Part shown: one piece after another, positions 1 to 64,000 of the stretch | Layout of the letters: every line of letters starts with the position of its first letter | How positions within the stretch are numbered: position 1 is the stretch's first letter | Virus record (IMG/VR): IMGVR_UViG_3300027770_000048 | Direction: 5' to 3' (one strand) | DNA length: 64,000 nucleotides | Origin: a virus | Lineage: Duplodnaviria; Heunggongvirae; Uroviricota; Caudoviricetes | The notes under the pieces: model-generated | What the model was told of the DNA's origin: nothing | What the model saw: the letters and a program-made list of their open reading frames with translations, nothing else | Database searches by the model: none | Program-made: the position numbers and the translations under genes

Positions 1-120
1 GATGATGATGAAATGTCCGCTGATATGTTTGCAATCATATTACTAAAAGATAAAGGTTATGATAAAGCAGCACAATTAGTAGAGGACAAATTTGAAGAAA
101 GACATAAAAGAAAATTATAA
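1..120 (+). CDS. hypothetical protein, C-terminal fragment (5' end outside window)
   Basis: Open frame 1 from window edge to TAA at 118-120; same strand and packing as neighbours. Confidence 0.3.
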   Translation, partial: DDDEMSADMFAIILLKDKGYDKAAQLVEDKFEERHKRKL

Positions 121-123
121 GTT

Positions 124-444
124 ATGAGATTAAAATTTGAAATATCACCTGATTTAGCTTCCAAGTTTGAAACAATGTTAGCAAAACAAATGGGTGATGA
201 AGTATGGGGAGTCAATATAAAAGATGAGGATAAACGATATGTGTTTACATTTAGAATGCATGGTAGTGATTGGCATATGGAATTAGATAAATATCCACAC
301 GATACATCTTGGTATACATTACATTGTTCTACTCAAGAATTACATTTACCAATTCATTATATTAAAGACATAAGAATATTTTGTCAGCAAATAGCTAGAG
401 TAAAACAAATGCAAAGTGATTTTATAGACAATAAATTTAAATAA
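124..444 (+). CDS. hypothetical protein (106 aa)
   Basis: ORF track; tightly packed + strand early-type gene, no recognisable domain. Confidence 0.45.
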   Translation: MRLKFEISPDLASKFETMLAKQMGDEVWGVNIKDEDKRYVFTFRMHGSDWHMELDKYPHDTSWYTLHCSTQELHLPIHYIKDIRIFCQQIARVKQMQSDFIDNKFK

Positions 445-445
445 T

Positions 446-793
446 ATGAGACGACCAAAAAACTTTGAAACAATAGATGCAGTAGATTTTGAAATACATG
501 GACATAACTTTCATACTGACTTAGACCTATTACAAAATAAAGAAAAAAGTAGTTGGGTATGGGTATTTCCTGATGGTGGAATATTGGGTGATTATGTGGT
601 TCTATTTGAATTAAAATGGGAGCATGATTGTTATAGTATGAAAAAATGTGTATTGGGTGAAGGTAATACAGGAAATTATATATTCCAAGACCATTTATTA
701 AGTAGTGATATGATGCAAACAAAAGATGAATTTGTCAGTCATATAAAATGGATTATTGAACAAGAAATGAGAGTGGGAACATTCCAAAATTAA
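446..793 (+). CDS. hypothetical protein (115 aa)
   Basis: ORF track; starts 2 nt after previous stop. Confidence 0.45.
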   Translation: MRRPKNFETIDAVDFEIHGHNFHTDLDLLQNKEKSSWVWVFPDGGILGDYVVLFELKWEHDCYSMKKCVLGEGNTGNYIFQDHLLSSDMMQTKDEFVSHIKWIIEQEMRVGTFQN

Positions 794-797
794 AGTT

Positions 798-1214
798 ATG
801 ATTATGAATTACAATATATTACTTTCAATCGTAATGGTATTTTTACCTTACGAAATGGAAATGAAAGAAAAGGAAATAAGTAAAATGATAGAGGGTATAG
901 TACCTGATATTGTTACACTAACCACATACACCGCAAGTGAAAACGAAACGGACTCAACACCAAATATCACAGCAAGTGGTTTTAAGATTGACATAAAGAA
1001 TGCAAAGAGACATAAAATAATTGCAGTCAGTAGAGACCTTAAAAGAAAATTAAAGTTTGGTAGTAAGGTTCGTATTGAAGGAGCAGGTAAGTATAGTGGG
1101 ACATATGTAGTTAAGGATGTAATGAACAAACGATATAAAAAACGAATTGACATTCTCATTAACCCAGATGACAAACAAACAAAATTAAACAAAATTAAAT
1201 TATACAAAATATAA
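798..1214 (+). CDS. hypothetical protein, possible 3D-domain (MltA-like) fold
   Basis: Segment IIAVSRDLKRKLKFGSKVRIEGAGKYSGTYVVKDVMNKRYKKRIDI resembles the 3D domain pattern (iAvd..i.lGtkv.i.g....Y.v.D.g....idi); true start may be an internal Met. Confidence 0.4.
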   Translation: MIMNYNILLSIVMVFLPYEMEMKEKEISKMIEGIVPDIVTLTTYTASENETDSTPNITASGFKIDIKNAKRHKIIAVSRDLKRKLKFGSKVRIEGAGKYSGTYVVKDVMNKRYKKRIDILINPDDKQTKLNKIKLYKI

Positions 1215-1225
1215 AAACAAACAAC

Positions 1226-1429
1226 ATGGCACAAACAGTAACAACACAAATGAATGAATTTAGAAGATTAGAAGATGGTCGTATCGTATTAGATGGATTA
1301 GTCTGGTCTCAACATGCTGAAAAAGCAATAGAAGTGAAAGATGAAGATAATGGGTTCAAAATATTTAATATCAATTTGGATGGAGTAAGTTATTATCCAG
1401 TTGGGTATGACAAACGAAAAAAGAAATAA
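1226..1429 (+). CDS. hypothetical protein (67 aa)
   Basis: ORF track, + strand, packed. Confidence 0.4.
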   Translation: MAQTVTTQMNEFRRLEDGRIVLDGLVWSQHAEKAIEVKDEDNGFKIFNINLDGVSYYPVGYDKRKKK

Positions 1430-1431
1430 TC

Positions 1432-2022
1432 ATGGGACAATATTATAAGATAGTAAATATCAAAAAGAAACAATACATATCACCTCACACATTTGGTGAT
1501 GGTAGTAAGTTAATGGAATTTAGTATGTCCGCAAGTGGTGTATTAGCCGGTTTGGCGATATTACTTGCTGACGGAAATGGTAGAGGTGGTGGAGACTTAC
1601 ATAGTGAAAACGATATCATAGGTAGCTGGGCAGGTGATAACATTGTTGTCGCAGGTGATTACGCCGATACGGGTAAGTTTGTAAAAGAACCTGAACACAC
1701 CTTATATGATGTAGCAAGTAGTGAAGGCGAGGACATATCGGTAAAAGTATTGGAAGCATTATTTGATGACCAATATTTCTTTTCGGAGTTTAGAAAGAAT
1801 AGAGCAGGATGGTCTACCAATGATGCAATAGATGATTTGATTAAACAAAAATTAAAGGACAAAGGATTATCGGACACTAAAAAGTATAAAATTCAATCCT
1901 CAAAGAATCCGAATGTTCAATACAATGTGACTGACGATAATGATAATTGGGAATGTGATTGTCCATCTTATAGATACACAGGAACGGAATGTAAACATAT
2001 TAAACAACTTAAAACAAAATAA
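1432..2022 (+). CDS. hypothetical protein with C-terminal SWIM-type zinc finger
   Basis: C-terminus NWECDCPSYRYTGTECKHIKQL fits the CxCx(n)CxH SWIM pattern. Confidence 0.5.
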   Translation: MGQYYKIVNIKKKQYISPHTFGDGSKLMEFSMSASGVLAGLAILLADGNGRGGGDLHSENDIIGSWAGDNIVVAGDYADTGKFVKEPEHTLYDVASSEGEDISVKVLEALFDDQYFFSEFRKNRAGWSTNDAIDDLIKQKLKDKGLSDTKKYKIQSSKNPNVQYNVTDDNDNWECDCPSYRYTGTECKHIKQLKTK

Positions 2023-2023
2023 A

Positions 2024-2698
2024 ATGCAAGGTAAAGAAAGTGATAAAAAAGATTTAAAACTTAGTGCTCTATTAGCATTATGTATATTATTTGCACTTAT
2101 AGCAGCAGGACTTATGGGTTGTAGTAAAGATGTAGACATATATGATAATAGTGTTGAATTTAAAAAAGTCAATTCTATTAGAATATGGAAACCTTTGGAA
2201 AAACCCAATGTAGATGTAATTGTTGATACAAGATTACTAAAAGACCAAAATGGTTATTCGATATTTAAATTGTATTCAATGGAAACACAAAACTTACATA
2301 GAATAACGGGTAAAATATTATTCAATGGAATTGCACCCAGACCGAGTGAACAGGCCGAATGGGAAAGCAATTTGTATTGGTGGATAAATAAAGATGATAC
2401 TATTGTCAAATTTACTAAAACTTATTTTAACGAATATACTGGACAATTGACAACATCACAATTACCCGCATTGATTTCAAATGTAAACGCAATTGTCCCT
2501 ACAATAAATAAAACATCTCAAAGTGATTTACAAACGGGTGAGATAAATACAGTCATTGCTCCTATGTGGGAAATGAAAGGTGATACAATGATTATTACTT
2601 GCAAAGTAAAATATTGGTATCCGTATGAAACGGATGGACTTTCGGAAAAATATAAAGTAGACTCTATAACAAAATATCAAAAAATAATTTTGAAATAA
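2024..2698 (+). CDS. putative lipoprotein
   Basis: Start moved to ATG 2024 to avoid overlap; N-terminus KLSALLALCILFALIAAGLMGCSKD is a signal peptide with lipobox LMGC. Confidence 0.5.
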   Translation: MQGKESDKKDLKLSALLALCILFALIAAGLMGCSKDVDIYDNSVEFKKVNSIRIWKPLEKPNVDVIVDTRLLKDQNGYSIFKLYSMETQNLHRITGKILFNGIAPRPSEQAEWESNLYWWINKDDTIVKFTKTYFNEYTGQLTTSQLPALISNVNAIVPTINKTSQSDLQTGEINTVIAPMWEMKGDTMIITCKVKYWYPYETDGLSEKYKVDSITKYQKIILK

Positions 2699-2735
2699 CA
2701 AATAATTAGTGTATATTTACTAAAAGAAAATAATT

Positions 2736-2993
2736 ATGAGTAAGATAAACAACGAATTTATGAAACAGCAATTGACAGGTTCTATTGGTGGTGATGAAGA
2801 TTTTTTATACGAACAATATATTGCCCAAGAACAAATGAACGAAGAATATTGGAAGTGGAGAAATGTTCAAAGTCATTCTATATTTCCAGATGAAGTTCAG
2901 TATGACGATGAATATTACAAATCTAGTTATCTACCAACACCCGATGAAGAGACAGAAAACTATAAACAAACAAAACAAAATGGAAATACTTAG
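2736..2993 (+). CDS. hypothetical protein (85 aa)
   Basis: ORF track. Confidence 0.4.
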   Translation: MSKINNEFMKQQLTGSIGGDEDFLYEQYIAQEQMNEEYWKWRNVQSHSIFPDEVQYDDEYYKSSYLPTPDEETENYKQTKQNGNT

Positions 2994-3318
2994 TGAAATA
3001 ATTGAAATCTCTGATGAAATGGTAAATAGTTTAGAAGAGGATGGTTTTTTTGAGGAACACCAATTCATAGATAGAATACCATTAAAGAGAGCTCTACAAA
3101 TTGCAATGCAAAGAAAGTGGGAGCAAGAAGATAATATGCTTCTAACTGATAAAGAATTTTTAGAAGTTTGTAAAAGTGTATCTAACAAATCAATAGGTAA
3201 AACAATTGAGAATTTGGTAGACAGAGGTGCATTGAATATGAGTGTAAATGAAGATGGTGAAATACTATATTCAGCAAACAAAGATTTTCAATTTGATAAA
3301 TATGATGACGATGAATAA
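2980..3318 (+). CDS. hypothetical acidic protein
   Basis: ORF 2863-3318 trimmed to ATG 2980 (MEILSEII...) to remove the long overlap with the upstream gene. Confidence 0.4.
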   Translation: MEILSEIIEISDEMVNSLEEDGFFEEHQFIDRIPLKRALQIAMQRKWEQEDNMLLTDKEFLEVCKSVSNKSIGKTIENLVDRGALNMSVNEDGEILYSANKDFQFDKYDDDE

Positions 3319-3661
3319 TGATTTAGAAACGGAGGCAATAGATATAGCATCCAAAATTACAAAAGAATTAAAAATTGATGGATACTTTGAACAATATTCT
3401 GGTATAGATGAAACTATTTTTCAAAAATATCTAAAAATTTTTATTTTAAAAAAATTAAAAGATAATGATGAAAATGAATTGGTTATTTTAGATGAAGATT
3501 TATACAAAATATCAACAGATGCTGCACAAGAAAGTATTGAAATATTGGTAAATAAAACCATAACTGAAAAACAAGAAGAAATAGAAAAATTAATTCAATC
3601 AGCACAAACAAATACAAATGGATTTCAACAAAACAGACGAAGAAATAAAAAAAATGTCTGA
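3302..3661 (+). CDS. hypothetical protein
   Basis: ORF 3248-3661 trimmed to in-frame ATG 3302. Confidence 0.4.
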   Translation: MMTMNNDLETEAIDIASKITKELKIDGYFEQYSGIDETIFQKYLKIFILKKLKDNDENELVILDEDLYKISTDAAQESIEILVNKTITEKQEEIEKLIQSAQTNTNGFQQNRRRNKKNV

Positions 3662-3875
3662 TGATGAATTATTTGAGTATTTAGATGCAAAAGCATTACA
3701 CTTAAAACAATACACATCACCATTGAGTAGTTATAAAACAAAAAAGTTTGCAAGTATTGGAGCAGCAATATCCAATACCGAATTTGACTACGATAGTGTA
3801 AAGCAAATAGCAAAAGAGAACGAACAAAAAGGATACGAAAAATTTATAAAAGATAAAAACAAAAACAATGAATAG
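3654..3875 (+). CDS. hypothetical protein
   Basis: ORF 3618-3875 trimmed to in-frame ATG 3654 (MSDDELFEYL). Confidence 0.35.
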   Translation: MSDDELFEYLDAKALHLKQYTSPLSSYKTKKFASIGAAISNTEFDYDSVKQIAKENEQKGYEKFIKDKNKNNE

Positions 3876-4512
3876 TAATTTTACAACAAACATGAACAAA
3901 GCATCAAAATTTACAGCAGAAACCTACGGAACAAAAATAACAGTAGAAGTTGACCATAGTGATTTGAGCTTAGATGAAGTAATGGATGTATTCCAAACTT
4001 TAATTATTGGTATGGGTTATCACGAAAACTCATTTAAGAATTGGGTAACAGAAAGAGCTGTTGAATACAACGAAACGGATGCAGAGGACTTAAAAGAAAA
4101 ATTAGAAGCATGGAAATTTGAAGATGATGATAATGAATTAAGGCATCATAATTCTTTTTGGCAAGGATATGAAGCATCAAAAAAAGATAGTGAGGGATAT
4201 GAAAGTGGTGAATTGGAAAATGATTTCTTTGGTCAAATAGATGAAAGTGAAAAAAGAATGGATATCATAGGTCAAAATGGAAACGAAGGATTGCATTATA
4301 GAGCAACACAAGAGGATGAAGATGAATTTTCAAACGATGGTGGATTTGATGGTAAAGCACATTTTGAATGGGGAGATGAACCAGAAGATGACGGAGATTT
4401 ATTTGAAGGTGATTCGTGGGTAGCAAATGAAAAGTTAGTTGAAGCAAACGAACGATATAAAAGTGAAGTGAAAAAGAAAATGAATTCTAAAAAAAGAAAC
4501 AATAAAAACTAA
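3868..4512 (+). CDS. hypothetical highly acidic protein (214 aa)
   Basis: ORF track; D/E-rich. Confidence 0.45.
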   Translation: MNSNFTTNMNKASKFTAETYGTKITVEVDHSDLSLDEVMDVFQTLIIGMGYHENSFKNWVTERAVEYNETDAEDLKEKLEAWKFEDDDNELRHHNSFWQGYEASKKDSEGYESGELENDFFGQIDESEKRMDIIGQNGNEGLHYRATQEDEDEFSNDGGFDGKAHFEWGDEPEDDGDLFEGDSWVANEKLVEANERYKSEVKKKMNSKKRNNKN

Positions 4513-4715
4513 TGGGATTCAATCATTGCTACCTTACAAGTGTTAAAGACTTAGAACGACATTTAGATAATGTTGGTTTAGAAAAGTTTATTAAGAACTA
4601 TCGTAGTTATGATGCCTTATCGGGTCCAAGTGAATGTTTTGAGTTTATAGAAGAAAAAATAAAAGAATATGGGTTACAACAAATTTCGATGGTGGACAAA
4701 GGGGAGACCCAATAA
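4512..4715 (+). CDS. hypothetical protein (67 aa)
   Basis: ORF track; start overlaps previous stop. Confidence 0.4.
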   Translation: MGFNHCYLTSVKDLERHLDNVGLEKFIKNYRSYDALSGPSECFEFIEEKIKEYGLQQISMVDKGETQ

Positions 4716-5148
4716 ACCATTAAAAGCAGACGCACCTTTGTTATTAAAAATTCGTAACGGAGATTTTAACTATTCATATATGTTTAGTGAAGCAATTGAA
4801 ATGAGAGAAACGCAACACAAAGTGTATCAACAGGCATATGACAATTATGGTGGAACGGATGAAAGGAATAGAATACAGGCTGCATTGGAAGCATCACAAA
4901 TGAAACGAGTTAAAGCATTGAAGTTAGAATTTGAAGCAAACAAAGATGAGCAGATGTTATTGTGGAAACTACGAAGTGAACTTACAAAAGAGTTCGGAAA
5001 GGATTTGTGGGATAAAGCAATGGAACGAAGTCGAGGTAAAGGAACATTGGAAGATTTGTATTTTTGGTATAAAAAACAATGCAAAATTGGCACAACTATA
5101 AGTGAAATTGATATTCAATTAAAACGAAAGAATACATATTTATCTTAA
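4669..5148 (+). CDS. hypothetical protein (159 aa)
   Basis: ORF track; real start may be downstream. Confidence 0.4.
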   Translation: MGYNKFRWWTKGRPNKPLKADAPLLLKIRNGDFNYSYMFSEAIEMRETQHKVYQQAYDNYGGTDERNRIQAALEASQMKRVKALKLEFEANKDEQMLLWKLRSELTKEFGKDLWDKAMERSRGKGTLEDLYFWYKKQCKIGTTISEIDIQLKRKNTYLS

Positions 5149-5517
5149 ATGAAAGCAGAACCAATTATATTGCATATAAATTTAGAAAATCAATCCGTTC
5201 CCGAATGGTTGGAGCAAAATAGATATGTAATATTTTCGGAGTTAATCAGATATTCCGAAAAATTAATCAAAGAAAATTTAGATAGCATACAGGCAATAAT
5301 GGTATCAAATTATTATGATAATATTGTGTTCATAGTTAAAAGGGAAAATATTAAAATTACTTTGGATAAAGCAATGAAATATTTTTTATCAATAGAGGAA
5401 TACGAACAATGTGGCAAAATTCGTGATTTGTATATACTTATTGAAAACCTAAAAAATGAAACAACAAATATTAAAATTGGTAAATCAAATAAAAGAGGAC
5501 TTAAAAGCAATAGATAA
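5149..5517 (+). CDS. hypothetical protein (122 aa)
   Basis: ORF track; starts immediately after previous stop. Confidence 0.45.
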   Translation: MKAEPIILHINLENQSVPEWLEQNRYVIFSELIRYSEKLIKENLDSIQAIMVSNYYDNIVFIVKRENIKITLDKAMKYFLSIEEYEQCGKIRDLYILIENLKNETTNIKIGKSNKRGLKSNR

Positions 5518-5638
5518 AGATGGTGTATCACATCCATTAATTGATAATGTTTATGAGAGATTAGAATTGATTGAAGATGAAATTTATGAAGATGATGCAG
5601 CAGCAGATGCATTATCATTTGAGGATGAGGATTATTAA
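5456..5638 (+). CDS. hypothetical small acidic protein (60 aa)
   Basis: ORF track; overlaps the 3' end of the upstream gene in another frame. Confidence 0.3.
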   Translation: MKQQILKLVNQIKEDLKAIDKDGVSHPLIDNVYERLELIEDEIYEDDAAADALSFEDEDY

Positions 5639-5649
5639 AACAAAACAAA

Positions 5650-5991
5650 ATGAATAGGTTATTACAAGGTATCTTTTATGGTATCTTTGGGCAGGTATTG
5701 TCCTTTTTACAATTACAAGGTAGTATAAAATACGGATGGTTTCAAAAGTACCCAATATTAGTTTTATTGAGTGCATTACCATCAACATGGTTGTATATTA
5801 AATCAGTAGAACATTTAGTTGCATGGGGTGATGGTCAATTGTGGCCAAGTAGATTAATTGGATTTGGTATTGGTATTATTATATTCGTAACATTGAGTAT
5901 GATATTATTCAAAGAACCATTGACACTAAAAACATTAACTTGTTTGTTATTAGCAGCAAGTATTTTATTAGTACAAATCTTTTGGAAATAA
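5650..5991 (+). CDS. hypothetical membrane protein (~4 TM)
   Basis: Several hydrophobic helices (LIGFGIGIIIFVTLSMILF, LLLAASILLVQIFW). Confidence 0.5.
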   Translation: MNRLLQGIFYGIFGQVLSFLQLQGSIKYGWFQKYPILVLLSALPSTWLYIKSVEHLVAWGDGQLWPSRLIGFGIGIIIFVTLSMILFKEPLTLKTLTCLLLAASILLVQIFWK

Positions 5992-6233
5992 TGAGAAAAA
6001 TAGAAACGGCAAAAGTTGGTGAAGACTTATACGAAATTATAAAGAGATTACCAATACAAAGATTTACACAAGAAGTAACGGGTGAATATGCAGAGGCATT
6101 AAAAAAGTATTACGGAGTTGAAAAAATATTAAAATTTCATCAAACACAGGAATACTTATTCGTGAATTTAATAGAAGAATTACAAATAATAACAAATGAT
6201 AACAAAGAAACAAGCGAAAGCAACCAATCGTAA
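5991..6233 (+). CDS. hypothetical protein
   Basis: ORF 5940-6233 trimmed to ATG 5991 (MRKIETAKVG). Confidence 0.4.
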   Translation: MRKIETAKVGEDLYEIIKRLPIQRFTQEVTGEYAEALKKYYGVEKILKFHQTQEYLFVNLIEELQIITNDNKETSESNQS

Positions 6234-6321
6234 AGCGATGGTGAACAAAACGAGAAGTGAACAATTAAAAAAGAAAAACTATCGTAGACATACATAAAAT
6301 TCTTGCATGCCATGCGAAATG

Positions 6322-6352
6322 GGATGTCACAAATTGTGATGTCCCATTTTTA
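6322..6352 (+). terminator. rho-independent terminator-like hairpin
   Basis: gggatgtcacaaattgtgatgtccc forms an 11-bp stem (2 GU wobbles) followed by atttttattt. Confidence 0.45.
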
Positions 6353-6384
6353 TTTGGTAATGTCAAAAATTTGTCGTATATTTA
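6353..6384 (+). promoter_or_regulatory. conserved phage promoter element (Bacteroidetes sigma-A type)
   Basis: tttggtaatgtcaaaaatttgtcgtatattta; TTTG + 20 nt + TAtaTTTa; ATG of the next gene is ~18 nt downstream. Confidence 0.6.
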
Positions 6385-6401
6385 AGTATTAAAAAGAAGT
6401 T

Positions 6402-6941
6402 ATGTTTGATAAGTTAGTAGATTTATTAGTTAGATTTAGTATGGATATATTGCCATTTGTTATTGTAGAACAATGGAATGGTGCAGTACAGTTAAGATTT
6501 GGAAAGTTTATAAAAGTATTATATCCTGGTATTCATTTTAAGATACCATTTTTTGATTCTATTATTGAATGTCCTGTTATTACTCAGTCAGTCAATTTAC
6601 CCTCACAAACTTTAACCACATTAGACGATGAAAGTATTGTATTAAAATCAATTATCAGATACAAAGTAAGTAATATTAGAACTTACCTATTGGGAGTGAT
6701 GCACGCAAACGATGTCCTAATTGATACGACACAGGGAATGATTAGAGATGTGGTGGAGTTGACAACATGGGATGACTTAGTGGATGTAAACGAAACAATA
6801 ACTAACAAAGTAAAAGAATATGTAGTTAGGTGGGGAATAGAAGTCGAAGCAGTAACAATTACAGATTTGGGAATTGTAAAAAGTTTCCGTATATTTGGAG
6901 ACGAAGCACACAAAACAACAATACTACCAACCGATATATAA
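6402..6941 (+). CDS. hypothetical protein (179 aa)
   Basis: ORF track; first gene after the promoter element. Confidence 0.5.
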   Translation: MFDKLVDLLVRFSMDILPFVIVEQWNGAVQLRFGKFIKVLYPGIHFKIPFFDSIIECPVITQSVNLPSQTLTTLDDESIVLKSIIRYKVSNIRTYLLGVMHANDVLIDTTQGMIRDVVELTTWDDLVDVNETITNKVKEYVVRWGIEVEAVTITDLGIVKSFRIFGDEAHKTTILPTDI

Positions 6942-7138
6942 TGGATAAAAGATACGCAAAACAAATAATAGAATGGGCAGAGGACGCAAAACAAACCCTA
7001 ACCATTCGTAAAGAAATTATAATAGATGAAAGTGTTACCGATGAAAAATTGGGTAATATTATTCGTATGATGTATAAAGCAAAAGTGGAAACACAAAACG
7101 AACAAATTAAACACGCAAAACAAAAAACAGAATTATGA
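6941..7138 (+). CDS. hypothetical protein
   Basis: ORF 6830-7138 trimmed to ATG 6941 (MDKRYAKQ) forming a TAATG junction. Confidence 0.4.
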   Translation: MDKRYAKQIIEWAEDAKQTLTIRKEIIIDESVTDEKLGNIIRMMYKAKVETQNEQIKHAKQKTEL

Positions 7139-7323
7139 AAAAATGGTTTATAGCAAACAACGCAACACAAATAAATAAAGATGTAGTCAATGTATTACCT
7201 TTTATTAAAGTATGGTATAGTAAGAAATACTTTTTAGGCAAGGGAGCATTCACACCGGCATTTGGAATAGCAATTAGTTGGTTAAAATGGAATTACTATT
7301 TGACAATACAAAAGAATAAATAA
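7135..7323 (+). CDS. hypothetical protein (62 aa)
   Basis: ORF track; ATGA overlap. Confidence 0.35.
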   Translation: MKKWFIANNATQINKDVVNVLPFIKVWYSKKYFLGKGAFTPAFGIAISWLKWNYYLTIQKNK

Positions 7324-7508
7324 TGAAATCCGAAAAGGTTATGGCACTCTACAAACGAAAAAAAGAACTACAAGAACAAATTATATATTGGGAAAAATTC
7401 CAGGGTGTCAATTGGTTAGGTAAGTGGGGTAGAAGTGTTAGGTTAGAAGTATTGAAAGAAAAATTTGAAAGGATAGAAAAACAAATAAGTAAACTGAAAA
7501 ATAAATAA
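7323..7508 (+). CDS. hypothetical basic coiled-coil protein (61 aa)
   Basis: ORF track. Confidence 0.4.
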   Translation: MKSEKVMALYKRKKELQEQIIYWEKFQGVNWLGKWGRSVRLEVLKEKFERIEKQISKLKNK

Positions 7509-7511
7509 GTT

Positions 7512-7895
7512 ATGGAAATTATAATAACACTAATTGTATTGATTATCGTATTTGGTATTGGATTTTTAGTAGGAGCAAAACAAGGTAGAAACCAATTAGT
7601 CAATCAAATTAAAAAGGATGGCGGGTATTATGATATGGAATATACATCATCAGCCTATCCAATTTTAGACCCAACAAGTTCAATAAATAATGATACAATG
7701 GGCACAATAGGTAGTAAACCAAAAACACAAACCGATTATCAAATGGAACATAAAGCAGAAGGTGAAACACCGGCTATTGATTTTATGCATAATTGGATAC
7801 AAGAAAAGAGTGGGAAAAAACCCGTATCTCAAAAAAGAAAACCCAAAACTACAAAGGAGTGGGAGGATGAATTTGACATTGGAGGAAATTCGTAA
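7512..7895 (+). CDS. hypothetical membrane-anchored protein
   Basis: N-terminal TM helix IIITLIVLIIVFGIGFLVGA. Confidence 0.45.
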   Translation: MEIIITLIVLIIVFGIGFLVGAKQGRNQLVNQIKKDGGYYDMEYTSSAYPILDPTSSINNDTMGTIGSKPKTQTDYQMEHKAEGETPAIDFMHNWIQEKSGKKPVSQKRKPKTTKEWEDEFDIGGNS

Positions 7896-7898
7896 TAT

Positions 7899-8117
7899 AT
7901 GAAATGGTTATTAGTTTTATTATTTCCATTATCAGTATCAGCACAAGTTTATGATACTACCTATCAAATGGTATATTATCAAAAGAGTTTAATAAAGAAA
8001 GGTAAGATTGAATTATATGTTTATAGTTCATATGATATAGGCTGGGCAGATGAAAGTGGAATGGGTATAACAATAACAATACCTAACAAAAGAAAAAAGA
8101 AAAAGTATAAACATTGA
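7899..8117 (+). CDS. hypothetical secreted small protein
   Basis: N-terminal signal peptide MKWLLVLLFPLSVSAQ. Confidence 0.4.
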   Translation: MKWLLVLLFPLSVSAQVYDTTYQMVYYQKSLIKKGKIELYVYSSYDIGWADESGMGITITIPNKRKKKKYKH

Positions 8118-8557
8118 GTTGGACTTGCAGATATTGTGGTAAAGATACATCGGATATAGATTATGATTATCTGGATGGATATGACCATTTATCATGTGCA
8201 CTAAATAATAACAAAATGAAAATAACAAATTTGAAAATAAGTAATCCTGAAAAGATTAACACAAAGAATTTATGTTTAGATAAGTCAACGATTGATATAA
8301 ACTACATGGGTCACAAAGCTAAAGTAAAAGATTATGGAAATGTTGCATATACCTTTTATGAATTTATAGCTACAAAAGATTACAATAGTCAATCTACTAT
8401 ATTTCAAATAGAGGATGAGATAAAAAACAACAAAGTTGAAGTTACCATATTAAAATCTGGTAAGATGACGATTGATGAATTTTCTATTGAATTGATAAAA
8501 GATAGGAGCAAGTTGATAAACAAAATGATTGAGTGGGTAAACGAAAAAGTATCATAA
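8114..8557 (+). CDS. hypothetical protein with N-terminal Zn-ribbon
   Basis: WTCRYCGKD ... HLSCAL gives a CxxC...C pattern. Confidence 0.45.
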   Translation: MSWTCRYCGKDTSDIDYDYLDGYDHLSCALNNNKMKITNLKISNPEKINTKNLCLDKSTIDINYMGHKAKVKDYGNVAYTFYEFIATKDYNSQSTIFQIEDEIKNNKVEVTILKSGKMTIDEFSIELIKDRSKLINKMIEWVNEKVS

Positions 8558-9006
8558 TGAAAATAAAAGGTTGGGAAAAAATAAGTGGATATACATACAA
8601 AGGATATACAATAGTTAATCCAATGCACAATGCAAATGAAACAAAGTATGAAGCAACTGTATTAAACTTAAACTTACCACAAAAACCAAAATGGGAATTA
8701 TCAGTATTGACACCGCAACATAAATTTATAGTAGGTGAAAATACTGCAGATGGTATATTTTTTATATCAATGTGGGATGATAATAAATTTAGTGCAAGTC
8801 GTAAAATGAATAAACAAATGATGAAGTCTATTTCAAATTTCAGACAAACATTTGAGGAAATGGTGGATGAAATATTGAAAATACAAATAACATCGGCACC
8901 CCGTAGTAGTTCGTTAAATAGTGGAAATACAATACCATACGGACAAATGGTTCAAACTACACAAAGTTTATTAGCACAAATAAAAAAAGTAAATACAATA
9001 TGCTAA
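8557..9006 (+). CDS. hypothetical protein
   Basis: ORF 8533-9006 trimmed to ATG 8557 (MKIKGWEK) with a TAATG junction. Confidence 0.45.
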   Translation: MKIKGWEKISGYTYKGYTIVNPMHNANETKYEATVLNLNLPQKPKWELSVLTPQHKFIVGENTADGIFFISMWDDNKFSASRKMNKQMMKSISNFRQTFEEMVDEILKIQITSAPRSSSLNSGNTIPYGQMVQTTQSLLAQIKKVNTIC

Positions 9007-9281
9007 CAATAAATAATTTAGACAAAATAGTTAGATACCCGATAGGATATACCTTTCGTGTTAAGTCAATGGTATTAGGTCATACAAATTATCATATCAG
9101 TTTAATAGATGGTAAAGGTGGATGTAGAGACTTAAAACTTAATCGTATAAAAGGTAGACGAGGTTTATATAAATTATCATACGGAAACTATTTATTACAT
9201 TTGAAATTTTCAGACATACACAATTTAGATTTATTTTGTGCACAAATAAAACAATTAATAATTTTCCATGTTAACAATTAA
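9000..9281 (+). CDS. hypothetical protein, paralog of the next gene
   Basis: Both start MLTI(N/K)N... and are of similar length. Confidence 0.4.
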   Translation: MLTINNLDKIVRYPIGYTFRVKSMVLGHTNYHISLIDGKGGCRDLKLNRIKGRRGLYKLSYGNYLLHLKFSDIHNLDLFCAQIKQLIIFHVNN

Positions 9282-9537
9282 AAACATACAAACTATAATA
9301 GGTGAAACTTACAACGAAGTATTTAATGTTATTGGAGTTAAAGAGGAAAAATCGTATTATGAATTTACATTAGGATACGCAACAGTTGGCAAACCAAATT
9401 ACGAAACAATATTACTATATAGAGAACAAACCGACAACGGAATGTATGTTATGGAATACAATAGTAAAACGCTTTGGTTAAATACGAATGAGTTTGACAC
9501 GATTGATAAGATTATCATTTGCATGCAGACTATCTAA
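9268..9537 (+). CDS. hypothetical protein, paralog of the previous gene
   Basis: MLTIKNIQTI vs MLTINNLDKI. Confidence 0.4.
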   Translation: MLTIKNIQTIIGETYNEVFNVIGVKEEKSYYEFTLGYATVGKPNYETILLYREQTDNGMYVMEYNSKTLWLNTNEFDTIDKIIICMQTI

Positions 9538-9569
9538 TTTGGTAAAGTGAAAAATTTGTCGTATATTTA
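9538..9569 (+). promoter_or_regulatory. conserved phage promoter element
   Basis: tttggtaaagtgaaaaatttgtcgtatattta; ATG of the UvdE gene is only 5 nt downstream, so the mRNA is probably leaderless. Confidence 0.6.
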
Positions 9570-9573
9570 CTAT

Positions 9574-10461
9574 ATGAGTATAGGATATGCATGTATTAAC
9601 CTTTCATTAGGTAAAAAGATTACAACGAATAGAACAATGGTTAAACGAACTTTCATAGCAAAGGGAGTTGACTATGTATCGGATTTGGTATTGCAGAATG
9701 TTGCAGACTTAGAAAAGATTATAGATTGGAACGAACAAAACGGAATTAAAATGTATCGCATGAGTAGTGAGATGTTTCCGTGGGCAACCGAATACGAATT
9801 TACAGACCTTAAAGATTGGAACGAAATACAAAAGATACTACAAAGATGTGGTGCAAAGGCAACAATGTATAAACAAAGATTATCATTTCACCCCGGTCCG
9901 TTTAATGTATTAGTTTCACCAAAAGAAAATGTGGTATTGAATACGATTAAAGATTTAGAAGTGCACGGCAGAATTATGGACGCAATGGACTTATCTAAAA
10001 CACCTTACAACAAAATTAATATACATTGCAACGGAGTGTATGGAGACAAACGAAGTGCAATGGATAGATTTATAACTAACTTTGACAAACTATCTAATTC
10101 AGTTAAGACAAGACTAACAATTGAAAACGATGACAAAGCAAGTATGTATTCAGTTAAAGACTTAATGTATATACACAATGCAATAAAGATACCTATTGTA
10201 TTTGATTATCACCACCACACATTTAACACAGGAGATTTGAGTGAACGAGATGCATTAGCATTAGCAATTACAACGTGGCCGAAAGGTATAACACCGGCAG
10301 TTCATTATTCCGAAAGTAAAGCATTACATGAAAACAATACAAAAATTAAAGCCCAAGCACATTCCGATTATATTACAACCATCCCCAATACATACGATAT
10401 GGGTGTGGACATTATGGTTGAAGCAAAACAAAAAGATTTAGCAATATTGAAATTTATATAA
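9574..10461 (+). CDS. uvdE: UV DNA damage endonuclease (UvdE family)
   Basis: N-terminus MSIGYACINLSLG matches the UvdE signature (RLGYvC.nL.L); TIM-barrel-like HPGPF, LTIENDD, DYHHH motifs. Confidence 0.8.
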   Translation: MSIGYACINLSLGKKITTNRTMVKRTFIAKGVDYVSDLVLQNVADLEKIIDWNEQNGIKMYRMSSEMFPWATEYEFTDLKDWNEIQKILQRCGAKATMYKQRLSFHPGPFNVLVSPKENVVLNTIKDLEVHGRIMDAMDLSKTPYNKINIHCNGVYGDKRSAMDRFITNFDKLSNSVKTRLTIENDDKASMYSVKDLMYIHNAIKIPIVFDYHHHTFNTGDLSERDALALAITTWPKGITPAVHYSESKALHENNTKIKAQAHSDYITTIPNTYDMGVDIMVEAKQKDLAILKFI

Positions 10462-10462
10462 A

Positions 10463-10657
10463 ATGAATAACAAAAATTATGTCTTAATAAAAGAAAGTGT
10501 GATTGATATATTGTATGAATATGCAGATGAATTGGAGCATGAAGCTGGAGTGCATACGCAAGGAATATCAAAAGGAATTAAATACGCATTGAATAAGATT
10601 ATGGAGCAAAAGGAAAACATACAAGTTTTACCAGAAAGTTTTTTTAATAAAAAGTAA
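10463..10657 (+). CDS. hypothetical protein (64 aa)
   Basis: ORF track. Confidence 0.4.
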   Translation: MNNKNYVLIKESVIDILYEYADELEHEAGVHTQGISKGIKYALNKIMEQKENIQVLPESFFNKK

Positions 10658-10795
10658 AATTGACTATGAAAATAATATACATGCAAAGGACAATTGAAAT
10701 GATTGTTAAAAATGAAATCCAATTGTCAGCAGATAGTTTACTACAAACAAAACCGACAAGAGTTGAAACACACAAAGAACAAAACTATTTAGTAT

Positions 10796-11143
10796 ATGAG
10801 TTTGACAATAAAGAACTATAAAAAATTAGAAAGTTGGTCACATAATTATAAAGAGTTTATGATAGGTGAGGTAACCGAAAACCAAAATGAATATTGTTTT
10901 AGAGTGGGATATAACGGCATACCTTATACAATAAAGATATTTAGACATGGAACAAGTACAGTTGAATATGAAGTAGTATTAAGGGATGGAGCAGATATTA
11001 CACAATACGGCAGAGAATGGATAAAAGGTAGAAAATTAAAATCAAAAGAATTGACTGCATTAATATTCGAAGCATTGATAGTAAGATTTAAACCAAAAGC
11101 ACAGGGAGTAAATAATCCCTTTTATTCAAACGGCCCATTTTAA
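10796..11143 (+). CDS. hypothetical protein (115 aa)
   Basis: ORF track. Confidence 0.45.
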   Translation: MSLTIKNYKKLESWSHNYKEFMIGEVTENQNEYCFRVGYNGIPYTIKIFRHGTSTVEYEVVLRDGADITQYGREWIKGRKLKSKELTALIFEALIVRFKPKAQGVNNPFYSNGPF

Positions 11144-11150
11144 TAACAAA

Positions 11151-11175
11151 GGGGCGGGGGTTGGGGGGCAAGTCG
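11151..11175 (+). repeat. GC-rich inverted repeat, left copy
   Basis: ggggcgggggttggggggcaagtcg; its reverse complement recurs at 20185-20209; only two copies in the window. Confidence 0.8.
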
Positions 11176-11474
11176 AATTAGGAAATTTTTTTGATAGTCA
11201 TGCAAAACCAAAATAAGATAGTATGAAAATAATAACAATAACAATTTTTATGATTATGATAGTAGCATCATTGATAGTAGTATATAAAGAATTAACAAAT
11301 AATAAAACAAAAATAAAATGGAAAGGTTAAAAAGGATTTGGAATTTAGTATTAGTGCCAACGGCATTTTTCTTAGGAGCATTAAATATGTGGATAGGTGA
11401 AACGGCAGTAGGATGTTTATTTATTCTATTTGCGACAAACGAAACTATTAACAATGACAATAAAACAAAGTAAT

Positions 11475-11726
11475 ATGAGAGTAGAATTAGGAATGAGTTT
11501 ATTTAGTAAACGAGAAACCTTATTAGGATTAGAAATTACAACGCACAACGGAATAACGGCGAGTGAAGATGCACTATATAACGAAAGGATAGTTGAATTT
11601 AGTATTGGAATTATCTTTGCGATATTCACAATAGGTTTCGTTAGCAAAGGTGAAAAGATTGATACGCCGGATATGGATAATCTACAAAGAGCAATGAAAT
11701 CATTTGAAAGTGAAATGGACAAATAA
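11475..11726 (+). CDS. hypothetical membrane protein
   Basis: ORF 11430-11726 trimmed to ATG 11475; hydrophobic segment IGIIFAIFTIGFV. Confidence 0.3.
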   Translation: MRVELGMSLFSKRETLLGLEITTHNGITASEDALYNERIVEFSIGIIFAIFTIGFVSKGEKIDTPDMDNLQRAMKSFESEMDK

Positions 11727-11735
11727 GTAAGTAGT

Positions 11736-12278
11736 ATGAGAATATTAATTATTGCATTGGCGAGAAGTGGTGGGTATCAATTAAATGAATGGTTGGCATT
11801 GGAATTGGGATATAAAATGATACACGAACCAATATGGAATAATAAATCCATTGAAGGAAACGATATTGTAGTAAAATATAACATTAGTGAAATTGAAAAT
11901 AGAATAGATATTGATTTCAGTAATTGGGACAAGATAATTGGATTGACGAGAACCGATGTAAGAGAATGTTCAATATCACATACCAAAGCAGTACAACGAA
12001 AGGAATGGAGAAGAGGGTATGAAGTAAGTGATGAATGGATAATAGAAAACGAAATAGACATAAAACATTTTGAGGGATGGATAAATAATGCAATTGATTA
12101 CATGAATGGAATAAACGAAATTCATTTAAGAGTTACATACGAGAGGATATACAATACAAAAGAGGACATACAAAGAATAAAGGATTACATAGGTATAACA
12201 AATACAAAGTATGAACATCTATTGGATAACACAAATAGATTAAGGAATAGAAGTAAAACAAAACGAAAGGTAATATAA
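11736..12278 (+). CDS. hypothetical protein (180 aa)
   Basis: ORF track. Confidence 0.45.
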   Translation: MRILIIALARSGGYQLNEWLALELGYKMIHEPIWNNKSIEGNDIVVKYNISEIENRIDIDFSNWDKIIGLTRTDVRECSISHTKAVQRKEWRRGYEVSDEWIIENEIDIKHFEGWINNAIDYMNGINEIHLRVTYERIYNTKEDIQRIKDYIGITNTKYEHLLDNTNRLRNRSKTKRKVI

Positions 12279-12404
12279 AACGATTTTGAATAACGAGATA
12301 AAATAAATTCAGCAAACATTAACATTGATAATGATAAGAATAACACTACTAATACTACTGATATACATAATATATAAGAGTAGACAAGATAAATAAATAA
12401 AGGT

Positions 12405-12935
12405 ATGAATAAGAAACAAATGAATGATGAACACTTAAAAGACTTAAACAATGTAATGCAAATACCCAATGTAAATAATTACTACATTGATAAAAAGTAT
12501 AAAAAGATTTGTTATAAGAATAAGGAAGGCAAGTGGATGTATTGTAAAAAGATACCAACCAAACCTGGATATGTTGCAATGTATAATAACGGACAATATA
12601 TTGAAGTGAATGAAAGGAGTTTAATCAATAAGATAATGCCACCCACCGAAACACAAATACAAAAGAAATTATTTAAAGAGAATAAAAGATTAAAAGAGAG
12701 AGACGGGAGATACAATGTAGGTGTGGATACGGGAGTAATGAGTACACAAACGATTGAGTTACCTATCAAACAAAAAGAAATAGTTGAAAAGGTATTAGTA
12801 TTGAGTAATGCGGATAAGCAGAAACTGAAAGCTAGTAAACAAAAACTAAATACGATAAGAGGAACAATAATAAAGAATTTACCTTACACAATTTCAGTAT
12901 TGAATGAATTGGGATATGAAGTCAATCAAAAATAG
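12405..12935 (+). CDS. hypothetical basic protein (176 aa)
   Basis: ORF track. Confidence 0.45.
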   Translation: MNKKQMNDEHLKDLNNVMQIPNVNNYYIDKKYKKICYKNKEGKWMYCKKIPTKPGYVAMYNNGQYIEVNERSLINKIMPPTETQIQKKLFKENKRLKERDGRYNVGVDTGVMSTQTIELPIKQKEIVEKVLVLSNADKQKLKASKQKLNTIRGTIIKNLPYTISVLNELGYEVNQK

Positions 12936-13194
12936 TATATCAATCAATACCATATCAAAATAAATAAATTAGTGTTAATTAGTGGGTGAAAGTGGTAATA
13001 AGTGTTAAAGAGTGGTAAAAGGTTATATGTATCAAATTAAAATCGTTACATACTTACACACTACAATAAAACTAAAACACTATAAAACTATATCAGGGAA
13101 TGAATTTATATCCCACCCATCCGCACACAGCAAAGATTTTTTTACGGGCAGAAATAAATACGACCAAAAGAAATTCTGTTTTTGCAGTAGTTAA

Positions 13195-13638
13195 CAGGAA
13201 ATTATTCTGTTGAAGTGAATTTATATCGTATGAAACCCTTGCCACCATTGAATTGCCGGATGTGCACTCTAACTATTAAGATACGAAAAATTATTGACAT
13301 TGCCAAAACTCTTGCCAGTATTAGATTGCCTCTAACATATCAGTTGATTCATTAGATATTATTTAATTCAACGTGGAGCTAAGTTAGAAATTATCTAATA
13401 AAGTAAAGTAATACCTTTACGAAATTCAATTTTGGTAAAGTTATAGCTTGACTTGTAACTCGTTGATAATCAGTACATTAGTATAACTCATTGATTATCA
13501 GTGTTTTACAGACCAAAAATTCTTTATTGAGTATCAGTCAGTTACATATATTATTTTTTGTAATAGGCATAACTCGTTGATTGCCAATAAAAACTTTTCC
13601 ATCAATCCATTGCCAGTATAAAATATTGTCGTATCTTT
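13195..13638. repeat. non-coding iteron-like repeat region (candidate origin or regulatory hub)
   Basis: TAACTCRTTGATWATCAG three times (13461-13478, 13486-13503, 13572-13588); ATTGCC/CTTGCC hexamer at least seven times; no credible ORF. Confidence 0.5.
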
Positions 13639-13640
13639 AT
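13608..13640 (+). promoter_or_regulatory. degenerate copy of the conserved promoter element
   Basis: cattgccagtataaaatattgtcgtatctttatg shares the ...attgtcgtat.ttta core; the ATG follows directly. Confidence 0.4.
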
Positions 13641-14052
13641 GTATTGGGTTGAGAGAATGACCCTTCACATAGTAAAAAATTATAATATGAATAGTAGAAT
13701 GACAAACGAATTTACCGAAACCGCTTTTAACACATCTCGTAATGAGAGACCTATTTATAGGAATTTCGCGAGTAGTAAAATGAGTAATTCAGTTAAACCA
13801 AAATCAATGGTTGAATTTACAGACTTTATGGGTCGTAAACATATCGTTGCGGTTCGTAATAATACCGAATTGAAAAAACAAATGAAGTTTTTTGGTATGT
13901 TGAAAAAAGAAAGTTCAACGATTAAACAAATTATTTCATCGTACCCTATTAAATTAGGTAAGGTTGAAAAAAGGTTTATCGCTGAATGTAAGAGAGAATT
14001 AAAGTCAGTATTGAAATTGAATAACAAACAATTGGATATTGTATTAGCGTAA
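13639..14052 (+). CDS. hypothetical basic protein (137 aa)
   Basis: ORF track. Confidence 0.4.
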   Translation: MYWVERMTLHIVKNYNMNSRMTNEFTETAFNTSRNERPIYRNFASSKMSNSVKPKSMVEFTDFMGRKHIVAVRNNTELKKQMKFFGMLKKESSTIKQIISSYPIKLGKVEKRFIAECKRELKSVLKLNNKQLDIVLA

Positions 14053-14075
14053 TTAGTAAAGTAAAAAATAAGAAT

Positions 14076-14318
14076 ATGAAAAGTAAAGTAAACCAAAAGT
14101 CTCTATATGAGATTAAGAAAGTCAAAAGAGTTATGAGAATGAAGTCCGAAGGATTTGAACCTACATCTTTTGAAGTATATAAAGTATCAGGTCCTAATAA
14201 ATTTAGGAAATACTTTGTAAGTCGTAAAGACGCTAAGTCATTCATTGATGGGTATACCGATACCAAAATGACGATAGGAATAGTAAAAAACATTATGAAC
14301 GAAATTAAAATGAAGTAA
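14076..14318 (+). CDS. hypothetical protein; shares an SGP-containing motif with 15363-15731
   Basis: FEVYKVSGPNKFRKYFVSRKDAKSFIDGY vs YEVIELSGPKMDKPRIFVDETSVRKYIGEL. Confidence 0.4.
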   Translation: MKSKVNQKSLYEIKKVKRVMRMKSEGFEPTSFEVYKVSGPNKFRKYFVSRKDAKSFIDGYTDTKMTIGIVKNIMNEIKMK

Positions 14319-14319
14319 T

Positions 14320-14502
14320 ATGAATATAAAAAATCAAATATCACTAACAATGACTAAGAAACAATTAGAGACCATTGTATACACTATGGGTATCGCATTA
14401 GATACTGATTGTCCTGCAATGAATAAATTGAGTGATAAAAAAATAGAAAAGATTGCAACACTATATGAAGTGTTACATAACATGTCAAACCAAATAAGAT
14501 AA
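14320..14502 (+). CDS. hypothetical protein (60 aa)
   Basis: ORF track. Confidence 0.35.
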   Translation: MNIKNQISLTMTKKQLETIVYTMGIALDTDCPAMNKLSDKKIEKIATLYEVLHNMSNQIR

Positions 14503-14619
14503 TATGAGAGAAACGATATCAATAGGGGAGTTAGTAATATTAACCCTCGCGAGTATAATAACATTCGCATTAGTCAAAACAATTTTAGATACAATCTATA
14601 ACAAAATAAAAAGTAAATA

Positions 14620-15024
14620 ATGAATAAAAATAGTAACGCACCAACACATAATCCACATACATTTGACGGATTTGATTCAGCAAATGAAACGTGGGAAAAT
14701 AAAGTAGGATATGATTCAGCAAACAAACGAATGGTTGCGAAAGTATATAAACACTTATACAATGTAATGAATTTTGAAGTGAAACCATCGTGGTTAAAAG
14801 TAATTACCGAAATGCTAACCGAAGATAATAAATTAGGTAAGGTAAGTCTTAACGGATATTATTCAACGATTAGAAAAAACTTAAAGGACATTGAAGTAAT
14901 CAAATACAATGGTCGTAAGGGATTGAGTAAAGGTAAGAATTGGGAAAGGTTTTATAGTGATGAAGATTGGAGTTGGTTTATAACTAACACAAATAGTGGT
15001 GGATATGGTATTATAGTAAAATAA
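14620..15024 (+). CDS. hypothetical protein (134 aa)
   Basis: ORF track. Confidence 0.45.
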   Translation: MNKNSNAPTHNPHTFDGFDSANETWENKVGYDSANKRMVAKVYKHLYNVMNFEVKPSWLKVITEMLTEDNKLGKVSLNGYYSTIRKNLKDIEVIKYNGRKGLSKGKNWERFYSDEDWSWFITNTNSGGYGIIVK

Positions 15025-15035
15025 AATTAATTAGT

Positions 15036-15353
15036 ATGAATAGAAAGAAACGAAACGATAGAAACCACATAGTATATGAAATAGTCAATACTGAAAATGG
15101 TAAGAGTTATATTGGTATTACTGCCGCAATAGGTAGACGATTCCACTACTCTGCTAAATTAAGATTACAAAAACACTTTAGTCGAGCACGAAAAGAAAAT
15201 AAGAATTGGGCACTATATAACGATATGAGAGAGTACACACAGAGTGTATACGAATTGTTTATCGTTAAAGTAATAAGAGGTAAAGCTGCCGCACACCAAT
15301 ACGAAACAAAGCAACTGCAAAAGTTTCATTATGAATTAAATTCGACACATTAA
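15036..15353 (+). CDS. GIY-YIG domain mini-nuclease
   Basis: HIVYEIVNTENGKSYIGITAAIGRRFHYSAKLRLQKH matches the GIY-YIG motif (GIY...YIG....R...H) with a downstream conserved E region; 105 aa, catalytic domain only. Confidence 0.55.
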   Translation: MNRKKRNDRNHIVYEIVNTENGKSYIGITAAIGRRFHYSAKLRLQKHFSRARKENKNWALYNDMREYTQSVYELFIVKVIRGKAAAHQYETKQLQKFHYELNSTH

Positions 15354-15362
15354 AATAAAGAT

Positions 15363-15731
15363 ATGAGTAAGAAAACAAACGAAATCAAATTAGGTAAAAG
15401 AGGTTATAAAGCCGTAGTAAAGAATAAGAAGTTCAACTTTGGTGATGGCAAGCACATTTACGAAGTCATTGAGTTATCAGGTCCTAAGATGGATAAGCCT
15501 CGTATCTTTGTTGACGAAACATCGGTGCGTAAGTATATAGGTGAGTTAGAAGTAGAAACCAAAATGGACAAGCTTGAGACTAGCTTAATCAAAAATGTAT
15601 TAAGTAAGAAGGATAAAAAAGAAGTCCTTGCGTCTAAAGAGTTAAGCGATATGATACCAGCATTAGAGGTATTAGTTGATGCTAATTTTAGAGACATGAA
15701 TGCAAAGAGACCCGAAGATACGGATAAATAA
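15363..15731 (+). CDS. hypothetical protein (122 aa)
   Basis: ORF track; related to 14076-14318. Confidence 0.4.
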   Translation: MSKKTNEIKLGKRGYKAVVKNKKFNFGDGKHIYEVIELSGPKMDKPRIFVDETSVRKYIGELEVETKMDKLETSLIKNVLSKKDKKEVLASKELSDMIPALEVLVDANFRDMNAKRPEDTDK

Positions 15732-15733
15732 GA

Positions 15734-15765
15734 TTTGGTAATGTCAAAAATTTGTCGTATATTGT
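15734..15765 (+). promoter_or_regulatory. conserved phage promoter element
   Basis: tttggtaatgtcaaaaatttgtcgtatattgt. Confidence 0.6.
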
Positions 15766-15875
15766 ATATAACAAAGAGACATTAACAATAAAGATACAAG
15801 CGAAGCTGAGGTAAAAGGAAGCCGCCTCAATGGAGCTTGAACAATTAATAACTTAAAGGCAACCAAAAAAAGAAC

Positions 15876-16187
15876 ATGGCTAAGAAAATTAGTACAAAGG
15901 TGAATTATCAGGTAACAGAATTAGTAAACAACTTAAACGAAGCGGCAACGACTCAAAGTGAACAAAAGAGAGATTTCTTTACCACAAGAGCATTGTATAA
16001 CGCAAAGAGATTATCAACTATCTTAAGCAGTGCTAAAGTAGGTGCTATGGCATTAGTGTTAACTATTGGTATGGTAGCGTGTGGTTCTCCTGCTTCAACT
16101 GAAGTTAAGGCTGACTCAACTGCTCCAGTAGCTGTTGATACAACTGCAACTGCTCCAGTAGTGGATACTGCAAGTGCAGTAAAATAA
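15876..16187 (+). CDS. hypothetical membrane-anchored protein with Ala/Thr/Val-rich repeat tail
   Basis: TM AMALVLTIGMVACGS followed by the repeat STAPVAVDTTATAPVVDTASAVK; DNA repeat actgctccagtag twice; GC content well above neighbours. Confidence 0.4.
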   Translation: MAKKISTKVNYQVTELVNNLNEAATTQSEQKRDFFTTRALYNAKRLSTILSSAKVGAMALVLTIGMVACGSPASTEVKADSTAPVAVDTTATAPVVDTASAVK

Positions 16188-16275
16188 TTTAGCTCGAGGT
16201 AGTGAAGTTCACATACGCTTTAAGTCGTATAGTACAAAACTATGTATTCAACAAAGCAACATACATCTAATTAAT

Positions 16276-16419
16276 GGTGAGCGAGAATATATTGAATTTC
16301 ATTCCCTCGTCCTAATGAAGCGGTGAAGGTGTAATGGTATCCACACGGACGTAAAAGCCCGCGGGAAGCATGATAGTCTCCCAGATTATAGGAGTTAGTT
16401 CAATTCTAGCTCACCGCTC
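16276..16419 (+). ncRNA. candidate structured RNA with tRNA-like acceptor/T-arm/D-arm (not a canonical tRNA)
   Basis: GC-elevated block; 7-bp stem gcggtga(16320-26)/tcaccgc(16411-17) next to gttag-TTCAATT-ctagc (T-arm-like) and gtgt-aatggtatcc-acac (D-arm-like); the central 47 nt does not fold into a standard anticodon arm; alternative outer stem ggtgagc(16276-82)/gctcacc(16409-15). Confidence 0.3.
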
Positions 16420-16498
16420 TATATCAAAAGCATATTGGTTACTTTACAAATAGGTTATTCTCCGATTTACTTTACAAAGAAAGCTTTGATAGTTAACA

Positions 16499-16529
16499 AA
16501 GTGGCTCCCCAATAGAGCCACTTTTTTTA
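16499..16529 (+). terminator. rho-independent terminator
   Basis: gtggctccccaatagagccac hairpin followed by ttttttt. Confidence 0.7.
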
Positions 16530-16545
16530 TAACGAAATAACACGA

Positions 16546-16953
16546 ATGATTTACTTAAACACAAAGATTGAAAGTTTAGAGAGAAAGCATGCCGTTGCGT
16601 TAGCAAATATGGCATTGCGATGGTGCCGGAAACATATGGGTACAAATAATAGAAAAAAGTATCAACCCATATGGTCAGTCCGCATAGGGTGGGATAGTGA
16701 TTGTGGTGAATATGATGCAACGGATAATGAAGTACATATATACTATAACAACTGTTACGATGTAAGGGAACTAATAGGGACCTGTATACACGAATGGACA
16801 CACCAACTACAACCAATATTAACAAAGTACGATAAGTACCCAGGCTCATATAGTAGAAACCCATATGAGAGGCAAGCAAGACGAAACGAAGATAAATATT
16901 TAAGACCATGTTGGTCACACATAAAACAAAAAGCAAAATGGATTACGCAATAA
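16546..16953 (+). CDS. putative zinc metallopeptidase-like protein (HExxH; SprT-like)
   Basis: GTCIHEWTHQLQ contains HExxH; 135 aa. Confidence 0.45.
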   Translation: MIYLNTKIESLERKHAVALANMALRWCRKHMGTNNRKKYQPIWSVRIGWDSDCGEYDATDNEVHIYYNNCYDVRELIGTCIHEWTHQLQPILTKYDKYPGSYSRNPYERQARRNEDKYLRPCWSHIKQKAKWITQ

Positions 16954-17168
16954 TGAAATTGAAACAAGACGAGATAGTATTAATGAAAAAGATTAAAGGC
17001 CTGCAAGACGGCAAACCTAAATGGGCTGCAGCAGAACAGTTAGATGAAATCAGGTCCGCAATAGAATTGTTAGAGAGATACAATAATATAACGGAGCAAG
17101 ACATACAAGATGAGGACAACTACTTAAAGCAAGTGTTCGCTACTCACCCTGCTAAGGCAAAAGCTTAG
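16938..17168 (+). CDS. hypothetical protein
   Basis: ORF 16908-17168 trimmed to ATG 16938 (MDYAIMKL). Confidence 0.4.
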   Translation: MDYAIMKLKQDEIVLMKKIKGLQDGKPKWAAAEQLDEIRSAIELLERYNNITEQDIQDEDNYLKQVFATHPAKAKA

Positions 17169-17213
17169 TCGGACAATCTTAATAAAAATAAATTCAGTTC
17201 AATAAACAATAGT

Positions 17214-17420
17214 ATGAATAGTGATAGTATAGACATAGAGAAGTATAATACAATAGAGATAGATAGACATAACACTATGGGAGATAACAATTTCATAGAG
17301 TGGTGTAAACAATATAACATAGGTAGCAGAGTAGAGGTAGTATCTGAACAAAGACTTAAAGCAAATGATTTAATGTCGCAGTACACTAAGTACACAAACT
17401 ACATAAGTAAAAGAAATTAG
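17214..17420 (+). CDS. hypothetical protein (68 aa)
   Basis: ORF track. Confidence 0.4.
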   Translation: MNSDSIDIEKYNTIEIDRHNTMGDNNFIEWCKQYNIGSRVEVVSEQRLKANDLMSQYTKYTNYISKRN

Positions 17421-17464
17421 ATTTGGTTTTCTAATGTTTTCATTTTTATTTTAGCAAGAGTGAG

Positions 17465-17620
17465 GTATTAAGGTTATTCTCACGACCCCGCAATGATTAA
17501 GTTCGTTGCGGGATTCTTGTGCTCATTACTTTTTGCACGAGACAGTTACGTGTAACTAGGCAAAAGGAGCTCGCTGAAAATCGGGTCGGATACGTGCGAA
17601 TACCGGGGACCACTTTTTTT
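17465..17620 (+). ncRNA. candidate structured ncRNA
   Basis: GC-elevated non-coding block with hairpins gtgagg..cctcac-like (gagtgaggtattaaggttattctcac) and cccgcaa..ttgcggg, ending in ccggggaccacttttttt. Confidence 0.3.
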
Positions 17621-17753
17621 CGTATAGGAGCAATTTTGACATGATATATGATATACACAAAGTGAAATTAACTGTTTTTATTCTACTTAAGTGATACTTA
17701 TTTATACGATATCGGAATTAGTTGACTTATTTTTTAACCAAACTAAATTAAAT

Positions 17754-17864
17754 ATGGAAGTATTAGATTTCGTTTTACACTATCCGTTTTGGGTAGGTGT
17801 ATTAGTAGGGTGGAAAGTATTACCTTACGCGATTGGATTTGTAAAAAGGTTTATTAAATTATAA
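17754..17864 (+). CDS. micro-ORF, 36-aa hydrophobic peptide
   Basis: MEVLDFVLHYPFWVGVLVGWKVLPYAIGFVKRFIKL; immediately followed by a strong terminator. Confidence 0.35.
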   Translation: MEVLDFVLHYPFWVGVLVGWKVLPYAIGFVKRFIKL

Positions 17865-17869
17865 ACAAA

Positions 17870-17902
17870 GGCCCTCTACTTAAAATGTAGGGGGTTTTTT
17901 TA
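17870..17902 (+). terminator. rho-independent terminator
   Basis: ccctctacttaaaatgtaggggg hairpin + ttttttt. Confidence 0.7.
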
Positions 17903-17923
17903 TTCAAAGATATTTATTAGTGT

Positions 17924-18421
17924 ATGATAAAGTTAAAAGATATATTAAAAGAAGCATCAGGTAACCAAATGACATTTGGTGAATATGGATATAGTATTAA
18001 ACAAGTAGAATCCGAAATTAAAAAAGTATTAGGTAGTTTAATAAAGAATATAGAACCATTTTCAAATGATAAAGACGAAATAGGACATATTAAATTTAAC
18101 TTTAAAGATAAAGACTCAATGAAGAAATTTTTATCAAAAGATGAATCCTATATAAATTCTATTGAAAAGTTATTATCCAGAAAATTTGGTGTTGATGTAA
18201 TGATAACAAGTATGTATAAAGGTGATTTGATGTTATCGTTTTTTATATTCTCAGAGATGAAAGATGTTAAAAAACAAAAGAAATCAATGGACGCTATGAT
18301 AAAACAAAAAACATTGAAAGTATTAGATAGTGTTGTTGATAATGTTAAACCATATAGTAAGGACGCAGCATTCCACATTGAGCAGGCAATTAGTATTATA
18401 GAAAAATTTAAAGGTCAATAG
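17924..18421 (+). CDS. hypothetical protein (165 aa)
   Basis: ORF track. Confidence 0.45.
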   Translation: MIKLKDILKEASGNQMTFGEYGYSIKQVESEIKKVLGSLIKNIEPFSNDKDEIGHIKFNFKDKDSMKKFLSKDESYINSIEKLLSRKFGVDVMITSMYKGDLMLSFFIFSEMKDVKKQKKSMDAMIKQKTLKVLDSVVDNVKPYSKDAAFHIEQAISIIEKFKGQ

Positions 18422-18422
18422 T

Positions 18423-18617
18423 ATGAAATTAAAAGAATTATTAGTAAAGATGTATGAGGGGCATTGTGAAAGACTACCTAACGAATCCGATGAAGATTAC
18501 TTAACCCGTTGTGGGAATGATATGTTTAATCAACAATTCGGAATAAGTCAGTTATCTAACATACCCAACGTAATGAAAAAGAAAATAGTAATACCTAATA
18601 AGATTAATCCTAAATAA
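18423..18617 (+). CDS. hypothetical protein (64 aa)
   Basis: ORF track. Confidence 0.4.
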   Translation: MKLKELLVKMYEGHCERLPNESDEDYLTRCGNDMFNQQFGISQLSNIPNVMKKKIVIPNKINPK

Positions 18618-18618
18618 A

Positions 18619-18918
18619 ATGTTAAAAGAAGATACTTTTGTAAAAACAGCGTTAGACTTTGGATGTGCAACCGGTGTAGCAAAGATTATAGGGTATACTA
18701 CATTAAAAGAAGAAAAGAAGGGTATACCTATTGAAACTTATAAAAAGGTAGACGATGAATTGATAATTAACAATATAATCAATATTTTAATAGATGAGGG
18801 TGGATATGAGAAGTGCATGAAAAAGGTATTAGTAGAAGAGAAAAAAAGAAATGGCAAAACAAAAAGAGTTACAATATATAAAAAGATAATGAATTGGTAT
18901 GATACTACAACAAGTTAA
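18619..18918 (+). CDS. hypothetical protein (99 aa)
   Basis: ORF track. Confidence 0.4.
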   Translation: MLKEDTFVKTALDFGCATGVAKIIGYTTLKEEKKGIPIETYKKVDDELIINNIINILIDEGGYEKCMKKVLVEEKKRNGKTKRVTIYKKIMNWYDTTTS

Positions 18919-19975
18919 CAATCCAGAAAGGTATTCTAAGAAAGGTGATGTATGGTCAGTAAACGCATCGACAGGTTCTTTAATTACGACCCCTTACACA
19001 TTCCCTGCAGTTACTAAAGAATTGGTTTTATATCCAGTATTAGATAACGATGTAGTAGCAATTTTAAAAATAGAAGATAACTACTATTGTTCAGAAGAAA
19101 TATACCAGGACCTCATGGATTCAAAGAACATTAATCCTCACTTTTGGTATGATAGAGTAACGGATGTAAAGACTATATCAGGTTCAGTAGAAATAGGTAA
19201 CACTATCCCTATTATTGAGATAGATTTAGAAGCAATCAAAGAAACGGCTAACATTGAAAGTATTATGATACCTTATTCAGGTGTTAAAGAAGTTGATTGG
19301 ATATACGATAGAGAAGAAGGAGATGACCCTAATATCCCTATATCTACTAAGTTAATACAACAATTAAATTATTCTTTAACTAATAACACAGATAGACCAG
19401 AAGATATATGGGAGTTATGGGATTTAAACCTTGCTGCTAACTATACTATTCAACAATTGCCTGTTTTATCTCCTACTACTGATAAGGCTGTCGTAGATAA
19501 TGCCCTCCTAACTAAAAATCTGGAAGAGTTAAGTAAAAGAGTCATTGCTCTAAGAAAAGACTTTAACGACATTAAAAGAATATACTATACCGGTAAAGTC
19601 AAAGATGATACCATTACATCAACTCGCTATACATCTCGTGCCATCGGTAGTAACGCACCTGAAACCGAAGTGAAGCAGGAGAATAGAGCTAATACAATAT
19701 ATAAGTCAACGGAGATAGTAGATGTTACAAAGAGTGGCACGGATAAAAGAGGTGATGCATTGGATAATTCTATTACAACTAAAACTGAGGGATTAAAATC
19801 GGAACTACAAGATACTAAAACAACTACGCAAGCGGCACTAAATACACAAGCTGAAAATCTTAAACGTGCTCAAGCCGGTGACGCAGAAGCACAAAGACAA
19901 CTTGCCGCAGAGTTAAAAGCATCTAATCAAAGAACTACCGAACTTGCTGCTAAAATTTCAAATCCTGGTAAATAA
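18899..19975 (+). CDS. hypothetical protein (358 aa) with disordered K/T/A/Q-rich C-terminus
   Basis: ORF track; largest gene inside the bracketed 9 kb block; no recognisable catalytic motifs. Confidence 0.5.
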   Translation: MILQQVNNPERYSKKGDVWSVNASTGSLITTPYTFPAVTKELVLYPVLDNDVVAILKIEDNYYCSEEIYQDLMDSKNINPHFWYDRVTDVKTISGSVEIGNTIPIIEIDLEAIKETANIESIMIPYSGVKEVDWIYDREEGDDPNIPISTKLIQQLNYSLTNNTDRPEDIWELWDLNLAANYTIQQLPVLSPTTDKAVVDNALLTKNLEELSKRVIALRKDFNDIKRIYYTGKVKDDTITSTRYTSRAIGSNAPETEVKQENRANTIYKSTEIVDVTKSGTDKRGDALDNSITTKTEGLKSELQDTKTTTQAALNTQAENLKRAQAGDAEAQRQLAAELKASNQRTTELAAKISNPGK

Positions 19976-20184
19976 TGTGACATGGTTAAGAGATTGTATG
20001 ATATCTTTATTCTTATAATGATGTTTCCTGTCATTTTCCTTGCTGCCTGTGGTCTTATTATCTATTGGGTGTGTAAGTTTCCGTTTTGGTATATAGAGAG
20101 AAAGAAGTGGTATAGAAATGAGAAATAGAGATATACTATCAATAGAGGTACGATATTCTTATTCCCAAAAATTTTCTTAAAAAA

Positions 20185-20209
20185 CGACTTTGCCCCCAAC
20201 CCCCCGCCG
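20185..20209 (-). repeat. GC-rich inverted repeat, right copy
   Basis: cgactttgcccccaaccccccgccg is the reverse complement of ggcggggggttgggggcaaagtcg; T-run follows on the minus strand. Confidence 0.8.
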
Positions 20210-20217
20210 ATATTTTA

Positions 20218-20250
20218 TTTGGTAATGTGAGATACTTATCGTACATTTAA
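20218..20250 (+). promoter_or_regulatory. divergent copy of the conserved promoter element
   Basis: tttggtaatgtgagatacttatcgtacattta. Confidence 0.45.
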
Positions 20251-20301
20251 TTAAAATCAATTATAATTATATTTATAGGGGAATATAAATAACAAAACAA
20301 T

Positions 20302-22185
20302 ATGAGAGCAGTCATAATAGGTACAGACTTTATAAAAGATACTGATGGTTCATTCAAAGCGTTGGAAACAAATACCAATATCCAAATGGATATGGATATG
20401 CGATATTATTTTGACCCAACTGTATTTGACACAATAATTAGTGGTAGTACAATTGATGAAATTGTTTTAATTTCAAAACCAGTATTAAATCAGTCAAATG
20501 AATATATTGAATTAGATACTCCAGATACAATTTGGAATGATGAAATACAAGCTCGTACTTTTCCAGAACAATTAAAAATGTATTGTACAGGTTCAAATAT
20601 TACATTTACAGAAACAAATTCAGACAACAACGCGGTTACAATACCATATGTTGAAGATAGTGATAATAAATTAATAATTAGAATTGCTTACGATACAACT
20701 GCTTTAATAGATGATACATACGCAAGAGATAACTGGGAATTTTTAAAGTTAATGCATGATGACAATCCGGATTCTATTGCAAAAACATATATAAACGATA
20801 TAGATTTAGGATTTGATTCAATTGGTACAACTATAAGAGATAATGGAAATCATCCAAATTATTGTATTAAAAAAAGATATACAAATAAAAATGGATTATA
20901 TCCAAAAGTATATAAAATATCTACTCAAGAAGAATTGGCAAATTTAAAAGCAAATTTACAAATAGATGAGTATGTACAAGAATTTATATATAATGAATCA
21001 GACACTATAAATAATAAATTAAAATATTATAGAAGTACGGATTTAGTATACGGACCTGATTTAACTATTTCTAATTTATGGGTGTCCGAACATACCAATT
21101 GGGTTGGTATCGAAGAAAATTGTGATTACGATGATAACAATGAAATACAATATTGGGAAAGGCCAAGATATTTACCAAAACCAACTGACGAATCGACCAA
21201 AACACCTAGATTATCAGGTGATGAAACAACAAAAGTTATTTTACCAGATGGTTCAAATACACTATTATCATCATTAGTAGTAGGGGATTCTATTAAATCA
21301 ATTAACATTCCAGGATTAGATTTAAATGAAACTAATTTTAATTTTTTAACATGGTCAAGTTCATTCAATGATGTTATGAGTGGGTATACTACATCCACAG
21401 CATCTTTACAAAAAATGGAAGAAAAAGAAAGTTGGGTAGGTTGGTTTGTTGAATTTACAACACAAGATGGTATAACTTTTTCAGATGTCTCTCAAGCTGA
21501 AATATTAATTAAATCAGGAGAAACTGACAATTATGTTGTTAAATTTATTGCATATGCCATGCTTAAAGTTAATGATACAGTTTTATTATTTGATAATCAA
21601 ACAAATACATTGGTTGAAAAAGTTATTCAATCCAAATATCATACTTTTGGTAAATCAAATGTATTTGTAGCGGATTTTGAACAAATTGATGTGTTTTTAT
21701 CTTTAGAAGAAACAAATACAGAAACGCCTAGATATGGTATTATCACACACAATTATAACTATGATTGTGCAAGTTATATAAGCAATTGGGGTGGTGGCTA
21801 CCAAGTATTTTGTTATGGATGTTTAAAAGGTAGTTGGAATGGATTTAATGGACCTGGTTGTTGTAGAATAGGTAATTGGTATGGTGGCGTATGGAATATA
21901 GATGTAATATATCCTCCAGGACCACCAGCAATTTTTAATGGATGGTGTAATTGGCAAAAACCTTCGGATATTCGTCTTAAAGAAAATATAGTACTAGTAG
22001 GTAAATCAGAAAGTGGAATTAATATATATCAATACAATTATAAAAATGATTTAAAATTATATGAGGGTGTTATTGCACAAGAATTGATTGGTACTAAATT
22101 TGAAGATGCTCTTATTATTGAAAAAGATGGTATGTATTCAGTAGATTATAAAAAATTAGATGTAGAGTTCAAAAAAATAAATTAA
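20302..22185 (+). CDS. tail fibre/tail spike-like protein with C-terminal intramolecular chaperone (peptidase S74) domain
   Basis: C-terminus PSDIRLKENIVLVGKSESGINIYQYNY...GVIAQEL...YSVDYKKL matches the S74 auto-cleaving chaperone of phage fibres; Cys/Gly/Trp-rich insert NYDCASYISNWGGGYQVFCYGCLKGSWNGFNGPGCCRIGNWYGG. Confidence 0.65.
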   Translation: MRAVIIGTDFIKDTDGSFKALETNTNIQMDMDMRYYFDPTVFDTIISGSTIDEIVLISKPVLNQSNEYIELDTPDTIWNDEIQARTFPEQLKMYCTGSNITFTETNSDNNAVTIPYVEDSDNKLIIRIAYDTTALIDDTYARDNWEFLKLMHDDNPDSIAKTYINDIDLGFDSIGTTIRDNGNHPNYCIKKRYTNKNGLYPKVYKISTQEELANLKANLQIDEYVQEFIYNESDTINNKLKYYRSTDLVYGPDLTISNLWVSEHTNWVGIEENCDYDDNNEIQYWERPRYLPKPTDESTKTPRLSGDETTKVILPDGSNTLLSSLVVGDSIKSINIPGLDLNETNFNFLTWSSSFNDVMSGYTTSTASLQKMEEKESWVGWFVEFTTQDGITFSDVSQAEILIKSGETDNYVVKFIAYAMLKVNDTVLLFDNQTNTLVEKVIQSKYHTFGKSNVFVADFEQIDVFLSLEETNTETPRYGIITHNYNYDCASYISNWGGGYQVFCYGCLKGSWNGFNGPGCCRIGNWYGGVWNIDVIYPPGPPAIFNGWCNWQKPSDIRLKENIVLVGKSESGINIYQYNYKNDLKLYEGVIAQELIGTKFEDALIIEKDGMYSVDYKKLDVEFKKIN

Positions 22186-22358
22186 TATGTCAACAGAAGT
22201 AAACAAAAATATAAAATGGGCAACTATGGATGAAACCATGAGAATGTCAAAAAAAGTTGTTAACAATCAAACTAAAATTTCATTATCAAATACAATAACT
22301 GCATTTATTAATGCAATTAAAACAAAGCATTTGAGTTAGTTTATTTAATTAAAAGGTT

Positions 22359-22658
22359 ATGATTTCTAAAATAAAAGAGATAGCACAGGCCTGGATTATT
22401 TCCGCAAGGCCATCACCAGCACAAAAAAAGTTAGCAGAGGCTAGATATAATGTTTGTATTAATTGTGTACATTATAGAGAAAAAAGACCAATAACAGGAG
22501 AAGAATATTGTAGTGATTGTGGTTGTACACTCTCTGCAAAAATTTTTACTACTGCAACCTATATGGCCGATAGTAAAAGTTGTCCATTGGATAAATGGAA
22601 AGAAGTTGAAGATTTATATTGGCCCAATACACAAAAGGGTAAAAAATCTATATTATAA
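22359..22658 (+). CDS. Cys-rich zinc-finger protein (99 aa)
   Basis: CINCVHYREKRPITGEEYCSDCGC...CPLDKW gives CxxC...CxxCxC...C. Confidence 0.5.
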   Translation: MISKIKEIAQAWIISARPSPAQKKLAEARYNVCINCVHYREKRPITGEEYCSDCGCTLSAKIFTTATYMADSKSCPLDKWKEVEDLYWPNTQKGKKSIL

Positions 22659-23032
22659 TGATTGAGGTAATTTCACCTATCCAAAAATTAGAATTAAGAT
22701 ATTTTGGAGAAAAAAAAGGTTATGGCGTTTTTACATTAAATGATATAAAAAAAGACGAAAAAATAGAAATATGTTATTGTATTGATTTAGAAACATCACC
22801 CCAATCAATGTGGAGAAAATGGAAATATTGGAATAGAGAATTTAAAAAACCAGTATTGGCATTGGGGTATGGGTCTATATATAATCACTCATATACTCCA
22901 AACATTCATTATTATTTTGAGTCTGATTACATATTAGTTATGTATGCATTACGAGATATTAAAGAGGGTGAAGAATTATGTCATGATTATGGTCAAAATT
23001 ATTTTAAAGTATTTCCAACTAATATTATATGA
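22658..23032 (+). CDS. SET-domain protein (viral SET-like lysine methyltransferase)
   Basis: GEKKGYGVF (GxG), YNHSYTPN (NHSCxPN-like) and GEELCHDYG (ELxxDY) in a 124-aa protein, the same size class as chlorovirus vSET. Confidence 0.75.
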   Translation: MIEVISPIQKLELRYFGEKKGYGVFTLNDIKKDEKIEICYCIDLETSPQSMWRKWKYWNREFKKPVLALGYGSIYNHSYTPNIHYYFESDYILVMYALRDIKEGEELCHDYGQNYFKVFPTNII

Positions 23033-24309
23033 AAATTTATGTGCATCATTACTATACTAAATCGTTATTTTATAAATTAGCACATAATACAACGAATAGA
23101 ATATTTAACATTCAAAATGAAATTGGCCATATTAAATGTAATTATAAAAATTTAGAATTAGAATTTATATTTAATCCCGAATTAAATGATAATGACGATG
23201 GATTTCATTTAATTGATTTTTTAACGATACTTTCACAATTAAACAAAGATAATAAATTTAATTCAATAGATTGTTTTAATAAAAAAAAAGGTGAAGATTC
23301 ACATAGAGGTAAATGGGGTGCAGAATTCGGTGTAAACGATGTACCAATAATGAAATGGATAGCCGATACATTACAAAACAAAAAAGATTGGTTAGTATGT
23401 TTGTTTAGAACAGAAAAGTCATTTGTAAAATATGATGGCATATCCTATTATCCAATACAGGAGTTAGAAACACAAATAAATAGATTAACTAATCACAAAT
23501 TAATAACTGATAATTTTTTTATAAATGATATCATTGAACAAAATTATCCAAATCATTATTTTGCTTTAACAAATACAATACATGAATGGAATGATTTATT
23601 ATCCATTCGTTGGTATTATGAATTTAAAAACATTTTTGAAAAATTAAAACAACCATATGATTTGTGTTTCTCAATGAGATATCATAAGAGAAATAGAACT
23701 CATATAATAAATGGTTTAAGTAATTTAAATAATCCAAAAATTTACCTATCAAGGGTTGATAATTGTGTAAATAATGAATACTCAATTTATTCAAAAGAAA
23801 TTAAAAATAATAATATAAATTTTAATATAACAAATGGTAATGATTTTGATGATATAAGTTGGATTGAAAATATAGAACACTATTTAGATTACTTAATGAG
23901 AATTTTACCAATGTCTAAAATGCACATTTTATCAGAAACATGGGACTGGGTACCTGGAAACTTAACATCAAATTATTTGTCTGAAAAAACTTATGGTTTT
24001 GCATTAGCAAATATTCCATTCATTTCAACACATTCTTATCCAATGGAAATATTACAAAAAATGTTAAATATAGAACCACACCCATTTTATGAAGAATCAA
24101 AAAAGTGTAATGGAAAACCACATTTATTTATAAAATTTGTAGAAAACTTTATGGAAAATTTTGAAATTAATTATAATTTGTGTATATTGTGGTCTAATAT
24201 TTGTCATCAAAAATTAATTGAAAAAATAAATAATGAAAATTCATTTTTAGATTTAATTAATATAGATTTTAAAAAAGAAAGAAAAATTATAAAAAAAACA
24301 TTAATATAA
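23029..24309 (+). CDS. hypothetical protein (426 aa), possibly a transferase of the accessory module
   Basis: ORF track; no confident motif. Confidence 0.5.
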   Translation: MKIYVHHYYTKSLFYKLAHNTTNRIFNIQNEIGHIKCNYKNLELEFIFNPELNDNDDGFHLIDFLTILSQLNKDNKFNSIDCFNKKKGEDSHRGKWGAEFGVNDVPIMKWIADTLQNKKDWLVCLFRTEKSFVKYDGISYYPIQELETQINRLTNHKLITDNFFINDIIEQNYPNHYFALTNTIHEWNDLLSIRWYYEFKNIFEKLKQPYDLCFSMRYHKRNRTHIINGLSNLNNPKIYLSRVDNCVNNEYSIYSKEIKNNNINFNITNGNDFDDISWIENIEHYLDYLMRILPMSKMHILSETWDWVPGNLTSNYLSEKTYGFALANIPFISTHSYPMEILQKMLNIEPHPFYEESKKCNGKPHLFIKFVENFMENFEINYNLCILWSNICHQKLIEKINNENSFLDLINIDFKKERKIIKKTLI

Positions 24310-24311
24310 AA

Positions 24312-25043
24312 ATGTTAGTTAACAATAAATTTTATTTTATAAGTTTACCTAGATGTGCATCCACTTCTTTTATGATATCTTGTATAAAAAATAAACTAAA
24401 GATAAATCATATAGATGAGGTAGTCGACAATCAATTAGATAATATGGTTGATTGGGAAAAAATGTCCAATGAGTCACTTGCTGATTCATTATTACATGGA
24501 CATGAACCATTATATAATTTAGAAAATAAATTTGGAAATAATTTCCCCATAATAACAATTAGAAGAAATAGACATGAAAGATTTATATCATTATGGAAAC
24601 ATATCATAGATGAATCATATAGAACAAATGATATGAACACATTTGAAATTTTACAAAAACTAAAAGTAGATGATATTCTATTTTTTAATAGTCAAGATAT
24701 TTTTGATGATGAAAAACGTTCAATAATGATTAAAACATTTTTAGAAAAAAATAACCTAACCGATGCTTCTATTTATTTTAAAATGGTATTTTCAACAATA
24801 TTAATAAGGCCGTATTCATTTTATCATCACCACGATGATAGAATAATATGGTTTGATTTTGATAAATTATATGAATTAGAAGATTGGGTTTCAAATATTT
24901 TAAATATAGATTTTAAATTAGAAAAAATAAATTCAAGTCAACATTTTGATTGTGCATTAAAATTGGATGATTATTTTATTGAAAAATATAATAAAATATA
25001 TGATGTGTATGATTTTAGGAAGGAATTAAAAACAATAATCTAA
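24312..25043 (+). CDS. sulfotransferase-like protein (low confidence)
   Basis: ISLPRCASTSF resembles the 5'-PSB motif PKxGTT; IRRNRHERFISLW resembles the 3'-PB motif RxPxxRxxS. Confidence 0.4.
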   Translation: MLVNNKFYFISLPRCASTSFMISCIKNKLKINHIDEVVDNQLDNMVDWEKMSNESLADSLLHGHEPLYNLENKFGNNFPIITIRRNRHERFISLWKHIIDESYRTNDMNTFEILQKLKVDDILFFNSQDIFDDEKRSIMIKTFLEKNNLTDASIYFKMVFSTILIRPYSFYHHHDDRIIWFDFDKLYELEDWVSNILNIDFKLEKINSSQHFDCALKLDDYFIEKYNKIYDVYDFRKELKTII

Positions 25044-25048
25044 ACATT

Positions 25049-25648
25049 ATGGAGAGAATATTTTTTAATAATGAAATTGTTTATTATAAAGTACAATATA
25101 TTCCACTAACAAATAAAGATATATTGATTAATCATATTAATAAATTAATAGAATTACAAGAAGAAACAGCTATAAATGATGGGTATGATATAAATATTGA
25201 TGATGATTTAATTATAGACATAATTGAATTTGGTATAGACAAATGTAAGGAATTATATTTAGAGAATGGAAATAATGTTGAAACAATTTTACATGATTTG
25301 TGGTTAAATAGAGTAAGAAAATATAGTGAACAATTACAAGCAACTACTTTAAAAAATCCTATTTTTCATAATCACAAGACATTAAATGAACAAAGAAATA
25401 TATTCATACCCGATTATACATTTGTTTATTATCTTCAAATGCAAAATAATCTGACAGGTAATGAAGGACATCTGATGATTAAAAATAAATCAGGTGAGAT
25501 ATATTCATTTTTACCGGAAGAAAATGATTTGATAATAATGGGTGGTGATGTACCACATTCACCTGTTCCAGCGGCCAATAATACAAAAGATAGATTAGTA
25601 ATTGCAGGAAATGTTAGTTTTAAATATCATAAAAAAAAGATAATATAA
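25049..25648 (+). CDS. hypothetical protein, possible cupin/2OG-oxygenase-like paralog
   Basis: Weak HxH...H pattern (FHNHK ... VPHSP ... DRLVIAG); adjacent to a clear 2OG oxygenase. Confidence 0.35.
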   Translation: MERIFFNNEIVYYKVQYIPLTNKDILINHINKLIELQEETAINDGYDINIDDDLIIDIIEFGIDKCKELYLENGNNVETILHDLWLNRVRKYSEQLQATTLKNPIFHNHKTLNEQRNIFIPDYTFVYYLQMQNNLTGNEGHLMIKNKSGEIYSFLPEENDLIIMGGDVPHSPVPAANNTKDRLVIAGNVSFKYHKKKII

Positions 25649-26155
25649 ATGATACAAGTTATTGATAATATTTTGAATGAAACCGAATTAAATGAATTAG
25701 ATTTTATTTGTAATAATTTTTATACACACATTAAACCAGTGGTATTACCAAACGGTAATTTTAATTCTTATTATAGAAATCATATAAATAAGGAAACATC
25801 ATTATTAGATTTTCAAAAAAGAATAGTAGATAAAATTCAATCTAATTTATTTTTACAAAGTAATATCATTGATATGTGGATAAATAAAATAACCAATGAA
25901 ACAAATCAAAATGATAAATTTCATAAAGATATTTCGGATTTATCAGTTGTTATTTTTTTAAATGATAATATAATTGGTGGTGAATTAATGTATGAGTTAG
26001 ATGATGAAATTTATAATATAAAACCTAAAAAAAATACTGCAATTATTATGGATAATAAACTATCACATAAAGTATCTCCAGTATATGAAGGTATTAGATA
26101 CACTTTTGTAATCTTTTTAGATACAATAAAAAAAAATAAAAAAACAATAATATAA
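25649..26155 (+). CDS. 2OG-Fe(II) oxygenase (prolyl 4-hydroxylase-like)
   Basis: FHKDISD (HxD), IGGELMY, LSHKVSPVYEGIRYTFVIF (second His + RxS/T). Confidence 0.65.
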   Translation: MIQVIDNILNETELNELDFICNNFYTHIKPVVLPNGNFNSYYRNHINKETSLLDFQKRIVDKIQSNLFLQSNIIDMWINKITNETNQNDKFHKDISDLSVVIFLNDNIIGGELMYELDDEIYNIKPKKNTAIIMDNKLSHKVSPVYEGIRYTFVIFLDTIKKNKKTII

Positions 26156-26159
26156 GACA

Positions 26160-26615
26160 TTGCAATACTATCAATTAAATAAAGAAGATTATGTTATAGA
26201 AAAACAATTACATATTGAAAGATTGGAATTGGATAACATAATTACGTTAGAATATTTTACACCTAATATACAATTTTTAATAGATTCATTTAATAAAGAA
26301 TATCAATGGGATGGTATGTTTGATATTGAGGAAGTTAAGAATAGAATTATCAACGGACATATATTATTTATATTATACTATGATAATCAACCAATCGGTT
26401 ATGTTTGGTTTAAAAAGTTGGATGATACTACATGCTTTGGTTATAATCTATATGTAACAAAACAAATAGAAAGACCGAAGGATTCACCCAAATGGTTTTA
26501 CAATAAAGTAAGTGGTATTATGTTGGAAAAATATAATAATATCAATGTCGAAATAGAAGATTGGAATAAAGTTGTGTTTGATTTGGTTGAAAGTATTGGT
26601 TATAAAGAAATATAA
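26160..26615 (+). CDS. hypothetical protein (151 aa)
   Basis: ORF track. Confidence 0.4.
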   Translation: MQYYQLNKEDYVIEKQLHIERLELDNIITLEYFTPNIQFLIDSFNKEYQWDGMFDIEEVKNRIINGHILFILYYDNQPIGYVWFKKLDDTTCFGYNLYVTKQIERPKDSPKWFYNKVSGIMLEKYNNINVEIEDWNKVVFDLVESIGYKEI

Positions 26616-26616
26616 T

Positions 26617-27222
26617 ATGAACACACTATGGACATTTGGGGATAGTTTTACCGAAGGACATGGTTGTCGTATTGAAGATGAATATTATAAAAATTATTGG
26701 AAATTAGGAGATAAAATATGGCCGGTTTGGTTAAGTGAATTGTTAGATGTTAATTTAATAAATTGTGGAGTGGGTGGTTATTCAAACGATATGATACTTG
26801 ATTCCATAATCGATAATTGGTTACAAATTAAAAAAAATGACTATGTGTTTATTGGGTTTACTTACCCACATAGATTTGATGTTCCAATTGACAATAAATT
26901 AAAATCAATTGTACATGATTTTAAAGACGCAAATTTAAAAAAAGAAGAAATTGAAACAATCATAAATTTTCAACATTATTTTTCAGATAACATATTGTAT
27001 CAAGATAGACAAATGAAAAGATTTAAATGGATTAAAGAATTATTAATTTCAAAAGGTTGTAAATTGGTTGTTTTATGGGACGTTCAAATTGATATAAAAA
27101 ATTTAGAAACCATTACAGGAGTTACTAATCAAAATATAATAGATGGACATCTTTCATATAATTCTCATAAAATGTTAGCTATGCAATTTTATAAAAAGTA
27201 TATAAAAAAAGATTTAATTTAA
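26617..27222 (+). CDS. SGNH/GDSL hydrolase
   Basis: Trimmed to ATG 26617; MNTLWTFGDSFTEGHG (block I GDS) and DGHLSYNSH (block V DxxH). Confidence 0.7.
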   Translation: MNTLWTFGDSFTEGHGCRIEDEYYKNYWKLGDKIWPVWLSELLDVNLINCGVGGYSNDMILDSIIDNWLQIKKNDYVFIGFTYPHRFDVPIDNKLKSIVHDFKDANLKKEEIETIINFQHYFSDNILYQDRQMKRFKWIKELLISKGCKLVVLWDVQIDIKNLETITGVTNQNIIDGHLSYNSHKMLAMQFYKKYIKKDLI

Positions 27223-27263
27223 ATTGTTGATTATCAATGAGTTATAACAAATACCTTAAAATA

Positions 27264-27295
27264 GTTGGTAATGTCAAATATTTGTCGTATATTAG
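27264..27295 (+). promoter_or_regulatory. conserved phage promoter element
   Basis: gttggtaatgtcaaatatttgtcgtatattag. Confidence 0.6.
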
Positions 27296-27323
27296 AGTAT
27301 TATAAACAATTAAACTCTAAATT

Positions 27324-27971
27324 ATGAAACTAAAGACAGAACAAGAATTACAAGCAAACTACGATAGATTTATCGGAATTATTAAAAAATATTTTACAGG
27401 AGAAAGATTGGAAAAATTACTCCATATGTATTCCGAAGAAGAATTGGGTGTTAACCTTACACTATCCGCTGCATCCGGCTCAAAACACTATCATAACGCA
27501 TATATAGGTGGGTATATTGACCACATCTTTAATGTATGTAAGAACGCCCTTAAAATGAGAGACCTGTTCGTATTGCAAGGTGGAGAGATTGATTTTACCG
27601 AAGAAGAATTGATATTTAGTTGTCTACATCATGATTTAGGAAAATTGGGTGTTAAAGGTGAATTACATTATTTACCAAACCAAGAAGAATGGTCTCAAAA
27701 GAAATACGGAACTTTATTTGTTCGTAATGAAAATATTCCATATATGACTTTAACGGATAGAACTTTCTTTACTCTTAATCACTATGGTATTCAGTATAAT
27801 GAGAAAGAATATTTTGCAATCAAACTTACCGATGGTATGTATGACGAAGATAATCAAAAGTATTTAGCAGGTCACGACTTAAAGAAACAATTAGTTTATA
27901 AGTTACAATTTATCATGCATTGGGCAGACCATATGTCAACAATCATCGAAAGACAAGATAACGTAATTTAA
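27324..27971 (+). CDS. HD-domain phosphohydrolase
   Basis: HYHNAYIGGYIDH ... CLHHDLGK ... HWADH gives H..H...HD...D. Confidence 0.65.
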   Translation: MKLKTEQELQANYDRFIGIIKKYFTGERLEKLLHMYSEEELGVNLTLSAASGSKHYHNAYIGGYIDHIFNVCKNALKMRDLFVLQGGEIDFTEEELIFSCLHHDLGKLGVKGELHYLPNQEEWSQKKYGTLFVRNENIPYMTLTDRTFFTLNHYGIQYNEKEYFAIKLTDGMYDEDNQKYLAGHDLKKQLVYKLQFIMHWADHMSTIIERQDNVI

Positions 27972-28091
27972 TGACACAATTTCCGATTTGTAATAAAGTT
28001 AGGGTAGTTTTGTCATAACTTTGTAACAAAATAAAGGATGGTATAGTATTTGAACTATATACAATATTATTAACAAAAAAACATTTATATT

Positions 28092-28496
28092 ATGATGATT
28101 AATGAATTTGACAGATTATTAAACGATTGGTTTGCAGAGGATGCATACCAAAACTGGACATCGGCTAGAAAAACAACAACCTATGTTCCAAACAAATTTG
28201 CAGTAGATATTAAAGATGAATCTGCAACAATTGCTTTATCGGTATTAGGGCACAACCCAGACGATATTGAAATTAATTGTTTTGAGGACAAAATTGAAAT
28301 TAAAGCTAAAAAGACACATGAGGATATAGAACATCCCTTTAATCAATTGGTTTCGGACATTGAAGAAAGAATCCAAATAGGTAAAAACTTCGATGGTAGA
28401 AACGCAAAAGCTGAGATTAAAAATGGTATTCTCTTAATTACTCTTGAAAGAAAAGAAGAGTCCAAACCAAAAAAATTAACCTTAAAAGTTGGTTAA
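28092..28496 (+). CDS. Hsp20/alpha-crystallin family small heat-shock protein
   Basis: FAVDIKDE...IEIKAKK...AEIKNGILLITLERKEE matches the alpha-crystallin domain pattern. Confidence 0.65.
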   Translation: MMINEFDRLLNDWFAEDAYQNWTSARKTTTYVPNKFAVDIKDESATIALSVLGHNPDDIEINCFEDKIEIKAKKTHEDIEHPFNQLVSDIEERIQIGKNFDGRNAKAEIKNGILLITLERKEESKPKKLTLKVG

Positions 28497-28520
28497 TTCA
28501 GTTATTTTTCGTATATTACA
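28487..28520 (+). promoter_or_regulatory. promoter-like element (partial consensus)
   Basis: ttggttaattcagttatttttcgtatattaca: TTGG + 19 nt + TAtaTTac. Confidence 0.4.
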
Positions 28521-28521
28521 A

Positions 28522-28553
28522 AGGTAGGAGATTAAACACTTCTACCTTTTTTT
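28522..28553 (+). terminator. rho-independent terminator-like hairpin
   Basis: aggtaggagattaaacacttctacc + tttttt. Confidence 0.5.
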
Positions 28554-28567
28554 ATTAAACAAACATT

Positions 28568-29449
28568 ATGATAAAACATTTAATTACAGGAGGATGCAGT
28601 TTTAGTCATTGTCACAATCCGGATGAAAGTTGGATAGGATTTTTAGCAGATAAATTGAAATCTGAAAATGAAAATTTAACAATAAATCATACGGGTTATT
28701 TAAGTCAAGGCCAGGAACTTATTCAAAAGAAAGTTATGCTGGCCATTATGGAAGCTTTAGAAAGTGGATTACAACCCAATGAAATAATGATAGTGGTAAT
28801 GTGGAGTGGTACTTTTAGAAAAGCTTGGTATATAGACAATCCAATTATTATAAAACAAATGACCGATTTATGGCCTAATTTTGAAGGTGGAATGTCTAGT
28901 CAATTTTTAGACTTAAAGAATAGAAACGCAGAACATCCCAATTATTTTGAAACAAAGGGTGGTAGTAAATTTGCATATAATCCAGAAGGTGGTTGGTATT
29001 TTACAGTAAACGGAAGTGATTGTCAAATGGAGTTTGTTCAACAACATTATATATTAGATGGGTGGATGTCAGCTGGTGTTGGTAAAGTCCATAATAGCAT
29101 TGAAAATATGATTATGTTACAAAACTTTTGTAAATTAAAAGGTGTTAATTTTTATCAACAATTTTTTATGGATTCCGTATTTGAAGATATTGAAAATAAC
29201 AAAAACCATCAAATAATAAATTATTTATATAAACAATTAGATGAAACTACTATCTTAAAAAATGGCATGTTTGAATACTTACATACTTTATTAAACATAG
29301 ATAGAAAAGAGTCGACAAATGTATCACATTCCGAAAGAATTAGATTAGATGAAAACACAGGATACTTTAGTAAAGATGGATTTCACCCTAGTAAATTTGG
29401 AGCAGAACTATGGTGTAAAAACATATTATTCCCCTTTTTAGAAAAATAA
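28568..29449 (+). CDS. SGNH-hydrolase-like protein (divergent block I)
   Basis: ITGGCSFSH in place of GDSxx; C-terminal DGFHPSKFG matches block V (DxxH). Confidence 0.5.
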   Translation: MIKHLITGGCSFSHCHNPDESWIGFLADKLKSENENLTINHTGYLSQGQELIQKKVMLAIMEALESGLQPNEIMIVVMWSGTFRKAWYIDNPIIIKQMTDLWPNFEGGMSSQFLDLKNRNAEHPNYFETKGGSKFAYNPEGGWYFTVNGSDCQMEFVQQHYILDGWMSAGVGKVHNSIENMIMLQNFCKLKGVNFYQQFFMDSVFEDIENNKNHQIINYLYKQLDETTILKNGMFEYLHTLLNIDRKESTNVSHSERIRLDENTGYFSKDGFHPSKFGAELWCKNILFPFLEK

Positions 29450-29461
29450 ATATTTATAGAT

Positions 29462-29638
29462 ATGATATACAACGAAAAAATACAAACGTTATTAGAATCT
29501 TTAGACGGAAAGTTGAGGATTTTGCAAAATGTTATTAACGGAGCTCAACAAATTACACCTTCTCAAGCAATCGAAGTTTTAGAAGATTCAAGGAAGATTG
29601 TAGAAAGAGTTACAGAATTAACACGAATTAATAGATAA
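29462..29638 (+). CDS. hypothetical small protein (58 aa)
   Basis: Unlisted ORF MIYNEKIQTLLESLDGKLRILQN... fills the gap and ends 2 nt before the next ATG. Confidence 0.3.
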   Translation: MIYNEKIQTLLESLDGKLRILQNVINGAQQITPSQAIEVLEDSRKIVERVTELTRINR

Positions 29639-29639
29639 T

Positions 29640-30845
29640 ATGAATTGGCTTAAATGGTTAGTCGGATTTTCTGCACTAATTATCGCCGGATGTGCAGCAT
29701 TTTTCTCCGTAACTGGTTTAGGGGTATTATTTAGTGGTGCCTCAACCGCAGTAATGGTAATGGCTAGTTCATTGGAATTTGCCAAATTAGTTGCAGCAAC
29801 TTATCTTAAACAAAAATGGGATGAGATTCAGGGATTTAATAAGTGGTATTTGGTCTCTGCAGTCGCATTACTAATGCTAATCACATCTGCAGGTATATTT
29901 GGTTACCTATCTAACGCTTTTCAGGCACAATCACTTAAACTACAACAGGTAGATAGGGAAATTATGGTACATTCTACCAAAATTGACCAAAATACTATTC
30001 AAATTACACAATTATCAACACAAATTAGTGAGTTTAATAAGAACCAAGGAAAAATATTAGATGGTGGTAAGGTAAATTCTCGTCTTATTCGTTCAATAGA
30101 CAATAGAGATAAGGAAATTGCTAAAATTAACAAAAAAATTAGTGATTTACAAGACCAAACCGCTAAAGAGAACGAAAAAATCAATGAAATTAAGACTTCT
30201 AACATAGATTTGGAGAAAGAGGTCGGTGGTTTTCGGTTTGTAGCGGAAGCATTCGGTATAGAACTGAAAAATGTTGTAAAATTCTTTATATTTTTGATTG
30301 TAATAGTGTTTGACCCATTAGCAGTAGCATTAATTATTGCATTTAATGGTATGGTTGGTGATAAAAAACACAAACAAAGACAACTTTTGGGTGAAATAAT
30401 GGAAAATGATGAAAAATTGGGTTTATATGATAATTTGGATGATTTAATGGAAGAAAACTACAAAAATTACGAAGTTTACGGAGATAGTGGAAAATATTCT
30501 ACAAAAGAGGATGAAAATGAACTTATAGTAGAAAATATTCTTAACGAAAACAAAGAAAATGAGAATTACAAAGAAAATGAAAATTCAATTGTTAGGATTC
30601 CTATTGACTTGGATGGTGATGGAACAATTGATGGTTATGATACGAATAATGATGGAATTATAGATGAATGGTCTATCAACGGTCATGCGGAAAGAGCATC
30701 GGGTGCAAGAAGTTTATTACCATATTATGCAAGGGCCGATTTTGATTGGGATGATAAGTCAAAATGGATAAATGACCAAAATGCAATAAATTATTGGTTA
30801 AAATACAAAAAACCCCAACAAGACGATTTAATTAAAACTTATTAA
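29640..30845 (+). CDS. membrane protein with coiled coil and EF-hand-like Ca-binding acidic tail
   Basis: 3 N-terminal TM helices, coiled coil (KINKKISDLQDQTAKENEKINEIK), fourth TM, then DLDGDGTIDGYDTNNDGIIDEW (DxDxDG repeats). Confidence 0.5.
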   Translation: MNWLKWLVGFSALIIAGCAAFFSVTGLGVLFSGASTAVMVMASSLEFAKLVAATYLKQKWDEIQGFNKWYLVSAVALLMLITSAGIFGYLSNAFQAQSLKLQQVDREIMVHSTKIDQNTIQITQLSTQISEFNKNQGKILDGGKVNSRLIRSIDNRDKEIAKINKKISDLQDQTAKENEKINEIKTSNIDLEKEVGGFRFVAEAFGIELKNVVKFFIFLIVIVFDPLAVALIIAFNGMVGDKKHKQRQLLGEIMENDEKLGLYDNLDDLMEENYKNYEVYGDSGKYSTKEDENELIVENILNENKENENYKENENSIVRIPIDLDGDGTIDGYDTNNDGIIDEWSINGHAERASGARSLLPYYARADFDWDDKSKWINDQNAINYWLKYKKPQQDDLIKTY

Positions 30846-30847
30846 TT

Positions 30848-30880
30848 ATTTGGTATTGTAAAATTATTTTCGTATATTAC
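30848..30880 (+). promoter_or_regulatory. conserved promoter element (variant)
   Basis: tttggtattgtaaaattattttcgtatattaca; ATG 5 nt downstream. Confidence 0.5.
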
Positions 30881-30884
30881 AAAT

Positions 30885-31280
30885 ATGAAAAAATACGCAT
30901 TATTTATAGGAAGGTGGCAAACGTGGCATAAAGGTCATGAGTGGTTAATAAATCAACAATTAGAGAAAGGAAAAAATTGTTGGGTAGCAATTAGAGATGT
31001 TTCACAAGATGAGAATAATCCAAAATCAGCACAAGAAGTTTTAAAAGAATTACAACAAGAACCATTTTTCACAAACAATTGGGATAAAATTATGATATCA
31101 ATTATTCCAGATATTGAAAGTGTAAATTATGGTAGAGGTGTGGGTTATGATGTAATCTATCACGAACCACCAAAAGAAATAGAACAAATTAGTGGAACTG
31201 CTATTAGAAAAAAATACATAGACTCCAATGGAGATGTAATTGTTTATAATATAGATACTGAAGATGATAGTAGAACGTAA
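30885..31280 (+). CDS. cytidylyltransferase-fold nucleotidyltransferase (NadM/NMNAT-like)
   Basis: FIGRWQTWHKGHEWL (GRFQPFHxGH-type HxGH motif) and ISGTAIRKK (ISSTxIR motif); 131 aa. Confidence 0.6.
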   Translation: MKKYALFIGRWQTWHKGHEWLINQQLEKGKNCWVAIRDVSQDENNPKSAQEVLKELQQEPFFTNNWDKIMISIIPDIESVNYGRGVGYDVIYHEPPKEIEQISGTAIRKKYIDSNGDVIVYNIDTEDDSRT

Positions 31281-31473
31281 GAGACACATTGCTAAAACCA
31301 TCTCATATCGTATTTTAAGTACCATAATTGGTTTCTTATTAATGTGGTTGATAAGTGGTTCAATAAAAATTGGAGCAGCATTTGGAGTAGCAGAATTGAT
31401 TTACAAACCCATACAATACTATATTCACGAAAGAGTTTGGTATAAATGGATTAAATACGGATTAAAAAAATAA
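31264..31473 (+). CDS. hypothetical small membrane protein (69 aa)
   Basis: ILSTIIGFLLMWLISGSIKIGAAFGVAELI. Confidence 0.4.
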   Translation: MIVERKRHIAKTISYRILSTIIGFLLMWLISGSIKIGAAFGVAELIYKPIQYYIHERVWYKWIKYGLKK

Positions 31474-31476
31474 AAT

Positions 31477-32112
31477 ATGAAATTGATAGTTGACAAAGGT
31501 TCAAACGGACTAACAACAAAAGAGTTTACGGAGTATCTAAAAACTCCTGTATTAAAATCAAAAATAACTCAACAAGAAGCCGATGTATTAAGAAAACAAT
31601 TAGAACAAGGTTTAACCGAATATCCTGGTTTAGGTATTTCTGCAACTCAATTGGGAATTAAAAAAAGAGCATGTTATATTAAATTTGGAGATGAAGAACT
31701 ATTTTTAGTAAATCCAATTATAAAGGAAAAGTCAAAGGAAGGATTTCTTTTTTATGAAGGATGTTTATCAATACCATCATCAATTACAAAACCGACTAGA
31801 ACTATTAGAGCTTGTAAGGTAGTAATTGATACAGATAATTTGGGTGAATTGACATTTGAAATTAATCCAGAAGGTGATAAAGCAAATGAACAAGTTTCTA
31901 AAGAAACAATGATGACTGTTATCGTTCAACATGAAATTGACCATTTGGATGGGTTTACAATTAAAGATAGAGTATATAATACACAGGTTGTAAAAAAAGT
32001 AGATTTTGGTAGAAATGATAAAATTGTAATGAAATCTAAAGAGGGTGAATTAGTTGAAGTTAAATATAAAAATGCAAACAAATATTTTTTAGAAGGATAC
32101 GAAATAGTTTAA
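31477..32112 (+). CDS. def: peptide deformylase
   Basis: GLGISATQLG (GxGxAAxQ), EGCLSIP (EGCLS) and VQHEIDHLDG (QHExDH). Confidence 0.85.
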   Translation: MKLIVDKGSNGLTTKEFTEYLKTPVLKSKITQQEADVLRKQLEQGLTEYPGLGISATQLGIKKRACYIKFGDEELFLVNPIIKEKSKEGFLFYEGCLSIPSSITKPTRTIRACKVVIDTDNLGELTFEINPEGDKANEQVSKETMMTVIVQHEIDHLDGFTIKDRVYNTQVVKKVDFGRNDKIVMKSKEGELVEVKYKNANKYFLEGYEIV

Positions 32113-32113
32113 T

Positions 32114-32380
32114 ATGATATACACAATACTTACATTACTTATACTTACATTATTATATGTAGTTTACAATCTTCTTCAAAAATTAGAAAAATACGAAGAT
32201 ACATACGAAGATACACAAAAATTTATACAAACAGAAATTGAAAGAAACGAATCATTACTGGAAGCATTGAGACTAATTGATAGTCGTGAAATGTTTGAGA
32301 AAGACGATGAAGTTGGTTCTATATTTTACCAAATCAAAGAAACAATAGAAAAATTCAAACAACAAAAAAATGGCAACTAG
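32114..32380 (+). CDS. hypothetical protein (88 aa)
   Basis: ORF track. Confidence 0.4.
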   Translation: MIYTILTLLILTLLYVVYNLLQKLEKYEDTYEDTQKFIQTEIERNESLLEALRLIDSREMFEKDDEVGSIFYQIKETIEKFKQQKNGN

Positions 32381-33068
32381 AAAGAAAAGAGGCCCTAATA
32401 GACAATATTTTCCAAAAGATACCGAAGATGCAATTATTGAATATAATTTAACAAATGACCAATATATTAAAGATAAATTATATAGAGAAAGAATTGCATC
32501 TGCATTTGAAAAACTTGCAGAAATAGTTTATAATAAATGGAAGTTTACTTATTTTGATGATGACCCAAAAGATGTGATGGCAGAGGTTGTTGCATTTATG
32601 ATTGAAAAAATTCATATGTACAAAGCCGGCAAAGGTAAAGCATTTTCTTACTTTACTATTGTTGCAAGAAATTATCTTATTTTAAATAATAACGCAAACT
32701 ATAAAAGATATAAAGATACCGATGTGATGTCAGGATTACCTGAATCATTTGATACTGAAAATAATTTTAGAGAAGAAGAAAGAAATGATGAACATAGAAT
32801 TTTTAATGTTAGAATGTTGCAATATTGGGATATGCATTTAGAAAACTATTTTCCAAAGAAACGAGATTTGCAAATTGCAGATTCTGTTTTAGAATTATTT
32901 AGAAGAGCTGAATACATAGAGAATTTTAATAAAAAATCATTATACCTACTTATTAGAGAGATGACAGGTCACCCCACTCATTATATAACTAAAGTTGTCA
33001 ACAAAATGAAAGAAAGACAAATGGAATTATATAGTGAATTTGACAAAGATGGTGATATTAAAATATAA
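32370..33068 (+). CDS. putative divergent sigma-70-family factor
   Basis: AFSYFTIVARNYLIL resembles region 2.2-2.3 (FSTYA.WWIRQ-like); C-terminal HTH-like SLYLLIREMTGHPTHYITKVVNKM. Confidence 0.4.
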   Translation: MATRKKRGPNRQYFPKDTEDAIIEYNLTNDQYIKDKLYRERIASAFEKLAEIVYNKWKFTYFDDDPKDVMAEVVAFMIEKIHMYKAGKGKAFSYFTIVARNYLILNNNANYKRYKDTDVMSGLPESFDTENNFREEERNDEHRIFNVRMLQYWDMHLENYFPKKRDLQIADSVLELFRRAEYIENFNKKSLYLLIREMTGHPTHYITKVVNKMKERQMELYSEFDKDGDIKI

Positions 33069-33071
33069 CAT

Positions 33072-34769
33072 ATGATACAATTGGGTTTATCGGCATTTTA
33101 CCATGATTCTGCAGCAGCATTGGTTATAGATGGTAAAGTTATATGTGCAATTGAAGAAGAGAAACTATCCGGTGAAAAGCATGATAGTTCTTTTCCGTTT
33201 AAAGCAATTCAATGGTGTTTAGAATATGCAAAAATAACAATTGATGAAATTGATATGGTTTGTTGGTATGAGAACCCAAACGACAAATTTGAAAGAGTTA
33301 GAGAAACAATTGGTAAGTGGGGTGGTTTAAGATTTCCAATGAAATGGAGACAATTTTTAAAAAGATGGAATCAATCGGAAGGTAATTTAAAAGGAATATT
33401 AAAATCAATTGGATATACAGGAGAAATTTTATATTCATTACACCATCACTCACATTTAGCACTATCTTACTATACATCACCATTTGATAAAGCAATAGGA
33501 TTGTCAATTGACGGAGTAGGAGAAAGACATTCGGTATACGCTACAATGTGTGATGATAAAGGATTTCATACAATACAAACATTACAATTTCCAGATTCTT
33601 TGGGATTAGTTTATTCAGCATTCACTGCTTATTTAGGATTCAAACCAAACGAAGGTGAATATAAAGTGATGGGACTTGCTCCATATGGTGATAATCAAAA
33701 ATATAATAACACATTTGATAAGGTTGCAACCATTGGTGGCGAAATTGATGTTGTAAAAATGGATATGTCTTACTTTACATGGCATACATCGGATAACGAT
33801 ATGTTTAATAATAAGTTGATTGATTTAATTGGATTTCCACCTCGTTTCAAAGATGAACCCATAGAACAACATCATAAAGATTTAGCTGCTTCATTACAAA
33901 GATGGTATGAAAGTGCATTATATTTTATTATCAATAGAATCACTAATACATGGGAATGTGAAAATTTAATATTAGGGGGCGGGTGTGCTTATAATGGAAC
34001 TGCAAATGGTAAAATTAAAACATCTACATCAATCAAAAATGTATGGATACCATTTGCTCCATCAGATGCTGGTTCTGCAATTGGTGCATGTCTATATCAT
34101 TATCATCAAACATTCGGCAATCCAAAAGTAAAAGGTGGTGATAATCAATCTCCATATTTAGGTGAAGAGTGGAGTAGTCCTGAATTACTTAAAATTATAT
34201 TACAAAATCATAGAAGTAAAGTTATAATGCATGATACACATCAGACACTATGTAAAGAAGTTGCAAAGTTAATTGAACAGGGTAATATTATAGGTTGGTT
34301 TCAAGGTAGAACTGAATTTGGTGCAAGAGCATTAGGTAATCGTTCTATATTGGGTAATCCACATTTATCAGACATTAGAGATAGAATTAATAAGGTTGTC
34401 AAAAAGAGAGAAATGTTTAGACCATTTGCTCCAACGGTTACAATAGAAGATTATCAAACGTATTTTCTATCAGAAGAAGAAGTTCCATACATGAATCAAG
34501 TTGTCAAAGTTAAAAAGGATGTAAATATTCCGTCAGTAACTCATATTGACAATTCTGCAAGGATACAGACACTTAAAAGAGAGGATAACCCACTTTACTA
34601 CGACTTACTTAAAGCATTCGAAAAACTAACAGGAACACCCATTCTATTGAATACATCTTTTAACTTAAAAGACCACACAATGACAAATGACCCACAAAAA
34701 GCAATTTGGACATTTCATAATTGTGATATGGATTATTTAGTATTGGGTAAATTTTTGATAAGTAAATAA
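33072..34769 (+). CDS. carbamoyltransferase (NodU/CmcH/TobZ family)
   Basis: N-terminus LGLSAFYHDSAAALVIDGKVICAIEEEKLSGEKHDSSFP is the family hallmark; C-terminal RALGNRSILGNP motif. Confidence 0.85.
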   Translation: MIQLGLSAFYHDSAAALVIDGKVICAIEEEKLSGEKHDSSFPFKAIQWCLEYAKITIDEIDMVCWYENPNDKFERVRETIGKWGGLRFPMKWRQFLKRWNQSEGNLKGILKSIGYTGEILYSLHHHSHLALSYYTSPFDKAIGLSIDGVGERHSVYATMCDDKGFHTIQTLQFPDSLGLVYSAFTAYLGFKPNEGEYKVMGLAPYGDNQKYNNTFDKVATIGGEIDVVKMDMSYFTWHTSDNDMFNNKLIDLIGFPPRFKDEPIEQHHKDLAASLQRWYESALYFIINRITNTWECENLILGGGCAYNGTANGKIKTSTSIKNVWIPFAPSDAGSAIGACLYHYHQTFGNPKVKGGDNQSPYLGEEWSSPELLKIILQNHRSKVIMHDTHQTLCKEVAKLIEQGNIIGWFQGRTEFGARALGNRSILGNPHLSDIRDRINKVVKKREMFRPFAPTVTIEDYQTYFLSEEEVPYMNQVVKVKKDVNIPSVTHIDNSARIQTLKREDNPLYYDLLKAFEKLTGTPILLNTSFNLKDHTMTNDPQKAIWTFHNCDMDYLVLGKFLISK

Positions 34770-34792
34770 TTATTAGTACATAAACATATAAA

Positions 34793-35197
34793 ATGGCAAA
34801 CGAATTTCAATTATTTGATGGTAAAAATTTATCATCATTATTTAAGGATATATACGAAAATCAACAAAACAAAAAGAAAAATATTTCCGAATTGATTGAA
34901 TCCCTTCGTAAATTAATTAAAAATGTAGGAGAAGCCACTGTGATTGCGCCTATCATAAAAGATTTGATTGAGGTATCAGTTAAAAACGATGACCATTTAA
35001 TTAAACTTGCAACAATAGGACAAAGATTGGCAGCTGCAGAAGCTAAAGGCATTGGAGAAGATGGTTGGTTAAGTGAAAACGAAAAGGCCCAATTACTTGC
35101 AGATATGGAAGATACCATTAATGCAGTTGAAGAAAAGTCCAAAGAACGAATGGTTGATTTGGAAATTGAAATTGAAGAAATTAAAACTAAATTATAA
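34793..35197 (+). CDS. hypothetical coiled-coil protein (134 aa)
   Basis: ORF track. Confidence 0.45.
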   Translation: MANEFQLFDGKNLSSLFKDIYENQQNKKKNISELIESLRKLIKNVGEATVIAPIIKDLIEVSVKNDDHLIKLATIGQRLAAAEAKGIGEDGWLSENEKAQLLADMEDTINAVEEKSKERMVDLEIEIEEIKTKL

Positions 35198-36469
35198 ATG
35201 TACGATAATATAACTACAAACTCCGAATTCACCGGTGATAGTGGTAATGATATGAATATATTTCTAGCTAATGTTAGAAAAGTGTATACAAAAATTCAAG
35301 AAATAAAAGATGATAAACTTGAATATAATATTACTGCAAGTGTAATTTATAATGAAAATAAATATAAAGACAAAGACCCTGATGTTAGATTTTTAGGTGC
35401 CATTCAATTTCAAAGAGAACATTCAATTTATTTAGAAGATTATGCTATTCCGTTTGATAAAAACAATATGACATATCCAATAGTAGGAGAAACTGTTCTA
35501 ATTTTAGATATAGGTAAACAACACTTTTGGTTACCATTTTCTAATACACAATATCCCAATTATAGAGAAGATTTAAAAACTACAATAGCAAGTCAAGCAG
35601 TAGAGTATGTGGGTTCTTCACAATCAAACAAAAATTATAAAGAGTCGGCCGCAACAGGTATACCTGAAAAATCGGATGCTGGTAAGCAAAAAAATAAAAG
35701 AGAATATAAAGTAAATGAAAAAATACATTTCTTACAACCTAGAAACGGTGATACATTTATAACAGGTAGAGTTGGTAATACTATTCGATTTTCAGAATTT
35801 TTTTTAACTGAAGATGGTAAAACTTCTTCGCCTGGTATATTCATTCGTAATAAACAAAACCCAAGTTTAAATAGTAAAAAATTAGGTGAATTAATTGATG
35901 AAGATATTAATAAAGATGGGACATCTATTTATTTAACATCTGGAAAAATAAAAGTTCCATTTAAAGAAACGATATCTAAATCAAAAACAGCATTTTCAGG
36001 ATACCCATCATCTGGCAATTTAACAGGTGACCAATTAATTGTCAATTCCGATAGAATTATTTTATCAGCAAAAGCAAGTGAATTTATTATATTTGGTAAA
36101 GGAAATACCGGAATAATAACGGATGGTGTTTGTTCAATAGATGCTGCAAGTGCGGTATATCAGCATTCGGATGGAGACATTACTTTACATACCGGAACTA
36201 AAATATATCTAAATACGGAGGGTAGTGGCCAAGTATATTTGGGAAGTGATAGTGGTGTAGGTGATGCAGGTGCGGATGTTCAACAAATGGTATTAGGTGG
36301 AGAATTGGTTGATGTATTAACTTCATTAATAGATTTAATTACAAATCAAGTATTTTATACACCTGCAGGCCCCTCTGCTATTGGGCCGGTTAATACGCCA
36401 GGATTTAAAGAATTACAAGGAAAATTAGATGTTATTTTATCTGCAAGAAATTTCTTAAGTAAAAGTTAA
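35198..36469 (+). CDS. putative baseplate hub/central spike-like structural protein
   Basis: Position upstream of the gp25-like gene; C-terminal beta-repeat-like segment (GDQLIVNSDRIILSAKASEFIIFGKGNTGIITDG...ITLHTGTKIYLNTEGSG). Confidence 0.35.
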   Translation: MYDNITTNSEFTGDSGNDMNIFLANVRKVYTKIQEIKDDKLEYNITASVIYNENKYKDKDPDVRFLGAIQFQREHSIYLEDYAIPFDKNNMTYPIVGETVLILDIGKQHFWLPFSNTQYPNYREDLKTTIASQAVEYVGSSQSNKNYKESAATGIPEKSDAGKQKNKREYKVNEKIHFLQPRNGDTFITGRVGNTIRFSEFFLTEDGKTSSPGIFIRNKQNPSLNSKKLGELIDEDINKDGTSIYLTSGKIKVPFKETISKSKTAFSGYPSSGNLTGDQLIVNSDRIILSAKASEFIIFGKGNTGIITDGVCSIDAASAVYQHSDGDITLHTGTKIYLNTEGSGQVYLGSDSGVGDAGADVQQMVLGGELVDVLTSLIDLITNQVFYTPAGPSAIGPVNTPGFKELQGKLDVILSARNFLSKS

Positions 36470-36474
36470 TTCAA

Positions 36475-37851
36475 ATGGTCTACATTCCTATAACAAGTCG
36501 TCATGGAGCGGAACAACAAACATTAACTCGAAAACAAGAGAAAGCGCAAAACGACGCCAAAAAGAAAGAATTTAAAAAAACCGAAGCTCAAAAAGAAACC
36601 AAAGCTACTAGAAAAAAAGCAATGGCAGACGCAGCTGATAAAAAGAAAAAACAAATAGAGGCCTCTGGTAGTTGGGGACAGTTTTATTTTAATATGAGAA
36701 CTTTTTTGACAAAAGACAATCCAAGTCAATTATTTGGAATTGAAGGAGATACGTTAAATAAAGCAACAAAAGCTTTTAAAAGTTATCAAAATTTTATAAA
36801 AAGGAAAAGAGCAATAACATACGATAGACGGAGTGGTAAAGTGGCTCTTGATTTTAAAATAGGGGTTAAATTATTAAAAAAACAAGCTAAAGAAATAGCG
36901 GAGGGGTCGGCCGAAAAAGAAAATACAAAAAGAGATTCCGGAGCAGAACATGTATTAAATTATTTAGAAACTGCAGAATGGGTTGAAACTTTTTTATCAG
37001 AATATGAATATGTTATTGTATCAGGCTGGTGTGCTTTTCCTGGATTTTTACATGTTGAGCAGGCGGGTTTTAAATCTACAAACTTTGTAGAAACAAAAAC
37101 AAGCAACGTATTTGGAGAAAAAAATATATTCGGGGGCCAGAAAAAACGAAGAACATTCAAATTTAAGAAAAAATCAATTGCAAGTTTAATAAATTATGGA
37201 TTAAATGAAGCAAATCAAGCTTTAGCTAGTTTAATGATTGATTCCATTAAATATGACCCAAAGGGCGATTTGATGCAAAAAGTTGCACTTATTATAATGG
37301 GTTGGTGGGCATTTAGACAACTCAATAGAGATGATACACCCATTTTTGCAACACCTCCCGCTTTAAGAACTCCTGGAGATAGAACCATTATGGGTTTTGC
37401 TATTTTTCCTGGAGTTTTTATACCCGTTCCTTTGTTACCAAGCGGAACAGTTGACCAATGGTTACTTAGTTTTATAGTAAATGCAAATCTACATCTATTA
37501 ACAATTGTTGGAGCAACGATAACATTTCATAAAACATCATTGACAGGTATACCTATCCCAGCTATGGTGACACCTTGGTTTGGTTATATAACAAAACCAT
37601 TTGCAGTACCTGTAATAAATCCATTTAGTAAACCACTTAAAGAAATGTTACAAAACCCTAAAGAATTACTTGCAGAAGTAAAAGAGAATTTAATTGATTT
37701 TGGTGCAGGAAAATTAATAGAAGGAACAGTTGAATCAATTAAAGAAAGAGGGGTAGTGGGGTCAATCGATGCTGCAGGACAGGCAATATCGGCTGGGGCA
37801 ACCGCAACTAAACAAATAGCTACCGATGCTATAAATAGAGTAGGTGGGTAA
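36475..37851 (+). CDS. hypothetical structural protein (458 aa)
   Basis: Lys-rich N-terminus, hydrophobic core; within the baseplate module. Confidence 0.45.
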   Translation: MVYIPITSRHGAEQQTLTRKQEKAQNDAKKKEFKKTEAQKETKATRKKAMADAADKKKKQIEASGSWGQFYFNMRTFLTKDNPSQLFGIEGDTLNKATKAFKSYQNFIKRKRAITYDRRSGKVALDFKIGVKLLKKQAKEIAEGSAEKENTKRDSGAEHVLNYLETAEWVETFLSEYEYVIVSGWCAFPGFLHVEQAGFKSTNFVETKTSNVFGEKNIFGGQKKRRTFKFKKKSIASLINYGLNEANQALASLMIDSIKYDPKGDLMQKVALIIMGWWAFRQLNRDDTPIFATPPALRTPGDRTIMGFAIFPGVFIPVPLLPSGTVDQWLLSFIVNANLHLLTIVGATITFHKTSLTGIPIPAMVTPWFGYITKPFAVPVINPFSKPLKEMLQNPKELLAEVKENLIDFGAGKLIEGTVESIKERGVVGSIDAAGQAISAGATATKQIATDAINRVGG

Positions 37852-37899
37852 TTTTTTAACTTTAGATATTTATTACTAAACATATACAAAACAATTATT

Positions 37900-38403
37900 A
37901 TGAAATCAGAAATTTTACTAACTTTAATTAAAGAAGTTGTTAAAAACGAAGTTAAGTTACAAGTAAAAGAAGAACTTGTTAAACTTATCAAATCTGGTGC
38001 AGTTACATTAAACTCACAAAAAAAATCATCTACTCCATCATTGAGAGAGATGACGGAAGTTACTTCTACACCGGTTAAAAGACAACAACCGATTCAACAA
38101 ACACAAAGACCACAAAAAGAATTTACTAAAAATGCTATGTTGAATGAAGTATTAAACCAAACCCAACCATTTACTTCTGCAGAAAGAGTAGAAGGTGGCC
38201 AGAGTGGCGGTAGTAGTGTATTAGATATGATTAAACCACAACAAACAATGGAAGAAGATTGGGAAACAATGGATTATAGAGAGGGTATTCAAATTCCTCA
38301 AAATATTCCGCAACAATTTGAATCAACAGGTGATGGTTTACAAGATGCTACAATAAAAGCATTGACAAGAGATTATAGTGAATTAGTAAAAAGATTTAAA
38401 TAA
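37900..38403 (+). CDS. hypothetical protein (167 aa)
   Basis: ORF track. Confidence 0.45.
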   Translation: MKSEILLTLIKEVVKNEVKLQVKEELVKLIKSGAVTLNSQKKSSTPSLREMTEVTSTPVKRQQPIQQTQRPQKEFTKNAMLNEVLNQTQPFTSAERVEGGQSGGSSVLDMIKPQQTMEEDWETMDYREGIQIPQNIPQQFESTGDGLQDATIKALTRDYSELVKRFK

Positions 38404-38406
38404 TAA

Positions 38407-38841
38407 ATGGCAATTGATTTAGGTAAAATACCCGTTAAAGACTTAGTTCAAAATGAAAGTAAAGCTCTAAGTATTGGATTTTCTAATTCCAATGCTGATG
38501 GTGTATTTCAAAAAAATTATACAACCAAAAAACAACTTGCAGAAAATATTAAAAATCTTATTTTAACAAAAAAAGGTGAAAGAATTATGAATCCTCTTTT
38601 TGGTTGCGATGTTCATAGGGTTTTATTTGAACCATTTATTCCTGGCCAAATAGAAACTAAAATTCAAAACTCAATTGAACAAGCGGTTAATTATTGGATA
38701 CCTGAAGTTAATATTGAAGAAATTGTTTTTGATTTTGATGATAAGGATATTGATAATCATTTAATTAATTTAAATGTAGTATTTTCATTGGTAATTAATC
38801 CTGATATAACGGACAGTATTCAGGTAACAATAAAAGAATAA
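38407..38841 (+). CDS. baseplate wedge protein (gp25/GPW-like)
   Basis: IKNLILTKKGERIMNPLFGCDVHRVLFEP...IQNSIEQAVNYWIPEVNI matches the GPW_gp25 pattern. Confidence 0.8.
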   Translation: MAIDLGKIPVKDLVQNESKALSIGFSNSNADGVFQKNYTTKKQLAENIKNLILTKKGERIMNPLFGCDVHRVLFEPFIPGQIETKIQNSIEQAVNYWIPEVNIEEIVFDFDDKDIDNHLINLNVVFSLVINPDITDSIQVTIKE

Positions 38842-38848
38842 TAAAAAA

Positions 38849-40867
38849 ATGGCAATTAAACCTTTAAATAAATCTTGGGGAACCGGTAAAGATATAAACT
38901 ATATTGGTAAAGATTTTTCGGCATTTAAACAAAATTTGGTAAATTTTACTCAAACATATTTTCCAGATAGTTATGCTGATTTTTCCGAAGCTTCACCTGG
39001 TACCATCTTTATTGATATGGCATCTTATGTTGGTGATGTTCTTTCCTTTTATCAAGACACCCAATTAAAAGAATCAATGTTAGCAAATGCTACCGAACGT
39101 AAAAACGTTATAGCACTTGCACAAACAATGGGGTATAAACCAAAATTAACATCACCTGCAACTACAACTATTAAAGTTTATCAAATCGTCCCATCATTGG
39201 GGTCAGCTGGTAATTACGCGCCCGATTCTAAATTCTATTTAAAAGTAAAGGAAGGAATGGAAATAAAATCCAATAACAATTCCAATATTATATTTAGAAC
39301 AACAGATTCGGTAGATTTTGAAAATGAAATAGATAGAGAAATTAATGTATACGAACGAGATGCAACAGGAGTTCCCACACAATATCTAATTAGTAAATTA
39401 GTAAAAGCTATATCTGCAAATGAGGTCTCTACTACATTTATGATGGGTGGTGATGTAGATTATCCAACCATAACATTGACGGATACTAATATTATTCATA
39501 TAGTTTCCGTAACCGATGGTAATAATAACAAATATTATGAAGTTCCATATTTGGCACAGGAAAGTATATTTGTTGAACAACCTAATATGGAATATAATGG
39601 TGCACTATATACATCATCTTCAATAGTTCCTTATATTTTAGAAGTTCAAAAAGTTCCTAGAAGATATTCGGTAAAATTGAATGCAAATAATACAACGGAT
39701 TTACAATTTGGTAGTGGTGATATCACAATGAATGATGAAATTATATTACCAAATACAAAAAATGTAGGATTAGGATTGGCCAATTCTATCAATAGATTAA
39801 ATCAAGGAATAGACCCTTCAAATTTTTTAAAAACAAATACATTTGGTATTGCACCTACAAATACAACATTAACTGTGAAGTATTTGGTCGGCGGTGGAAT
39901 TAACTCGAATATAAATACAGGTGATTTAACCAACATTACCAGATTAGAATACGAAGAAGATTTATTATCTTTGAATGACGATAATTTGAGAATATACAAC
40001 CAAATTAAAACAACATTAGCAGTTGAAAACATTGAACCTGCAGTGGGTGGAAGGGGTGCAGAAAGTATTGAAGAAATTAGACAAAATGCATTAGCAACAT
40101 TTGGTTCTCAAAATAGAGCAGTAACCAGACAAGATTATGTTGTAAGAGCATTATCAATGCCAGCTAGATATGGTAGTGTTGCAAAAGTATATGTAAGTCC
40201 TGATGGTGAAATAGATAATAATTCACCAGCTTCTATATTAGCAAGTCCCAACAATATAGCTGAATTTACAAATTTAGTAGATTCTATGAAAGGTATGGCT
40301 AAATCAGAAATTCAAAAAGAATTAGTTAAATACTTAACACAAAAAAAGAGTGCAATTGCAGAGGTTAATAACCCATTTGCAATTAATATGTATGTTTTAG
40401 GATATAATAGTGATAAAAAATTAACACAATTAAATCAAGCAATCAAACAAAATCTTAAAACCTATTTAGGTGAATATAGAATGATTACCGACGCAGTTAA
40501 TATGATTGATGGGTTTATAGTTAACATCGGTTGTGATTTTGAAATAATTGTTTATTCAAATTATAATAAAAGAGAAGTTCTTACATCTTGTTTAGCAGAA
40601 GTTCAATCTTATTTCGATATAGATAATTGGACATTTAATAAACCAATAAACATTTCCGAAATAGAATTATTACTTGCAAATATAGAAGGGGTTATGAGTG
40701 TTCCATCGGTTAAAATTCATAACCTGTGTGCGGGTGACGGAGAATATTCACCAAATAGATACAATATGGATGAAGCAACTAAAGGTAAGATTGTCTATCC
40801 TTCTTTAGACCCATGTATATTCGAAGTAAAATTTCCTAACAAAGACATAAAAGGGAGGGCATTATAA
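38849..40867 (+). CDS. baseplate J-like (gp6-like) protein
   Basis: 672 aa directly downstream of the gp25-like gene, as in T4/P2 baseplate operons. Confidence 0.5.
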   Translation: MAIKPLNKSWGTGKDINYIGKDFSAFKQNLVNFTQTYFPDSYADFSEASPGTIFIDMASYVGDVLSFYQDTQLKESMLANATERKNVIALAQTMGYKPKLTSPATTTIKVYQIVPSLGSAGNYAPDSKFYLKVKEGMEIKSNNNSNIIFRTTDSVDFENEIDREINVYERDATGVPTQYLISKLVKAISANEVSTTFMMGGDVDYPTITLTDTNIIHIVSVTDGNNNKYYEVPYLAQESIFVEQPNMEYNGALYTSSSIVPYILEVQKVPRRYSVKLNANNTTDLQFGSGDITMNDEIILPNTKNVGLGLANSINRLNQGIDPSNFLKTNTFGIAPTNTTLTVKYLVGGGINSNINTGDLTNITRLEYEEDLLSLNDDNLRIYNQIKTTLAVENIEPAVGGRGAESIEEIRQNALATFGSQNRAVTRQDYVVRALSMPARYGSVAKVYVSPDGEIDNNSPASILASPNNIAEFTNLVDSMKGMAKSEIQKELVKYLTQKKSAIAEVNNPFAINMYVLGYNSDKKLTQLNQAIKQNLKTYLGEYRMITDAVNMIDGFIVNIGCDFEIIVYSNYNKREVLTSCLAEVQSYFDIDNWTFNKPINISEIELLLANIEGVMSVPSVKIHNLCAGDGEYSPNRYNMDEATKGKIVYPSLDPCIFEVKFPNKDIKGRAL

Positions 40868-41922
40868 TGCATAAATTATACACATCATCATTTGACGCTA
40901 GTATTTACTTACAACAACCTGAACAAAATGCAGGTAGAGATGAGATATTAGAAGTAGGTAAACTTTATTATGGTTCTACAAAAGATTTAGCCAGAACATT
41001 AATTAAATTTGATGTTTCAAATTTGCAAACAGGCAGTGGATGGAAAACTTATTTAAATTTAAAAGCTGCCGGTTCGGAAGAAATTCCATTGGAGTATACA
41101 ATTTATGCAAATGCGGTTTCTCAGAGTTGGACAATGGGGACTGGTACTAAATTTGATAATATAACATCGGATGGTATTAGTTGGAAATATAGAAATGGTG
41201 TAAATAGTTGGCAGGATAACACAACGGCAGGAACAGCAATATTTACTGCAGGAACAACGGGTTCAGCAAACGCCGAAGGTGGTACTTGGTATACGGCATC
41301 AATGGCATCTCAATCATTTAATTATCAAAGTGATGATATTAAAATGGATGTTACAAACATAGTCCATAGATGGGTTAGTGGTTCTTTACCAAATAACGGA
41401 TTCATTATTCATCATAATTTTATAACCGAAGAAGATACCATAGATTATGGTTTACTTAAATTCTTTTCAAAAGAAACACACACCATATATGAACCAACAT
41501 TAGAAGTGGTTTGGGATGATAGTTCATTTGCACCAACAGGTTCAATAACGGCAATGCCAGTAGATAATTTTAAAGTCACAATTACTAATTTAAAATCAAA
41601 ATATAATTCAAATACTAAAACAAAAATTAAAGTTAGAGGTAGAGAATTGTTTCCTATAAAAGATTTTGCAGACACTTTTAATTATAGTGATATTAAGTAT
41701 TTACCACAAGCATCGTATTATCAGTTAGAAGATTATTTAACCGAAGAAATTATTTTTCCGTTTGGTAATTATACAAAATTAAGTTGTGATTCAAATGGTA
41801 GTTATTTTGTATTAGATTTACAATCTTTACCAATTGATAGAATTTATAAATTAAAATTAAAAGTTGTAATAGATAATATAGATTATGTATTTGACGAAAA
41901 ATATACATTTCAAATAGTTTAA
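40867..41922 (+). CDS. baseplate/tail structural protein (351 aa)
   Basis: ORF track; ATGA junction with the J-like gene. Confidence 0.45.
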   Translation: MHKLYTSSFDASIYLQQPEQNAGRDEILEVGKLYYGSTKDLARTLIKFDVSNLQTGSGWKTYLNLKAAGSEEIPLEYTIYANAVSQSWTMGTGTKFDNITSDGISWKYRNGVNSWQDNTTAGTAIFTAGTTGSANAEGGTWYTASMASQSFNYQSDDIKMDVTNIVHRWVSGSLPNNGFIIHHNFITEEDTIDYGLLKFFSKETHTIYEPTLEVVWDDSSFAPTGSITAMPVDNFKVTITNLKSKYNSNTKTKIKVRGRELFPIKDFADTFNYSDIKYLPQASYYQLEDYLTEEIIFPFGNYTKLSCDSNGSYFVLDLQSLPIDRIYKLKLKVVIDNIDYVFDEKYTFQIV

Positions 41923-41924
41923 CA

Positions 41925-43070
41925 ATGGCATTAACAGCACTTGAAACCATTTCTCAAAAATTACAAGAAGAAAGAGATAATAGATTAGAATCAATATTAA
42001 TTTCTTCCGGGTCTGCAGCTATTGCTAAAAATGAATACAATGTGACAATTGTTGATAATAAAAATGTTGCATCTTCTTTGGTATTTAAAGAATTAAATAA
42101 AGATAAATACGATGAAGAAGAAATTAAAAAAGCAATTAATGTAAATGTTACAGAATTAAAACCAAATATACCAGAACCAAATTTAAATTTAATTCCTAAA
42201 CCAATTTATGATAAATTGGTCTTACAATATGCCGACTTACAAAAACAATATAACGATTTAGAAACGATTTATCAGGTTGCATTGGCTGAAATTAGAAGAT
42301 TAGATACCGAAGTAAAACGAGTTACAATTGAAAAATTAACCATTGAACAAAAGGATGATTTAATTGCAAATCAAATGGAAACATTAAAAGATACTTTAAA
42401 TCTTTTCACAGACCAAATACAAACGGCAATTCAAAAATCAGTTGAGGAATCAATATTAAGAACATCTTTACAATCACAAAACGCCGGATATAAAGTTCAA
42501 ATTGAAGCATTAATTAAACAAATTGATTCCTTAAACTCTATAATTGAAGGTTTACAGGCTCAACTTGGTGCAGTTCAACAACAACAAGCAATTACAACAG
42601 GAACACAAGCACAAGCATTGGCAGGTGGTGCAGATGTCATAAATGAAGTTGTTATTTTGAAAATAAATGGTCCAGAGATTGATAAAGCATTTAAAATTGC
42701 ATCCAAACAAAAAGCAAGTAGTACCGATGTAAAATGGACAAGTGGTGGAACATTAGATTTTACAAATAATGATAAATCACCCGTTACCATAACATTGAGC
42801 CACCCAATACCACCAGGATTTAGTATTGATTGGATGACCTTCCCTAAAGGAAAATCATTTACAATAGCTGGCGGTGCCAGTGAAAGTATTCAATTAGGAA
42901 TAGACCATAATTCAGGTACCGGAAAAGACTCAAAGAAAAAAACCTTTGGATATAGTGGTTCAACCGATTATAAATCCGAATTAACTGTTACAGTTACAAA
43001 GGCGGATGGTAAAGCAGCATCTAAAAAGTATCCAACTAAAAATACAAAAAATCACCCAGATTCATATTAA
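41925..43070 (+). CDS. coiled-coil fibre-like structural protein (381 aa)
   Basis: Long heptad-like region. Confidence 0.45.
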   Translation: MALTALETISQKLQEERDNRLESILISSGSAAIAKNEYNVTIVDNKNVASSLVFKELNKDKYDEEEIKKAINVNVTELKPNIPEPNLNLIPKPIYDKLVLQYADLQKQYNDLETIYQVALAEIRRLDTEVKRVTIEKLTIEQKDDLIANQMETLKDTLNLFTDQIQTAIQKSVEESILRTSLQSQNAGYKVQIEALIKQIDSLNSIIEGLQAQLGAVQQQQAITTGTQAQALAGGADVINEVVILKINGPEIDKAFKIASKQKASSTDVKWTSGGTLDFTNNDKSPVTITLSHPIPPGFSIDWMTFPKGKSFTIAGGASESIQLGIDHNSGTGKDSKKKTFGYSGSTDYKSELTVTVTKADGKAASKKYPTKNTKNHPDSY

Positions 43071-43076
43071 TAGATT

Positions 43077-44360
43077 ATGAGTATTAAAAAATATACAAAC
43101 TTTGAACAAATTGATGTAAATACTGACAACAAAGGAAAATTTTTGTTAGCAGATGATTTATTCATAGTTTCAAAAAACGAAATACAAGAAACCGATTTTG
43201 GCGATTGTAAATATGATGTAATGGAAGTTTCCGTTTATGACATTAATAGTAATTTGTTACCACAAAAATCGGGCAAAAATGTTGCTTATATAAAAAAAGG
43301 TGACATCAAACACTACATGCATTCTATCACAAATAAAGGTGGCTTAAAAGAATTGGCTATTGATGCGGAAAAATTATTAAATGATTTAGGTTTTACAAAT
43401 GGTATTCTTAAACTTAATATAAATTTCGTCAGAAATAGAGTAGGAACTGATAATTTATTAACAAGAGTGTGGATACAAGAAATTTCTCCTTCAAGAGAAG
43501 AAATTAGAATATTACCTTTAAAAACAAAGGATGAAAATGTAAATTCAATTACAAATAGAGAATTTAATAATTTACAAAACTTAAGTAAAGATTTTAAATA
43601 TTATAAAAAATCACTATTAGATTCTATATACGCATTTGAAGGTAGTTTTTTAGAAGGAATCGATTCAGCGTTACAAACTCAATTTGGTAAAGATTTTTTT
43701 AGCTTATTAAAGAAAGATTTTGGTCTAAGTAAATTTCCTGAGTTTAGGAAAAAAATATATATAGATTTTCAAACATCAGTAAATTATTATTTAAATAACA
43801 AATACTATAATATTACAGAATCAAAATTTGGTAAACCATCCGAAGAACGATTTGATGATTGTGACCAATATGATTTTAATATGTTAACAAACGAAATTAA
43901 AAAAATATTATTTGATTGTGTTGATTTTAATATTAAAAATTTAAAAAGAAGGCCTGTTGAAGTTAAAACTCTTCCTAAAGAATTTGCAATCGTTGAATTA
44001 AGAAAACAAATTGCAAATAATTTGGATACATTTAAGACTCCTTTCAATATTGTAAGAAATATATACAATGGTGATAAAGTTCAAATTAACTTAAATGACC
44101 CATTTGTTGGTGAAGTTCCTATTAAAAAAGAACCACCCGCATTACCACAAGTTATAGAACCGGCCGTTATAACCGAACCAATATTAATAGTTGCACCTGC
44201 CCCAATAGAAGAACCGGCTCCAAAAGTGGTTTTACCAACTCCTAGTCAAGGAACTGGCGGCGGGGGTGGAGGTAGCATCCATCGAGAATATGATACATTA
44301 GATAGACAGAATTTGGCAGATGGTGGTATGGGTAGAGAACGAATGGATAATCAAAAATAA
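43077..44360 (+). CDS. structural protein with Pro-rich linker and Gly tract (427 aa)
   Basis: PAVITEPILIVAPAPIEEPAPKVVLPTPSQGTGGGGGGS. Confidence 0.45.
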   Translation: MSIKKYTNFEQIDVNTDNKGKFLLADDLFIVSKNEIQETDFGDCKYDVMEVSVYDINSNLLPQKSGKNVAYIKKGDIKHYMHSITNKGGLKELAIDAEKLLNDLGFTNGILKLNINFVRNRVGTDNLLTRVWIQEISPSREEIRILPLKTKDENVNSITNREFNNLQNLSKDFKYYKKSLLDSIYAFEGSFLEGIDSALQTQFGKDFFSLLKKDFGLSKFPEFRKKIYIDFQTSVNYYLNNKYYNITESKFGKPSEERFDDCDQYDFNMLTNEIKKILFDCVDFNIKNLKRRPVEVKTLPKEFAIVELRKQIANNLDTFKTPFNIVRNIYNGDKVQINLNDPFVGEVPIKKEPPALPQVIEPAVITEPILIVAPAPIEEPAPKVVLPTPSQGTGGGGGGSIHREYDTLDRQNLADGGMGRERMDNQK

Positions 44361-44382
44361 AAATATTTATAAAAAAGAATAA

Positions 44383-47300
44383 ATGGGAGCAAAGCATTTT
44401 AAACAATATAAGGCCAACGTCGAGAATATGGGAGGTGAAATGACAAACCCACCATGGGATGGTGTCGGTCAATATGAGGCTTTCCCTAATCTATCCGGCG
44501 GAAGCCCTGGTGGGGGTGGATACACTCCTCCCGTTGCACCCAATCCAACATTTATACCACCATCTTATACAAATAATGATGCAGGAGCATTAAAAATATA
44601 TTTGTCATCTGCTGAAAATACACAATTTGAAAGAGATGGTAATAATATTGGTATTGGTGTATCCACAATTGATACGTTTGCCCCATCGTCCACATTTGGA
44701 AGTAGTAGAACGTATAAGGCAATAACAAATAATAAAATAGCTGTAAATTATTTTACAGTAAGTGTTTCTAAAAAATATTCGTATACTGCAGACTTACAAT
44801 TTGAACCTCTTTATTTAAATATAAATCCATTTTCATCCATATTTGGTGGAATGGGTAGTAATACTGGGTTTAGTGGGTTATCCGAATATGGAACATATAA
44901 TAACGTATTTAATTATAACTACAAACCATCGTTAACAACAAATGATGTTCTATTTACGGAAGTAATTGCAATACAAGAATTCACATTAAACGATAATGGA
45001 ACATATGATTCATCCGAAAGAAGATTAGATTCCACATCAGGAACAATAAATTTAGAATTCAAATTTAAAGAAATTGAAATATTAAATAATCTTCCAGCAC
45101 TACCGCTTATACCGGAGATTGTTATAAATTATGAAATTGGATTTTCTTCTAATTTCAAAAATGAATTGGGTGAGATATTAAAATTAAATTACGAAATATT
45201 AAGTAATTCCGATGAGAAAGTAGATTCCGGTGCAATAAAGCTGGTAGATGGTAATACTAATAATAAAAGTATAAACAAGTCGGTTTTAGAAAATGCATAT
45301 ATTAATTTATCAATAGTAGGAGACATATCTGCTGCATATTTGTATAAAAATATATACTATGCTTCACTAACAATTGCACAAAATAGTCCAGAGGGTGATT
45401 ATTCAAAATGGAAATCGGTTGGGAAAGCATTTAGATTAACGGGTAAAGAATTATCATCGGGTATAGTTGTAATTGCAATATTAGAAAAAGAAATCAATGT
45501 CGCTGCTCCTGTAATTATGGTTTCGGACACCAAATACAATATACAAGTAAAGGATTCCGATTTAGAAAAAGAAGTAAAAATTTCATTTAGAACGGAAAAC
45601 GCCGATGAAGTAGTTGCATACACATCGACTGATAAATACATTTTAACTAAAGCTGATGTTGGTTATGTTACTTTATATTTTCAAAAAGACTTTAATGAAG
45701 TCTATGGAACTAAAAAAGTTATATTAACTCCAAAATCCAAATTATATGGTACCGGAGAAAGAGTAGAAATTTTAATTACATTTACGGCTATAAATGATTA
45801 TCCGTCAATAACTCAAGTATTATTTCCAGAAGCAATTGATGTTCCATCTTTTTCTGATTTACAAATAGAATGGGAAGTTGAATATAATACATTTGCAACT
45901 AGTTTTGTTGATGTTTTTTTACTTTTAAAAAATAAAACTAAAGTAGGATTATTTGAAAAATTAGCACCCAATGGTTCTTTTAAAATAAATTTAAGAAACT
46001 TAGCGGATAGATTTCCACAATGGAATGGCAGTGATAATATATCATTATATTTGTTACCAAGAAACAATGGAGGTTCGGAAGCTTTGATTGGTAATGAATA
46101 TGAAATTGTAACACAAATATTTTATCCATCCATATATTTGGATGAAGATTCTATAAAAAAATCTATATACGATGCATTTATAAATAAATTATCATTTATA
46201 GAACCAACTAAGGATAGTAAATATTTAACACATCTTGCAAATTTTGATAATAACGAACAAATATTGGTTTCATCATATGAAGAAGATAATTGGACATTAT
46301 CATCTAAAAGGAAAGATGCATTAGGAAACGAACTGGTTGATAAGGAAGTTAAATCTGTTATATTAAAATTATATTCACCAATTCCGGCAAATATAAATGA
46401 AAACTCTACATTTTGGATTACAAAATTAATGAGTAATCCTTTAATAGAAACAATAATTTTAAATGAACAAGATACCTTAAAATGCCCACCAATAAAGGGG
46501 CCCAATTTTAATATAGAAGTTGATTTTACAACCGGTAAGTCTACCGGATATGAATCTTTAGATAATTTAATATTAAGTAGTTCAACATCTACAAATAATT
46601 TAGTTACAACTTATTTAAGTTCATCGTTGTCATATCAAAGCGATTTGAATATAGATTATGCATCAGGTTCAAATGCATTGGAAGGATATTTATGGGATAA
46701 TTTTGTTCATTTTAGTTCTGCTACGGAAAGATTGGATAATTTTATTTATAAAGTTCAATTAATTGAAAAATATGAAACTTTATATAATGCAACATACTCA
46801 ACAGGTTCAGCACCATTATCAGGTTCTCATACCGGTTCACTATCGGCTATACAAGAAAGAGAAAGACAATTATTAAAGAAAAATCAAATTTTACAAGGAT
46901 TTGATGGCTTTGAAACATTTTTGTATACATCATCTTCATTGAGTTGGCCATGTGATATTAATAGTAAATTATTAAATCATACATCTTCGACGGTTATTAA
47001 TTGGTATGCATCGGCATCCGTTGCAGCAGAAACTTTTGATTTGGAAAATCCAAATTGGATTATGAATAATGTTCCAACATTTATAAATGACGTTGAAAAT
47101 TCAGAAAGCTTTCATTTATTATTGAATATGTTAGCACATCATTTTGATGTAATTTATTATTATACCAAAGCTATTGAAAATGGTAGAGGTTTGGGGTATA
47201 AATCAAAAAATGGTGTTCCTGATAAATTATTGTTTGATGTTTTAAAATCTTTCAACTGGGATGCAAAGAATTTAGCGGATGATGCAAAACTTTGGGAATA

Positions 47301-49653
47301 TGTGTTTGGTGTGGATAGTGAGGGAACTACAACAAATATTAATCCAGCAAAACAAAGAACATTTGAAATTTGGAGAAGAATAGCAAATAATTTACCTTAC
47401 TTATTAAAGCACAAAGGAACAAGACGTGGTATATATGCATTATTGAGTTGCTATGGTATACCATCATCAAATCTTTCAATTTTAGAATTTGGGGGCCCTG
47501 AAGTAACCAACATCTCAAAGAGTAAATTGGTAATGGATAATATTACAACCGCTCTTAATATGATAAGTGGTTCTTATATTCAATTTGAATGGAAAAATAC
47601 TGAAAGAAATAGAAAACCAGATACAATTGAATTTTTTGTAAAACCATATACATCAGGCAATTACAATATTATTAGTGGTAGTGGTGGTATGATATTAAAT
47701 TTAAGTGGAAGTACGGATAGTAATTATGGAGTTGTAACACTTAATTATAGTGGTTCTGCTATATCGTCATCTTTATTACCTATTTTCAATAATAGATTTT
47801 TTGGTATTGGAGTTAGTAGAGAAGTAAGTGGTAGTTATCATAATTTTGAATTAAACATAAGACAATCCGATAAGGAAAGAACTATATTTCAACAATCATA
47901 TTCATCGTCTATATTAGCTATATCATCTAATTGGAATAGTGGGTCGTATATTAGAATGGGTAATAATTTTACAGGCAGTGTTGATGAATTCCGTTTATGG
48001 AGTACACCATTACAAAGGGAAAGATTCTATGAGCACGTTTCATTTCCTGAAATGATTAATGGTAACCACATTTCGTCATCAACCGATGATTTATATTTCC
48101 GTTTAGATTTTGAATATCCTAAAAACCTAGCATTAACATCTTCTTTAATAAATGTTGATACAAATATGTATTTTTCATCATCACTTACTAGAAATGATTA
48201 TGAAGATGGAAGCAATCAAACAATATATTCTTTAAACCCATCTGCATCATTTACAGCAAGTGCATACGGCTTTAATTCTATAACAACATATCCATATCAA
48301 TTTGAACCAATAGATAGAAGTGTTGTTTTAGAAATACCAGATATGGGTTCTACAAGATATTCAACTAATAAAGTTAGATTTGAATCTCAAACCGATTTTG
48401 AGGGTAACGATGTAAGTGGTGGTGTTGATTTGTCGGTAAAAAGTAGAGCAACTAAAAAAGCATTTGACCAATCACCAACGGATTCAAATAGAGTGGGATT
48501 ATTTTTCTCACCTACAAAAGAATTAAATATTGATATTGCAAAATCGTTTGGTGGAATTAATTTAGATAATTATATCGGTGACCCAGGTGATAGAACAAAA
48601 TCAAATTATAAATCTTTAGATAATTTAAGAAACTATTATTTCCAAAGATTTGACAATAGAGATATTTACGCATACATCAACTTAATCAAACTATATGAGA
48701 AATCTATGTTTGAGGATATTAAGAAAATGTTACCTGCAAGAGTTAAAGCTACTACTGGTTTATTAATTGAACCACATATTTTAGAAAGAAGTAAGATTGC
48801 ACAAAAAGACCCAACCGGTCAAGAATATCAAAAAGAAACTGTAATTCATTATAACGACACTACAATTTTATATGGTGAAACTACTCAATACGAAACTATT
48901 GTTGATGCCGACTTATCCGAAAAAATAAGTGGAGAAAATAATCAATATTATGCAGAGATTTATACGGCATCATTGGATAGTATAATTGGAGAAAATTATC
49001 AATATGATGTAGAAATTTATACGGCATCACTACAAAGTATAAACGCAGAATCATATCAAAATGATGTTATAATAGATGCGGGGTTGGGATTACCAACAAT
49101 ATTAACCGAAATAGACATATACGATATTAATACCATAGTAGGACAGAGTGATTATGAAACAATCGGATTTGGTATTTATGCAGACAACGGACATGCGATT
49201 AGAACTTATTTTGACAAAGATGGTAGACGAGTTAAAGAAAGAATTAGAGTGGATTTAGTTAAGGAACAAAAGGAAAGAATCGTAACCAAATTCGCAGTAA
49301 CAGCATCTGCAATTGGATTAGGAGACCCTCGTGGTGGATATGTTTCTGATATTCAAACTTATTATGAAACTAGATTAAATATACAACCATTTTCAGGTTC
49401 AAAAGTAATTAACGCAGGAACAGGAAGTATTATAGAAGTAACACATTTGAACGGATATTTACCAACGCATTATAGAAATACATCTGATTTGACAAGAGGA
49501 TTAGAAAATTCATTCTTTAGAGGTTCAAAAAATACATCAGCAACAACATTAGATGGTAGCGAACCAATTGAAACATTTGTATCTAATCCAAATACATTAA
49601 CAGTAAATAGAACAGGTAGAAATACTTCTGAACCGATTTTGGAAGTAGAATAA
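44383..49653 (+). CDS. giant tail/baseplate-associated protein (1756 aa) with ConA-like/LamG domain
   Basis: GSVDEFRLWSTPL is typical of LamG/ConA-like lectin domains in phage fibres. Confidence 0.55.
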   Translation: MGAKHFKQYKANVENMGGEMTNPPWDGVGQYEAFPNLSGGSPGGGGYTPPVAPNPTFIPPSYTNNDAGALKIYLSSAENTQFERDGNNIGIGVSTIDTFAPSSTFGSSRTYKAITNNKIAVNYFTVSVSKKYSYTADLQFEPLYLNINPFSSIFGGMGSNTGFSGLSEYGTYNNVFNYNYKPSLTTNDVLFTEVIAIQEFTLNDNGTYDSSERRLDSTSGTINLEFKFKEIEILNNLPALPLIPEIVINYEIGFSSNFKNELGEILKLNYEILSNSDEKVDSGAIKLVDGNTNNKSINKSVLENAYINLSIVGDISAAYLYKNIYYASLTIAQNSPEGDYSKWKSVGKAFRLTGKELSSGIVVIAILEKEINVAAPVIMVSDTKYNIQVKDSDLEKEVKISFRTENADEVVAYTSTDKYILTKADVGYVTLYFQKDFNEVYGTKKVILTPKSKLYGTGERVEILITFTAINDYPSITQVLFPEAIDVPSFSDLQIEWEVEYNTFATSFVDVFLLLKNKTKVGLFEKLAPNGSFKINLRNLADRFPQWNGSDNISLYLLPRNNGGSEALIGNEYEIVTQIFYPSIYLDEDSIKKSIYDAFINKLSFIEPTKDSKYLTHLANFDNNEQILVSSYEEDNWTLSSKRKDALGNELVDKEVKSVILKLYSPIPANINENSTFWITKLMSNPLIETIILNEQDTLKCPPIKGPNFNIEVDFTTGKSTGYESLDNLILSSSTSTNNLVTTYLSSSLSYQSDLNIDYASGSNALEGYLWDNFVHFSSATERLDNFIYKVQLIEKYETLYNATYSTGSAPLSGSHTGSLSAIQERERQLLKKNQILQGFDGFETFLYTSSSLSWPCDINSKLLNHTSSTVINWYASASVAAETFDLENPNWIMNNVPTFINDVENSESFHLLLNMLAHHFDVIYYYTKAIENGRGLGYKSKNGVPDKLLFDVLKSFNWDAKNLADDAKLWEYVFGVDSEGTTTNINPAKQRTFEIWRRIANNLPYLLKHKGTRRGIYALLSCYGIPSSNLSILEFGGPEVTNISKSKLVMDNITTALNMISGSYIQFEWKNTERNRKPDTIEFFVKPYTSGNYNIISGSGGMILNLSGSTDSNYGVVTLNYSGSAISSSLLPIFNNRFFGIGVSREVSGSYHNFELNIRQSDKERTIFQQSYSSSILAISSNWNSGSYIRMGNNFTGSVDEFRLWSTPLQRERFYEHVSFPEMINGNHISSSTDDLYFRLDFEYPKNLALTSSLINVDTNMYFSSSLTRNDYEDGSNQTIYSLNPSASFTASAYGFNSITTYPYQFEPIDRSVVLEIPDMGSTRYSTNKVRFESQTDFEGNDVSGGVDLSVKSRATKKAFDQSPTDSNRVGLFFSPTKELNIDIAKSFGGINLDNYIGDPGDRTKSNYKSLDNLRNYYFQRFDNRDIYAYINLIKLYEKSMFEDIKKMLPARVKATTGLLIEPHILERSKIAQKDPTGQEYQKETVIHYNDTTILYGETTQYETIVDADLSEKISGENNQYYAEIYTASLDSIIGENYQYDVEIYTASLQSINAESYQNDVIIDAGLGLPTILTEIDIYDINTIVGQSDYETIGFGIYADNGHAIRTYFDKDGRRVKERIRVDLVKEQKERIVTKFAVTASAIGLGDPRGGYVSDIQTYYETRLNIQPFSGSKVINAGTGSIIEVTHLNGYLPTHYRNTSDLTRGLENSFFRGSKNTSATTLDGSEPIETFVSNPNTLTVNRTGRNTSEPILEVE

Positions 49654-49701
49654 ACGGATTTTTAAAATAATTATATTTATAAACAAAGATAATATTATAC
49701 T

Positions 49702-50325
49702 ATGGGATATTTAAGTAACACAGAATTAACCGTTGACGCTATTCTTACCAAAAAAGGTAGAGAAAAATTAGCAGCCGGGCAAGGTTTAAACATTACTCAA
49801 TTTGCATTAGCAGACGATGAGATTGATTACACACTTTACGAACCAGCTCACCCATTGGGTTCAGCTTATTATGATGCAGCAATTAAAAATATGCCTGTAT
49901 TAGAAGCTAATCCAGATGAGACTCAAGTAATGAAGTATAAGTTAGTAACTTTACCAAAAAACACAACTCGTATTCCGGTTGTTGAATTTGGAGTTCCTAA
50001 TATTGCAGTTAATCAAAAAAGTGGTGAGGTTGCATTATCTCCAACTACATCTCCAGCAGGAAATAGAAGTTTAGGATATACAATTGTATTATCTAACAAA
50101 AATGCAGGTGATATTATTGGTGAAGGTGTAACATCTGATATTGGTTCAGTTCCAATATTCATCGGTGATGATGTATCTGCAACAGCAGCAATTGCAAAAG
50201 GATTATCATTTAAATTTATTCCAAATCCATCATTAACGTCAACCATTAGAACTACAATTACAGTTTATGGTAACGAAACGGGTGGTTCACAAACAATTCC
50301 AATAACAGTAACTTACGTTCAATAA
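49702..50325 (+). CDS. structural protein (207 aa)
   Basis: ORF track. Confidence 0.45.
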   Translation: MGYLSNTELTVDAILTKKGREKLAAGQGLNITQFALADDEIDYTLYEPAHPLGSAYYDAAIKNMPVLEANPDETQVMKYKLVTLPKNTTRIPVVEFGVPNIAVNQKSGEVALSPTTSPAGNRSLGYTIVLSNKNAGDIIGEGVTSDIGSVPIFIGDDVSATAAIAKGLSFKFIPNPSLTSTIRTTITVYGNETGGSQTIPITVTYVQ

Positions 50326-50334
50326 TAAAATACC

Positions 50335-51582
50335 ATGGCAGTAATAAGAGACAATAGAGGGGCCCTTTTAGCAAGTAACATATCGCAATACTTAGCAGGT
50401 GCAGCAAACACCGCAGGAACTCCCGTAGATACTAGCGAATTAGTTAGAATCGTAAACCAATTTTTAGGAACCGGTGAACAAATCAGCTCGGATATAACTA
50501 CCATCACAAATGGTATTTACAAAAAGTTCGGAGCTATTGATAAAGTAACTAATAGAACCGAAATCGTAACTTCTGGAATATGGAGTGGAGACACAGGTTC
50601 ATTAGATGTAAAAGCAAACTATACTTCATCTGCACAAGTTGCATCTACAAGTGGTAAATACTATTTAGATGTTTATAACACAACGGCAACAGGTTCTGGA
50701 GAAGTTCAGTTTTCAATTGCATATGGTGATGTAAGTGGATTTGGTGCACCTACTATATCTCAAAATGATGATTCAACTTTACCAACCAAAGCAACTTATA
50801 ATCAATATAAGAATGTATTATTAGATAGTGCAGATAATTTCTTTAGTGTATATAGTGGTTCAACTGCAGGTGCTGCAGATATGACATCTTTCTACGCAAT
50901 CAATATAAATAGAGCTAGATACAAAGAAAGATTAGACCCAGGAAATATTTCAATAGATTTTTCAGGTTCAGTTAGACGTATTACTTTAATTGATGATAGT
51001 GGTGGAACTGACGAAAATGTAACAACTGCAGGTAGAGTTTATAACTTAGTTAGTGGTTCATTAAATATTGGTTCAGCATTAACTGCATCAATCGCGCCAA
51101 CTAACGGATATAGTGCACCTAACGGAAAAGGATATGGTTTATTTTATCCAGATATGGGTATTATATTATTAAATCCAAATGCATTAGCATCGGCTTGTGA
51201 CCCAAAATTAGGACAAGCAAGTGGCTCAATAATTAATGTCTATCACCAAAACAATGGTAACAACTCAGGTTCGGTTGCATTATTGATGGCAATTAGTGGT
51301 GGTGCAGACTTACAAATAAGAAGAACTGAAAATGTTTCTACATCTCATTATTTTGTAAGAGCAAATAATAGAGAATTTAACTTCTCAAATAATCCAACAT
51401 TTGTAACAGGTTCAGTAGGTGCATTTGCTCAATCATTATTTGAAAGAGACCCACATGTTTATATTACAACAGTAGGTTTATACGATGACGCAAACGAATT
51501 ATTAGCAGTAGCAAAAACTTCCAAACCGGTTGAAAAATCATTTGATAAGGAAATTGCAATTAAAGTTAAATTAGACTTCTAA
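50335..51582 (+). CDS. fibre-like structural protein, paralog A
   Basis: C-terminus YITTVGLYDDANELLAVAKTSKPVEKSFD aligns with PFITTIGLYDDDCQLVAVAKLPQPIKSESD of the next gene. Confidence 0.5.
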   Translation: MAVIRDNRGALLASNISQYLAGAANTAGTPVDTSELVRIVNQFLGTGEQISSDITTITNGIYKKFGAIDKVTNRTEIVTSGIWSGDTGSLDVKANYTSSAQVASTSGKYYLDVYNTTATGSGEVQFSIAYGDVSGFGAPTISQNDDSTLPTKATYNQYKNVLLDSADNFFSVYSGSTAGAADMTSFYAININRARYKERLDPGNISIDFSGSVRRITLIDDSGGTDENVTTAGRVYNLVSGSLNIGSALTASIAPTNGYSAPNGKGYGLFYPDMGIILLNPNALASACDPKLGQASGSIINVYHQNNGNNSGSVALLMAISGGADLQIRRTENVSTSHYFVRANNREFNFSNNPTFVTGSVGAFAQSLFERDPHVYITTVGLYDDANELLAVAKTSKPVEKSFDKEIAIKVKLDF

Positions 51583-51605
51583 TCGGAGAATAAAATAAAA
51601 ACTAT

Positions 51606-51631
51606 GGCCCACCTTAATTTGGTGGGTTTTT
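51606..51631 (+). terminator. rho-independent terminator
   Basis: gcccaccttaatttggtgggt + tttt. Confidence 0.65.
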
Positions 51632-51655
51632 AGTTTTAAGATATTTATAAGTGAT

Positions 51656-52819
51656 ATGTTAAAAAGAATACCAAAGTCAGATATTAGTATTAGGCCGTTT
51701 AAGGCATATAAAGAATGGAGCTTTTCTAGTGGTTCTACACAAATTGATTTATTAGAAGCAAATATCGGTTCATCGGATTTATCAGGTTTATATCCTAAAA
51801 ATTCTATATACGGACAATTAAGAGCACAATTTTATAGTGGAAACGAAGATAATCCATTTACAAGAACAGGTCATAAAAATAATGAATACAATAATAGTGA
51901 TGCCTCAAAAGATAGATTTTTAAGTGGTAGTGCAAAAGTAATTTCTATACCACAAATATATGTTGGAGAAGGTATTAAAAAAGGGTCTGTTTTATTAGTA
52001 GATGGTAATACGGAATATGTAGATGATTTATACGGAAATATAATAGATACTTCAGGAGATAGCATAACTATAATTTCGGTTGATATTGAAAATGATGAAA
52101 TAATATTTACAGATTTGTTAGCAACACCATATACTGCCTCTTTTCAATTTATGGGATTTGATATAGAAAATGGTATATTCAATTTAGTATATAACGGAGA
52201 GAACTATGATAGTAATATTATATCATTTGATGTAGAATCAGGTATAATGGTTGTAGATAATATTGAATTTTTACAAGGGGGAGCTGCTGTTAGTAAAATT
52301 GGTAATGTATTCTATAATCAAGGATTAATTGTAATAACAAGGGATGTTGCTAATAAGTTAATAAGTGGGTGGCAATTAGATTACAAATCCACTCAAACTA
52401 TATATGAACATGAATATCTTTTAATTTCAAATGAAGATGAATTCAATGTTTCAACAAACCCTTCCGCAGTAATAGAAGTTGGAAAAGAAACGGAATTTAT
52501 AACAGGTAGTGATAATAAAATTTACAAAGCAACTACAAATCCAGGAGTTAAATATATTCGTAAAAAATCTACATTAGAAAATGGAAACATATTAGATTAT
52601 AGATTTGGCTCAGCTTATAGTAGTTCAATTAGTGGTGGATTTGAACATTATGATTTAAGTAGTTCAGTTGATACTACGGGTTCATTTCTTTTACCATTTA
52701 TTACAACAATAGGTTTATATGACGATGATTGTCAATTGGTAGCGGTTGCAAAACTTCCACAACCAATTAAATCCGAATCGGATATTACTGTAAACTTTAT
52801 TGTACGATTTGATACTTAA
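51656..52819 (+). CDS. fibre-like structural protein, paralog B
   Basis: Shared C-terminal domain with 50335-51582. Confidence 0.5.
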   Translation: MLKRIPKSDISIRPFKAYKEWSFSSGSTQIDLLEANIGSSDLSGLYPKNSIYGQLRAQFYSGNEDNPFTRTGHKNNEYNNSDASKDRFLSGSAKVISIPQIYVGEGIKKGSVLLVDGNTEYVDDLYGNIIDTSGDSITIISVDIENDEIIFTDLLATPYTASFQFMGFDIENGIFNLVYNGENYDSNIISFDVESGIMVVDNIEFLQGGAAVSKIGNVFYNQGLIVITRDVANKLISGWQLDYKSTQTIYEHEYLLISNEDEFNVSTNPSAVIEVGKETEFITGSDNKIYKATTNPGVKYIRKKSTLENGNILDYRFGSAYSSSISGGFEHYDLSSSVDTTGSFLLPFITTIGLYDDDCQLVAVAKLPQPIKSESDITVNFIVRFDT

Positions 52820-52848
52820 TCTTATATTTATATACAAAAACAAATAAC

Positions 52849-53133
52849 ATGTCAAAAATTTTAGAATTATACAAAGCAAATACGAATACATCTTTCACAA
52901 AAGGTGGACCAGATGTTAAAGCTTGGGAATCTTTTAGAAAAGATATCACCCCATACACTAAAGGGCCAAGAGACAAACAAGCGGCAGATGACGATGAAGG
53001 TGTGGCTTCTTTTGAAAAAAAGAAAGGCATTGGCAGATACCAATTAGGTGATTTGGGTGCAGGAAGTACATACGTTGGTGGAGCAACATCTACCAAAAAG
53101 TATTCTTCAACTGTTAAGAAAGACCCTTCATAA
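52849..53133 (+). CDS. hypothetical protein (94 aa)
   Basis: ORF track. Confidence 0.4.
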   Translation: MSKILELYKANTNTSFTKGGPDVKAWESFRKDITPYTKGPRDKQAADDDEGVASFEKKKGIGRYQLGDLGAGSTYVGGATSTKKYSSTVKKDPS

Positions 53134-53145
53134 TAAACAAATTTA

Positions 53146-53571
53146 ATGGTTAAAAAAGTTACAAAAAAGAACAATCCTAAATGGGTTGCACAAAAATATG
53201 GATTTAAGTCTGGTTTAGAAGAAACCATTTCTCAACAAATAGAATCACAAGGAATTAAAGTAGAGTATGAAACTGAAAAGGTTCCATACATAATTCCTGC
53301 ATCCACACACCACTATCATCCCGATTTCAAATTACCCAATGGTATTAGAATAGAGACAAAAGGTAGGTTTGTGGCAGCTGACCGTAAGAAACACTTATTG
53401 GTTAAAGAACAAAACCCAAATATGGATATTAGGTTCGTATTTTCCAATTCAAAGAACAAAATCACCAAAAAGTCCAAAACGACCTATGGGGATTGGTGTG
53501 AAAAGAACGGATATAAATATTCGGACAAAATCATCCCAAATGAGTGGTTTTTAGAGGAAAATAGACCGTAA
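53146..53571 (+). CDS. T7 endonuclease I-like Holliday-junction resolvase
   Basis: Near-colinear with T7 gene 3 from memory: GIKVEYETEKVPYIIPAS.H.Y.PDF.LPNGI..ETKG....DRKKHLL..EQ.P..DIR.VFS. Confidence 0.85.
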   Translation: MVKKVTKKNNPKWVAQKYGFKSGLEETISQQIESQGIKVEYETEKVPYIIPASTHHYHPDFKLPNGIRIETKGRFVAADRKKHLLVKEQNPNMDIRFVFSNSKNKITKKSKTTYGDWCEKNGYKYSDKIIPNEWFLEENRP

Positions 53572-53575
53572 AATA

Positions 53576-53609
53576 TTTGGTAATATCAAATATTTGTCGT
53601 ATATTTAAG
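53576..53609 (+). promoter_or_regulatory. conserved phage promoter element
   Basis: tttggtaatatcaaatatttgtcgtatatttaag; ends 2 nt before the GTG start of the primase gene. Confidence 0.6.
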
Positions 53610-53611
53610 TC

Positions 53612-54553
53612 GTGTTGAAGCAAAATGATAAGAATATAGTCGTATCTACCCTTACTGGTATTTTAGGTAGTTATCTCAATCTCAAAGGAAATGAGTTAGC
53701 ATTTTACTGTCCTTTCTGTAATCACCACAAACAAAAACTCCAAGTTAATACGGAAACCCAAAAATGGCATTGTTGGACTTGCAATAGTGGTGGTAAGAAA
53801 TTGACCTCATTATTAAAAAAGTTAGATGTTGATAGAAAGGTTATTTCGGTTATTAGAGAGATATACGGAGATAGCAATTATAACCCACTTTTAGAGGATG
53901 TCGATACAAAGGTGTTCATTTCCTTACCAAAAGAATTTATAAGTCTTAGTGAGGTTCCTAAAGGATTTAATCCAGAATATAAACACGCAATACACTATCT
54001 TAATCAAAGAGGTATTACCGAAAAAGATATAATCAAATATAATATAGGATATTGTAAGGAGGGGTTATATGGACAACGAGTAATTATACCATCATACAAT
54101 TCCGATGGTTCATTAAATTACTTTGTTTCTCGTTCGTATTATCCGGAGAACAAAATGAAATACAAAAATCCTCCAATCAGTAAAAATGTAATATGTTTTG
54201 ACTCTCAGGTAAATTGGAACGAACCGATTATACTTTGTGAGGGCGTATTTGATGCTATTACTATTAAAAGAAATGCAATTCCATTATTAGGTAAATTTCC
54301 ATCAAGAATATTGGTTGAAAAAATCTTTATGAGTGGAATTACCGATATTATTATTTCATTAGACAACGATGCAATAAATGAGGCACTTAAAGCTGCCGAA
54401 TATTTTAGAAAGCAAGGTATTCATGTAAAAATGATGTATCTTAAAGACAAAGATGCCGCCGATATGGGGTATGAAAAATTCTATGAGGAATTAAAGAAAA
54501 CCAAAGAGTTTTCTCCCGAAGAATTATTATTAAACAAAATAAACTCACTATGA
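53612..54553 (+). CDS. DNA primase (Zn-ribbon + TOPRIM)
   Basis: FYCPFCNHHKQKLQV...WHCWTCNSGG zinc ribbon; TOPRIM ILCEGVFDAITI ... ISLDNDA; non-ATG (GTG/TTG) start. Confidence 0.7.
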   Translation: MLKQNDKNIVVSTLTGILGSYLNLKGNELAFYCPFCNHHKQKLQVNTETQKWHCWTCNSGGKKLTSLLKKLDVDRKVISVIREIYGDSNYNPLLEDVDTKVFISLPKEFISLSEVPKGFNPEYKHAIHYLNQRGITEKDIIKYNIGYCKEGLYGQRVIIPSYNSDGSLNYFVSRSYYPENKMKYKNPPISKNVICFDSQVNWNEPIILCEGVFDAITIKRNAIPLLGKFPSRILVEKIFMSGITDIIISLDNDAINEALKAAEYFRKQGIHVKMMYLKDKDAADMGYEKFYEELKKTKEFSPEELLLNKINSL

Positions 54554-57500
54554 GTAGTAAATTAAAAACAATTTACCACATTGCCGATGTACACATCCGT
54601 AATGTAAAAAGACACAAAGAGTATAGACAGGTATTTGAAAAAATGTTTGAGGAAATCCGTAAAAGAGGAACCGAAGATGCGATTATATATTTAGCAGGTG
54701 ATATTGCCCACGCTAAATTAGAAATGTCACCAGAATTAGTCAACGAAATAAGTTGGTTATTCAAAGAGTGTGCTAAAACTTGTCCTACAATTCTTATTAC
54801 CGGAAATCACGATTGTAATATGAATAATATGGATAGAATGGATGTTCTTACTCCATTGGTTGACGCATTAGAGTTAAAAGACTTTTATTATTTAAGAGAT
54901 ACACAGGTATTTTCTATTGGTGGTATTGATTTTTCAGTATTTTCAATTTTAGATAACAAAGACAATTGGATTAGTGCTGACAAAATGTTTGGTAATAAAA
55001 AGATTGCGTTATTCCACGGACCTGTTGATAATTCACAAACTGATATTGGATATGTTGTAAGTAGTAGACATTTTACAACGGATATATTTGATGGTTTTGA
55101 TTTAGCCTTATTAGGTGATATCCATAAGCGTCAAGAAATGATAAGTCCGAAAGGTTGTAAGGTAGTTTACGCGGGTTCTCTATTACAACAAAACTTTGGT
55201 GAGACATTAGACAGACATGGATTTTTAGCATGGGATTTAGACACAATGACCTATGAGGAAATTGACATTCAAAATGATTATGGTTATTATACTATGGATA
55301 TTGACAATGGTAAGGTTCCAGTTGTAAACGATATGCCAAAACACCCTCGTTTAAGAGTAAGATTGTCAAATACCGATACTGCGGACACTAAAAAGGTAAT
55401 TGCAGAAATTAAAATGAAATATGGTGTTGATGACTTTACAATTATTAGAACCGACTCACTATCAAAAAAGAAAACAGGAGATAGAGGTAATAAATTAGAC
55501 TTTGAAAACATTGCAGATATAAACTATCAAAACTCTTTAATAAATGAGTATGTGGAAAGAATGATGCCGTTTGTTGATGCAAAAGATTTAGGTGAATTAG
55601 AAAAGATAAACAGAGATGTCAATAGTAGAATTACACATGAGGAAACTTTAAGAAACATTTATTGGAAACCGATTAGATTTGAGTTTTCTAATATGTTTAG
55701 TTATGGTGAGGACAATAAGATTGATTTTAATAAGTTAAACGGATTGATGGGATTGTTTGCACCCAATGCACAAGGTAAGTCATCTATCTTTGACGCAATT
55801 TCTTTTTGTCTTTATGATAAAAGTAGTAGAGCATTCAAAGCACAAAATATCTTAAACAATAGAAAGCAAGATTTTAGTTGTCATTTACATTTTCAAATTG
55901 AAGGTATAGATTATCATATTGAAAGAACTGCAAAAACTATAAACAAAGGAAAAAATGTTAAAGTTGATGTTCAGTTTTATAGACAAGATGGTGATGACAA
56001 AGTATCATTGAACGGAACCGAAAGGAGAGACACAAATACAGTAATTGAACAATATGTTGGTAAGTATGAAGATTTCGTATTGACTGCATTATCGTTACAA
56101 GGTAATAACTCTATATTCATTGACAAATCACAAAGTGAGAGAAAAGACTTACTTGCTCAATTTATGGGATTGAATGTTTTTGACAAATTATATGAAACAG
56201 GAATTGAAGATATTAAAGAAGTTTCAGTATTGATTAAAAACTTTAAGAAAAATGACTTTACTACCGAACTCGCAGATAAAGCAAATGACTTAAAAGAAAA
56301 GAAAGGTGAGTTAAAAGAATTAGATAATGAATTGACTAGATTGAATGCCGACAAAGATGGTTTGGATAGTGTTATATTGGATTTGAGTAGAAACCTTACT
56401 CCTATTGATGGTAATTTAGACTTACCTACATTGGAAGCAAAGAGAGATGACTTAAAATTACAATTAGAACAATTGGAGAAAGATTATGAAACCAAAGAAG
56501 TTAAAATTGAAGAATATACAAACTTACTTACGGAACTTTCACAATCAATTGAAGATAGAAAGACTATAAACGATACTCCAATTGAAGATTCTATAAAACA
56601 ATATGATATTGCATTAAATTCAAAGAAAAATACAGGACATTATATTCAATTATTAGAACAGACAATTGAGTCTAACCAAAAGAAGATTTCACATTTAGAT
56701 AGTCATGAGTATGACCCAAATTGTAAGTTTTGTTGTGATAATGTATTCGTAAAGGATGCAATGAAAGCAAAAGAAGATATTATAAAGCAAGGTGATGAAA
56801 TGGAAACCTTAAATATTAGTTATGATGCCTTATTAAATCAAATTACACTTTTTGGTGATATTGAAACACAATGGAATGAATATAGTGATTTGAAAACCAA
56901 ATGGTCAAAAGGAAATGTCATTAAAGAAAAAACACAAGCCGAATTGACTGGATTAGATACAAAGAAAGAATTATTAGAAATCCAATTGGACAGTGTAGAG
57001 GATGATATTGAAAAGTATTATGAGAATGAGGACACTATTCAAAGTAATAAAGAGTTAGAAAGTCAAATCAAACAATTAGAAACTGAAAAGAAAAGCTTTG
57101 AGTTGGACATTAAAGATATCAGTAAACAAATAGCAACTACAAATGGTTCTATATCATCATTACAGACTTATATAGATAGTATCAAACAAAAGATGAATGA
57201 GGTTAAGGACTTAGAAGAAAAGAACCGATTATACACCTATTATTTAGATGCTGTAAAGAGAGATGGTATTCCATATGAATTAATTTCAAAAGCATTACCT
57301 GTTATTGAGAATGAGGTAAACAATATCCTTGCACAAGTTGTAGACTTTGGTGTGACAATGGAAATGGATGGTAAATCAATCAATGCAAAAATAGTTTACG
57401 AAGACCAGGAATGGCCATTGGAGATGTGTAGTGGAATGGAGAAGTTCGTTAGTGGACTTGCTATTAGAGTTGCACTTATTAATGTATGCAACTTACCTCG

Positions 57501-57699
57501 TCCAAATTTCTTAGTAGTAGATGAAGGATTTGGAACATTAGACGCAGATAATTTATCATCTTTATTTATGATGATGCAATATCTTAAAACTCAATTTGAT
57601 TTCATTTGGGTTATTTCTCACTTAGAACAAATGAGAGATATCGTAGATGGATTGATAGAAATAAAAAAAGTAAATGGGTTTAGTAAGATTGATTTCTAA
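54550..57699 (+). CDS. fused SbcD(Mre11)-SbcC(Rad50) nuclease-ATPase
   Basis: N-terminal phosphoesterase motifs IADVHI, GDIAH, GNHD, FHGP, GDIH, GSL; then Walker A FAPNAQGKSSIFDAISF, CKFC zinc hook inside the coiled coil, signature CSGMEKFVSGLA, Walker B FLVVDEGFGTLD, H-loop ISHLEQM. Confidence 0.85.
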   Translation: MSSKLKTIYHIADVHIRNVKRHKEYRQVFEKMFEEIRKRGTEDAIIYLAGDIAHAKLEMSPELVNEISWLFKECAKTCPTILITGNHDCNMNNMDRMDVLTPLVDALELKDFYYLRDTQVFSIGGIDFSVFSILDNKDNWISADKMFGNKKIALFHGPVDNSQTDIGYVVSSRHFTTDIFDGFDLALLGDIHKRQEMISPKGCKVVYAGSLLQQNFGETLDRHGFLAWDLDTMTYEEIDIQNDYGYYTMDIDNGKVPVVNDMPKHPRLRVRLSNTDTADTKKVIAEIKMKYGVDDFTIIRTDSLSKKKTGDRGNKLDFENIADINYQNSLINEYVERMMPFVDAKDLGELEKINRDVNSRITHEETLRNIYWKPIRFEFSNMFSYGEDNKIDFNKLNGLMGLFAPNAQGKSSIFDAISFCLYDKSSRAFKAQNILNNRKQDFSCHLHFQIEGIDYHIERTAKTINKGKNVKVDVQFYRQDGDDKVSLNGTERRDTNTVIEQYVGKYEDFVLTALSLQGNNSIFIDKSQSERKDLLAQFMGLNVFDKLYETGIEDIKEVSVLIKNFKKNDFTTELADKANDLKEKKGELKELDNELTRLNADKDGLDSVILDLSRNLTPIDGNLDLPTLEAKRDDLKLQLEQLEKDYETKEVKIEEYTNLLTELSQSIEDRKTINDTPIEDSIKQYDIALNSKKNTGHYIQLLEQTIESNQKKISHLDSHEYDPNCKFCCDNVFVKDAMKAKEDIIKQGDEMETLNISYDALLNQITLFGDIETQWNEYSDLKTKWSKGNVIKEKTQAELTGLDTKKELLEIQLDSVEDDIEKYYENEDTIQSNKELESQIKQLETEKKSFELDIKDISKQIATTNGSISSLQTYIDSIKQKMNEVKDLEEKNRLYTYYLDAVKRDGIPYELISKALPVIENEVNNILAQVVDFGVTMEMDGKSINAKIVYEDQEWPLEMCSGMEKFVSGLAIRVALINVCNLPRPNFLVVDEGFGTLDADNLSSLFMMMQYLKTQFDFIWVISHLEQMRDIVDGLIEIKKVNGFSKIDF

Positions 57700-57865
57700 G
57701 AACGACCTTATCAGCCTTCAACACACTAGATTGTGGTTTTGAGACACCGACGTGTTTCTTGATTAGATTTTCAACTAGACTACCCATTTTAAACCCGTGT
57801 TCTTCACAATATCCTTTGAGAAGTTCATGGGTTTCTTTTTTGATTTGTAACATTGCGTATTTCAT
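57680..57865 (-). CDS. small ribbon-helix-helix/Arc-like DNA-binding protein (putative)
   Basis: Only convincing minus-strand gene; MLQIKKETHELLKGYCEEHGFKMGSLVENLIKKHV fits the RHH beta-strand-helix-helix pattern; divergent from the tail fibre gene. Confidence 0.4.
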   Translation of the reverse strand: MKYAMLQIKKETHELLKGYCEEHGFKMGSLVENLIKKHVGVSKPQSSVLKADKVVLRNQSY

Positions 57866-57871
57866 AACTTA

Positions 57872-57916
57872 TTTAGTTTTCTTTAGTATTATATAATGTA
57901 TATTAGTTTTCTTTAG
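57872..57916. promoter_or_regulatory. direct repeats in the divergent intergenic region (candidate operators)
   Basis: ttagttttctttag at 57872-57885 and 57903-57916. Confidence 0.4.
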
Positions 57917-57966
57917 ATAAATATGACATAATTCTTTTTTTAGAGATATTTATTTAAAAAGATTAA

Positions 57967-60900
57967 ATGGCAGTTATACAAAAAACTTTATTTGCTAAAA
58001 ATTTAGATAGATACGCCACATTGGTAAACGATACGGAGGCCGGTAGTAAATATTTCAAAATAACAGAATTACCCGATACGTTTACAGGAGGTAAGAATGC
58101 ATTTTTAGTAGCTGGTGGTCCTGAATTAGTTGGTGACACAAAAATACAAATCGAACTTAAAGATTCAAACGGAAATATAATTTACCACGAACCCGCAGAA
58201 GGTTTGATATCATCTTCTATAAATGGAGAAAATTTTGTAACCGAATACTATGAAGGTATTTCTAAAGTTGTTTCTGTTTACATTTATCCAGATACGGCAT
58301 ATGGTGCATGTACCCTTACAATATTAGGTGAATTAAGTCAATATATTGATGAAAATGGTATTACTCAAATAGTTCCTGCAGATTGGGAAAACAAATATAA
58401 TGTTAAATGGCAAAAAACTATAAACGTAAATCCATCACTTGCTAATACTACAAAGATTAGGTTTTATCAAAGACCACAAGCCACAATTACTGAAATATTA
58501 AATCCTATTTACACAATAGTTAGTGGTAGCAAAGTTGCAAGTGCGGTTACTCAATCATTTGCAGATATTAAACTTTCAAAATTAGAAACATTTGCAGGGG
58601 ATGTAAAAAGAGTTAAAGTATTTAGAACATCCGAAGGTGATATATCGGATTATAATTTGATACAAGATATATTAGTTGAATCAAAAGAATTATTAACATC
58701 ATATGGTTTGTCAGGAAGTGTAATAGGCCAAACAGGTATACTAACATCGGAAACACTTAAAAATTATTGGAACACCGGTTCATTAAATGCATTTCTTACA
58801 TCCAGTAGAGTTGAAAGTGGTGTTAGATTAACAGGTAGTGGGTATTTTACATATACATCATCTTTAGATATAAAAAGTGCAAATACTTACGAATTAAATT
58901 TGGATGCATTTTATTCGGCATCTACCGCGAGTAATTTAGGAATTTATTTAGTTTCAGGTTCAACAAGTAGTAGTATTGCAACTTTAACTGGAACAGCTCC
59001 TACAAAAAATTTATTAGATACAGTAATACCATTCAAAATAACAAAAGACTATCCATCGGCCAGTTTATATTTTTCACAATCGCGAGGGGAGTGGCATTTG
59101 GGAAACATTAGTTTGAAATTGTCACAAGATACAGCATTTTCACCGGATGAAATTTCGTTTGTTACAACAATGCCAACGGATATTAATAATCAAACTTATA
59201 ATTTCAAATTTGAATTTTATGATGTAAATAATAACTATGTACCTGTGGCAGTAACTCAAAGTGCAGTATTTACAGGGGGTAATGTAGCTGCTACCGCTAA
59301 ATTATTAACATTTCAAACCGATAGAAGTGCATTTAGATTTAGTACAGGTTCATATGGTAATCCTGCAAATCAAACAGTTAAATTTTCAACACTAAAAACT
59401 AATTTAACAGGTTCCGTAACATATGCGTCATCTGCGTTTGATATTAGTGGAAATTATATTACACCCGTAAGTTATGCTGGAACTTATCCAGGTACGTTAA
59501 CAAATGTGAGTGATAATGGTGCACTATTAACTATTGCTAATTTTAGTGGAAGTGTTGCAAATACAATAATTGGTTCAATTGTTTATACGGCGTCATGTGA
59601 GAATTTTATAGAATTTGAAACCATTTATAGATTTGAAGATGGTGATAATGCACCTGGTGTGTTTGTCACTTCAAATACAAATCAATTTATTTATAAAGCA
59701 ACAGACTTATCTCTAAATCCATCAGGACAAATAATAACAATAGAAGCTAAACGTAAAAATTTAGCATCGGCAGTAATACCATTAACTGTAAATTCTGGAA
59801 GTGGAAAGCCTGGATTAACTTTTGTTTCTACCAATGCAACTAATGGTGTAGATACATATACAATATCGGGAACATCATATCCACATTCAACAGGTGAAAC
59901 AATTTATTCTATTTCCGGTTCTGACCAATTTGGTAATGTTTTTTCTGATGCAATTAAAATAAGTCCTGTCAAAATATTAGATGGTTTTTCAGTTGCAGTA
60001 AGTAATGAAAACACATCATTCCCTGCACTTTCAATAGGAACGGTGGTTGGTGGATTTGCTGCAAGTAGTGGTTCTATAACAGTTAAAGTTGGTAATGAAA
60101 CTATAAATTATTCATCAACATTTGTAACCAATTCATTTAGTGCAAGTATTTCGGCATTTAGTAATTTGACTCCAAATACATTTAACGGAACAAGTTATTC
60201 AATAAACGCTTTAAGTGCAGATAGTGGTTCTTTGACATTATTAGTAAAATATAAAGATGGTGGTGGAACTATAATAAGTTCTTCAAAAGATATAACATAT
60301 TCAAAAGCAAAAATAGGAACTCCAAATGTTGTTATAGCAGTATCACCCACTTCACAAACATTAGTATCAAATTCAAAGGGTAGTGGTTCAACAATCCCAT
60401 CAGCGTTAAGTATTACTGCATTAGAAGGTAGTACATCCAGATTTACATCAATTGGTACTCCTACTTATACAGGAGGATTAGCAGGTAGTGTTTCAACCAA
60501 TACAATAACGTTTAGCTCAAACGCATCAACAATGTATTCGGATTCAGGTAGTGTTACTATTCCTGTAAATTATACCGATAGTGAAGGTACAACTGGAACA
60601 AAAAATATTGTTGCAAATATATCAAAAGCAAAAGCTGCTGCACCAACTACATTGGCATTATTATCATCAGAAACACAAACTATATTAAGTAGTTCTGCCG
60701 GTTTTGCAACACCTGCAACATTTACAACAAGTGTAAATGAAGGTGGTTCCAATTATTCATATGATGCAAGCTTAGCAAGCAATAGTACATATTATGTTTC
60801 ATCTATAACGGGTGGTTCTAATAGTAGTGGAACAATAACACCAACGACACCAACGACAACAACCGGTACAACGGTTTCTTTAACTATATCGTATAAAAAT

Positions 60901-62637
60901 TCAGAAGGAACAACTGGTACTATAACTAAAACACATAAAGTTGGTGTTTCATTAGAAGGAGTAAAGGGTACGGATGGTTCAAATGGTGCACCGGGAGGTA
61001 CTGGTGCCGATGGTAAAAGAACTGCGGCAAATATGGTACACTATCAGTTATCATCAGCAACGGCACCGGCAACACCCACTGCAACATCATATACTTTTGC
61101 AACAAATGTATTTACAGGACTTACGGCGAATTGGGGGTTGGGTGCACCTACATATGCAAGTGGAAATTCTAACAAATATTGGTATTCAACTTATACAGTA
61201 GTTGAAACTACTGCAGGTGGTGGAACAGGAACACCTACATTTGGTACTCCGATTCAAGCGATTGGATTTAGTGGATTGGTTTCATTTACGGCTCCAAATA
61301 ATGTTGGTGATGGTACTAATGCTCTTTCATTTGGAGTAGCGGGTGCAACTTTAATAAATGGTAGTAACATATCAACGGGTATTATAAAATCTACAAATTT
61401 CGACTATGGTGGAGCAGATACGGATGTAAGTGGTTCTTATATGGATGCCGGTACCATATTTAATTTAGATACTGGTTCTTTAAGAAGTAAAAATTTTTAT
61501 ATAAGTTCTACGGGTGATGCATTTTTTAAAGGAACTCTTAATGCAGCAGGAGGTACTTTTGCCGGAAATCTTTCTGCAGCAGGAGGTACTTTTGCCGGAA
61601 ATCTTTCTGCAGCAGGAGGTACATTTAGTGGAAATCTTTCTGCAGCAGGAGGTACATTTAGTGGAGCACTTAGTGGTGGTACAATTTCAATAGGAACTGC
61701 TCCTAATATTTTTAAAGCAGATGCTAATGGAATTTATTTAGGAGATGCTACATTTGCTTCCGCTCCTTTTAGAGTAACTCCCGGCGGAGCTTTAACTGCA
61801 ACCTCTGCAACAATTACTGGTACTATAACTTCAACTGTGGGAACAATTGGGGGTTGGAAAATTGGTAATACTTTTTTAAGTAGTAGTAATGGTAAAATAA
61901 TTTTCAATTCATCAACTCCAGAAATATCATATACTGGTGGAACGAATGCAAATTTTAAACTTTCTACTGGATTAATAAATGATATGGCATCGAGTTCTGA
62001 AACTTTAGTAAGTACAACATATATGGGTGATGGTGGTATGATTTTTTTGGGTGCTAGAGATGGTTCGGATAATTTAAAAAACTATATGAGATTTGATAAT
62101 TATGGTGAGTATACAAGAGCTCTTTTTTATGATAATGGGGCAACGACTTACACCGATGAAATCGTTTGGATATATAAAGCTACCGATTCAAATTCAGCAG
62201 CTCTAAAAGTGGGAGGTGGTGGTATTTTAATTGACGGAGTTAGTACTTCAAATGCTGGATATGTTTTACGAGGTAGTGGAGATGCTACCTTTACAGGAGA
62301 TGTTACAGCAAATACATCCGATGGTAGATTAAAAACAAATATAGTTAATATAGATTCTCCATTAGAAAAAATATCAAAAATTAATGGTGTATATTTTAAT
62401 TGGAATGAATTAGCAAAAGAATTAACTGATAAAGATACAACAAAAAGAGAAGTTGGCTTTATTGCACAAGAAGTACAATCGGTGATGCCAGAAATAATTA
62501 AACCGGCAGCATTTGATGTTAAGCTAAAAACCGGTGAAAATTATTTAACAATTCAATACGAAAAAATAGTTCCACTTTTAGTAGAGTGTATAAAGGAATT
62601 AAAATCAGAAATTGAAGAATTAAAAAAGAATAGATAA
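57967..62637 (+). CDS. long tail fibre protein with C-terminal S74 intramolecular chaperone domain
   Basis: C-terminus TSDGRLKTNIVNIDSPLEKISKINGVYFNWN...GFIAQEVQSVMPEII...LTIQYEKIVPLL; collagen-like GTDGSNGAPGGTGADG; AAGGTF(A/S)GNLS x4. Confidence 0.8.
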   Translation: MAVIQKTLFAKNLDRYATLVNDTEAGSKYFKITELPDTFTGGKNAFLVAGGPELVGDTKIQIELKDSNGNIIYHEPAEGLISSSINGENFVTEYYEGISKVVSVYIYPDTAYGACTLTILGELSQYIDENGITQIVPADWENKYNVKWQKTINVNPSLANTTKIRFYQRPQATITEILNPIYTIVSGSKVASAVTQSFADIKLSKLETFAGDVKRVKVFRTSEGDISDYNLIQDILVESKELLTSYGLSGSVIGQTGILTSETLKNYWNTGSLNAFLTSSRVESGVRLTGSGYFTYTSSLDIKSANTYELNLDAFYSASTASNLGIYLVSGSTSSSIATLTGTAPTKNLLDTVIPFKITKDYPSASLYFSQSRGEWHLGNISLKLSQDTAFSPDEISFVTTMPTDINNQTYNFKFEFYDVNNNYVPVAVTQSAVFTGGNVAATAKLLTFQTDRSAFRFSTGSYGNPANQTVKFSTLKTNLTGSVTYASSAFDISGNYITPVSYAGTYPGTLTNVSDNGALLTIANFSGSVANTIIGSIVYTASCENFIEFETIYRFEDGDNAPGVFVTSNTNQFIYKATDLSLNPSGQIITIEAKRKNLASAVIPLTVNSGSGKPGLTFVSTNATNGVDTYTISGTSYPHSTGETIYSISGSDQFGNVFSDAIKISPVKILDGFSVAVSNENTSFPALSIGTVVGGFAASSGSITVKVGNETINYSSTFVTNSFSASISAFSNLTPNTFNGTSYSINALSADSGSLTLLVKYKDGGGTIISSSKDITYSKAKIGTPNVVIAVSPTSQTLVSNSKGSGSTIPSALSITALEGSTSRFTSIGTPTYTGGLAGSVSTNTITFSSNASTMYSDSGSVTIPVNYTDSEGTTGTKNIVANISKAKAAAPTTLALLSSETQTILSSSAGFATPATFTTSVNEGGSNYSYDASLASNSTYYVSSITGGSNSSGTITPTTPTTTTGTTVSLTISYKNSEGTTGTITKTHKVGVSLEGVKGTDGSNGAPGGTGADGKRTAANMVHYQLSSATAPATPTATSYTFATNVFTGLTANWGLGAPTYASGNSNKYWYSTYTVVETTAGGGTGTPTFGTPIQAIGFSGLVSFTAPNNVGDGTNALSFGVAGATLINGSNISTGIIKSTNFDYGGADTDVSGSYMDAGTIFNLDTGSLRSKNFYISSTGDAFFKGTLNAAGGTFAGNLSAAGGTFAGNLSAAGGTFSGNLSAAGGTFSGALSGGTISIGTAPNIFKADANGIYLGDATFASAPFRVTPGGALTATSATITGTITSTVGTIGGWKIGNTFLSSSNGKIIFNSSTPEISYTGGTNANFKLSTGLINDMASSSETLVSTTYMGDGGMIFLGARDGSDNLKNYMRFDNYGEYTRALFYDNGATTYTDEIVWIYKATDSNSAALKVGGGGILIDGVSTSNAGYVLRGSGDATFTGDVTANTSDGRLKTNIVNIDSPLEKISKINGVYFNWNELAKELTDKDTTKREVGFIAQEVQSVMPEIIKPAAFDVKLKTGENYLTIQYEKIVPLLVECIKELKSEIEELKKNR
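61543..61674 (+). repeat. 4 x 33-bp in-frame tandem repeat within the tail fibre gene
   Basis: gcagcaggaggtacttttgccggaaatctttct repeated four times with minor variation. Confidence 0.8.
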
Positions 62638-62638
62638 A

Positions 62639-63814
62639 ATGGCGTTACAAAGTACCGGGCCGATATCGATGAAAAATATTAAAGATGAATTGGGTTCTAC
62701 ATCTAATATATTAAGAGTATATTCCGAAGCTGCAGGTAAAACTGCACCTCATAGTATAAAAGAATTTTTAGGATATAGTGCAGTTGCACCAACAACAACT
62801 ACTACCACTACAACTACTACCACTACAACTGCTGCACCAGCACAAGCTACATTCACAGGATTTGTAAGTATAGTAGATACTGATACGGCTTGTGCAGGAG
62901 GTGAATACGGACTTGTTACAATTACTGTTTATGGAACAAATTTGTGTGATGCATCATCGGTACGTTCATTATCATCTGTATTATACGGTAATGTTTATAA
63001 TGATTTTGGTAATAATGAGACATTCTATATAGCTCGCCTAGGTAATGCTAGAGAATTCCAACGCAATGGTTCTGCAGAAAATGGTACACCACAAACGGCT
63101 TGTGTATCTTGTCCAACAACTACGACTACAACAACTGCTGCACCGACTACCACAACTACGACAACTGCAGCACCGACAACTACGACTACAACTGCGGCAC
63201 CAACTACAACTACGACTACAACTGCAGCACCACCACCATACAGTTTCTTGGTTACTAATGGTAGACTAAATTCAAGTCTTGCTTGTGCAACAACAGCTAA
63301 ACCTAATACTTTATATTCTTATGACTCTGACTTTAGTTTAGCAGATAGATTCTATGATACAAACACTTATCCATATACACCATTTGATGGTGACGATAGA
63401 TGGTATGGTAATGGAGTTTATGCTGTTCAAATTAATACTAGTGGTTATCCAATAGATTCAATAACTTGTCCAGTTCCAACAACTACGACTACAACGACTG
63501 AAGCACCGACTACTACGACTACAACTGCAGCACCGACAACTACGACTACAACGACTGAAGCACCGACTACTACGACTACAACGACGGCGGCACCTTGTGA
63601 ATGTTGGACAATAGTTAACGAAGGAGCAGGAACTGGTAATTATTCTTATGATAGATGTAGTGATGGAACTACACTAAATAGAAACATTAATTCAGGATTT
63701 ACTCAGACAGTTTGTGCAAAAGGAGGAACTAATCCGTTTGCAAATACAGGAACATTAACATTATATCCTTGTGGTACTCCTTGTAATACTAATCCTGATT
63801 GTGCTGCTTGTTAA
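62639..63814 (+). CDS. Thr-rich mucin-like repeat protein with Cys-rich C-terminal domain
   Basis: Three poly-Thr/AAPTTTTTT linker arrays; C-terminus CECWTIVNEG...CSDGTT...CAKGG...CGTPCNTNPDCAAC. Confidence 0.55.
   Translation: MALQSTGPISMKNIKDELGSTSNILRVYSEAAGKTAPHSIKEFLGYSAVAPTTTTTTTTTTTTTAAPAQATFTGFVSIVDTDTACAGGEYGLVTITVYGTNLCDASSVRSLSSVLYGNVYNDFGNNETFYIARLGNAREFQRNGSAENGTPQTACVSCPTTTTTTTAAPTTTTTTTAAPTTTTTTAAPTTTTTTTAAPPPYSFLVTNGRLNSSLACATTAKPNTLYSYDSDFSLADRFYDTNTYPYTPFDGDDRWYGNGVYAVQINTSGYPIDSITCPVPTTTTTTTEAPTTTTTTAAPTTTTTTTEAPTTTTTTTAAPCECWTIVNEGAGTGNYSYDRCSDGTTLNRNINSGFTQTVCAKGGTNPFANTGTLTLYPCGTPCNTNPDCAAC
63113..63235 (+). repeat. degenerate ~27-30-bp tandem repeats encoding (A)APTTTTTT
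   Basis: ccgac(a/t)actacgactacaac(t/g)gc(a/g)gca units; a second array lies at 63476-63594. Confidence 0.7.
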
Positions 63815-63823
63815 ATAAAAGTT

Positions 63824-64000
63824 ATGAAAGATTTAAGATTTATATGTGCTCAACCCGCAATTCCATATTACACTTGGCAGGTTGAAGTAATGATACACAA
63901 TTTTATTGAAATGGGTGTTAATCCAAATAATATGGATGTGATTTGTTATGCTGAAAATGGAATTATTACCGAACAGTGGACTAAGTTAGCAGAAAGATAC
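63824..64000 (+). CDS. hypothetical protein, N-terminal fragment (continues past window)
   Basis: ATG 63824, MKDLRFICAQPAIPYYTWQVEVMIHNF..., open to window end. Confidence 0.4.
   Translation, partial: MKDLRFICAQPAIPYYTWQVEVMIHNFIEMGVNPNNMDVICYAENGIITEQWTKLAERY

Follow-up and report, generated by a model that had tools for sequence, protein, structure and literature searches.

A pair of inverted G-tract modules at the borders of a 9 kb gene block in a family of uncultured T4-like phages

The inverted repeat pair and its surroundings

The window analysed here is a 64,000-nucleotide stretch of DNA from a virus of the Caudoviricetes (IMG/VR record IMGVR_UViG_3300027770_000048), in which all long ORFs lie on the + strand. 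Positions 11151-11175 (site 1) read GGGGCGGGGGTTGGGGGGCAAGTCG on the + strand, and the reverse complement of 20185-20209 (site 2) reads CGGCGGGGGGTTGGGGGCAAAGTCG. On the + strand site 2 consists of CGAC (20185-20188), C5AAC6 (20193-20205) and GCCG (20206-20209). Compared by eye, the two 25-mers are identical at 20 of 25 positions without gaps and at about 23 of 25 when two 1-nt indels within the G-runs are allowed; the inverted pair that a sequence-only reading had described is thus real, and its figure of about 23 holds with these indels. An indel-tolerant pattern, GGCGGGGG(N0-1)TTGGGGG(N0-1)CAA, matches the window twice, on opposite strands, against an expectation of 0 from 100 shuffles. G4Hunter scores exceed 1.5 at just two peaks in the 64 kb, one at each site, and runs of C5 on the + strand are found at site 2 only. 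Both sites are intergenic, site 1 starting 8 nt past the stop of ORF 10796-11143 and site 2 falling after the stop of ORF 19982-20128 and ahead of the 20302 gene's promoter. The pattern search and the ORF map therefore bear out the earlier description of a unique, inward-facing pair in gene gaps. The T-runs reported after the G-boxes were also seen at both sites (11186-11192 at site 1; 20179-20184 and 20170-20173 on the - strand at site 2). Rfam covariance models gave no match over the window at the gathering threshold, and no relevant match at E<=1 over 10.9-20.4 kb.

Both repeats extend inward past the 25-mer, which is the outer end of a larger module consisting of two to three G-tracts, GTCG, a T/A tract and then a TTGATAGT box. 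The A/T tract is AGGAAA-T7 at site 1 and T6-AAGAAAA-T5 at site 2. The module occurs in a short form (site 1) and a long form (site 2), and the features of the locus are as follows.

11149-11238, + strand: whole short-form module, a 90-nt island of DNA conservation, in the same direction as the genes
11151-11168, + strand: short-form G-tract box GGGGCGGGGGTTGGGGGG, three G-runs, G4Hunter 2.36
11172-11175, + strand: short-form GTCG box, invariant in all recovered elements, GTCG having been part of every search anchor
11176-11192, + strand: A/T tract AATTAGGAAATTTTTTT, with a T7 run at 11186-11192
11191-11219, + strand: promoter-like TTGATA-17 nt-TAAGAT, its -35 being the TTGATAGT box (11191-11198) and its -10-like hexamer lying at 11214-11219
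11199-20134, + strand: enclosed block of about 25 small genes
12936-13638: conserved noncoding iteron/promoter region inside the block
15036-15353, + strand: GIY-YIG protein gene inside the block
16546-16953, + strand: HExxH protein gene inside the block
20135-20142, - strand: long-form TTGATAGT box, within conserved TATCTCTATTGATAGT
20167-20184, - strand: A/T tract, T6-AAGAAAA-T5
20185-20209, - strand: long-form G-tract box plus GTCG, G4Hunter 1.88
20219-20247, + strand: P*-family promoter-like motif TTGGTAATGTGAGATACTTATCGTACATT, facing the 20302 fibre-like gene

The long-form TTGATAGT box lies 6 nt past the stop of ORF 19982-20128, and no -10-like hexamer was found after it at site 2. The P* motif directly adjoins the long form and belongs to a family found nine times in the window (0.02 expected); in relatives its complement, ATTACCAAA, has been kept next to long forms. 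The long form sits in a hypervariable fibre-cassette region (18.9-27.3 kb) that is flanked by genes of 91-99% identity.

Copies in related phages and stability of the enclosed block

We found 84 distinct copies of the module in related uncultured phage contigs, again in two forms that differ in orientation. Short forms run along the genes (20 of 20 copies with the short spacing of 15-21 nt are co-oriented with them) and long forms run against them (40 of 40), the distance from GTCG to TTGATAG ranging over all copies from 15 to 59 nt. The window and six relatives each have a single copy of either form, the two pointing inward at a distance of 8.4-9.6 kb. The start of the short form lies, in most relatives, 6-38 nt past the upstream stop codon, usually that of an 'MLTIKN' family gene. 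The long form is found between the last gene of the block and the P* promoter. Of 32 short forms, 9 have a -10-like hexamer 17 nt past TTGATAGT, as do 2 of 60 long forms, and some of the short-form hexamers carry the P* signature CGTAT. The first run of five or more T comes after the last G-run at a median distance of 17.5 nt for short forms, compared with 8 nt for long forms.

In a census that used the non-G part of the module as its anchor, 81 of the 84 distinct elements had at least two runs of four or more G, and the short-form G-tract box is kept in 27 short-form copies. The separator of the last two G-runs is variable, being TT in 64 and otherwise TA, AA, CC, C, CT or others. That the G-runs are kept while separators of 1-2 nt differ among copies is conservation of a structural type. 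The linker is CCTCC in three contigs (L138, L184 and L199), where by reading a 9-bp hairpin, CGGCGGGGG/CCTCCGTCG, is followed by a T-run; these variants are the only true hairpins among the copies. An intrinsic hairpin terminator was rejected for the window copies, which have the T-run and no C-rich partner, and on which the terminator scan was silent. The G-tracts are lost and the rest of the module kept in L318 and in the second copy of L165, a contig that carries two long forms, and in L108 a 1.28 kb segment with two genes replaces the long form. Tandem extra copies occur in one sublineage (L160, L026-L029). Further copies of the motif, which would have spoken against a boundary pair, are absent from the rest of the window, and a second copy of one form is present in L160, L026-L029 and L165.

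The core of the block (13.6-20.1 kb) is syntenic in relatives and the segment at 11.24-12.93 kb is variable, as judged from five merged contigs and six paired relatives, with the right half seen in 23 loci. No inverted block was found among the six paired relatives and the 23 right-border loci, and no relative whose contig covers the block lacks it. The sequence-only reading had suggested that the pair might be the terminal inverted repeats of a cassette, mobile or exchangeable, and had itself named colinear relatives as evidence to the contrary; the core is colinear. The inward-facing inverted geometry is the one feature in favour of transposon or MITE ends, or of the crossover sites of an invertible segment of the Gin/Hin/Cin type. 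Against both stand the divergence of the two arms into two position-specific forms, the single orientation of the block in all relatives examined and the placement of all long ORFs on one strand. No target-site duplication lies outside the repeats (flanks TTTAATAACAAA vs ATATTTTATTTG), and Pfam and PHROGs searches gave no match to a transposase, integrase, invertase or recombinase, in agreement with the earlier observation that the block holds no recognisable transposase or recombinase. Because the block is syntenic and never inverted or missing, and neither duplication nor transposase was found, both readings were rejected as having next to no chance of being right. The pair are fixed boundary signals, not the ends of a jumping element; as such they would most likely act as stops for a polymerase or as marks of the genome ends.

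Homology breakpoints between relatives coincide with the module edges (11150, 11238, 20135, 20210 and 20247), and blastn matches of several relatives end at 11149/11150 and 11238. The homologue of ORF 11430-11726 lies to the left of the short form in three relatives and to the right of it in the window. These breakpoints bear out in part the earlier suggestion that the repeats bound a recombination-prone region. The modules themselves could be hotspots for swaps of gene cassettes, possibly stimulated by quadruplexes, an improbable reading in line with the breakpoints, the relocated gene, the replacement in L108 and the location of the long form among fibre cassettes. However, copies are usually two per genome and inverted, so that exchange between them would invert the block, which was not seen; breakpoints are moreover expected passively at the edges of any strongly conserved island, and the core is stable. 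In Neisseria, gene conversion from silent copies is driven by the pilE motif, which has four G-tracts and depends on an internal sRNA promoter; none of these features is seen here. The pilE motif is a G4 recombination initiator, reportedly described by Cahoon and Seifert in 2009, and resembles the present module in having G-tracts with loops of 1-2 nt and in adjoining a hypervariable surface or host-range gene region.

A precedent for cassette swapping is given by the PeSL motifs of T4-type phages (PMC2839356, PMC4122927). Like PeSL, the module is short, conserved and intergenic, lies in variable regions of T4-like genomes, would join a stop signal to a promoter-like box, and coincides with indel or rearrangement junctions between relatives, here the module-edge breakpoints and the one gene relocated across the short form. 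PeSL, however, pairs a sigma-70 early promoter with a stem-loop and flanks single ORFs in many direct copies (PMC2839356, PMC4122927). The present module has G-tracts and no stem-loop, carries TTGATA with a -10 in the fractions given above (9/32 short, 2/60 long), is usually found as two inverted copies per genome and brackets a stable 9 kb block. Of what the sequence-only reading had proposed, paired protein-binding or G-rich terminator-like boundary elements fared better than a mobile cassette, as the pair does behave as conserved boundary elements.

Possible functions: transcription barrier, binding site or replication signal

Our preferred reading, a tentative one and a possibility rather than a probability, is that the module may be a structure-based transcription barrier joined to a promoter. 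What was observed is how the module is built and conserved, where it lies relative to genes and promoter-like motifs, and its predicted propensity for G-quadruplexes; from these we infer that quadruplexes form in vivo, that polymerase stops there and in which direction it does so. When transcribed or unwound, the G-tracts would fold into a G-quadruplex, in the RNA, in an RNA:DNA hybrid or on the template strand, and RNA polymerase would be halted at the weak T/A tract that lies 8-18 nt past the G-tracts. The quadruplex would take the place of the hairpin, following the terminator logic of mitochondrial CSB II. Allowing quadruplexes in ViennaRNA lowered the predicted energy of the G-strand from -17.7 to -30.0 kcal/mol at site 2 and from -19.4 to -23.1 kcal/mol at site 1. 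The presence of TTGATAGT with a -10-like hexamer at 17 nt in short forms fits a terminator-promoter junction.

The layout GCGGGGG-x-GGGGGG...GGAAAU(U) of the module matches that of the CSB II RNA, GAAGCGGGGGAGGGGGGGUUUGGUGGAAAU. In both, two or three long G-runs lie 1-2 nt apart with GGAAAU and a U-run within about 10-20 nt; in CSB II the polarity of the G-rich strand matters, and fewer than four G-tracts suffice by way of an RNA:DNA hybrid quadruplex (PMC4176368, PMC3488243). An intramolecular quadruplex of three tetrads is impossible in most copies of our module, since these have only two to three G-tracts. CSB II differs in occurring once, beyond a defined promoter, and in its link to replication priming; the module of this bacterial virus, known from sequence alone, comes as an inverted pair with invariant GTCG and TTGATAG.

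Several observations stand against a barrier. The CSB II layout is present in the sense direction at the short form, whereas the G-rich strand of the long form is the template strand of every annotated gene, and no promoter that would drive polymerase into the long form in the direction giving G-rich RNA was found in the window; the two sites would therefore need different quadruplex modes. Ordinary hairpin-plus-T-run terminators exist elsewhere in the phage (16498-16524, about 17.87 kb, 51.6 kb). A quadruplex leaves the invariance of GTCG and TTGATAG in recovered copies unexplained, and the second copy of L165 and L318 keep the module without G-tracts, while L108 is without the long form.

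That invariance, maintained despite a spacing of 15-59 nt, suggests instead that the modules could be bound by a single phage or host factor that recognises a specific DNA sequence, a reading which we regard as unlikely, though of some weight. Such a factor would read GTCG and TTGATAG on either side of a bendable A/T tract; by bridging the copies it might loop out or co-regulate the block. The module is a nucleotide conservation island amid diverged flanks, its GTCG-to-TTGATAG part survives in the copies devoid of G-tracts, and TTGATAGT is similar to TTTGGTAAT, the -35 region of P*. Sites on double-stranded DNA function either way round, so that an inverted pair needs no special explanation. 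However, Pfam and PHROGs yielded no candidate DNA-binding protein from the block or its vicinity, the variation of the G-box is that of a structural element and not of a base-specific site, and the variable spacing is without clear helical phasing.

A further, rather remote reading links the modules to replication from a candidate origin within the block, with the modules serving as CSB II-like transcript ends or primer sites, or as polar fork barriers or priming sites. GTC is the recognition triplet of a primase (T7 gp4), which counts in its favour. The conserved noncoding segment 12936-13310 has five iterons of 10-11 nt, and a minus-strand P* promoter fires into it in the window and at seven loci of relatives; RNA structure in this segment was not supported. 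At both sites the G-rich strand would, by geometry, be the leading-strand template for forks leaving the block, and termination at CSB II makes replication primers (PMC4176368). The argument is wholly geometric, however: the iterons lie 1.8 kb and 7 kb from the sites, no initiator or primase gene was recognised nearby and the cumulative GC skew does not shift.

A possible terminal repeat, and other known systems

The pair could also border a long direct terminal repeat, the 9 kb block being that repeat, present once in the assembly; we think this unlikely. The inverted G/T-rich signals would be sites cut or nicked by the packaging nuclease, and each virion would have the block at both ends. 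In favour of this, the pair occurs once, is inverted and keeps a spacing of 8.4-9.6 kb in seven genomes; the roughly 25 small genes of the block are unassigned in function and resemble host-takeover repeats; and two independent contigs, L053 and L239, both end exactly 3 nt past GTCG (GTCGTTT|). Twort-like staphylococcal myoviruses (Kayvirus) have 12-bp inverted repeats on either side of their terminal repeats, which are about 7.6 kb long (PMC7596081) and contain some 24 small early genes (PMC11598898). The present locus is alike in its short inverted repeats at both junctions of a multi-kb block (7.6-9 kb) of small early-type genes in a large myovirus. The sequences are nevertheless unrelated (TAAGTACCTGGG in Kayvirus, G-tracts here), and the Kayvirus block is a demonstrated terminal repeat (PMC7596081, PMC11598898), whereas the nearest isolates here (Immutovirus) have a large terminase, portal and capsid of T4 type, from which headful packaging is predicted. 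The large terminase, read in the nearest isolate rather than in this lineage, is a T4-type Terminase_6N protein. Contigs also cross both borders unbroken, contig ends at the element are not enriched apart from L053 and L239, and the tandem copies, the two long forms of L165 and the lack of a long form in L108 are all at odds with a terminal repeat. Herpesvirus pac signals lie about 100-300 bp apart in the 'a' sequence and direct cleavage between them; the present signals are 9 kb apart. The likeness is in composition and pairing: pac1 has a T-rich core between G-rich, quadruplex-forming runs, and pac1 and pac2 are paired around a repeat (PMC13595911).

Certain bacterial elements with a hairpin plus G-tracts, which we take to be BoxC-like, share the GGGGGTTGGGGG..GTCGTTT string and lie directly after the stop codons of unrelated genes. 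Unlike the phage module they pair with a C-rich segment into an ordinary terminator hairpin, and they occur mostly in GC-rich genomes. Their 49 copies are near a rough chance estimate of about 25, and no Rfam family matched them. They are probably analogous rather than homologous to the phage module.

If a barrier joined to a promoter is indeed what the module provides, transcription of the upstream UvdE/'MLTIKN' operon would end at the short form and start anew from the latter's own TTGATA box, and the long form would keep the final block gene apart from the P* promoter that faces the fibre-like gene. The repeats are orthologous copies of one lineage-specific boundary module of a family of uncultured T4-like phages, and their inverted orientation may have been inherited from one ancestral inverted duplication.

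The repeat pair and its conserved extension

A sequence-only reading of the window had placed two inverted repeats facing inward at 11151-11175 (+ strand) and 20185-20209 (− strand). Both sequences were found there, the geometry is correct, and the pair is unique in the window as had been claimed: an indel-tolerant pattern of the 25-mer has one match on each strand of the 64 kb and none in 100 shuffles. Within this window of approximately 30% GC the two sites are also the only G4Hunter peaks above 1.5 (2.36 and 1.88), and C5 runs on the + strand are confined to the repeat at 20185-20209. Similarity between the copies runs inward past the 25-mer, each having the invariant GTCG followed by an A/T tract and then a TTGATAGT box; the boxes lie at the following positions.

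11191-11198, + strand, TTGATAGT box, inward extension of the repeat at 11151-11175
20135-20142, − strand, TTGATAGT box, inward extension of the repeat at 20185-20209

The G-tracts, GTCG, T/A tract and TTGATAG box are here called the module, of which the left-border copy (11149-11238, + strand) is the short form and the right-border copy (− strand) the long form. Related contigs (25–35% GC) were gathered by pattern and protein-anchored scans of IMG/VR, and the order of parts is common to every copy: G-tracts, a linker of 0–19 nt, GTCG, a tract of T-run, AAGAAA or AGGAAA and T-run, and TTGATAGT. Short forms have a GTCG-GATAGT spacing of 15–21 nt and are co-oriented with the genes in 20 of 20 cases, and long forms have a spacing of 28–59 nt, a conserved TATCTCTATTGATAGT and the opposite orientation in 40 of 40, counts that partly reflect common descent and not independent events. 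Six relatives and the window each have one copy of either form, the two facing inward at a distance of 8,436–9,556 nt. A census anchored on the non-G part of the module gave 84 distinct elements (27 short, 57 long), in which the constancy of GTCG and TTGATAG is partly by construction, both being search anchors. At least two runs of four or more G are kept in 81 of the 84, and the separator of the last two G-runs is variable (TT in 64; otherwise TA, AA, CC, C, CT and others). The second copy in contig L165 and the copy in L318 have lost the G-tracts and kept the remaining module, and L108 has two genes where the long form would be. Scanning with the A/T half alone was dominated by random AT-rich matches.

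A full-text literature search for GGGGGTTGGGGG returned nothing relevant. Because 50,697 phage records yielded no megablast match to 10–21.5 kb, and sensitive blastn with each module gave matches only at chance level (E ~1), the motif is regarded as absent from isolate genomes. The boundary module is real, strongly conserved and apparently undescribed and, among the data searched, is known solely from one uncultured T4-like lineage. The closest isolates, Flavobacterium phage immuto and Microcystis phage Mel-JY01, are only ~39% identical at the baseplate protein, and a large-terminase search with the Immutovirus protein as query matched only Immutovirus-like contigs. Motif-bearing phage-like contigs were binned in a Pelagibacterales MAG and a Cyanobium MAG. 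Proteins identical to those of the window occur in JGI samples 3300027754, 3300009161 and 3300010160, and the relatives include the contigs IMGVR_UViG_3300042673_001035 (116.7 kb) and 3300042888_001115 (100 kb). The window codes for a T4-type baseplate wedge, a fused SbcCD-like nuclease and long-fibre proteins, and all of its ORFs of at least 150 aa are on the + strand. Searches of the whole window for tRNA or tmRNA, and against Rfam at the gathering threshold, gave no match, and Rfam at E≤1 within the block gave nothing relevant.

Strings composed of the G-box and GTCGTTT occur 49 times in 185,579 bacterial genomes, against a rough chance estimate of ~25, and for this reason the bacterial copies are treated as analogous. 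These copies (GGGGGTTGGGGG..GTCGTTT; loci L230-L278) lie mostly in GC-rich genomes, directly past the stop codons of unrelated genes, where they form the 3' arm and tail of ordinary terminator hairpins (for example CCCCCTCTCC..GGAGAGGGGG); they were judged analogous terminator hairpins and rejected as homologues. Rfam gave no family at the motif in 18 bacterial loci, with one tRNA elsewhere in those loci. One Fimbriiglobus MAG and a related Gemmataceae MAG contain a repeat family of GGGGGTTGGGGG..GTCGTTT.

The enclosed block and its edges

The block of small + strand genes between the modules (11199-20134, approximately 9 kb) had been proposed as a mobile or exchangeable cassette with terminal inverted repeats. 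This proposal does not hold, as the relatives are colinear: homologues of ORFs 13639 to 19982 occur in the same order and orientation in five merged relatives (25–93% aa identity), and the right-hand gene order is the same in 23 further loci. No target-site duplication was found at the repeat flanks and no transposase or recombinase among the block genes. A transposon or invertible segment was rejected, the block being never absent nor inverted in the relatives examined. One block gene and the first gene beyond the right border are as follows.

15036-15353, GIY-YIG domain protein
20302-22185, fibre-like protein with S74 chaperone domain

The former is 105 aa long, consists of the GIY-YIG domain alone and is 71–97% identical across relatives, above the conservation of its neighbours. 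Homing endonucleases are not usually so well conserved, hence the protein may have a housekeeping role.

The module edges (11150, 11238, 20135, 20210 and 20247) are exact breakpoints of DNA homology among relatives. A rival explanation is that the modules are a recombination hotspot, either PeSL-like (PMC2839356, PMC4122927) or pilE-like. Three relatives have the homologue of ORF 11430-11726 across the short form from its place in the window, and the 11.24–12.93 kb segment is variable. The long form sits within a hypervariable fibre-cassette region (18.9–27.3 kb; 18899-27222), with ORFs 16546 and 27324, 91–99% identical in close relatives, as its flanks. Homologues of ORFs 20302, 22359, 24312, 25049, 25649 and 26572 are reordered and 24–50% identical among 23 relatives, and the first ~25 codons of ORF 20302 form, with the 5' UTR, a separate conserved island. 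An identical 20302 protein is found on six contigs. The four shown (L515-L518) all end within the last block genes, 229–895 nt before the protein's start, and two independent Logan assemblies end at the same base; these ends suggest that strains vary, or coverage changes, immediately inside the right border.

Two noncoding regions inside the block are of separate interest. At 12936-13638 (core 12936-13310), 700 nt of noncoding DNA are 71–88% identical in many relatives and hold five iterons of 10–11 nt at about 12962-13020 (ACCAC/AACAC on the − strand). They also hold a conserved GGTGGGATAT box and, on the − strand, a copy of the promoter-like family P* directed into the iterons. A structured RNA was rejected here, covariation giving no support, and the region is put forward as a possible replication origin or as a regulatory array. 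The modules could be a replication signal tied to this candidate origin, which would consist of the conserved iterons and the minus-strand P* of the core. The second region (gap 16188-16545) has, at 16320-16417 on the + strand, a predicted fold of 98 nt shaped like a tRNA: GCGGTGA and TCACCGC pair as in an acceptor stem, GTTCAATTC lies in a loop resembling that of a T-arm, and the extra arm is long. Neither ARAGORN nor Rfam called it. The surrounding gap is structured (z = -2.75) and has a canonical terminator at its end (16498-16524).

Transcription signals around the modules

In most relatives the preceding gene has its stop codon 6–38 nt ahead of the short form, and this gene usually belongs to a tandem family of ~100-aa proteins beginning MLTIKN. 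These MLTIKN(I/L) paralogues (~90–115 aa) are found in the window at 9268-9537 and 10796-11143, the latter, the one member tested, having no Pfam match, and in related contigs L020-L029, L120, L154, L160 and L216. The short form almost always follows a member and sometimes lies between two. In several relatives (e.g. L025) a family ORF starts directly after GATAGT, so that transcription of the downstream gene includes the short form's inner half at least.

P* is a 29-nt family (consensus TTGGTAATGTCAAAAATTTGTCGTATATT) with nine copies in the window against 0.02 expected, eight of them on the + strand just upstream of genes. The copies, and one gene whose start they bear on, are listed below.

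6354, 9539, 15735, 20219, 27265, 28489, 30850 and 53577, + strand, P* copies
13278-13306, − strand, P* copy
9547-10461, UvdE

The copy at 20219-20247, belonging to the fibre-like gene, adjoins the long form. The position of the copy at 9539 implies that UvdE starts at ATG 9574, not GTG 9547. P* at 9539 and 53577 ends only 6 nt before the start codon, which suggests that the mRNAs there may be leaderless or near-leaderless. A (G)ATATTTAT(A/T) motif recurs at approximately 17.90, 37.87, 49.68, 51.64 and 57.95 kb and at 20266-20277, 10–25 nt upstream of structural genes and often right behind hairpin terminators, and may be a late promoter of the lineage. Neither the Bacteroidetes promoter consensus TTG-N18-20-TAnnTTTG (4 vs 8 on the coding strand) nor the T4 late promoter TATAAATA (23 vs 22 expected) is enriched.

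The TTGATAGT box is similar to the -35 region of P*, and a -10-like hexamer lies 17 nt after the box in 9 of 32 short forms versus 2 of 60 long forms; with the TTGATA box so followed in two of 60, an antisense promoter at the long form was rejected. GTCG-N17-GATAGT as a two-box promoter was likewise rejected, given the long-form spacing of 28–59 nt and the ATG directly after GATAGT in some relatives (L025), as was a unit transcribed leftward with its end at the short form, all ORFs of at least 100 aa up to the minus-strand P* being on the + strand.

The reading we favour, tentatively and with some doubt, is that the module would combine a promoter with a structure-based barrier to transcription. 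Because the G-runs are conserved and the loops variable, a structural element such as a G-quadruplex is indicated; with quadruplexes enabled, ViennaRNA prefers a two-tetrad fold. The last G-run and the T-run are separated by a median of 8 nt in long forms and 17.5 nt in short forms, and this layout is similar to that of mitochondrial CSB II. By reading of the sequence, a true hairpin evolved from the same sequence in three relatives, and ordinary hairpin terminators are present elsewhere in the window. Long-range RNA pairing of the two copies was rejected on comparison of the listed sequences, the linkers showing no co-variation within genomes. The barrier reading has three main weaknesses: in the long form the G-strand serves all known genes as template, a search for an inward-firing promoter found none, and the reading does not account for the invariant GTCG and TTGATAG boxes. 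As a further candidate explanation, the modules may be operator or looping sites for a DNA-binding factor.

Genome ends and wider meaning

Alternatively, the modules could be the borders of a long terminal repeat. Twort-like myoviruses offer a precedent, in which 12-bp inverted repeats bracket ~7.6 kb terminal repeats with ~24 small early genes (PMC7596081, PMC11598898), and herpesvirus pac1, a T-rich core between G-rich, quadruplex-forming runs, a parallel in design (PMC13595911). Two independent contigs also end exactly at the close of GTCGTTT, yet contigs run across both borders, the nearest isolates have T4-type packaging genes, and some genomes carry extra tandem module copies. The two ends, at position 1 of L053 and position 3697 of L239 (GenBank VHCC01000082.1), are 3 nt past the long-form GTCG; these exact cases aside, contig ends are not enriched at the module. 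L239 and another contig, L231, overlap by 127 nt, the mark of an assembly-graph vertex, and it is at this same point that the G-box half in L231 passes into unrelated sequence. A T4-like branch might package a genome whose ends are fixed, having a terminal repeat of 9 kb and inverted, quadruplex-forming G-tract/T-tract borders of pac1 design, which we consider improbable. If true, this would mean a packaging-signal logic common to HK97-fold viruses and a T4-like departure from headful packaging; as terminal-repeat borders, the module would define where the genomes of a large group of uncultured phages physically end and how they are packaged, and it would link the packaging signals of phages and herpesviruses.

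If the module is instead a G-quadruplex-type stop, as the favoured barrier reading would have it, a bacterial virus would have a terminator or insulator that is conserved, naturally selected and not built on a hairpin. The module would then be a ready test case for prokaryotic quadruplex-based transcription control, for which the 84 natural variants already show which module positions matter. The motif of G-runs, GTCG, T/A tract and TTGATAG is a precise searchable landmark by which fragmentary metagenomic contigs of the lineage can be oriented and compared, and it also locates the edge of the lineage's hypervariable fibre-cassette region.

Follow-up and report, generated by a model that had tools for sequence, protein, structure and literature searches.

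A minimal SET-domain protein encoded as movable cargo in a variable island of an aquatic T4-like myovirus

What would a 124-aa SET-domain protein do in a tailed phage, and does it act together with the cysteine-rich protein encoded directly upstream of it? The question arises from a 64,000-nucleotide stretch of viral DNA (IMG/VR record IMGVR_UViG_3300027770_000048, here called the window), for which it had been proposed from the sequence that a small SET gene and the preceding 99-aa gene (here Cys6) form a functional pair. Both open reading frames exist as described (Table 1). The window is that of a T4-like large myovirus, an identity supported by a baseplate wedge gene and by genes for a tail fibre, a primase and an SbcCD-like protein. 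The closest cultured phages are Microcystis phage Mel-JY01 and Flavobacterium phage immuto (approximately 39%), and a 10 kb megablast against GenBank phages returned no DNA match; the source lineage is one of large, uncultured aquatic T4-like myoviruses.

Table 1. Features of the SET locus, in window coordinates
Feature	Position	Strand	Remarks
Tail-fibre-like protein, 627 aa	20302..22185	+	C-terminal S74 intramolecular-chaperone domain (Peptidase_S74 E 2e-4)
Cys6, 99-aa basic protein, putative metal-binding	22359..22658	+	conserved left flank of island
TAATG stop/start overlap, Cys6/SET	22656..22660	+	TAA 22656-22658 shares 1 base with ATG 22658
SET gene, 124-aa minimal SET-domain protein	22658..23032	+	predicted SAM-dependent protein-lysine N-methyltransferase
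GxG SAM-binding motif, G21-Y22-G23	22718..22726	+	aligns to GYG of vSET
NHSxxPN motif, N76-H77-S78-Y-T-P-N82	22883..22903	+	aligns to NHSKDPN of vSET
ELxxDY motif, E105-E-L-C-H-D-Y111-G	22970..22993	+	putative catalytic Tyr, Y111
ATGA start/stop overlap, SET/downstream 426-aa gene	23029..23032	+	from sequence
Variable accessory island, 7 genes	22658..27323	+	low GC, contents differ among related loci; SET, 426 aa, 243 aa, 199-aa and 168-aa 2OG-Fe(II) oxygenases, GNAT-like 151 aa, SGNH-like 216 aa
HD/metal-dependent-phosphohydrolase-like gene, 215 aa	27324..27971	+	right flank; phrog_28876 E 1e-7
Intrinsic-terminator-like hairpin, 11-bp stem and T run	28520..28549	+	only strong one downstream of SET

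The assignment to the SET family was borne out. The profile search suggested in the original prediction gives the 124-aa protein 57.2 bits with Pfam SET (PF00856; E 2.4e-15), where the gathering score is 22.4; this is far beyond chance, and residues 21-112 align to the whole domain (profile positions 1-105 of 105). The three motif-bearing segments named originally (GEKKGYGVF, YNHSYTPN and GEELCHDYG) are all present, and in an alignment of 26 SET family sequences G21, G23, N76, E106 and Y111 are invariant, with conservation of at least 90% at H77 and N82; Y111 aligns with the tyrosine of the ISYG motif in the chlorovirus H3K27 methyltransferase vSET. The protein consists of a SET core alone, roughly 120 aa long; it lacks pre-SET, post-SET and large i-SET regions, and none of its three cysteines lies within a CxCx4C motif. 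The aromatic DYxF stretch that lines the lysine channel in the family has become KWKYW in this lineage, thus substrate and product specificity may differ. A search of NCBIfam with SET, Cys6 and their neighbours gave nothing useful.

Structure prediction points the same way. The AF2 model (pLDDT 84.7, pTM 0.77) is predicted to adopt the SET beta-clip fold, and of its 335 Foldseek matches in the PDB at E<=1e-3 the top 50 are all SET methyltransferases. The likeness to vSET (PBCV-1 A612L; PDB 1n3j, 3kma), originally drawn from size, is correct as to size class (119 aa; phmmer E 5.6e-10) and extends to the model, which superimposes on 3kma with a target-normalised TM of 0.83 and an rmsd of 2.3 A over 106 columns; this fit, which takes in all of vSET, only implies the pseudoknot. 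Both proteins are virus-encoded bare SET cores that have the GYGVF, NHSxxPN and xxYG motifs in common and whose C-terminal tails are alike in length, but they are only about 24% identical and the lysine-channel stretch of vSET reads DYLF. The best sequence and fold matches are instead Set7 of S. pombe (PDB 5h6z; phmmer E 2e-10, 36% identity, query-normalised TM 0.75) and PFL0690c of P. falciparum (PDB 4rz0; 31-32% identity), which have the same minimal architecture but are eukaryotic chromatin enzymes, Set7 carrying extra C-terminal residues (169 aa). Small single-domain SETs also include Go1-SET of Methanosarcina, which acts on MC1-alpha K37, and cpnSET of Chlamydia, which acts on Hc1/Hc2 (PMC3980110); unlike these prokaryotic stand-alone proteins, the SET of the window is phage-encoded and lies in a variable island. 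The best match in a viral structure library is A0A6J5L8Y2 from an uncultured member of the Caudovirales (128 aa, 34% identical, TM 0.76).

The gene is under strong purifying selection, with a dN/dS of 0.12 in comparison with an 88%-identical relative (L001). This bears on whether the protein is an enzyme at all. The KWKYW substitution, the proposed derivation of the SET beta-clip fold from SAF-type carbohydrate-binding domains (Aravind et al. 2011, cited in PMC3980110) and the carbohydrate- and small-molecule-type enzymes among the island neighbours could be taken to suggest a non-catalytic SET-fold module, serving as a binder or decoy, or an enzyme with a non-protein substrate; however, with every SAM-binding and catalytic motif intact and invariant, selection strongly purifying and the close structural matches all active lysine methyltransferases, we consider either of these extremely improbable. 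We think it probable that SET is a stand-alone, catalytically competent minimal SET protein, that it methylates lysine in proteins, and that it is cargo of the island and works independently of Cys6. As an enzyme it would transfer a methyl group from S-adenosylmethionine to the epsilon-amino group of a lysine in its protein substrate.

Genes of this kind are widespread. SETs of the GYGSIYNH type occur in 384 cellular genomes at 35-44% identity, from groups including Saprospiraceae, Chitinophagales, Patescibacteria, Gammaproteobacteria, Chlamydiae and Woesearchaeota; most are 120-145 aa long, and uncharacterised bacterial stand-alone SETs of 120-170 aa number in the hundreds. The further statement that SET domains are rare in tailed phages holds for reference phages, where tblastn against 50,697 GenBank phage records gave two matches, which are copies of the same 735-kb metagenomic megaphage; but they are not unprecedented, with relatives on 36 IMG/VR viral contigs and a SET domain protein, ORF62, in Stenotrophomonas phage vB_SmaM_Ps15 (PMC9025141). 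This protein and the SETs of uncultured Caudovirales in UniProt (A0A6J5L8Y2 above, together with A0A6J5SSB1, A0A6J5P3I3 and A0A6J5PTS6) are known from annotation only, and PHROGs lacks a good family for SET (best E 0.0018). Small SETs are therefore frequent in bacteria and have been annotated in phages before, and the gene in the window encodes an ordinary SET domain, although its identity to relatives from other lineages does not exceed about 44-45%. The SET at locus P0004 is 45% identical, and the gene list for that locus places a 117-aa gene upstream of it. In a crude neighbour-joining tree lacking support values the viral proteins mostly cluster apart from the cellular ones, which suggests long residence in phages.

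We then come to the proposed pairing, in which Cys6 and SET would be translationally coupled and the zinc protein would guide SET to its substrate or supply it in trans with a zinc module like those of pre-SET or post-SET regions. The TAATG junction between the two genes is real, with an overlap of 1 nt. It is nevertheless uninformative on pairing because genes along the whole operon generally abut closely or overlap: other such junctions lie at 22185/22187, 24309/24312, 25043/25049 and 25648/25649, as well as at the ATGA where SET meets the next gene. The direct adjacency is kept in loci L001-L006, but these are near-identical to the window (approximately 88% nucleotide identity) and form, with it, the one shallow lineage in which Cys6 adjoins SET. 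In deeper relatives order and distance vary, or SET is missing altogether. SET lies 1.4-5 kb downstream of Cys6 in L014, L015, L017 and L019, and upstream of the fibre gene, on the other side from Cys6, in L020, L022, L035 and L036; it is absent from L007-L010 and L050-L052, and in L051 Cys6 is followed after 19 nt by a homologue of the 426-aa gene.

Counts across larger sets of loci agree. SET was found within 6 kb of Cys6 in none of 17 Cys6-anchored IMG/VR loci, the four L007-type loci have no SET, and in bacteria a Cys6 homologue lies near SET at none of 80 loci. Among the 36 SET-anchored viral loci nine hold both genes within one region of about 10 kb, while the other 27 lack a Cys6 homologue. 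The constant companion of the Cys6 gene is the fibre-like gene upstream, behind which it is fixed in L007, L014, L015, L017, L019, L020, L022, L035, L036 and L050-52. The two proteins do have complementary charges (pI 8.9 for Cys6 and 6.3 for SET), but a post-SET zinc cluster donated in trans was considered and rejected: the cysteines of Cys6 do not follow the CxCx4C pattern, and SET has tyrosine directly after NHS rather than the cysteine that ligands the post-SET zinc, making such an arrangement unlikely. Synteny thus largely refutes a functional pair, which we regard as very unlikely. Cys6 is an unrelated conserved neighbour of SET and not its partner, and the inference of a zinc-finger partner, attractive but wrong, is corrected here.

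Cys6 belongs to a family of its own, with at least 113 clusters recovered by profile search. Its cysteines at positions 33, 36, 51, 54, 56 and 75 are spaced CxxC-x14-CxxCxC-x18-C, and R29, C33, C36, C51, C54, C56, K61, C75 and W80 are invariant in the family. No Pfam match was obtained for the window protein itself at E<=0.01, although it matches phrog_13558 (E 6e-8), and DUF6171 (PF19668) is matched by 11 of 53 aligned relatives (best E 9.4e-6) and precomputed for one relative in the databases. On these profile matches the protein appears distantly DUF6171-like. Proteins of both families are small and cysteine-rich, but those of the Cys6 family are set apart by a helical hairpin at the N terminus and by the signature CPLSKKIF...CPxxKW, which is invariant among them. 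Foldseek with the confident Cys6 model (AF2 pLDDT 88.4) gave nothing in the PDB better than E 2.7, the family profile gave chance-level matches only among PDB sequences, and tblastn of Cys6 against GenBank phages gave no match.

What the synteny does define is a low-GC variable island (21.6-26% GC, against approximately 30% elsewhere) between the Cys6 and HD-hydrolase-like genes, in which SET is movable single-gene cargo. The size of the island varies among related loci, from about 0.5 kb in L053 and L061 to 7.6-7.9 kb in L014, L017 and L019, and its right flank is 94-95% identical in L014, L016, L017, L019 and L051. SET had been placed at the head of a block of accessory enzymes, and Pfam matches agree: 2OG-Fe(II) oxygenases, a GNAT-like and an SGNH-like protein follow it. 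Sulfotransferase was considered as an identity for the 243-aa neighbour and dropped, the likeness being at motif level only (BLASTP E 0.16 to the PF03567-annotated protein of L011).

The position of SET also raises the question of whether its target is a protein of the phage. The fibre-like gene, which matches virion-structural and tail-fibre PHROGs, is the first after a 327-nt gap and opens a gap-free string of plus-strand genes that includes SET; no convincing terminator-like hairpin was found between 20302 and 28520, and the hairpin that begins there is likely to mark the end of the transcription unit. SET is therefore probably co-transcribed in one long plus-strand unit from about 20.3 to 28.5 kb. 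Co-transcription with a fibre-like gene could point to a virion-related role, in which SET would methylate the fibre-like protein or another virion component, tuning stability or receptor binding, or would itself be packaged, as chlorovirus vSET is in its virion. Related phages, moreover, keep SET within about 1.5-5 kb of the fibre gene, on either side. This proximity is, however, explained by the fact that the island adjoins the fibre gene. The T4 late-promoter-like sequence TATAAATA 11 nt before the ATG of the fibre gene was dropped as evidence for a T4-type late promoter, its count being that expected by chance in AT-rich DNA (23 found versus 22.3 expected), and a sigma-70 scan is uninformative at 25-30% GC. 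The fibre does not need SET, because phages L007 and L050-52 have the same fibre gene and no SET, and no fibre gene accompanies the homologues in the 384 cellular genomes. We therefore regard a phage protein as an unlikely target.

If SET is instead a methyltransferase of host proteins, its substrate is most likely, by analogy, an abundant basic nucleic-acid-binding protein of the host that would be modified during infection. The guess is made because vSET acts on H3K27, Go1-SET on MC1-alpha and cpnSET on Hc1, and stand-alone prokaryotic SETs with known substrates act on chromatin proteins (PMC3980110). The mildly acidic pI of SET (family median 5.7) is compatible with basic substrates. Because the bacterial host has no nucleosomal H3, the substrate must differ from that of vSET. 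Bacteroidota are candidate hosts, in view of the related Flavobacterium phage and of how abundant SET is in Saprospiraceae and Chitinophagales. Guesses at the target include a nucleoid-associated or a ribosomal protein, both already named in the original prediction, and a translation factor. The neighbours of 124 SET genes from phage and bacterial loci include no partner that suggests a substrate; the commonest family shared by bacterial SET loci occurs in only 6 of 80, and the apparent partners in phages are genes of the island and its flanks.

A broader proposal, which we put forward tentatively and as possible rather than probable, is that SET represents a phage-specific clade of minimal SETs that large aquatic myoviruses of a widespread lineage carry as island cargo and that methylates lysine in a protein of the bacterial host during infection. 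Modifications of host proteins driven by phages include ADP-ribosylation, phosphorylation and acetylation. Searches of the full-text literature turned up no functional work on phage SET proteins, no analysis of activity, substrate or genomic island for the annotated ones and no characterised lysine methylation by such an enzyme. Methylation in host takeover, if true, would accordingly be the first demonstration, within the literature searched, of a phage-encoded protein-lysine methyltransferase in such a role, a prokaryotic counterpart of the strategy of chlorovirus vSET, and a possible evolutionary link between the minimal SETs of bacteria and phages and those of giant viruses. The 124-aa protein and its approximately 36 or more viral relatives are compact and easily expressed candidates for phage lysine methylation, and the variable island, now defined by fixed flanks, is useful for studying the swapping of accessory enzymes in aquatic myoviruses.

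Both genes of the original prediction are present, encoding a Cys-rich protein of 99 aa (here Cys6) and a protein of 124 aa (here SET) that contains all three SET motifs cited for it; the TAATG junction between them is also real, the Cys6 TAA stop and the SET ATG having one base in common. A Pfam-A search recovers PF00856 over the whole profile (1–105 of 105; E 2.4e-15; 57.2 bits, the gathering score being 22.4), a signal that as a sequence match is far beyond chance and leaves the prediction unrefuted by this check. In a phmmer search of all PDB sequences the best matches were Schizosaccharomyces pombe Set7 (5h6z, E 2e-10) and PBCV-1 vSET (1n3j, E 5.6e-10), followed by Plasmodium falciparum PFL0690c (4rz0), then SUV420H, MLL3, ASH1L and others. 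The phmmer alignment with vSET pairs G21-Y22-G23 with GYG, N76-H77-S78...N82 with NHSKDPN, Y111 with the Tyr of ISYG and Y115-F116 with YW, and G21, G23, E37, G70, N76, E106 and Y111 are invariant in a 26-sequence family alignment. An AlphaFold2 model built on this alignment (pLDDT 84.7, pTM 0.77) superposes on vSET with a target-normalised TM of 0.83 (rmsd 2.3 Å, 106 columns), and since the superposition covers the whole of vSET, the pseudoknot of the SET fold is implied. Foldseek returned 335 PDB matches to the model at E ≤ 1e-3, the top 50 all being SET methyltransferases, with Set7 (TM 0.75), PFL0690c and vSET the best.

The protein has neither pre-SET nor post-SET, and a Tyr follows NHS where a zinc-liganding Cys would stand. 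The DYxF stretch of the family, which in vSET lines the lysine channel, is replaced by KWKYW, a lineage-specific change. SET has a dN/dS of 0.12 against an 88% identical homologue in a near-identical relative of the window (L001), indicating purifying selection. It possesses every defining feature of a SET protein that could be checked in sequence and predicted fold, and it is probably a stand-alone SAM-dependent protein-lysine methyltransferase of the minimal, vSET-like type, carried as island cargo. That it is non-catalytic, or acts on a non-protein substrate, seems scarcely credible.

The original prediction held that SET and Cys6 form a functional pair, which we examined by comparing window proteins with all retrieved loci (numbered from L001) by tblastn and by reading the locus gene tables. 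Close relatives, with SET 89% identical, share the gene order of the window (627 aa, 50 aa, 99 aa, SET, 426 aa, 243 aa, onward), but this reflects common ancestry and is no evidence of coupling. SET is missing from L007–L010 and L050–L052; in L051 Cys6 ends at 5268 and the homologue of the 426-aa gene begins at 5287, a clean presence/absence of a single gene at exactly the position of SET in the window. Elsewhere SET lies 1.4–5 kb downstream of Cys6 (L014, L015, L017, L019) or upstream of the tail-fibre-like gene (L020, L022, L035, L036). No SET was found within 6 kb of any of 17 Cys6-anchored IMG/VR loci, 27 of 36 SET-anchored viral loci lack Cys6, and within 5 kb of SET it was absent from all 80 bacterial loci. 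Start/stop overlaps or gaps of 1–6 nt are usual all along the gene string, and Cys6 was rejected as a post-SET module since its Cys pattern differs from the post-SET motif. Given the variable position, poor co-occurrence, generic overlaps and this Cys pattern, the pair is not supported and we regard it as very improbable.

The adjoining "zinc finger" is instead a conserved gene unrelated to SET, a point added by this analysis. In every related locus having both, it comes after a homologue of the 627-aa fibre-like gene (L007–L010, L014, L015, L017, L019, L020, L022, L035, L036, L050–L052), which suggests that its real functional link is to that gene. A 50-aa ORF between the two is kept in L001–L006, the near-identical relatives, and in L050 at 44% identity, and is therefore probably a real small gene. 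Single-sequence search found only seven clusters of Cys6 relatives and profile search 113 (74–110 aa), the latter on contigs of up to 388 kb. The six cysteines (33, 36, 51, 54, 56 and 75) are invariant in a 53-sequence alignment, as are R29, K61 and W80, giving the signature R-x3-C-x2-C ... C-x2-C-x-C-P-[LI]-S-K-K-[IV]-F ... C-P-x2-K-W, and the protein may plausibly bind metal. It is basic (pI 8.9; family median 8.6) and matches phrog_13558, of unknown function (E 6e-8); DUF6171 is matched by 11 of the 53 relatives (best E 9.4e-6), while the window's own protein has no Pfam match. A confident AlphaFold2 model (pLDDT 88.4) places a Cys-rich knuckle region between a helical hairpin at the N-terminus and a helix at the C-terminus, with no resembling structure across the PDB.

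Cys6 and a 215-aa HD-hydrolase-like gene are the conserved left and right anchors of a variable island, which is essentially empty in L053 and L061 (~0.5 kb), 4.2 kb without SET in L051, and 7.6–7.9 kb in L014, L017 and L019. In the window it spans 4.7 kb and holds SET, the 426-aa and 243-aa unknowns, two 2OG-Fe(II) oxygenases, and GNAT-like and SGNH-like proteins, bearing out the placement of SET in an accessory enzyme block. That SET is mobile island cargo within a defined phage lineage is a further point added by this analysis. The island coincides with a dip in GC (21.6–26% over 22–28 kb, against ~30% elsewhere). Only one strong terminator-like hairpin lies downstream of the 327-nt gap preceding the fibre-like gene, so that SET probably belongs to one long transcription unit from ~20.3 to 28.5 kb.

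Features of the window and homologues of its 215-aa gene in related loci
Feature	Position	Strand	Remarks
SPFH/Band 7	6402-6941	+	
UvdE UV-damage endonuclease	9547-10461	+	E 1e-64
Fibre-like protein, 627 aa	20302-22185	+	C-terminal Peptidase_S74 intramolecular-chaperone domain preceded by Cys/Gly-rich stretch; tail-fibre/virion PHROGs
50-aa ORF	22187-22339	+	
Cys6	22359-22658	+	
SET	22658-23032	+	
SET stop/next ATG overlap	23029-23032		ATGA
426-aa protein	23029-24309	+	
243-aa protein	24312-25043	+	
Two adjacent 2OG-Fe(II) oxygenase paralogues	25049-26155	+	P4H-like PF13640
GNAT-like ORF	26160-26615	+	weak
GDSL/SGNH-like ORF	26572-27222	+	
215-aa HD-like protein	27324-27971	+	phrog_28876, E 1e-7
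HSP20	28092-28496	+	
Terminator-like hairpin	28520-28549		
Peptide deformylase	31477-32112	+	
Nol-like carbamoyltransferase	33072-34769	+	E 8e-116
ORFs of 350-460 aa	35198-37851, 40867-44360, 50335-52819		
T4-type baseplate wedge protein	38849-40867		phrog_219, E 7e-25
1756-aa ORF	44383-49653	+	
SbcC/SbcD-like fusion, 1049 aa	54550-57699	+	PHROGs: SbcD-like residues 6-337, SbcC-like 279-1048
1556-aa tail fibre			phage hallmark
DNA primase			phage hallmark
215-aa homologue, L014	9089-9733		
215-aa homologue, L016	5397-6041		
215-aa homologue, L017	11314-11958		
215-aa homologue, L019	10542-11186		
215-aa homologue, L051	9463-10107		

Among the other island genes, the 426-aa protein has no match in Pfam, PHROGs or NCBIfam, is 63–66% identical in L050–L052 and has a dN/dS of 0.08. 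The 243-aa protein carries sulfotransferase-like motifs (ISLPRCASTSF; TIRRNRHERFISLW) with no significant match, the E value to a PF03567-annotated protein of L011 being 0.16. The GNAT-like and SGNH-like ORFs have TTG starts and a 44-nt mutual overlap, and their start codons are therefore uncertain. The 215-aa protein, which also has a weak MobH-relaxase HD match, is 94–95% identical in viral contigs whose adjoining genes match the window at only 40–80%, so that it is either conserved unusually strongly or was exchanged recently. Another phage group (L011–L013; GCA_900659685.1 / GCA_900659695.1 and a JGI 163-kb contig) has a comparable island whose cargo differs; there a 40%-identical SET neighbours 208-aa and 269-aa unknowns, DUF932 and Sulfotransfer_2, with a 41%-identical homologue of the 215-aa gene ~3 kb downstream.

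SET was predicted to be rare in tailed phages, which holds for cultured ones: tblastn against 50,697 GenBank phage records found a single megaphage (as two records), and PHROGs contains no convincing SET family. It is not new to tailed phages, for Stenotrophomonas phage Ps15 has a SET domain protein, ORF62, placed among its unknowns (PMC9025141), the best match in a viral structure library is A0A6J5L8Y2 (128 aa, 34% identity), after which come a further three SETs from Caudovirales and many from giant viruses, and a single-peptide-pattern scan found relatives on 36 IMG/VR contigs. A similar one-pattern scan, with one genome per species, found relatives at 35–44% identity in 384 bacterial and archaeal genomes (among them Saprospiraceae, Chitinophagales, Flavobacteriales, Patescibacteria, Gammaproteobacteria with Coxiellaceae, Chlamydiae and Woesearchaeota). 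A word-indexed search of 5.8 billion proteins gave 25 related clusters, nearly all of 118–163 aa with PF00856, and exhaustive phmmer of 1.84 billion representatives gave 2019 relatives at E ≤ 1e-3 (134 at E ≤ 1e-10), mostly of 115–170 aa. The latter include tandem proteins of 260–310 aa with two SET-matching stretches each (P0036, P0040, P0042, P0046, P0051 and others), reminiscent of a covalently linked vSET dimer. In a crude neighbour-joining tree without support values most viral-contig SETs, the window's included, cluster apart from cellular ones, which suggests that phages have carried them for a long time and did not capture them recently; phage SETs as a sizeable, apparently old group are likewise new here.

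The neighbouring genes do not point to a substrate: in phages SET most often lies near 2OG-Fe(II) oxygenase paralogues (13 loci) and the flank genes, and no neighbour family is common to more than six of the 80 bacterial loci. That SET modifies a virion protein, or is itself packaged, is unlikely, being suggested only by the shared orientation of SET and the fibre-like gene and by a TATAAATA motif that occurs at chance level. More tentatively than its enzyme identity, the substrate of SET may be an abundant basic nucleic-acid-binding host protein, by analogy with vSET, Go1-SET and cpnSET, which act on H3K27, MC1-alpha K37 and Hc1, respectively (PMC3980110); the pI of SET, which is mildly acidic, would fit such a substrate. 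Although vSET has the same architecture, its histone substrate cannot be common to both. Phages are nowhere mentioned in a 2014 review of SET proteins in bacteria (PMC3980110), and our literature search turned up no work on the function of any phage SET. The gene, while unsurprising in sequence, is a tractable candidate for the first phage lysine methyltransferase.

The window belongs to an uncultured large myovirus, with all long ORFs on the + strand, GC of ~30%, no tRNA genes found and no nucleotide-level match to GenBank phages. The baseplate proteins of Microcystis phage Mel-JY01, of the "immuto" group of Flavobacterium phages and of a metagenomic phage of 484 kb are ~39% identical to that of the window. 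The 1756-aa ORF, which lies amid baseplate and tail genes, has no PHROG match at E ≤ 1e-5, and several nearby ORFs of 350–460 aa match neither Pfam nor PHROGs. The SPFH/Band 7, UvdE, HSP20, peptide deformylase and carbamoyltransferase genes form an accessory set typical of aquatic phages, and the 1049-aa single ORF appears to encode a fused gp47/gp46-type nuclease.
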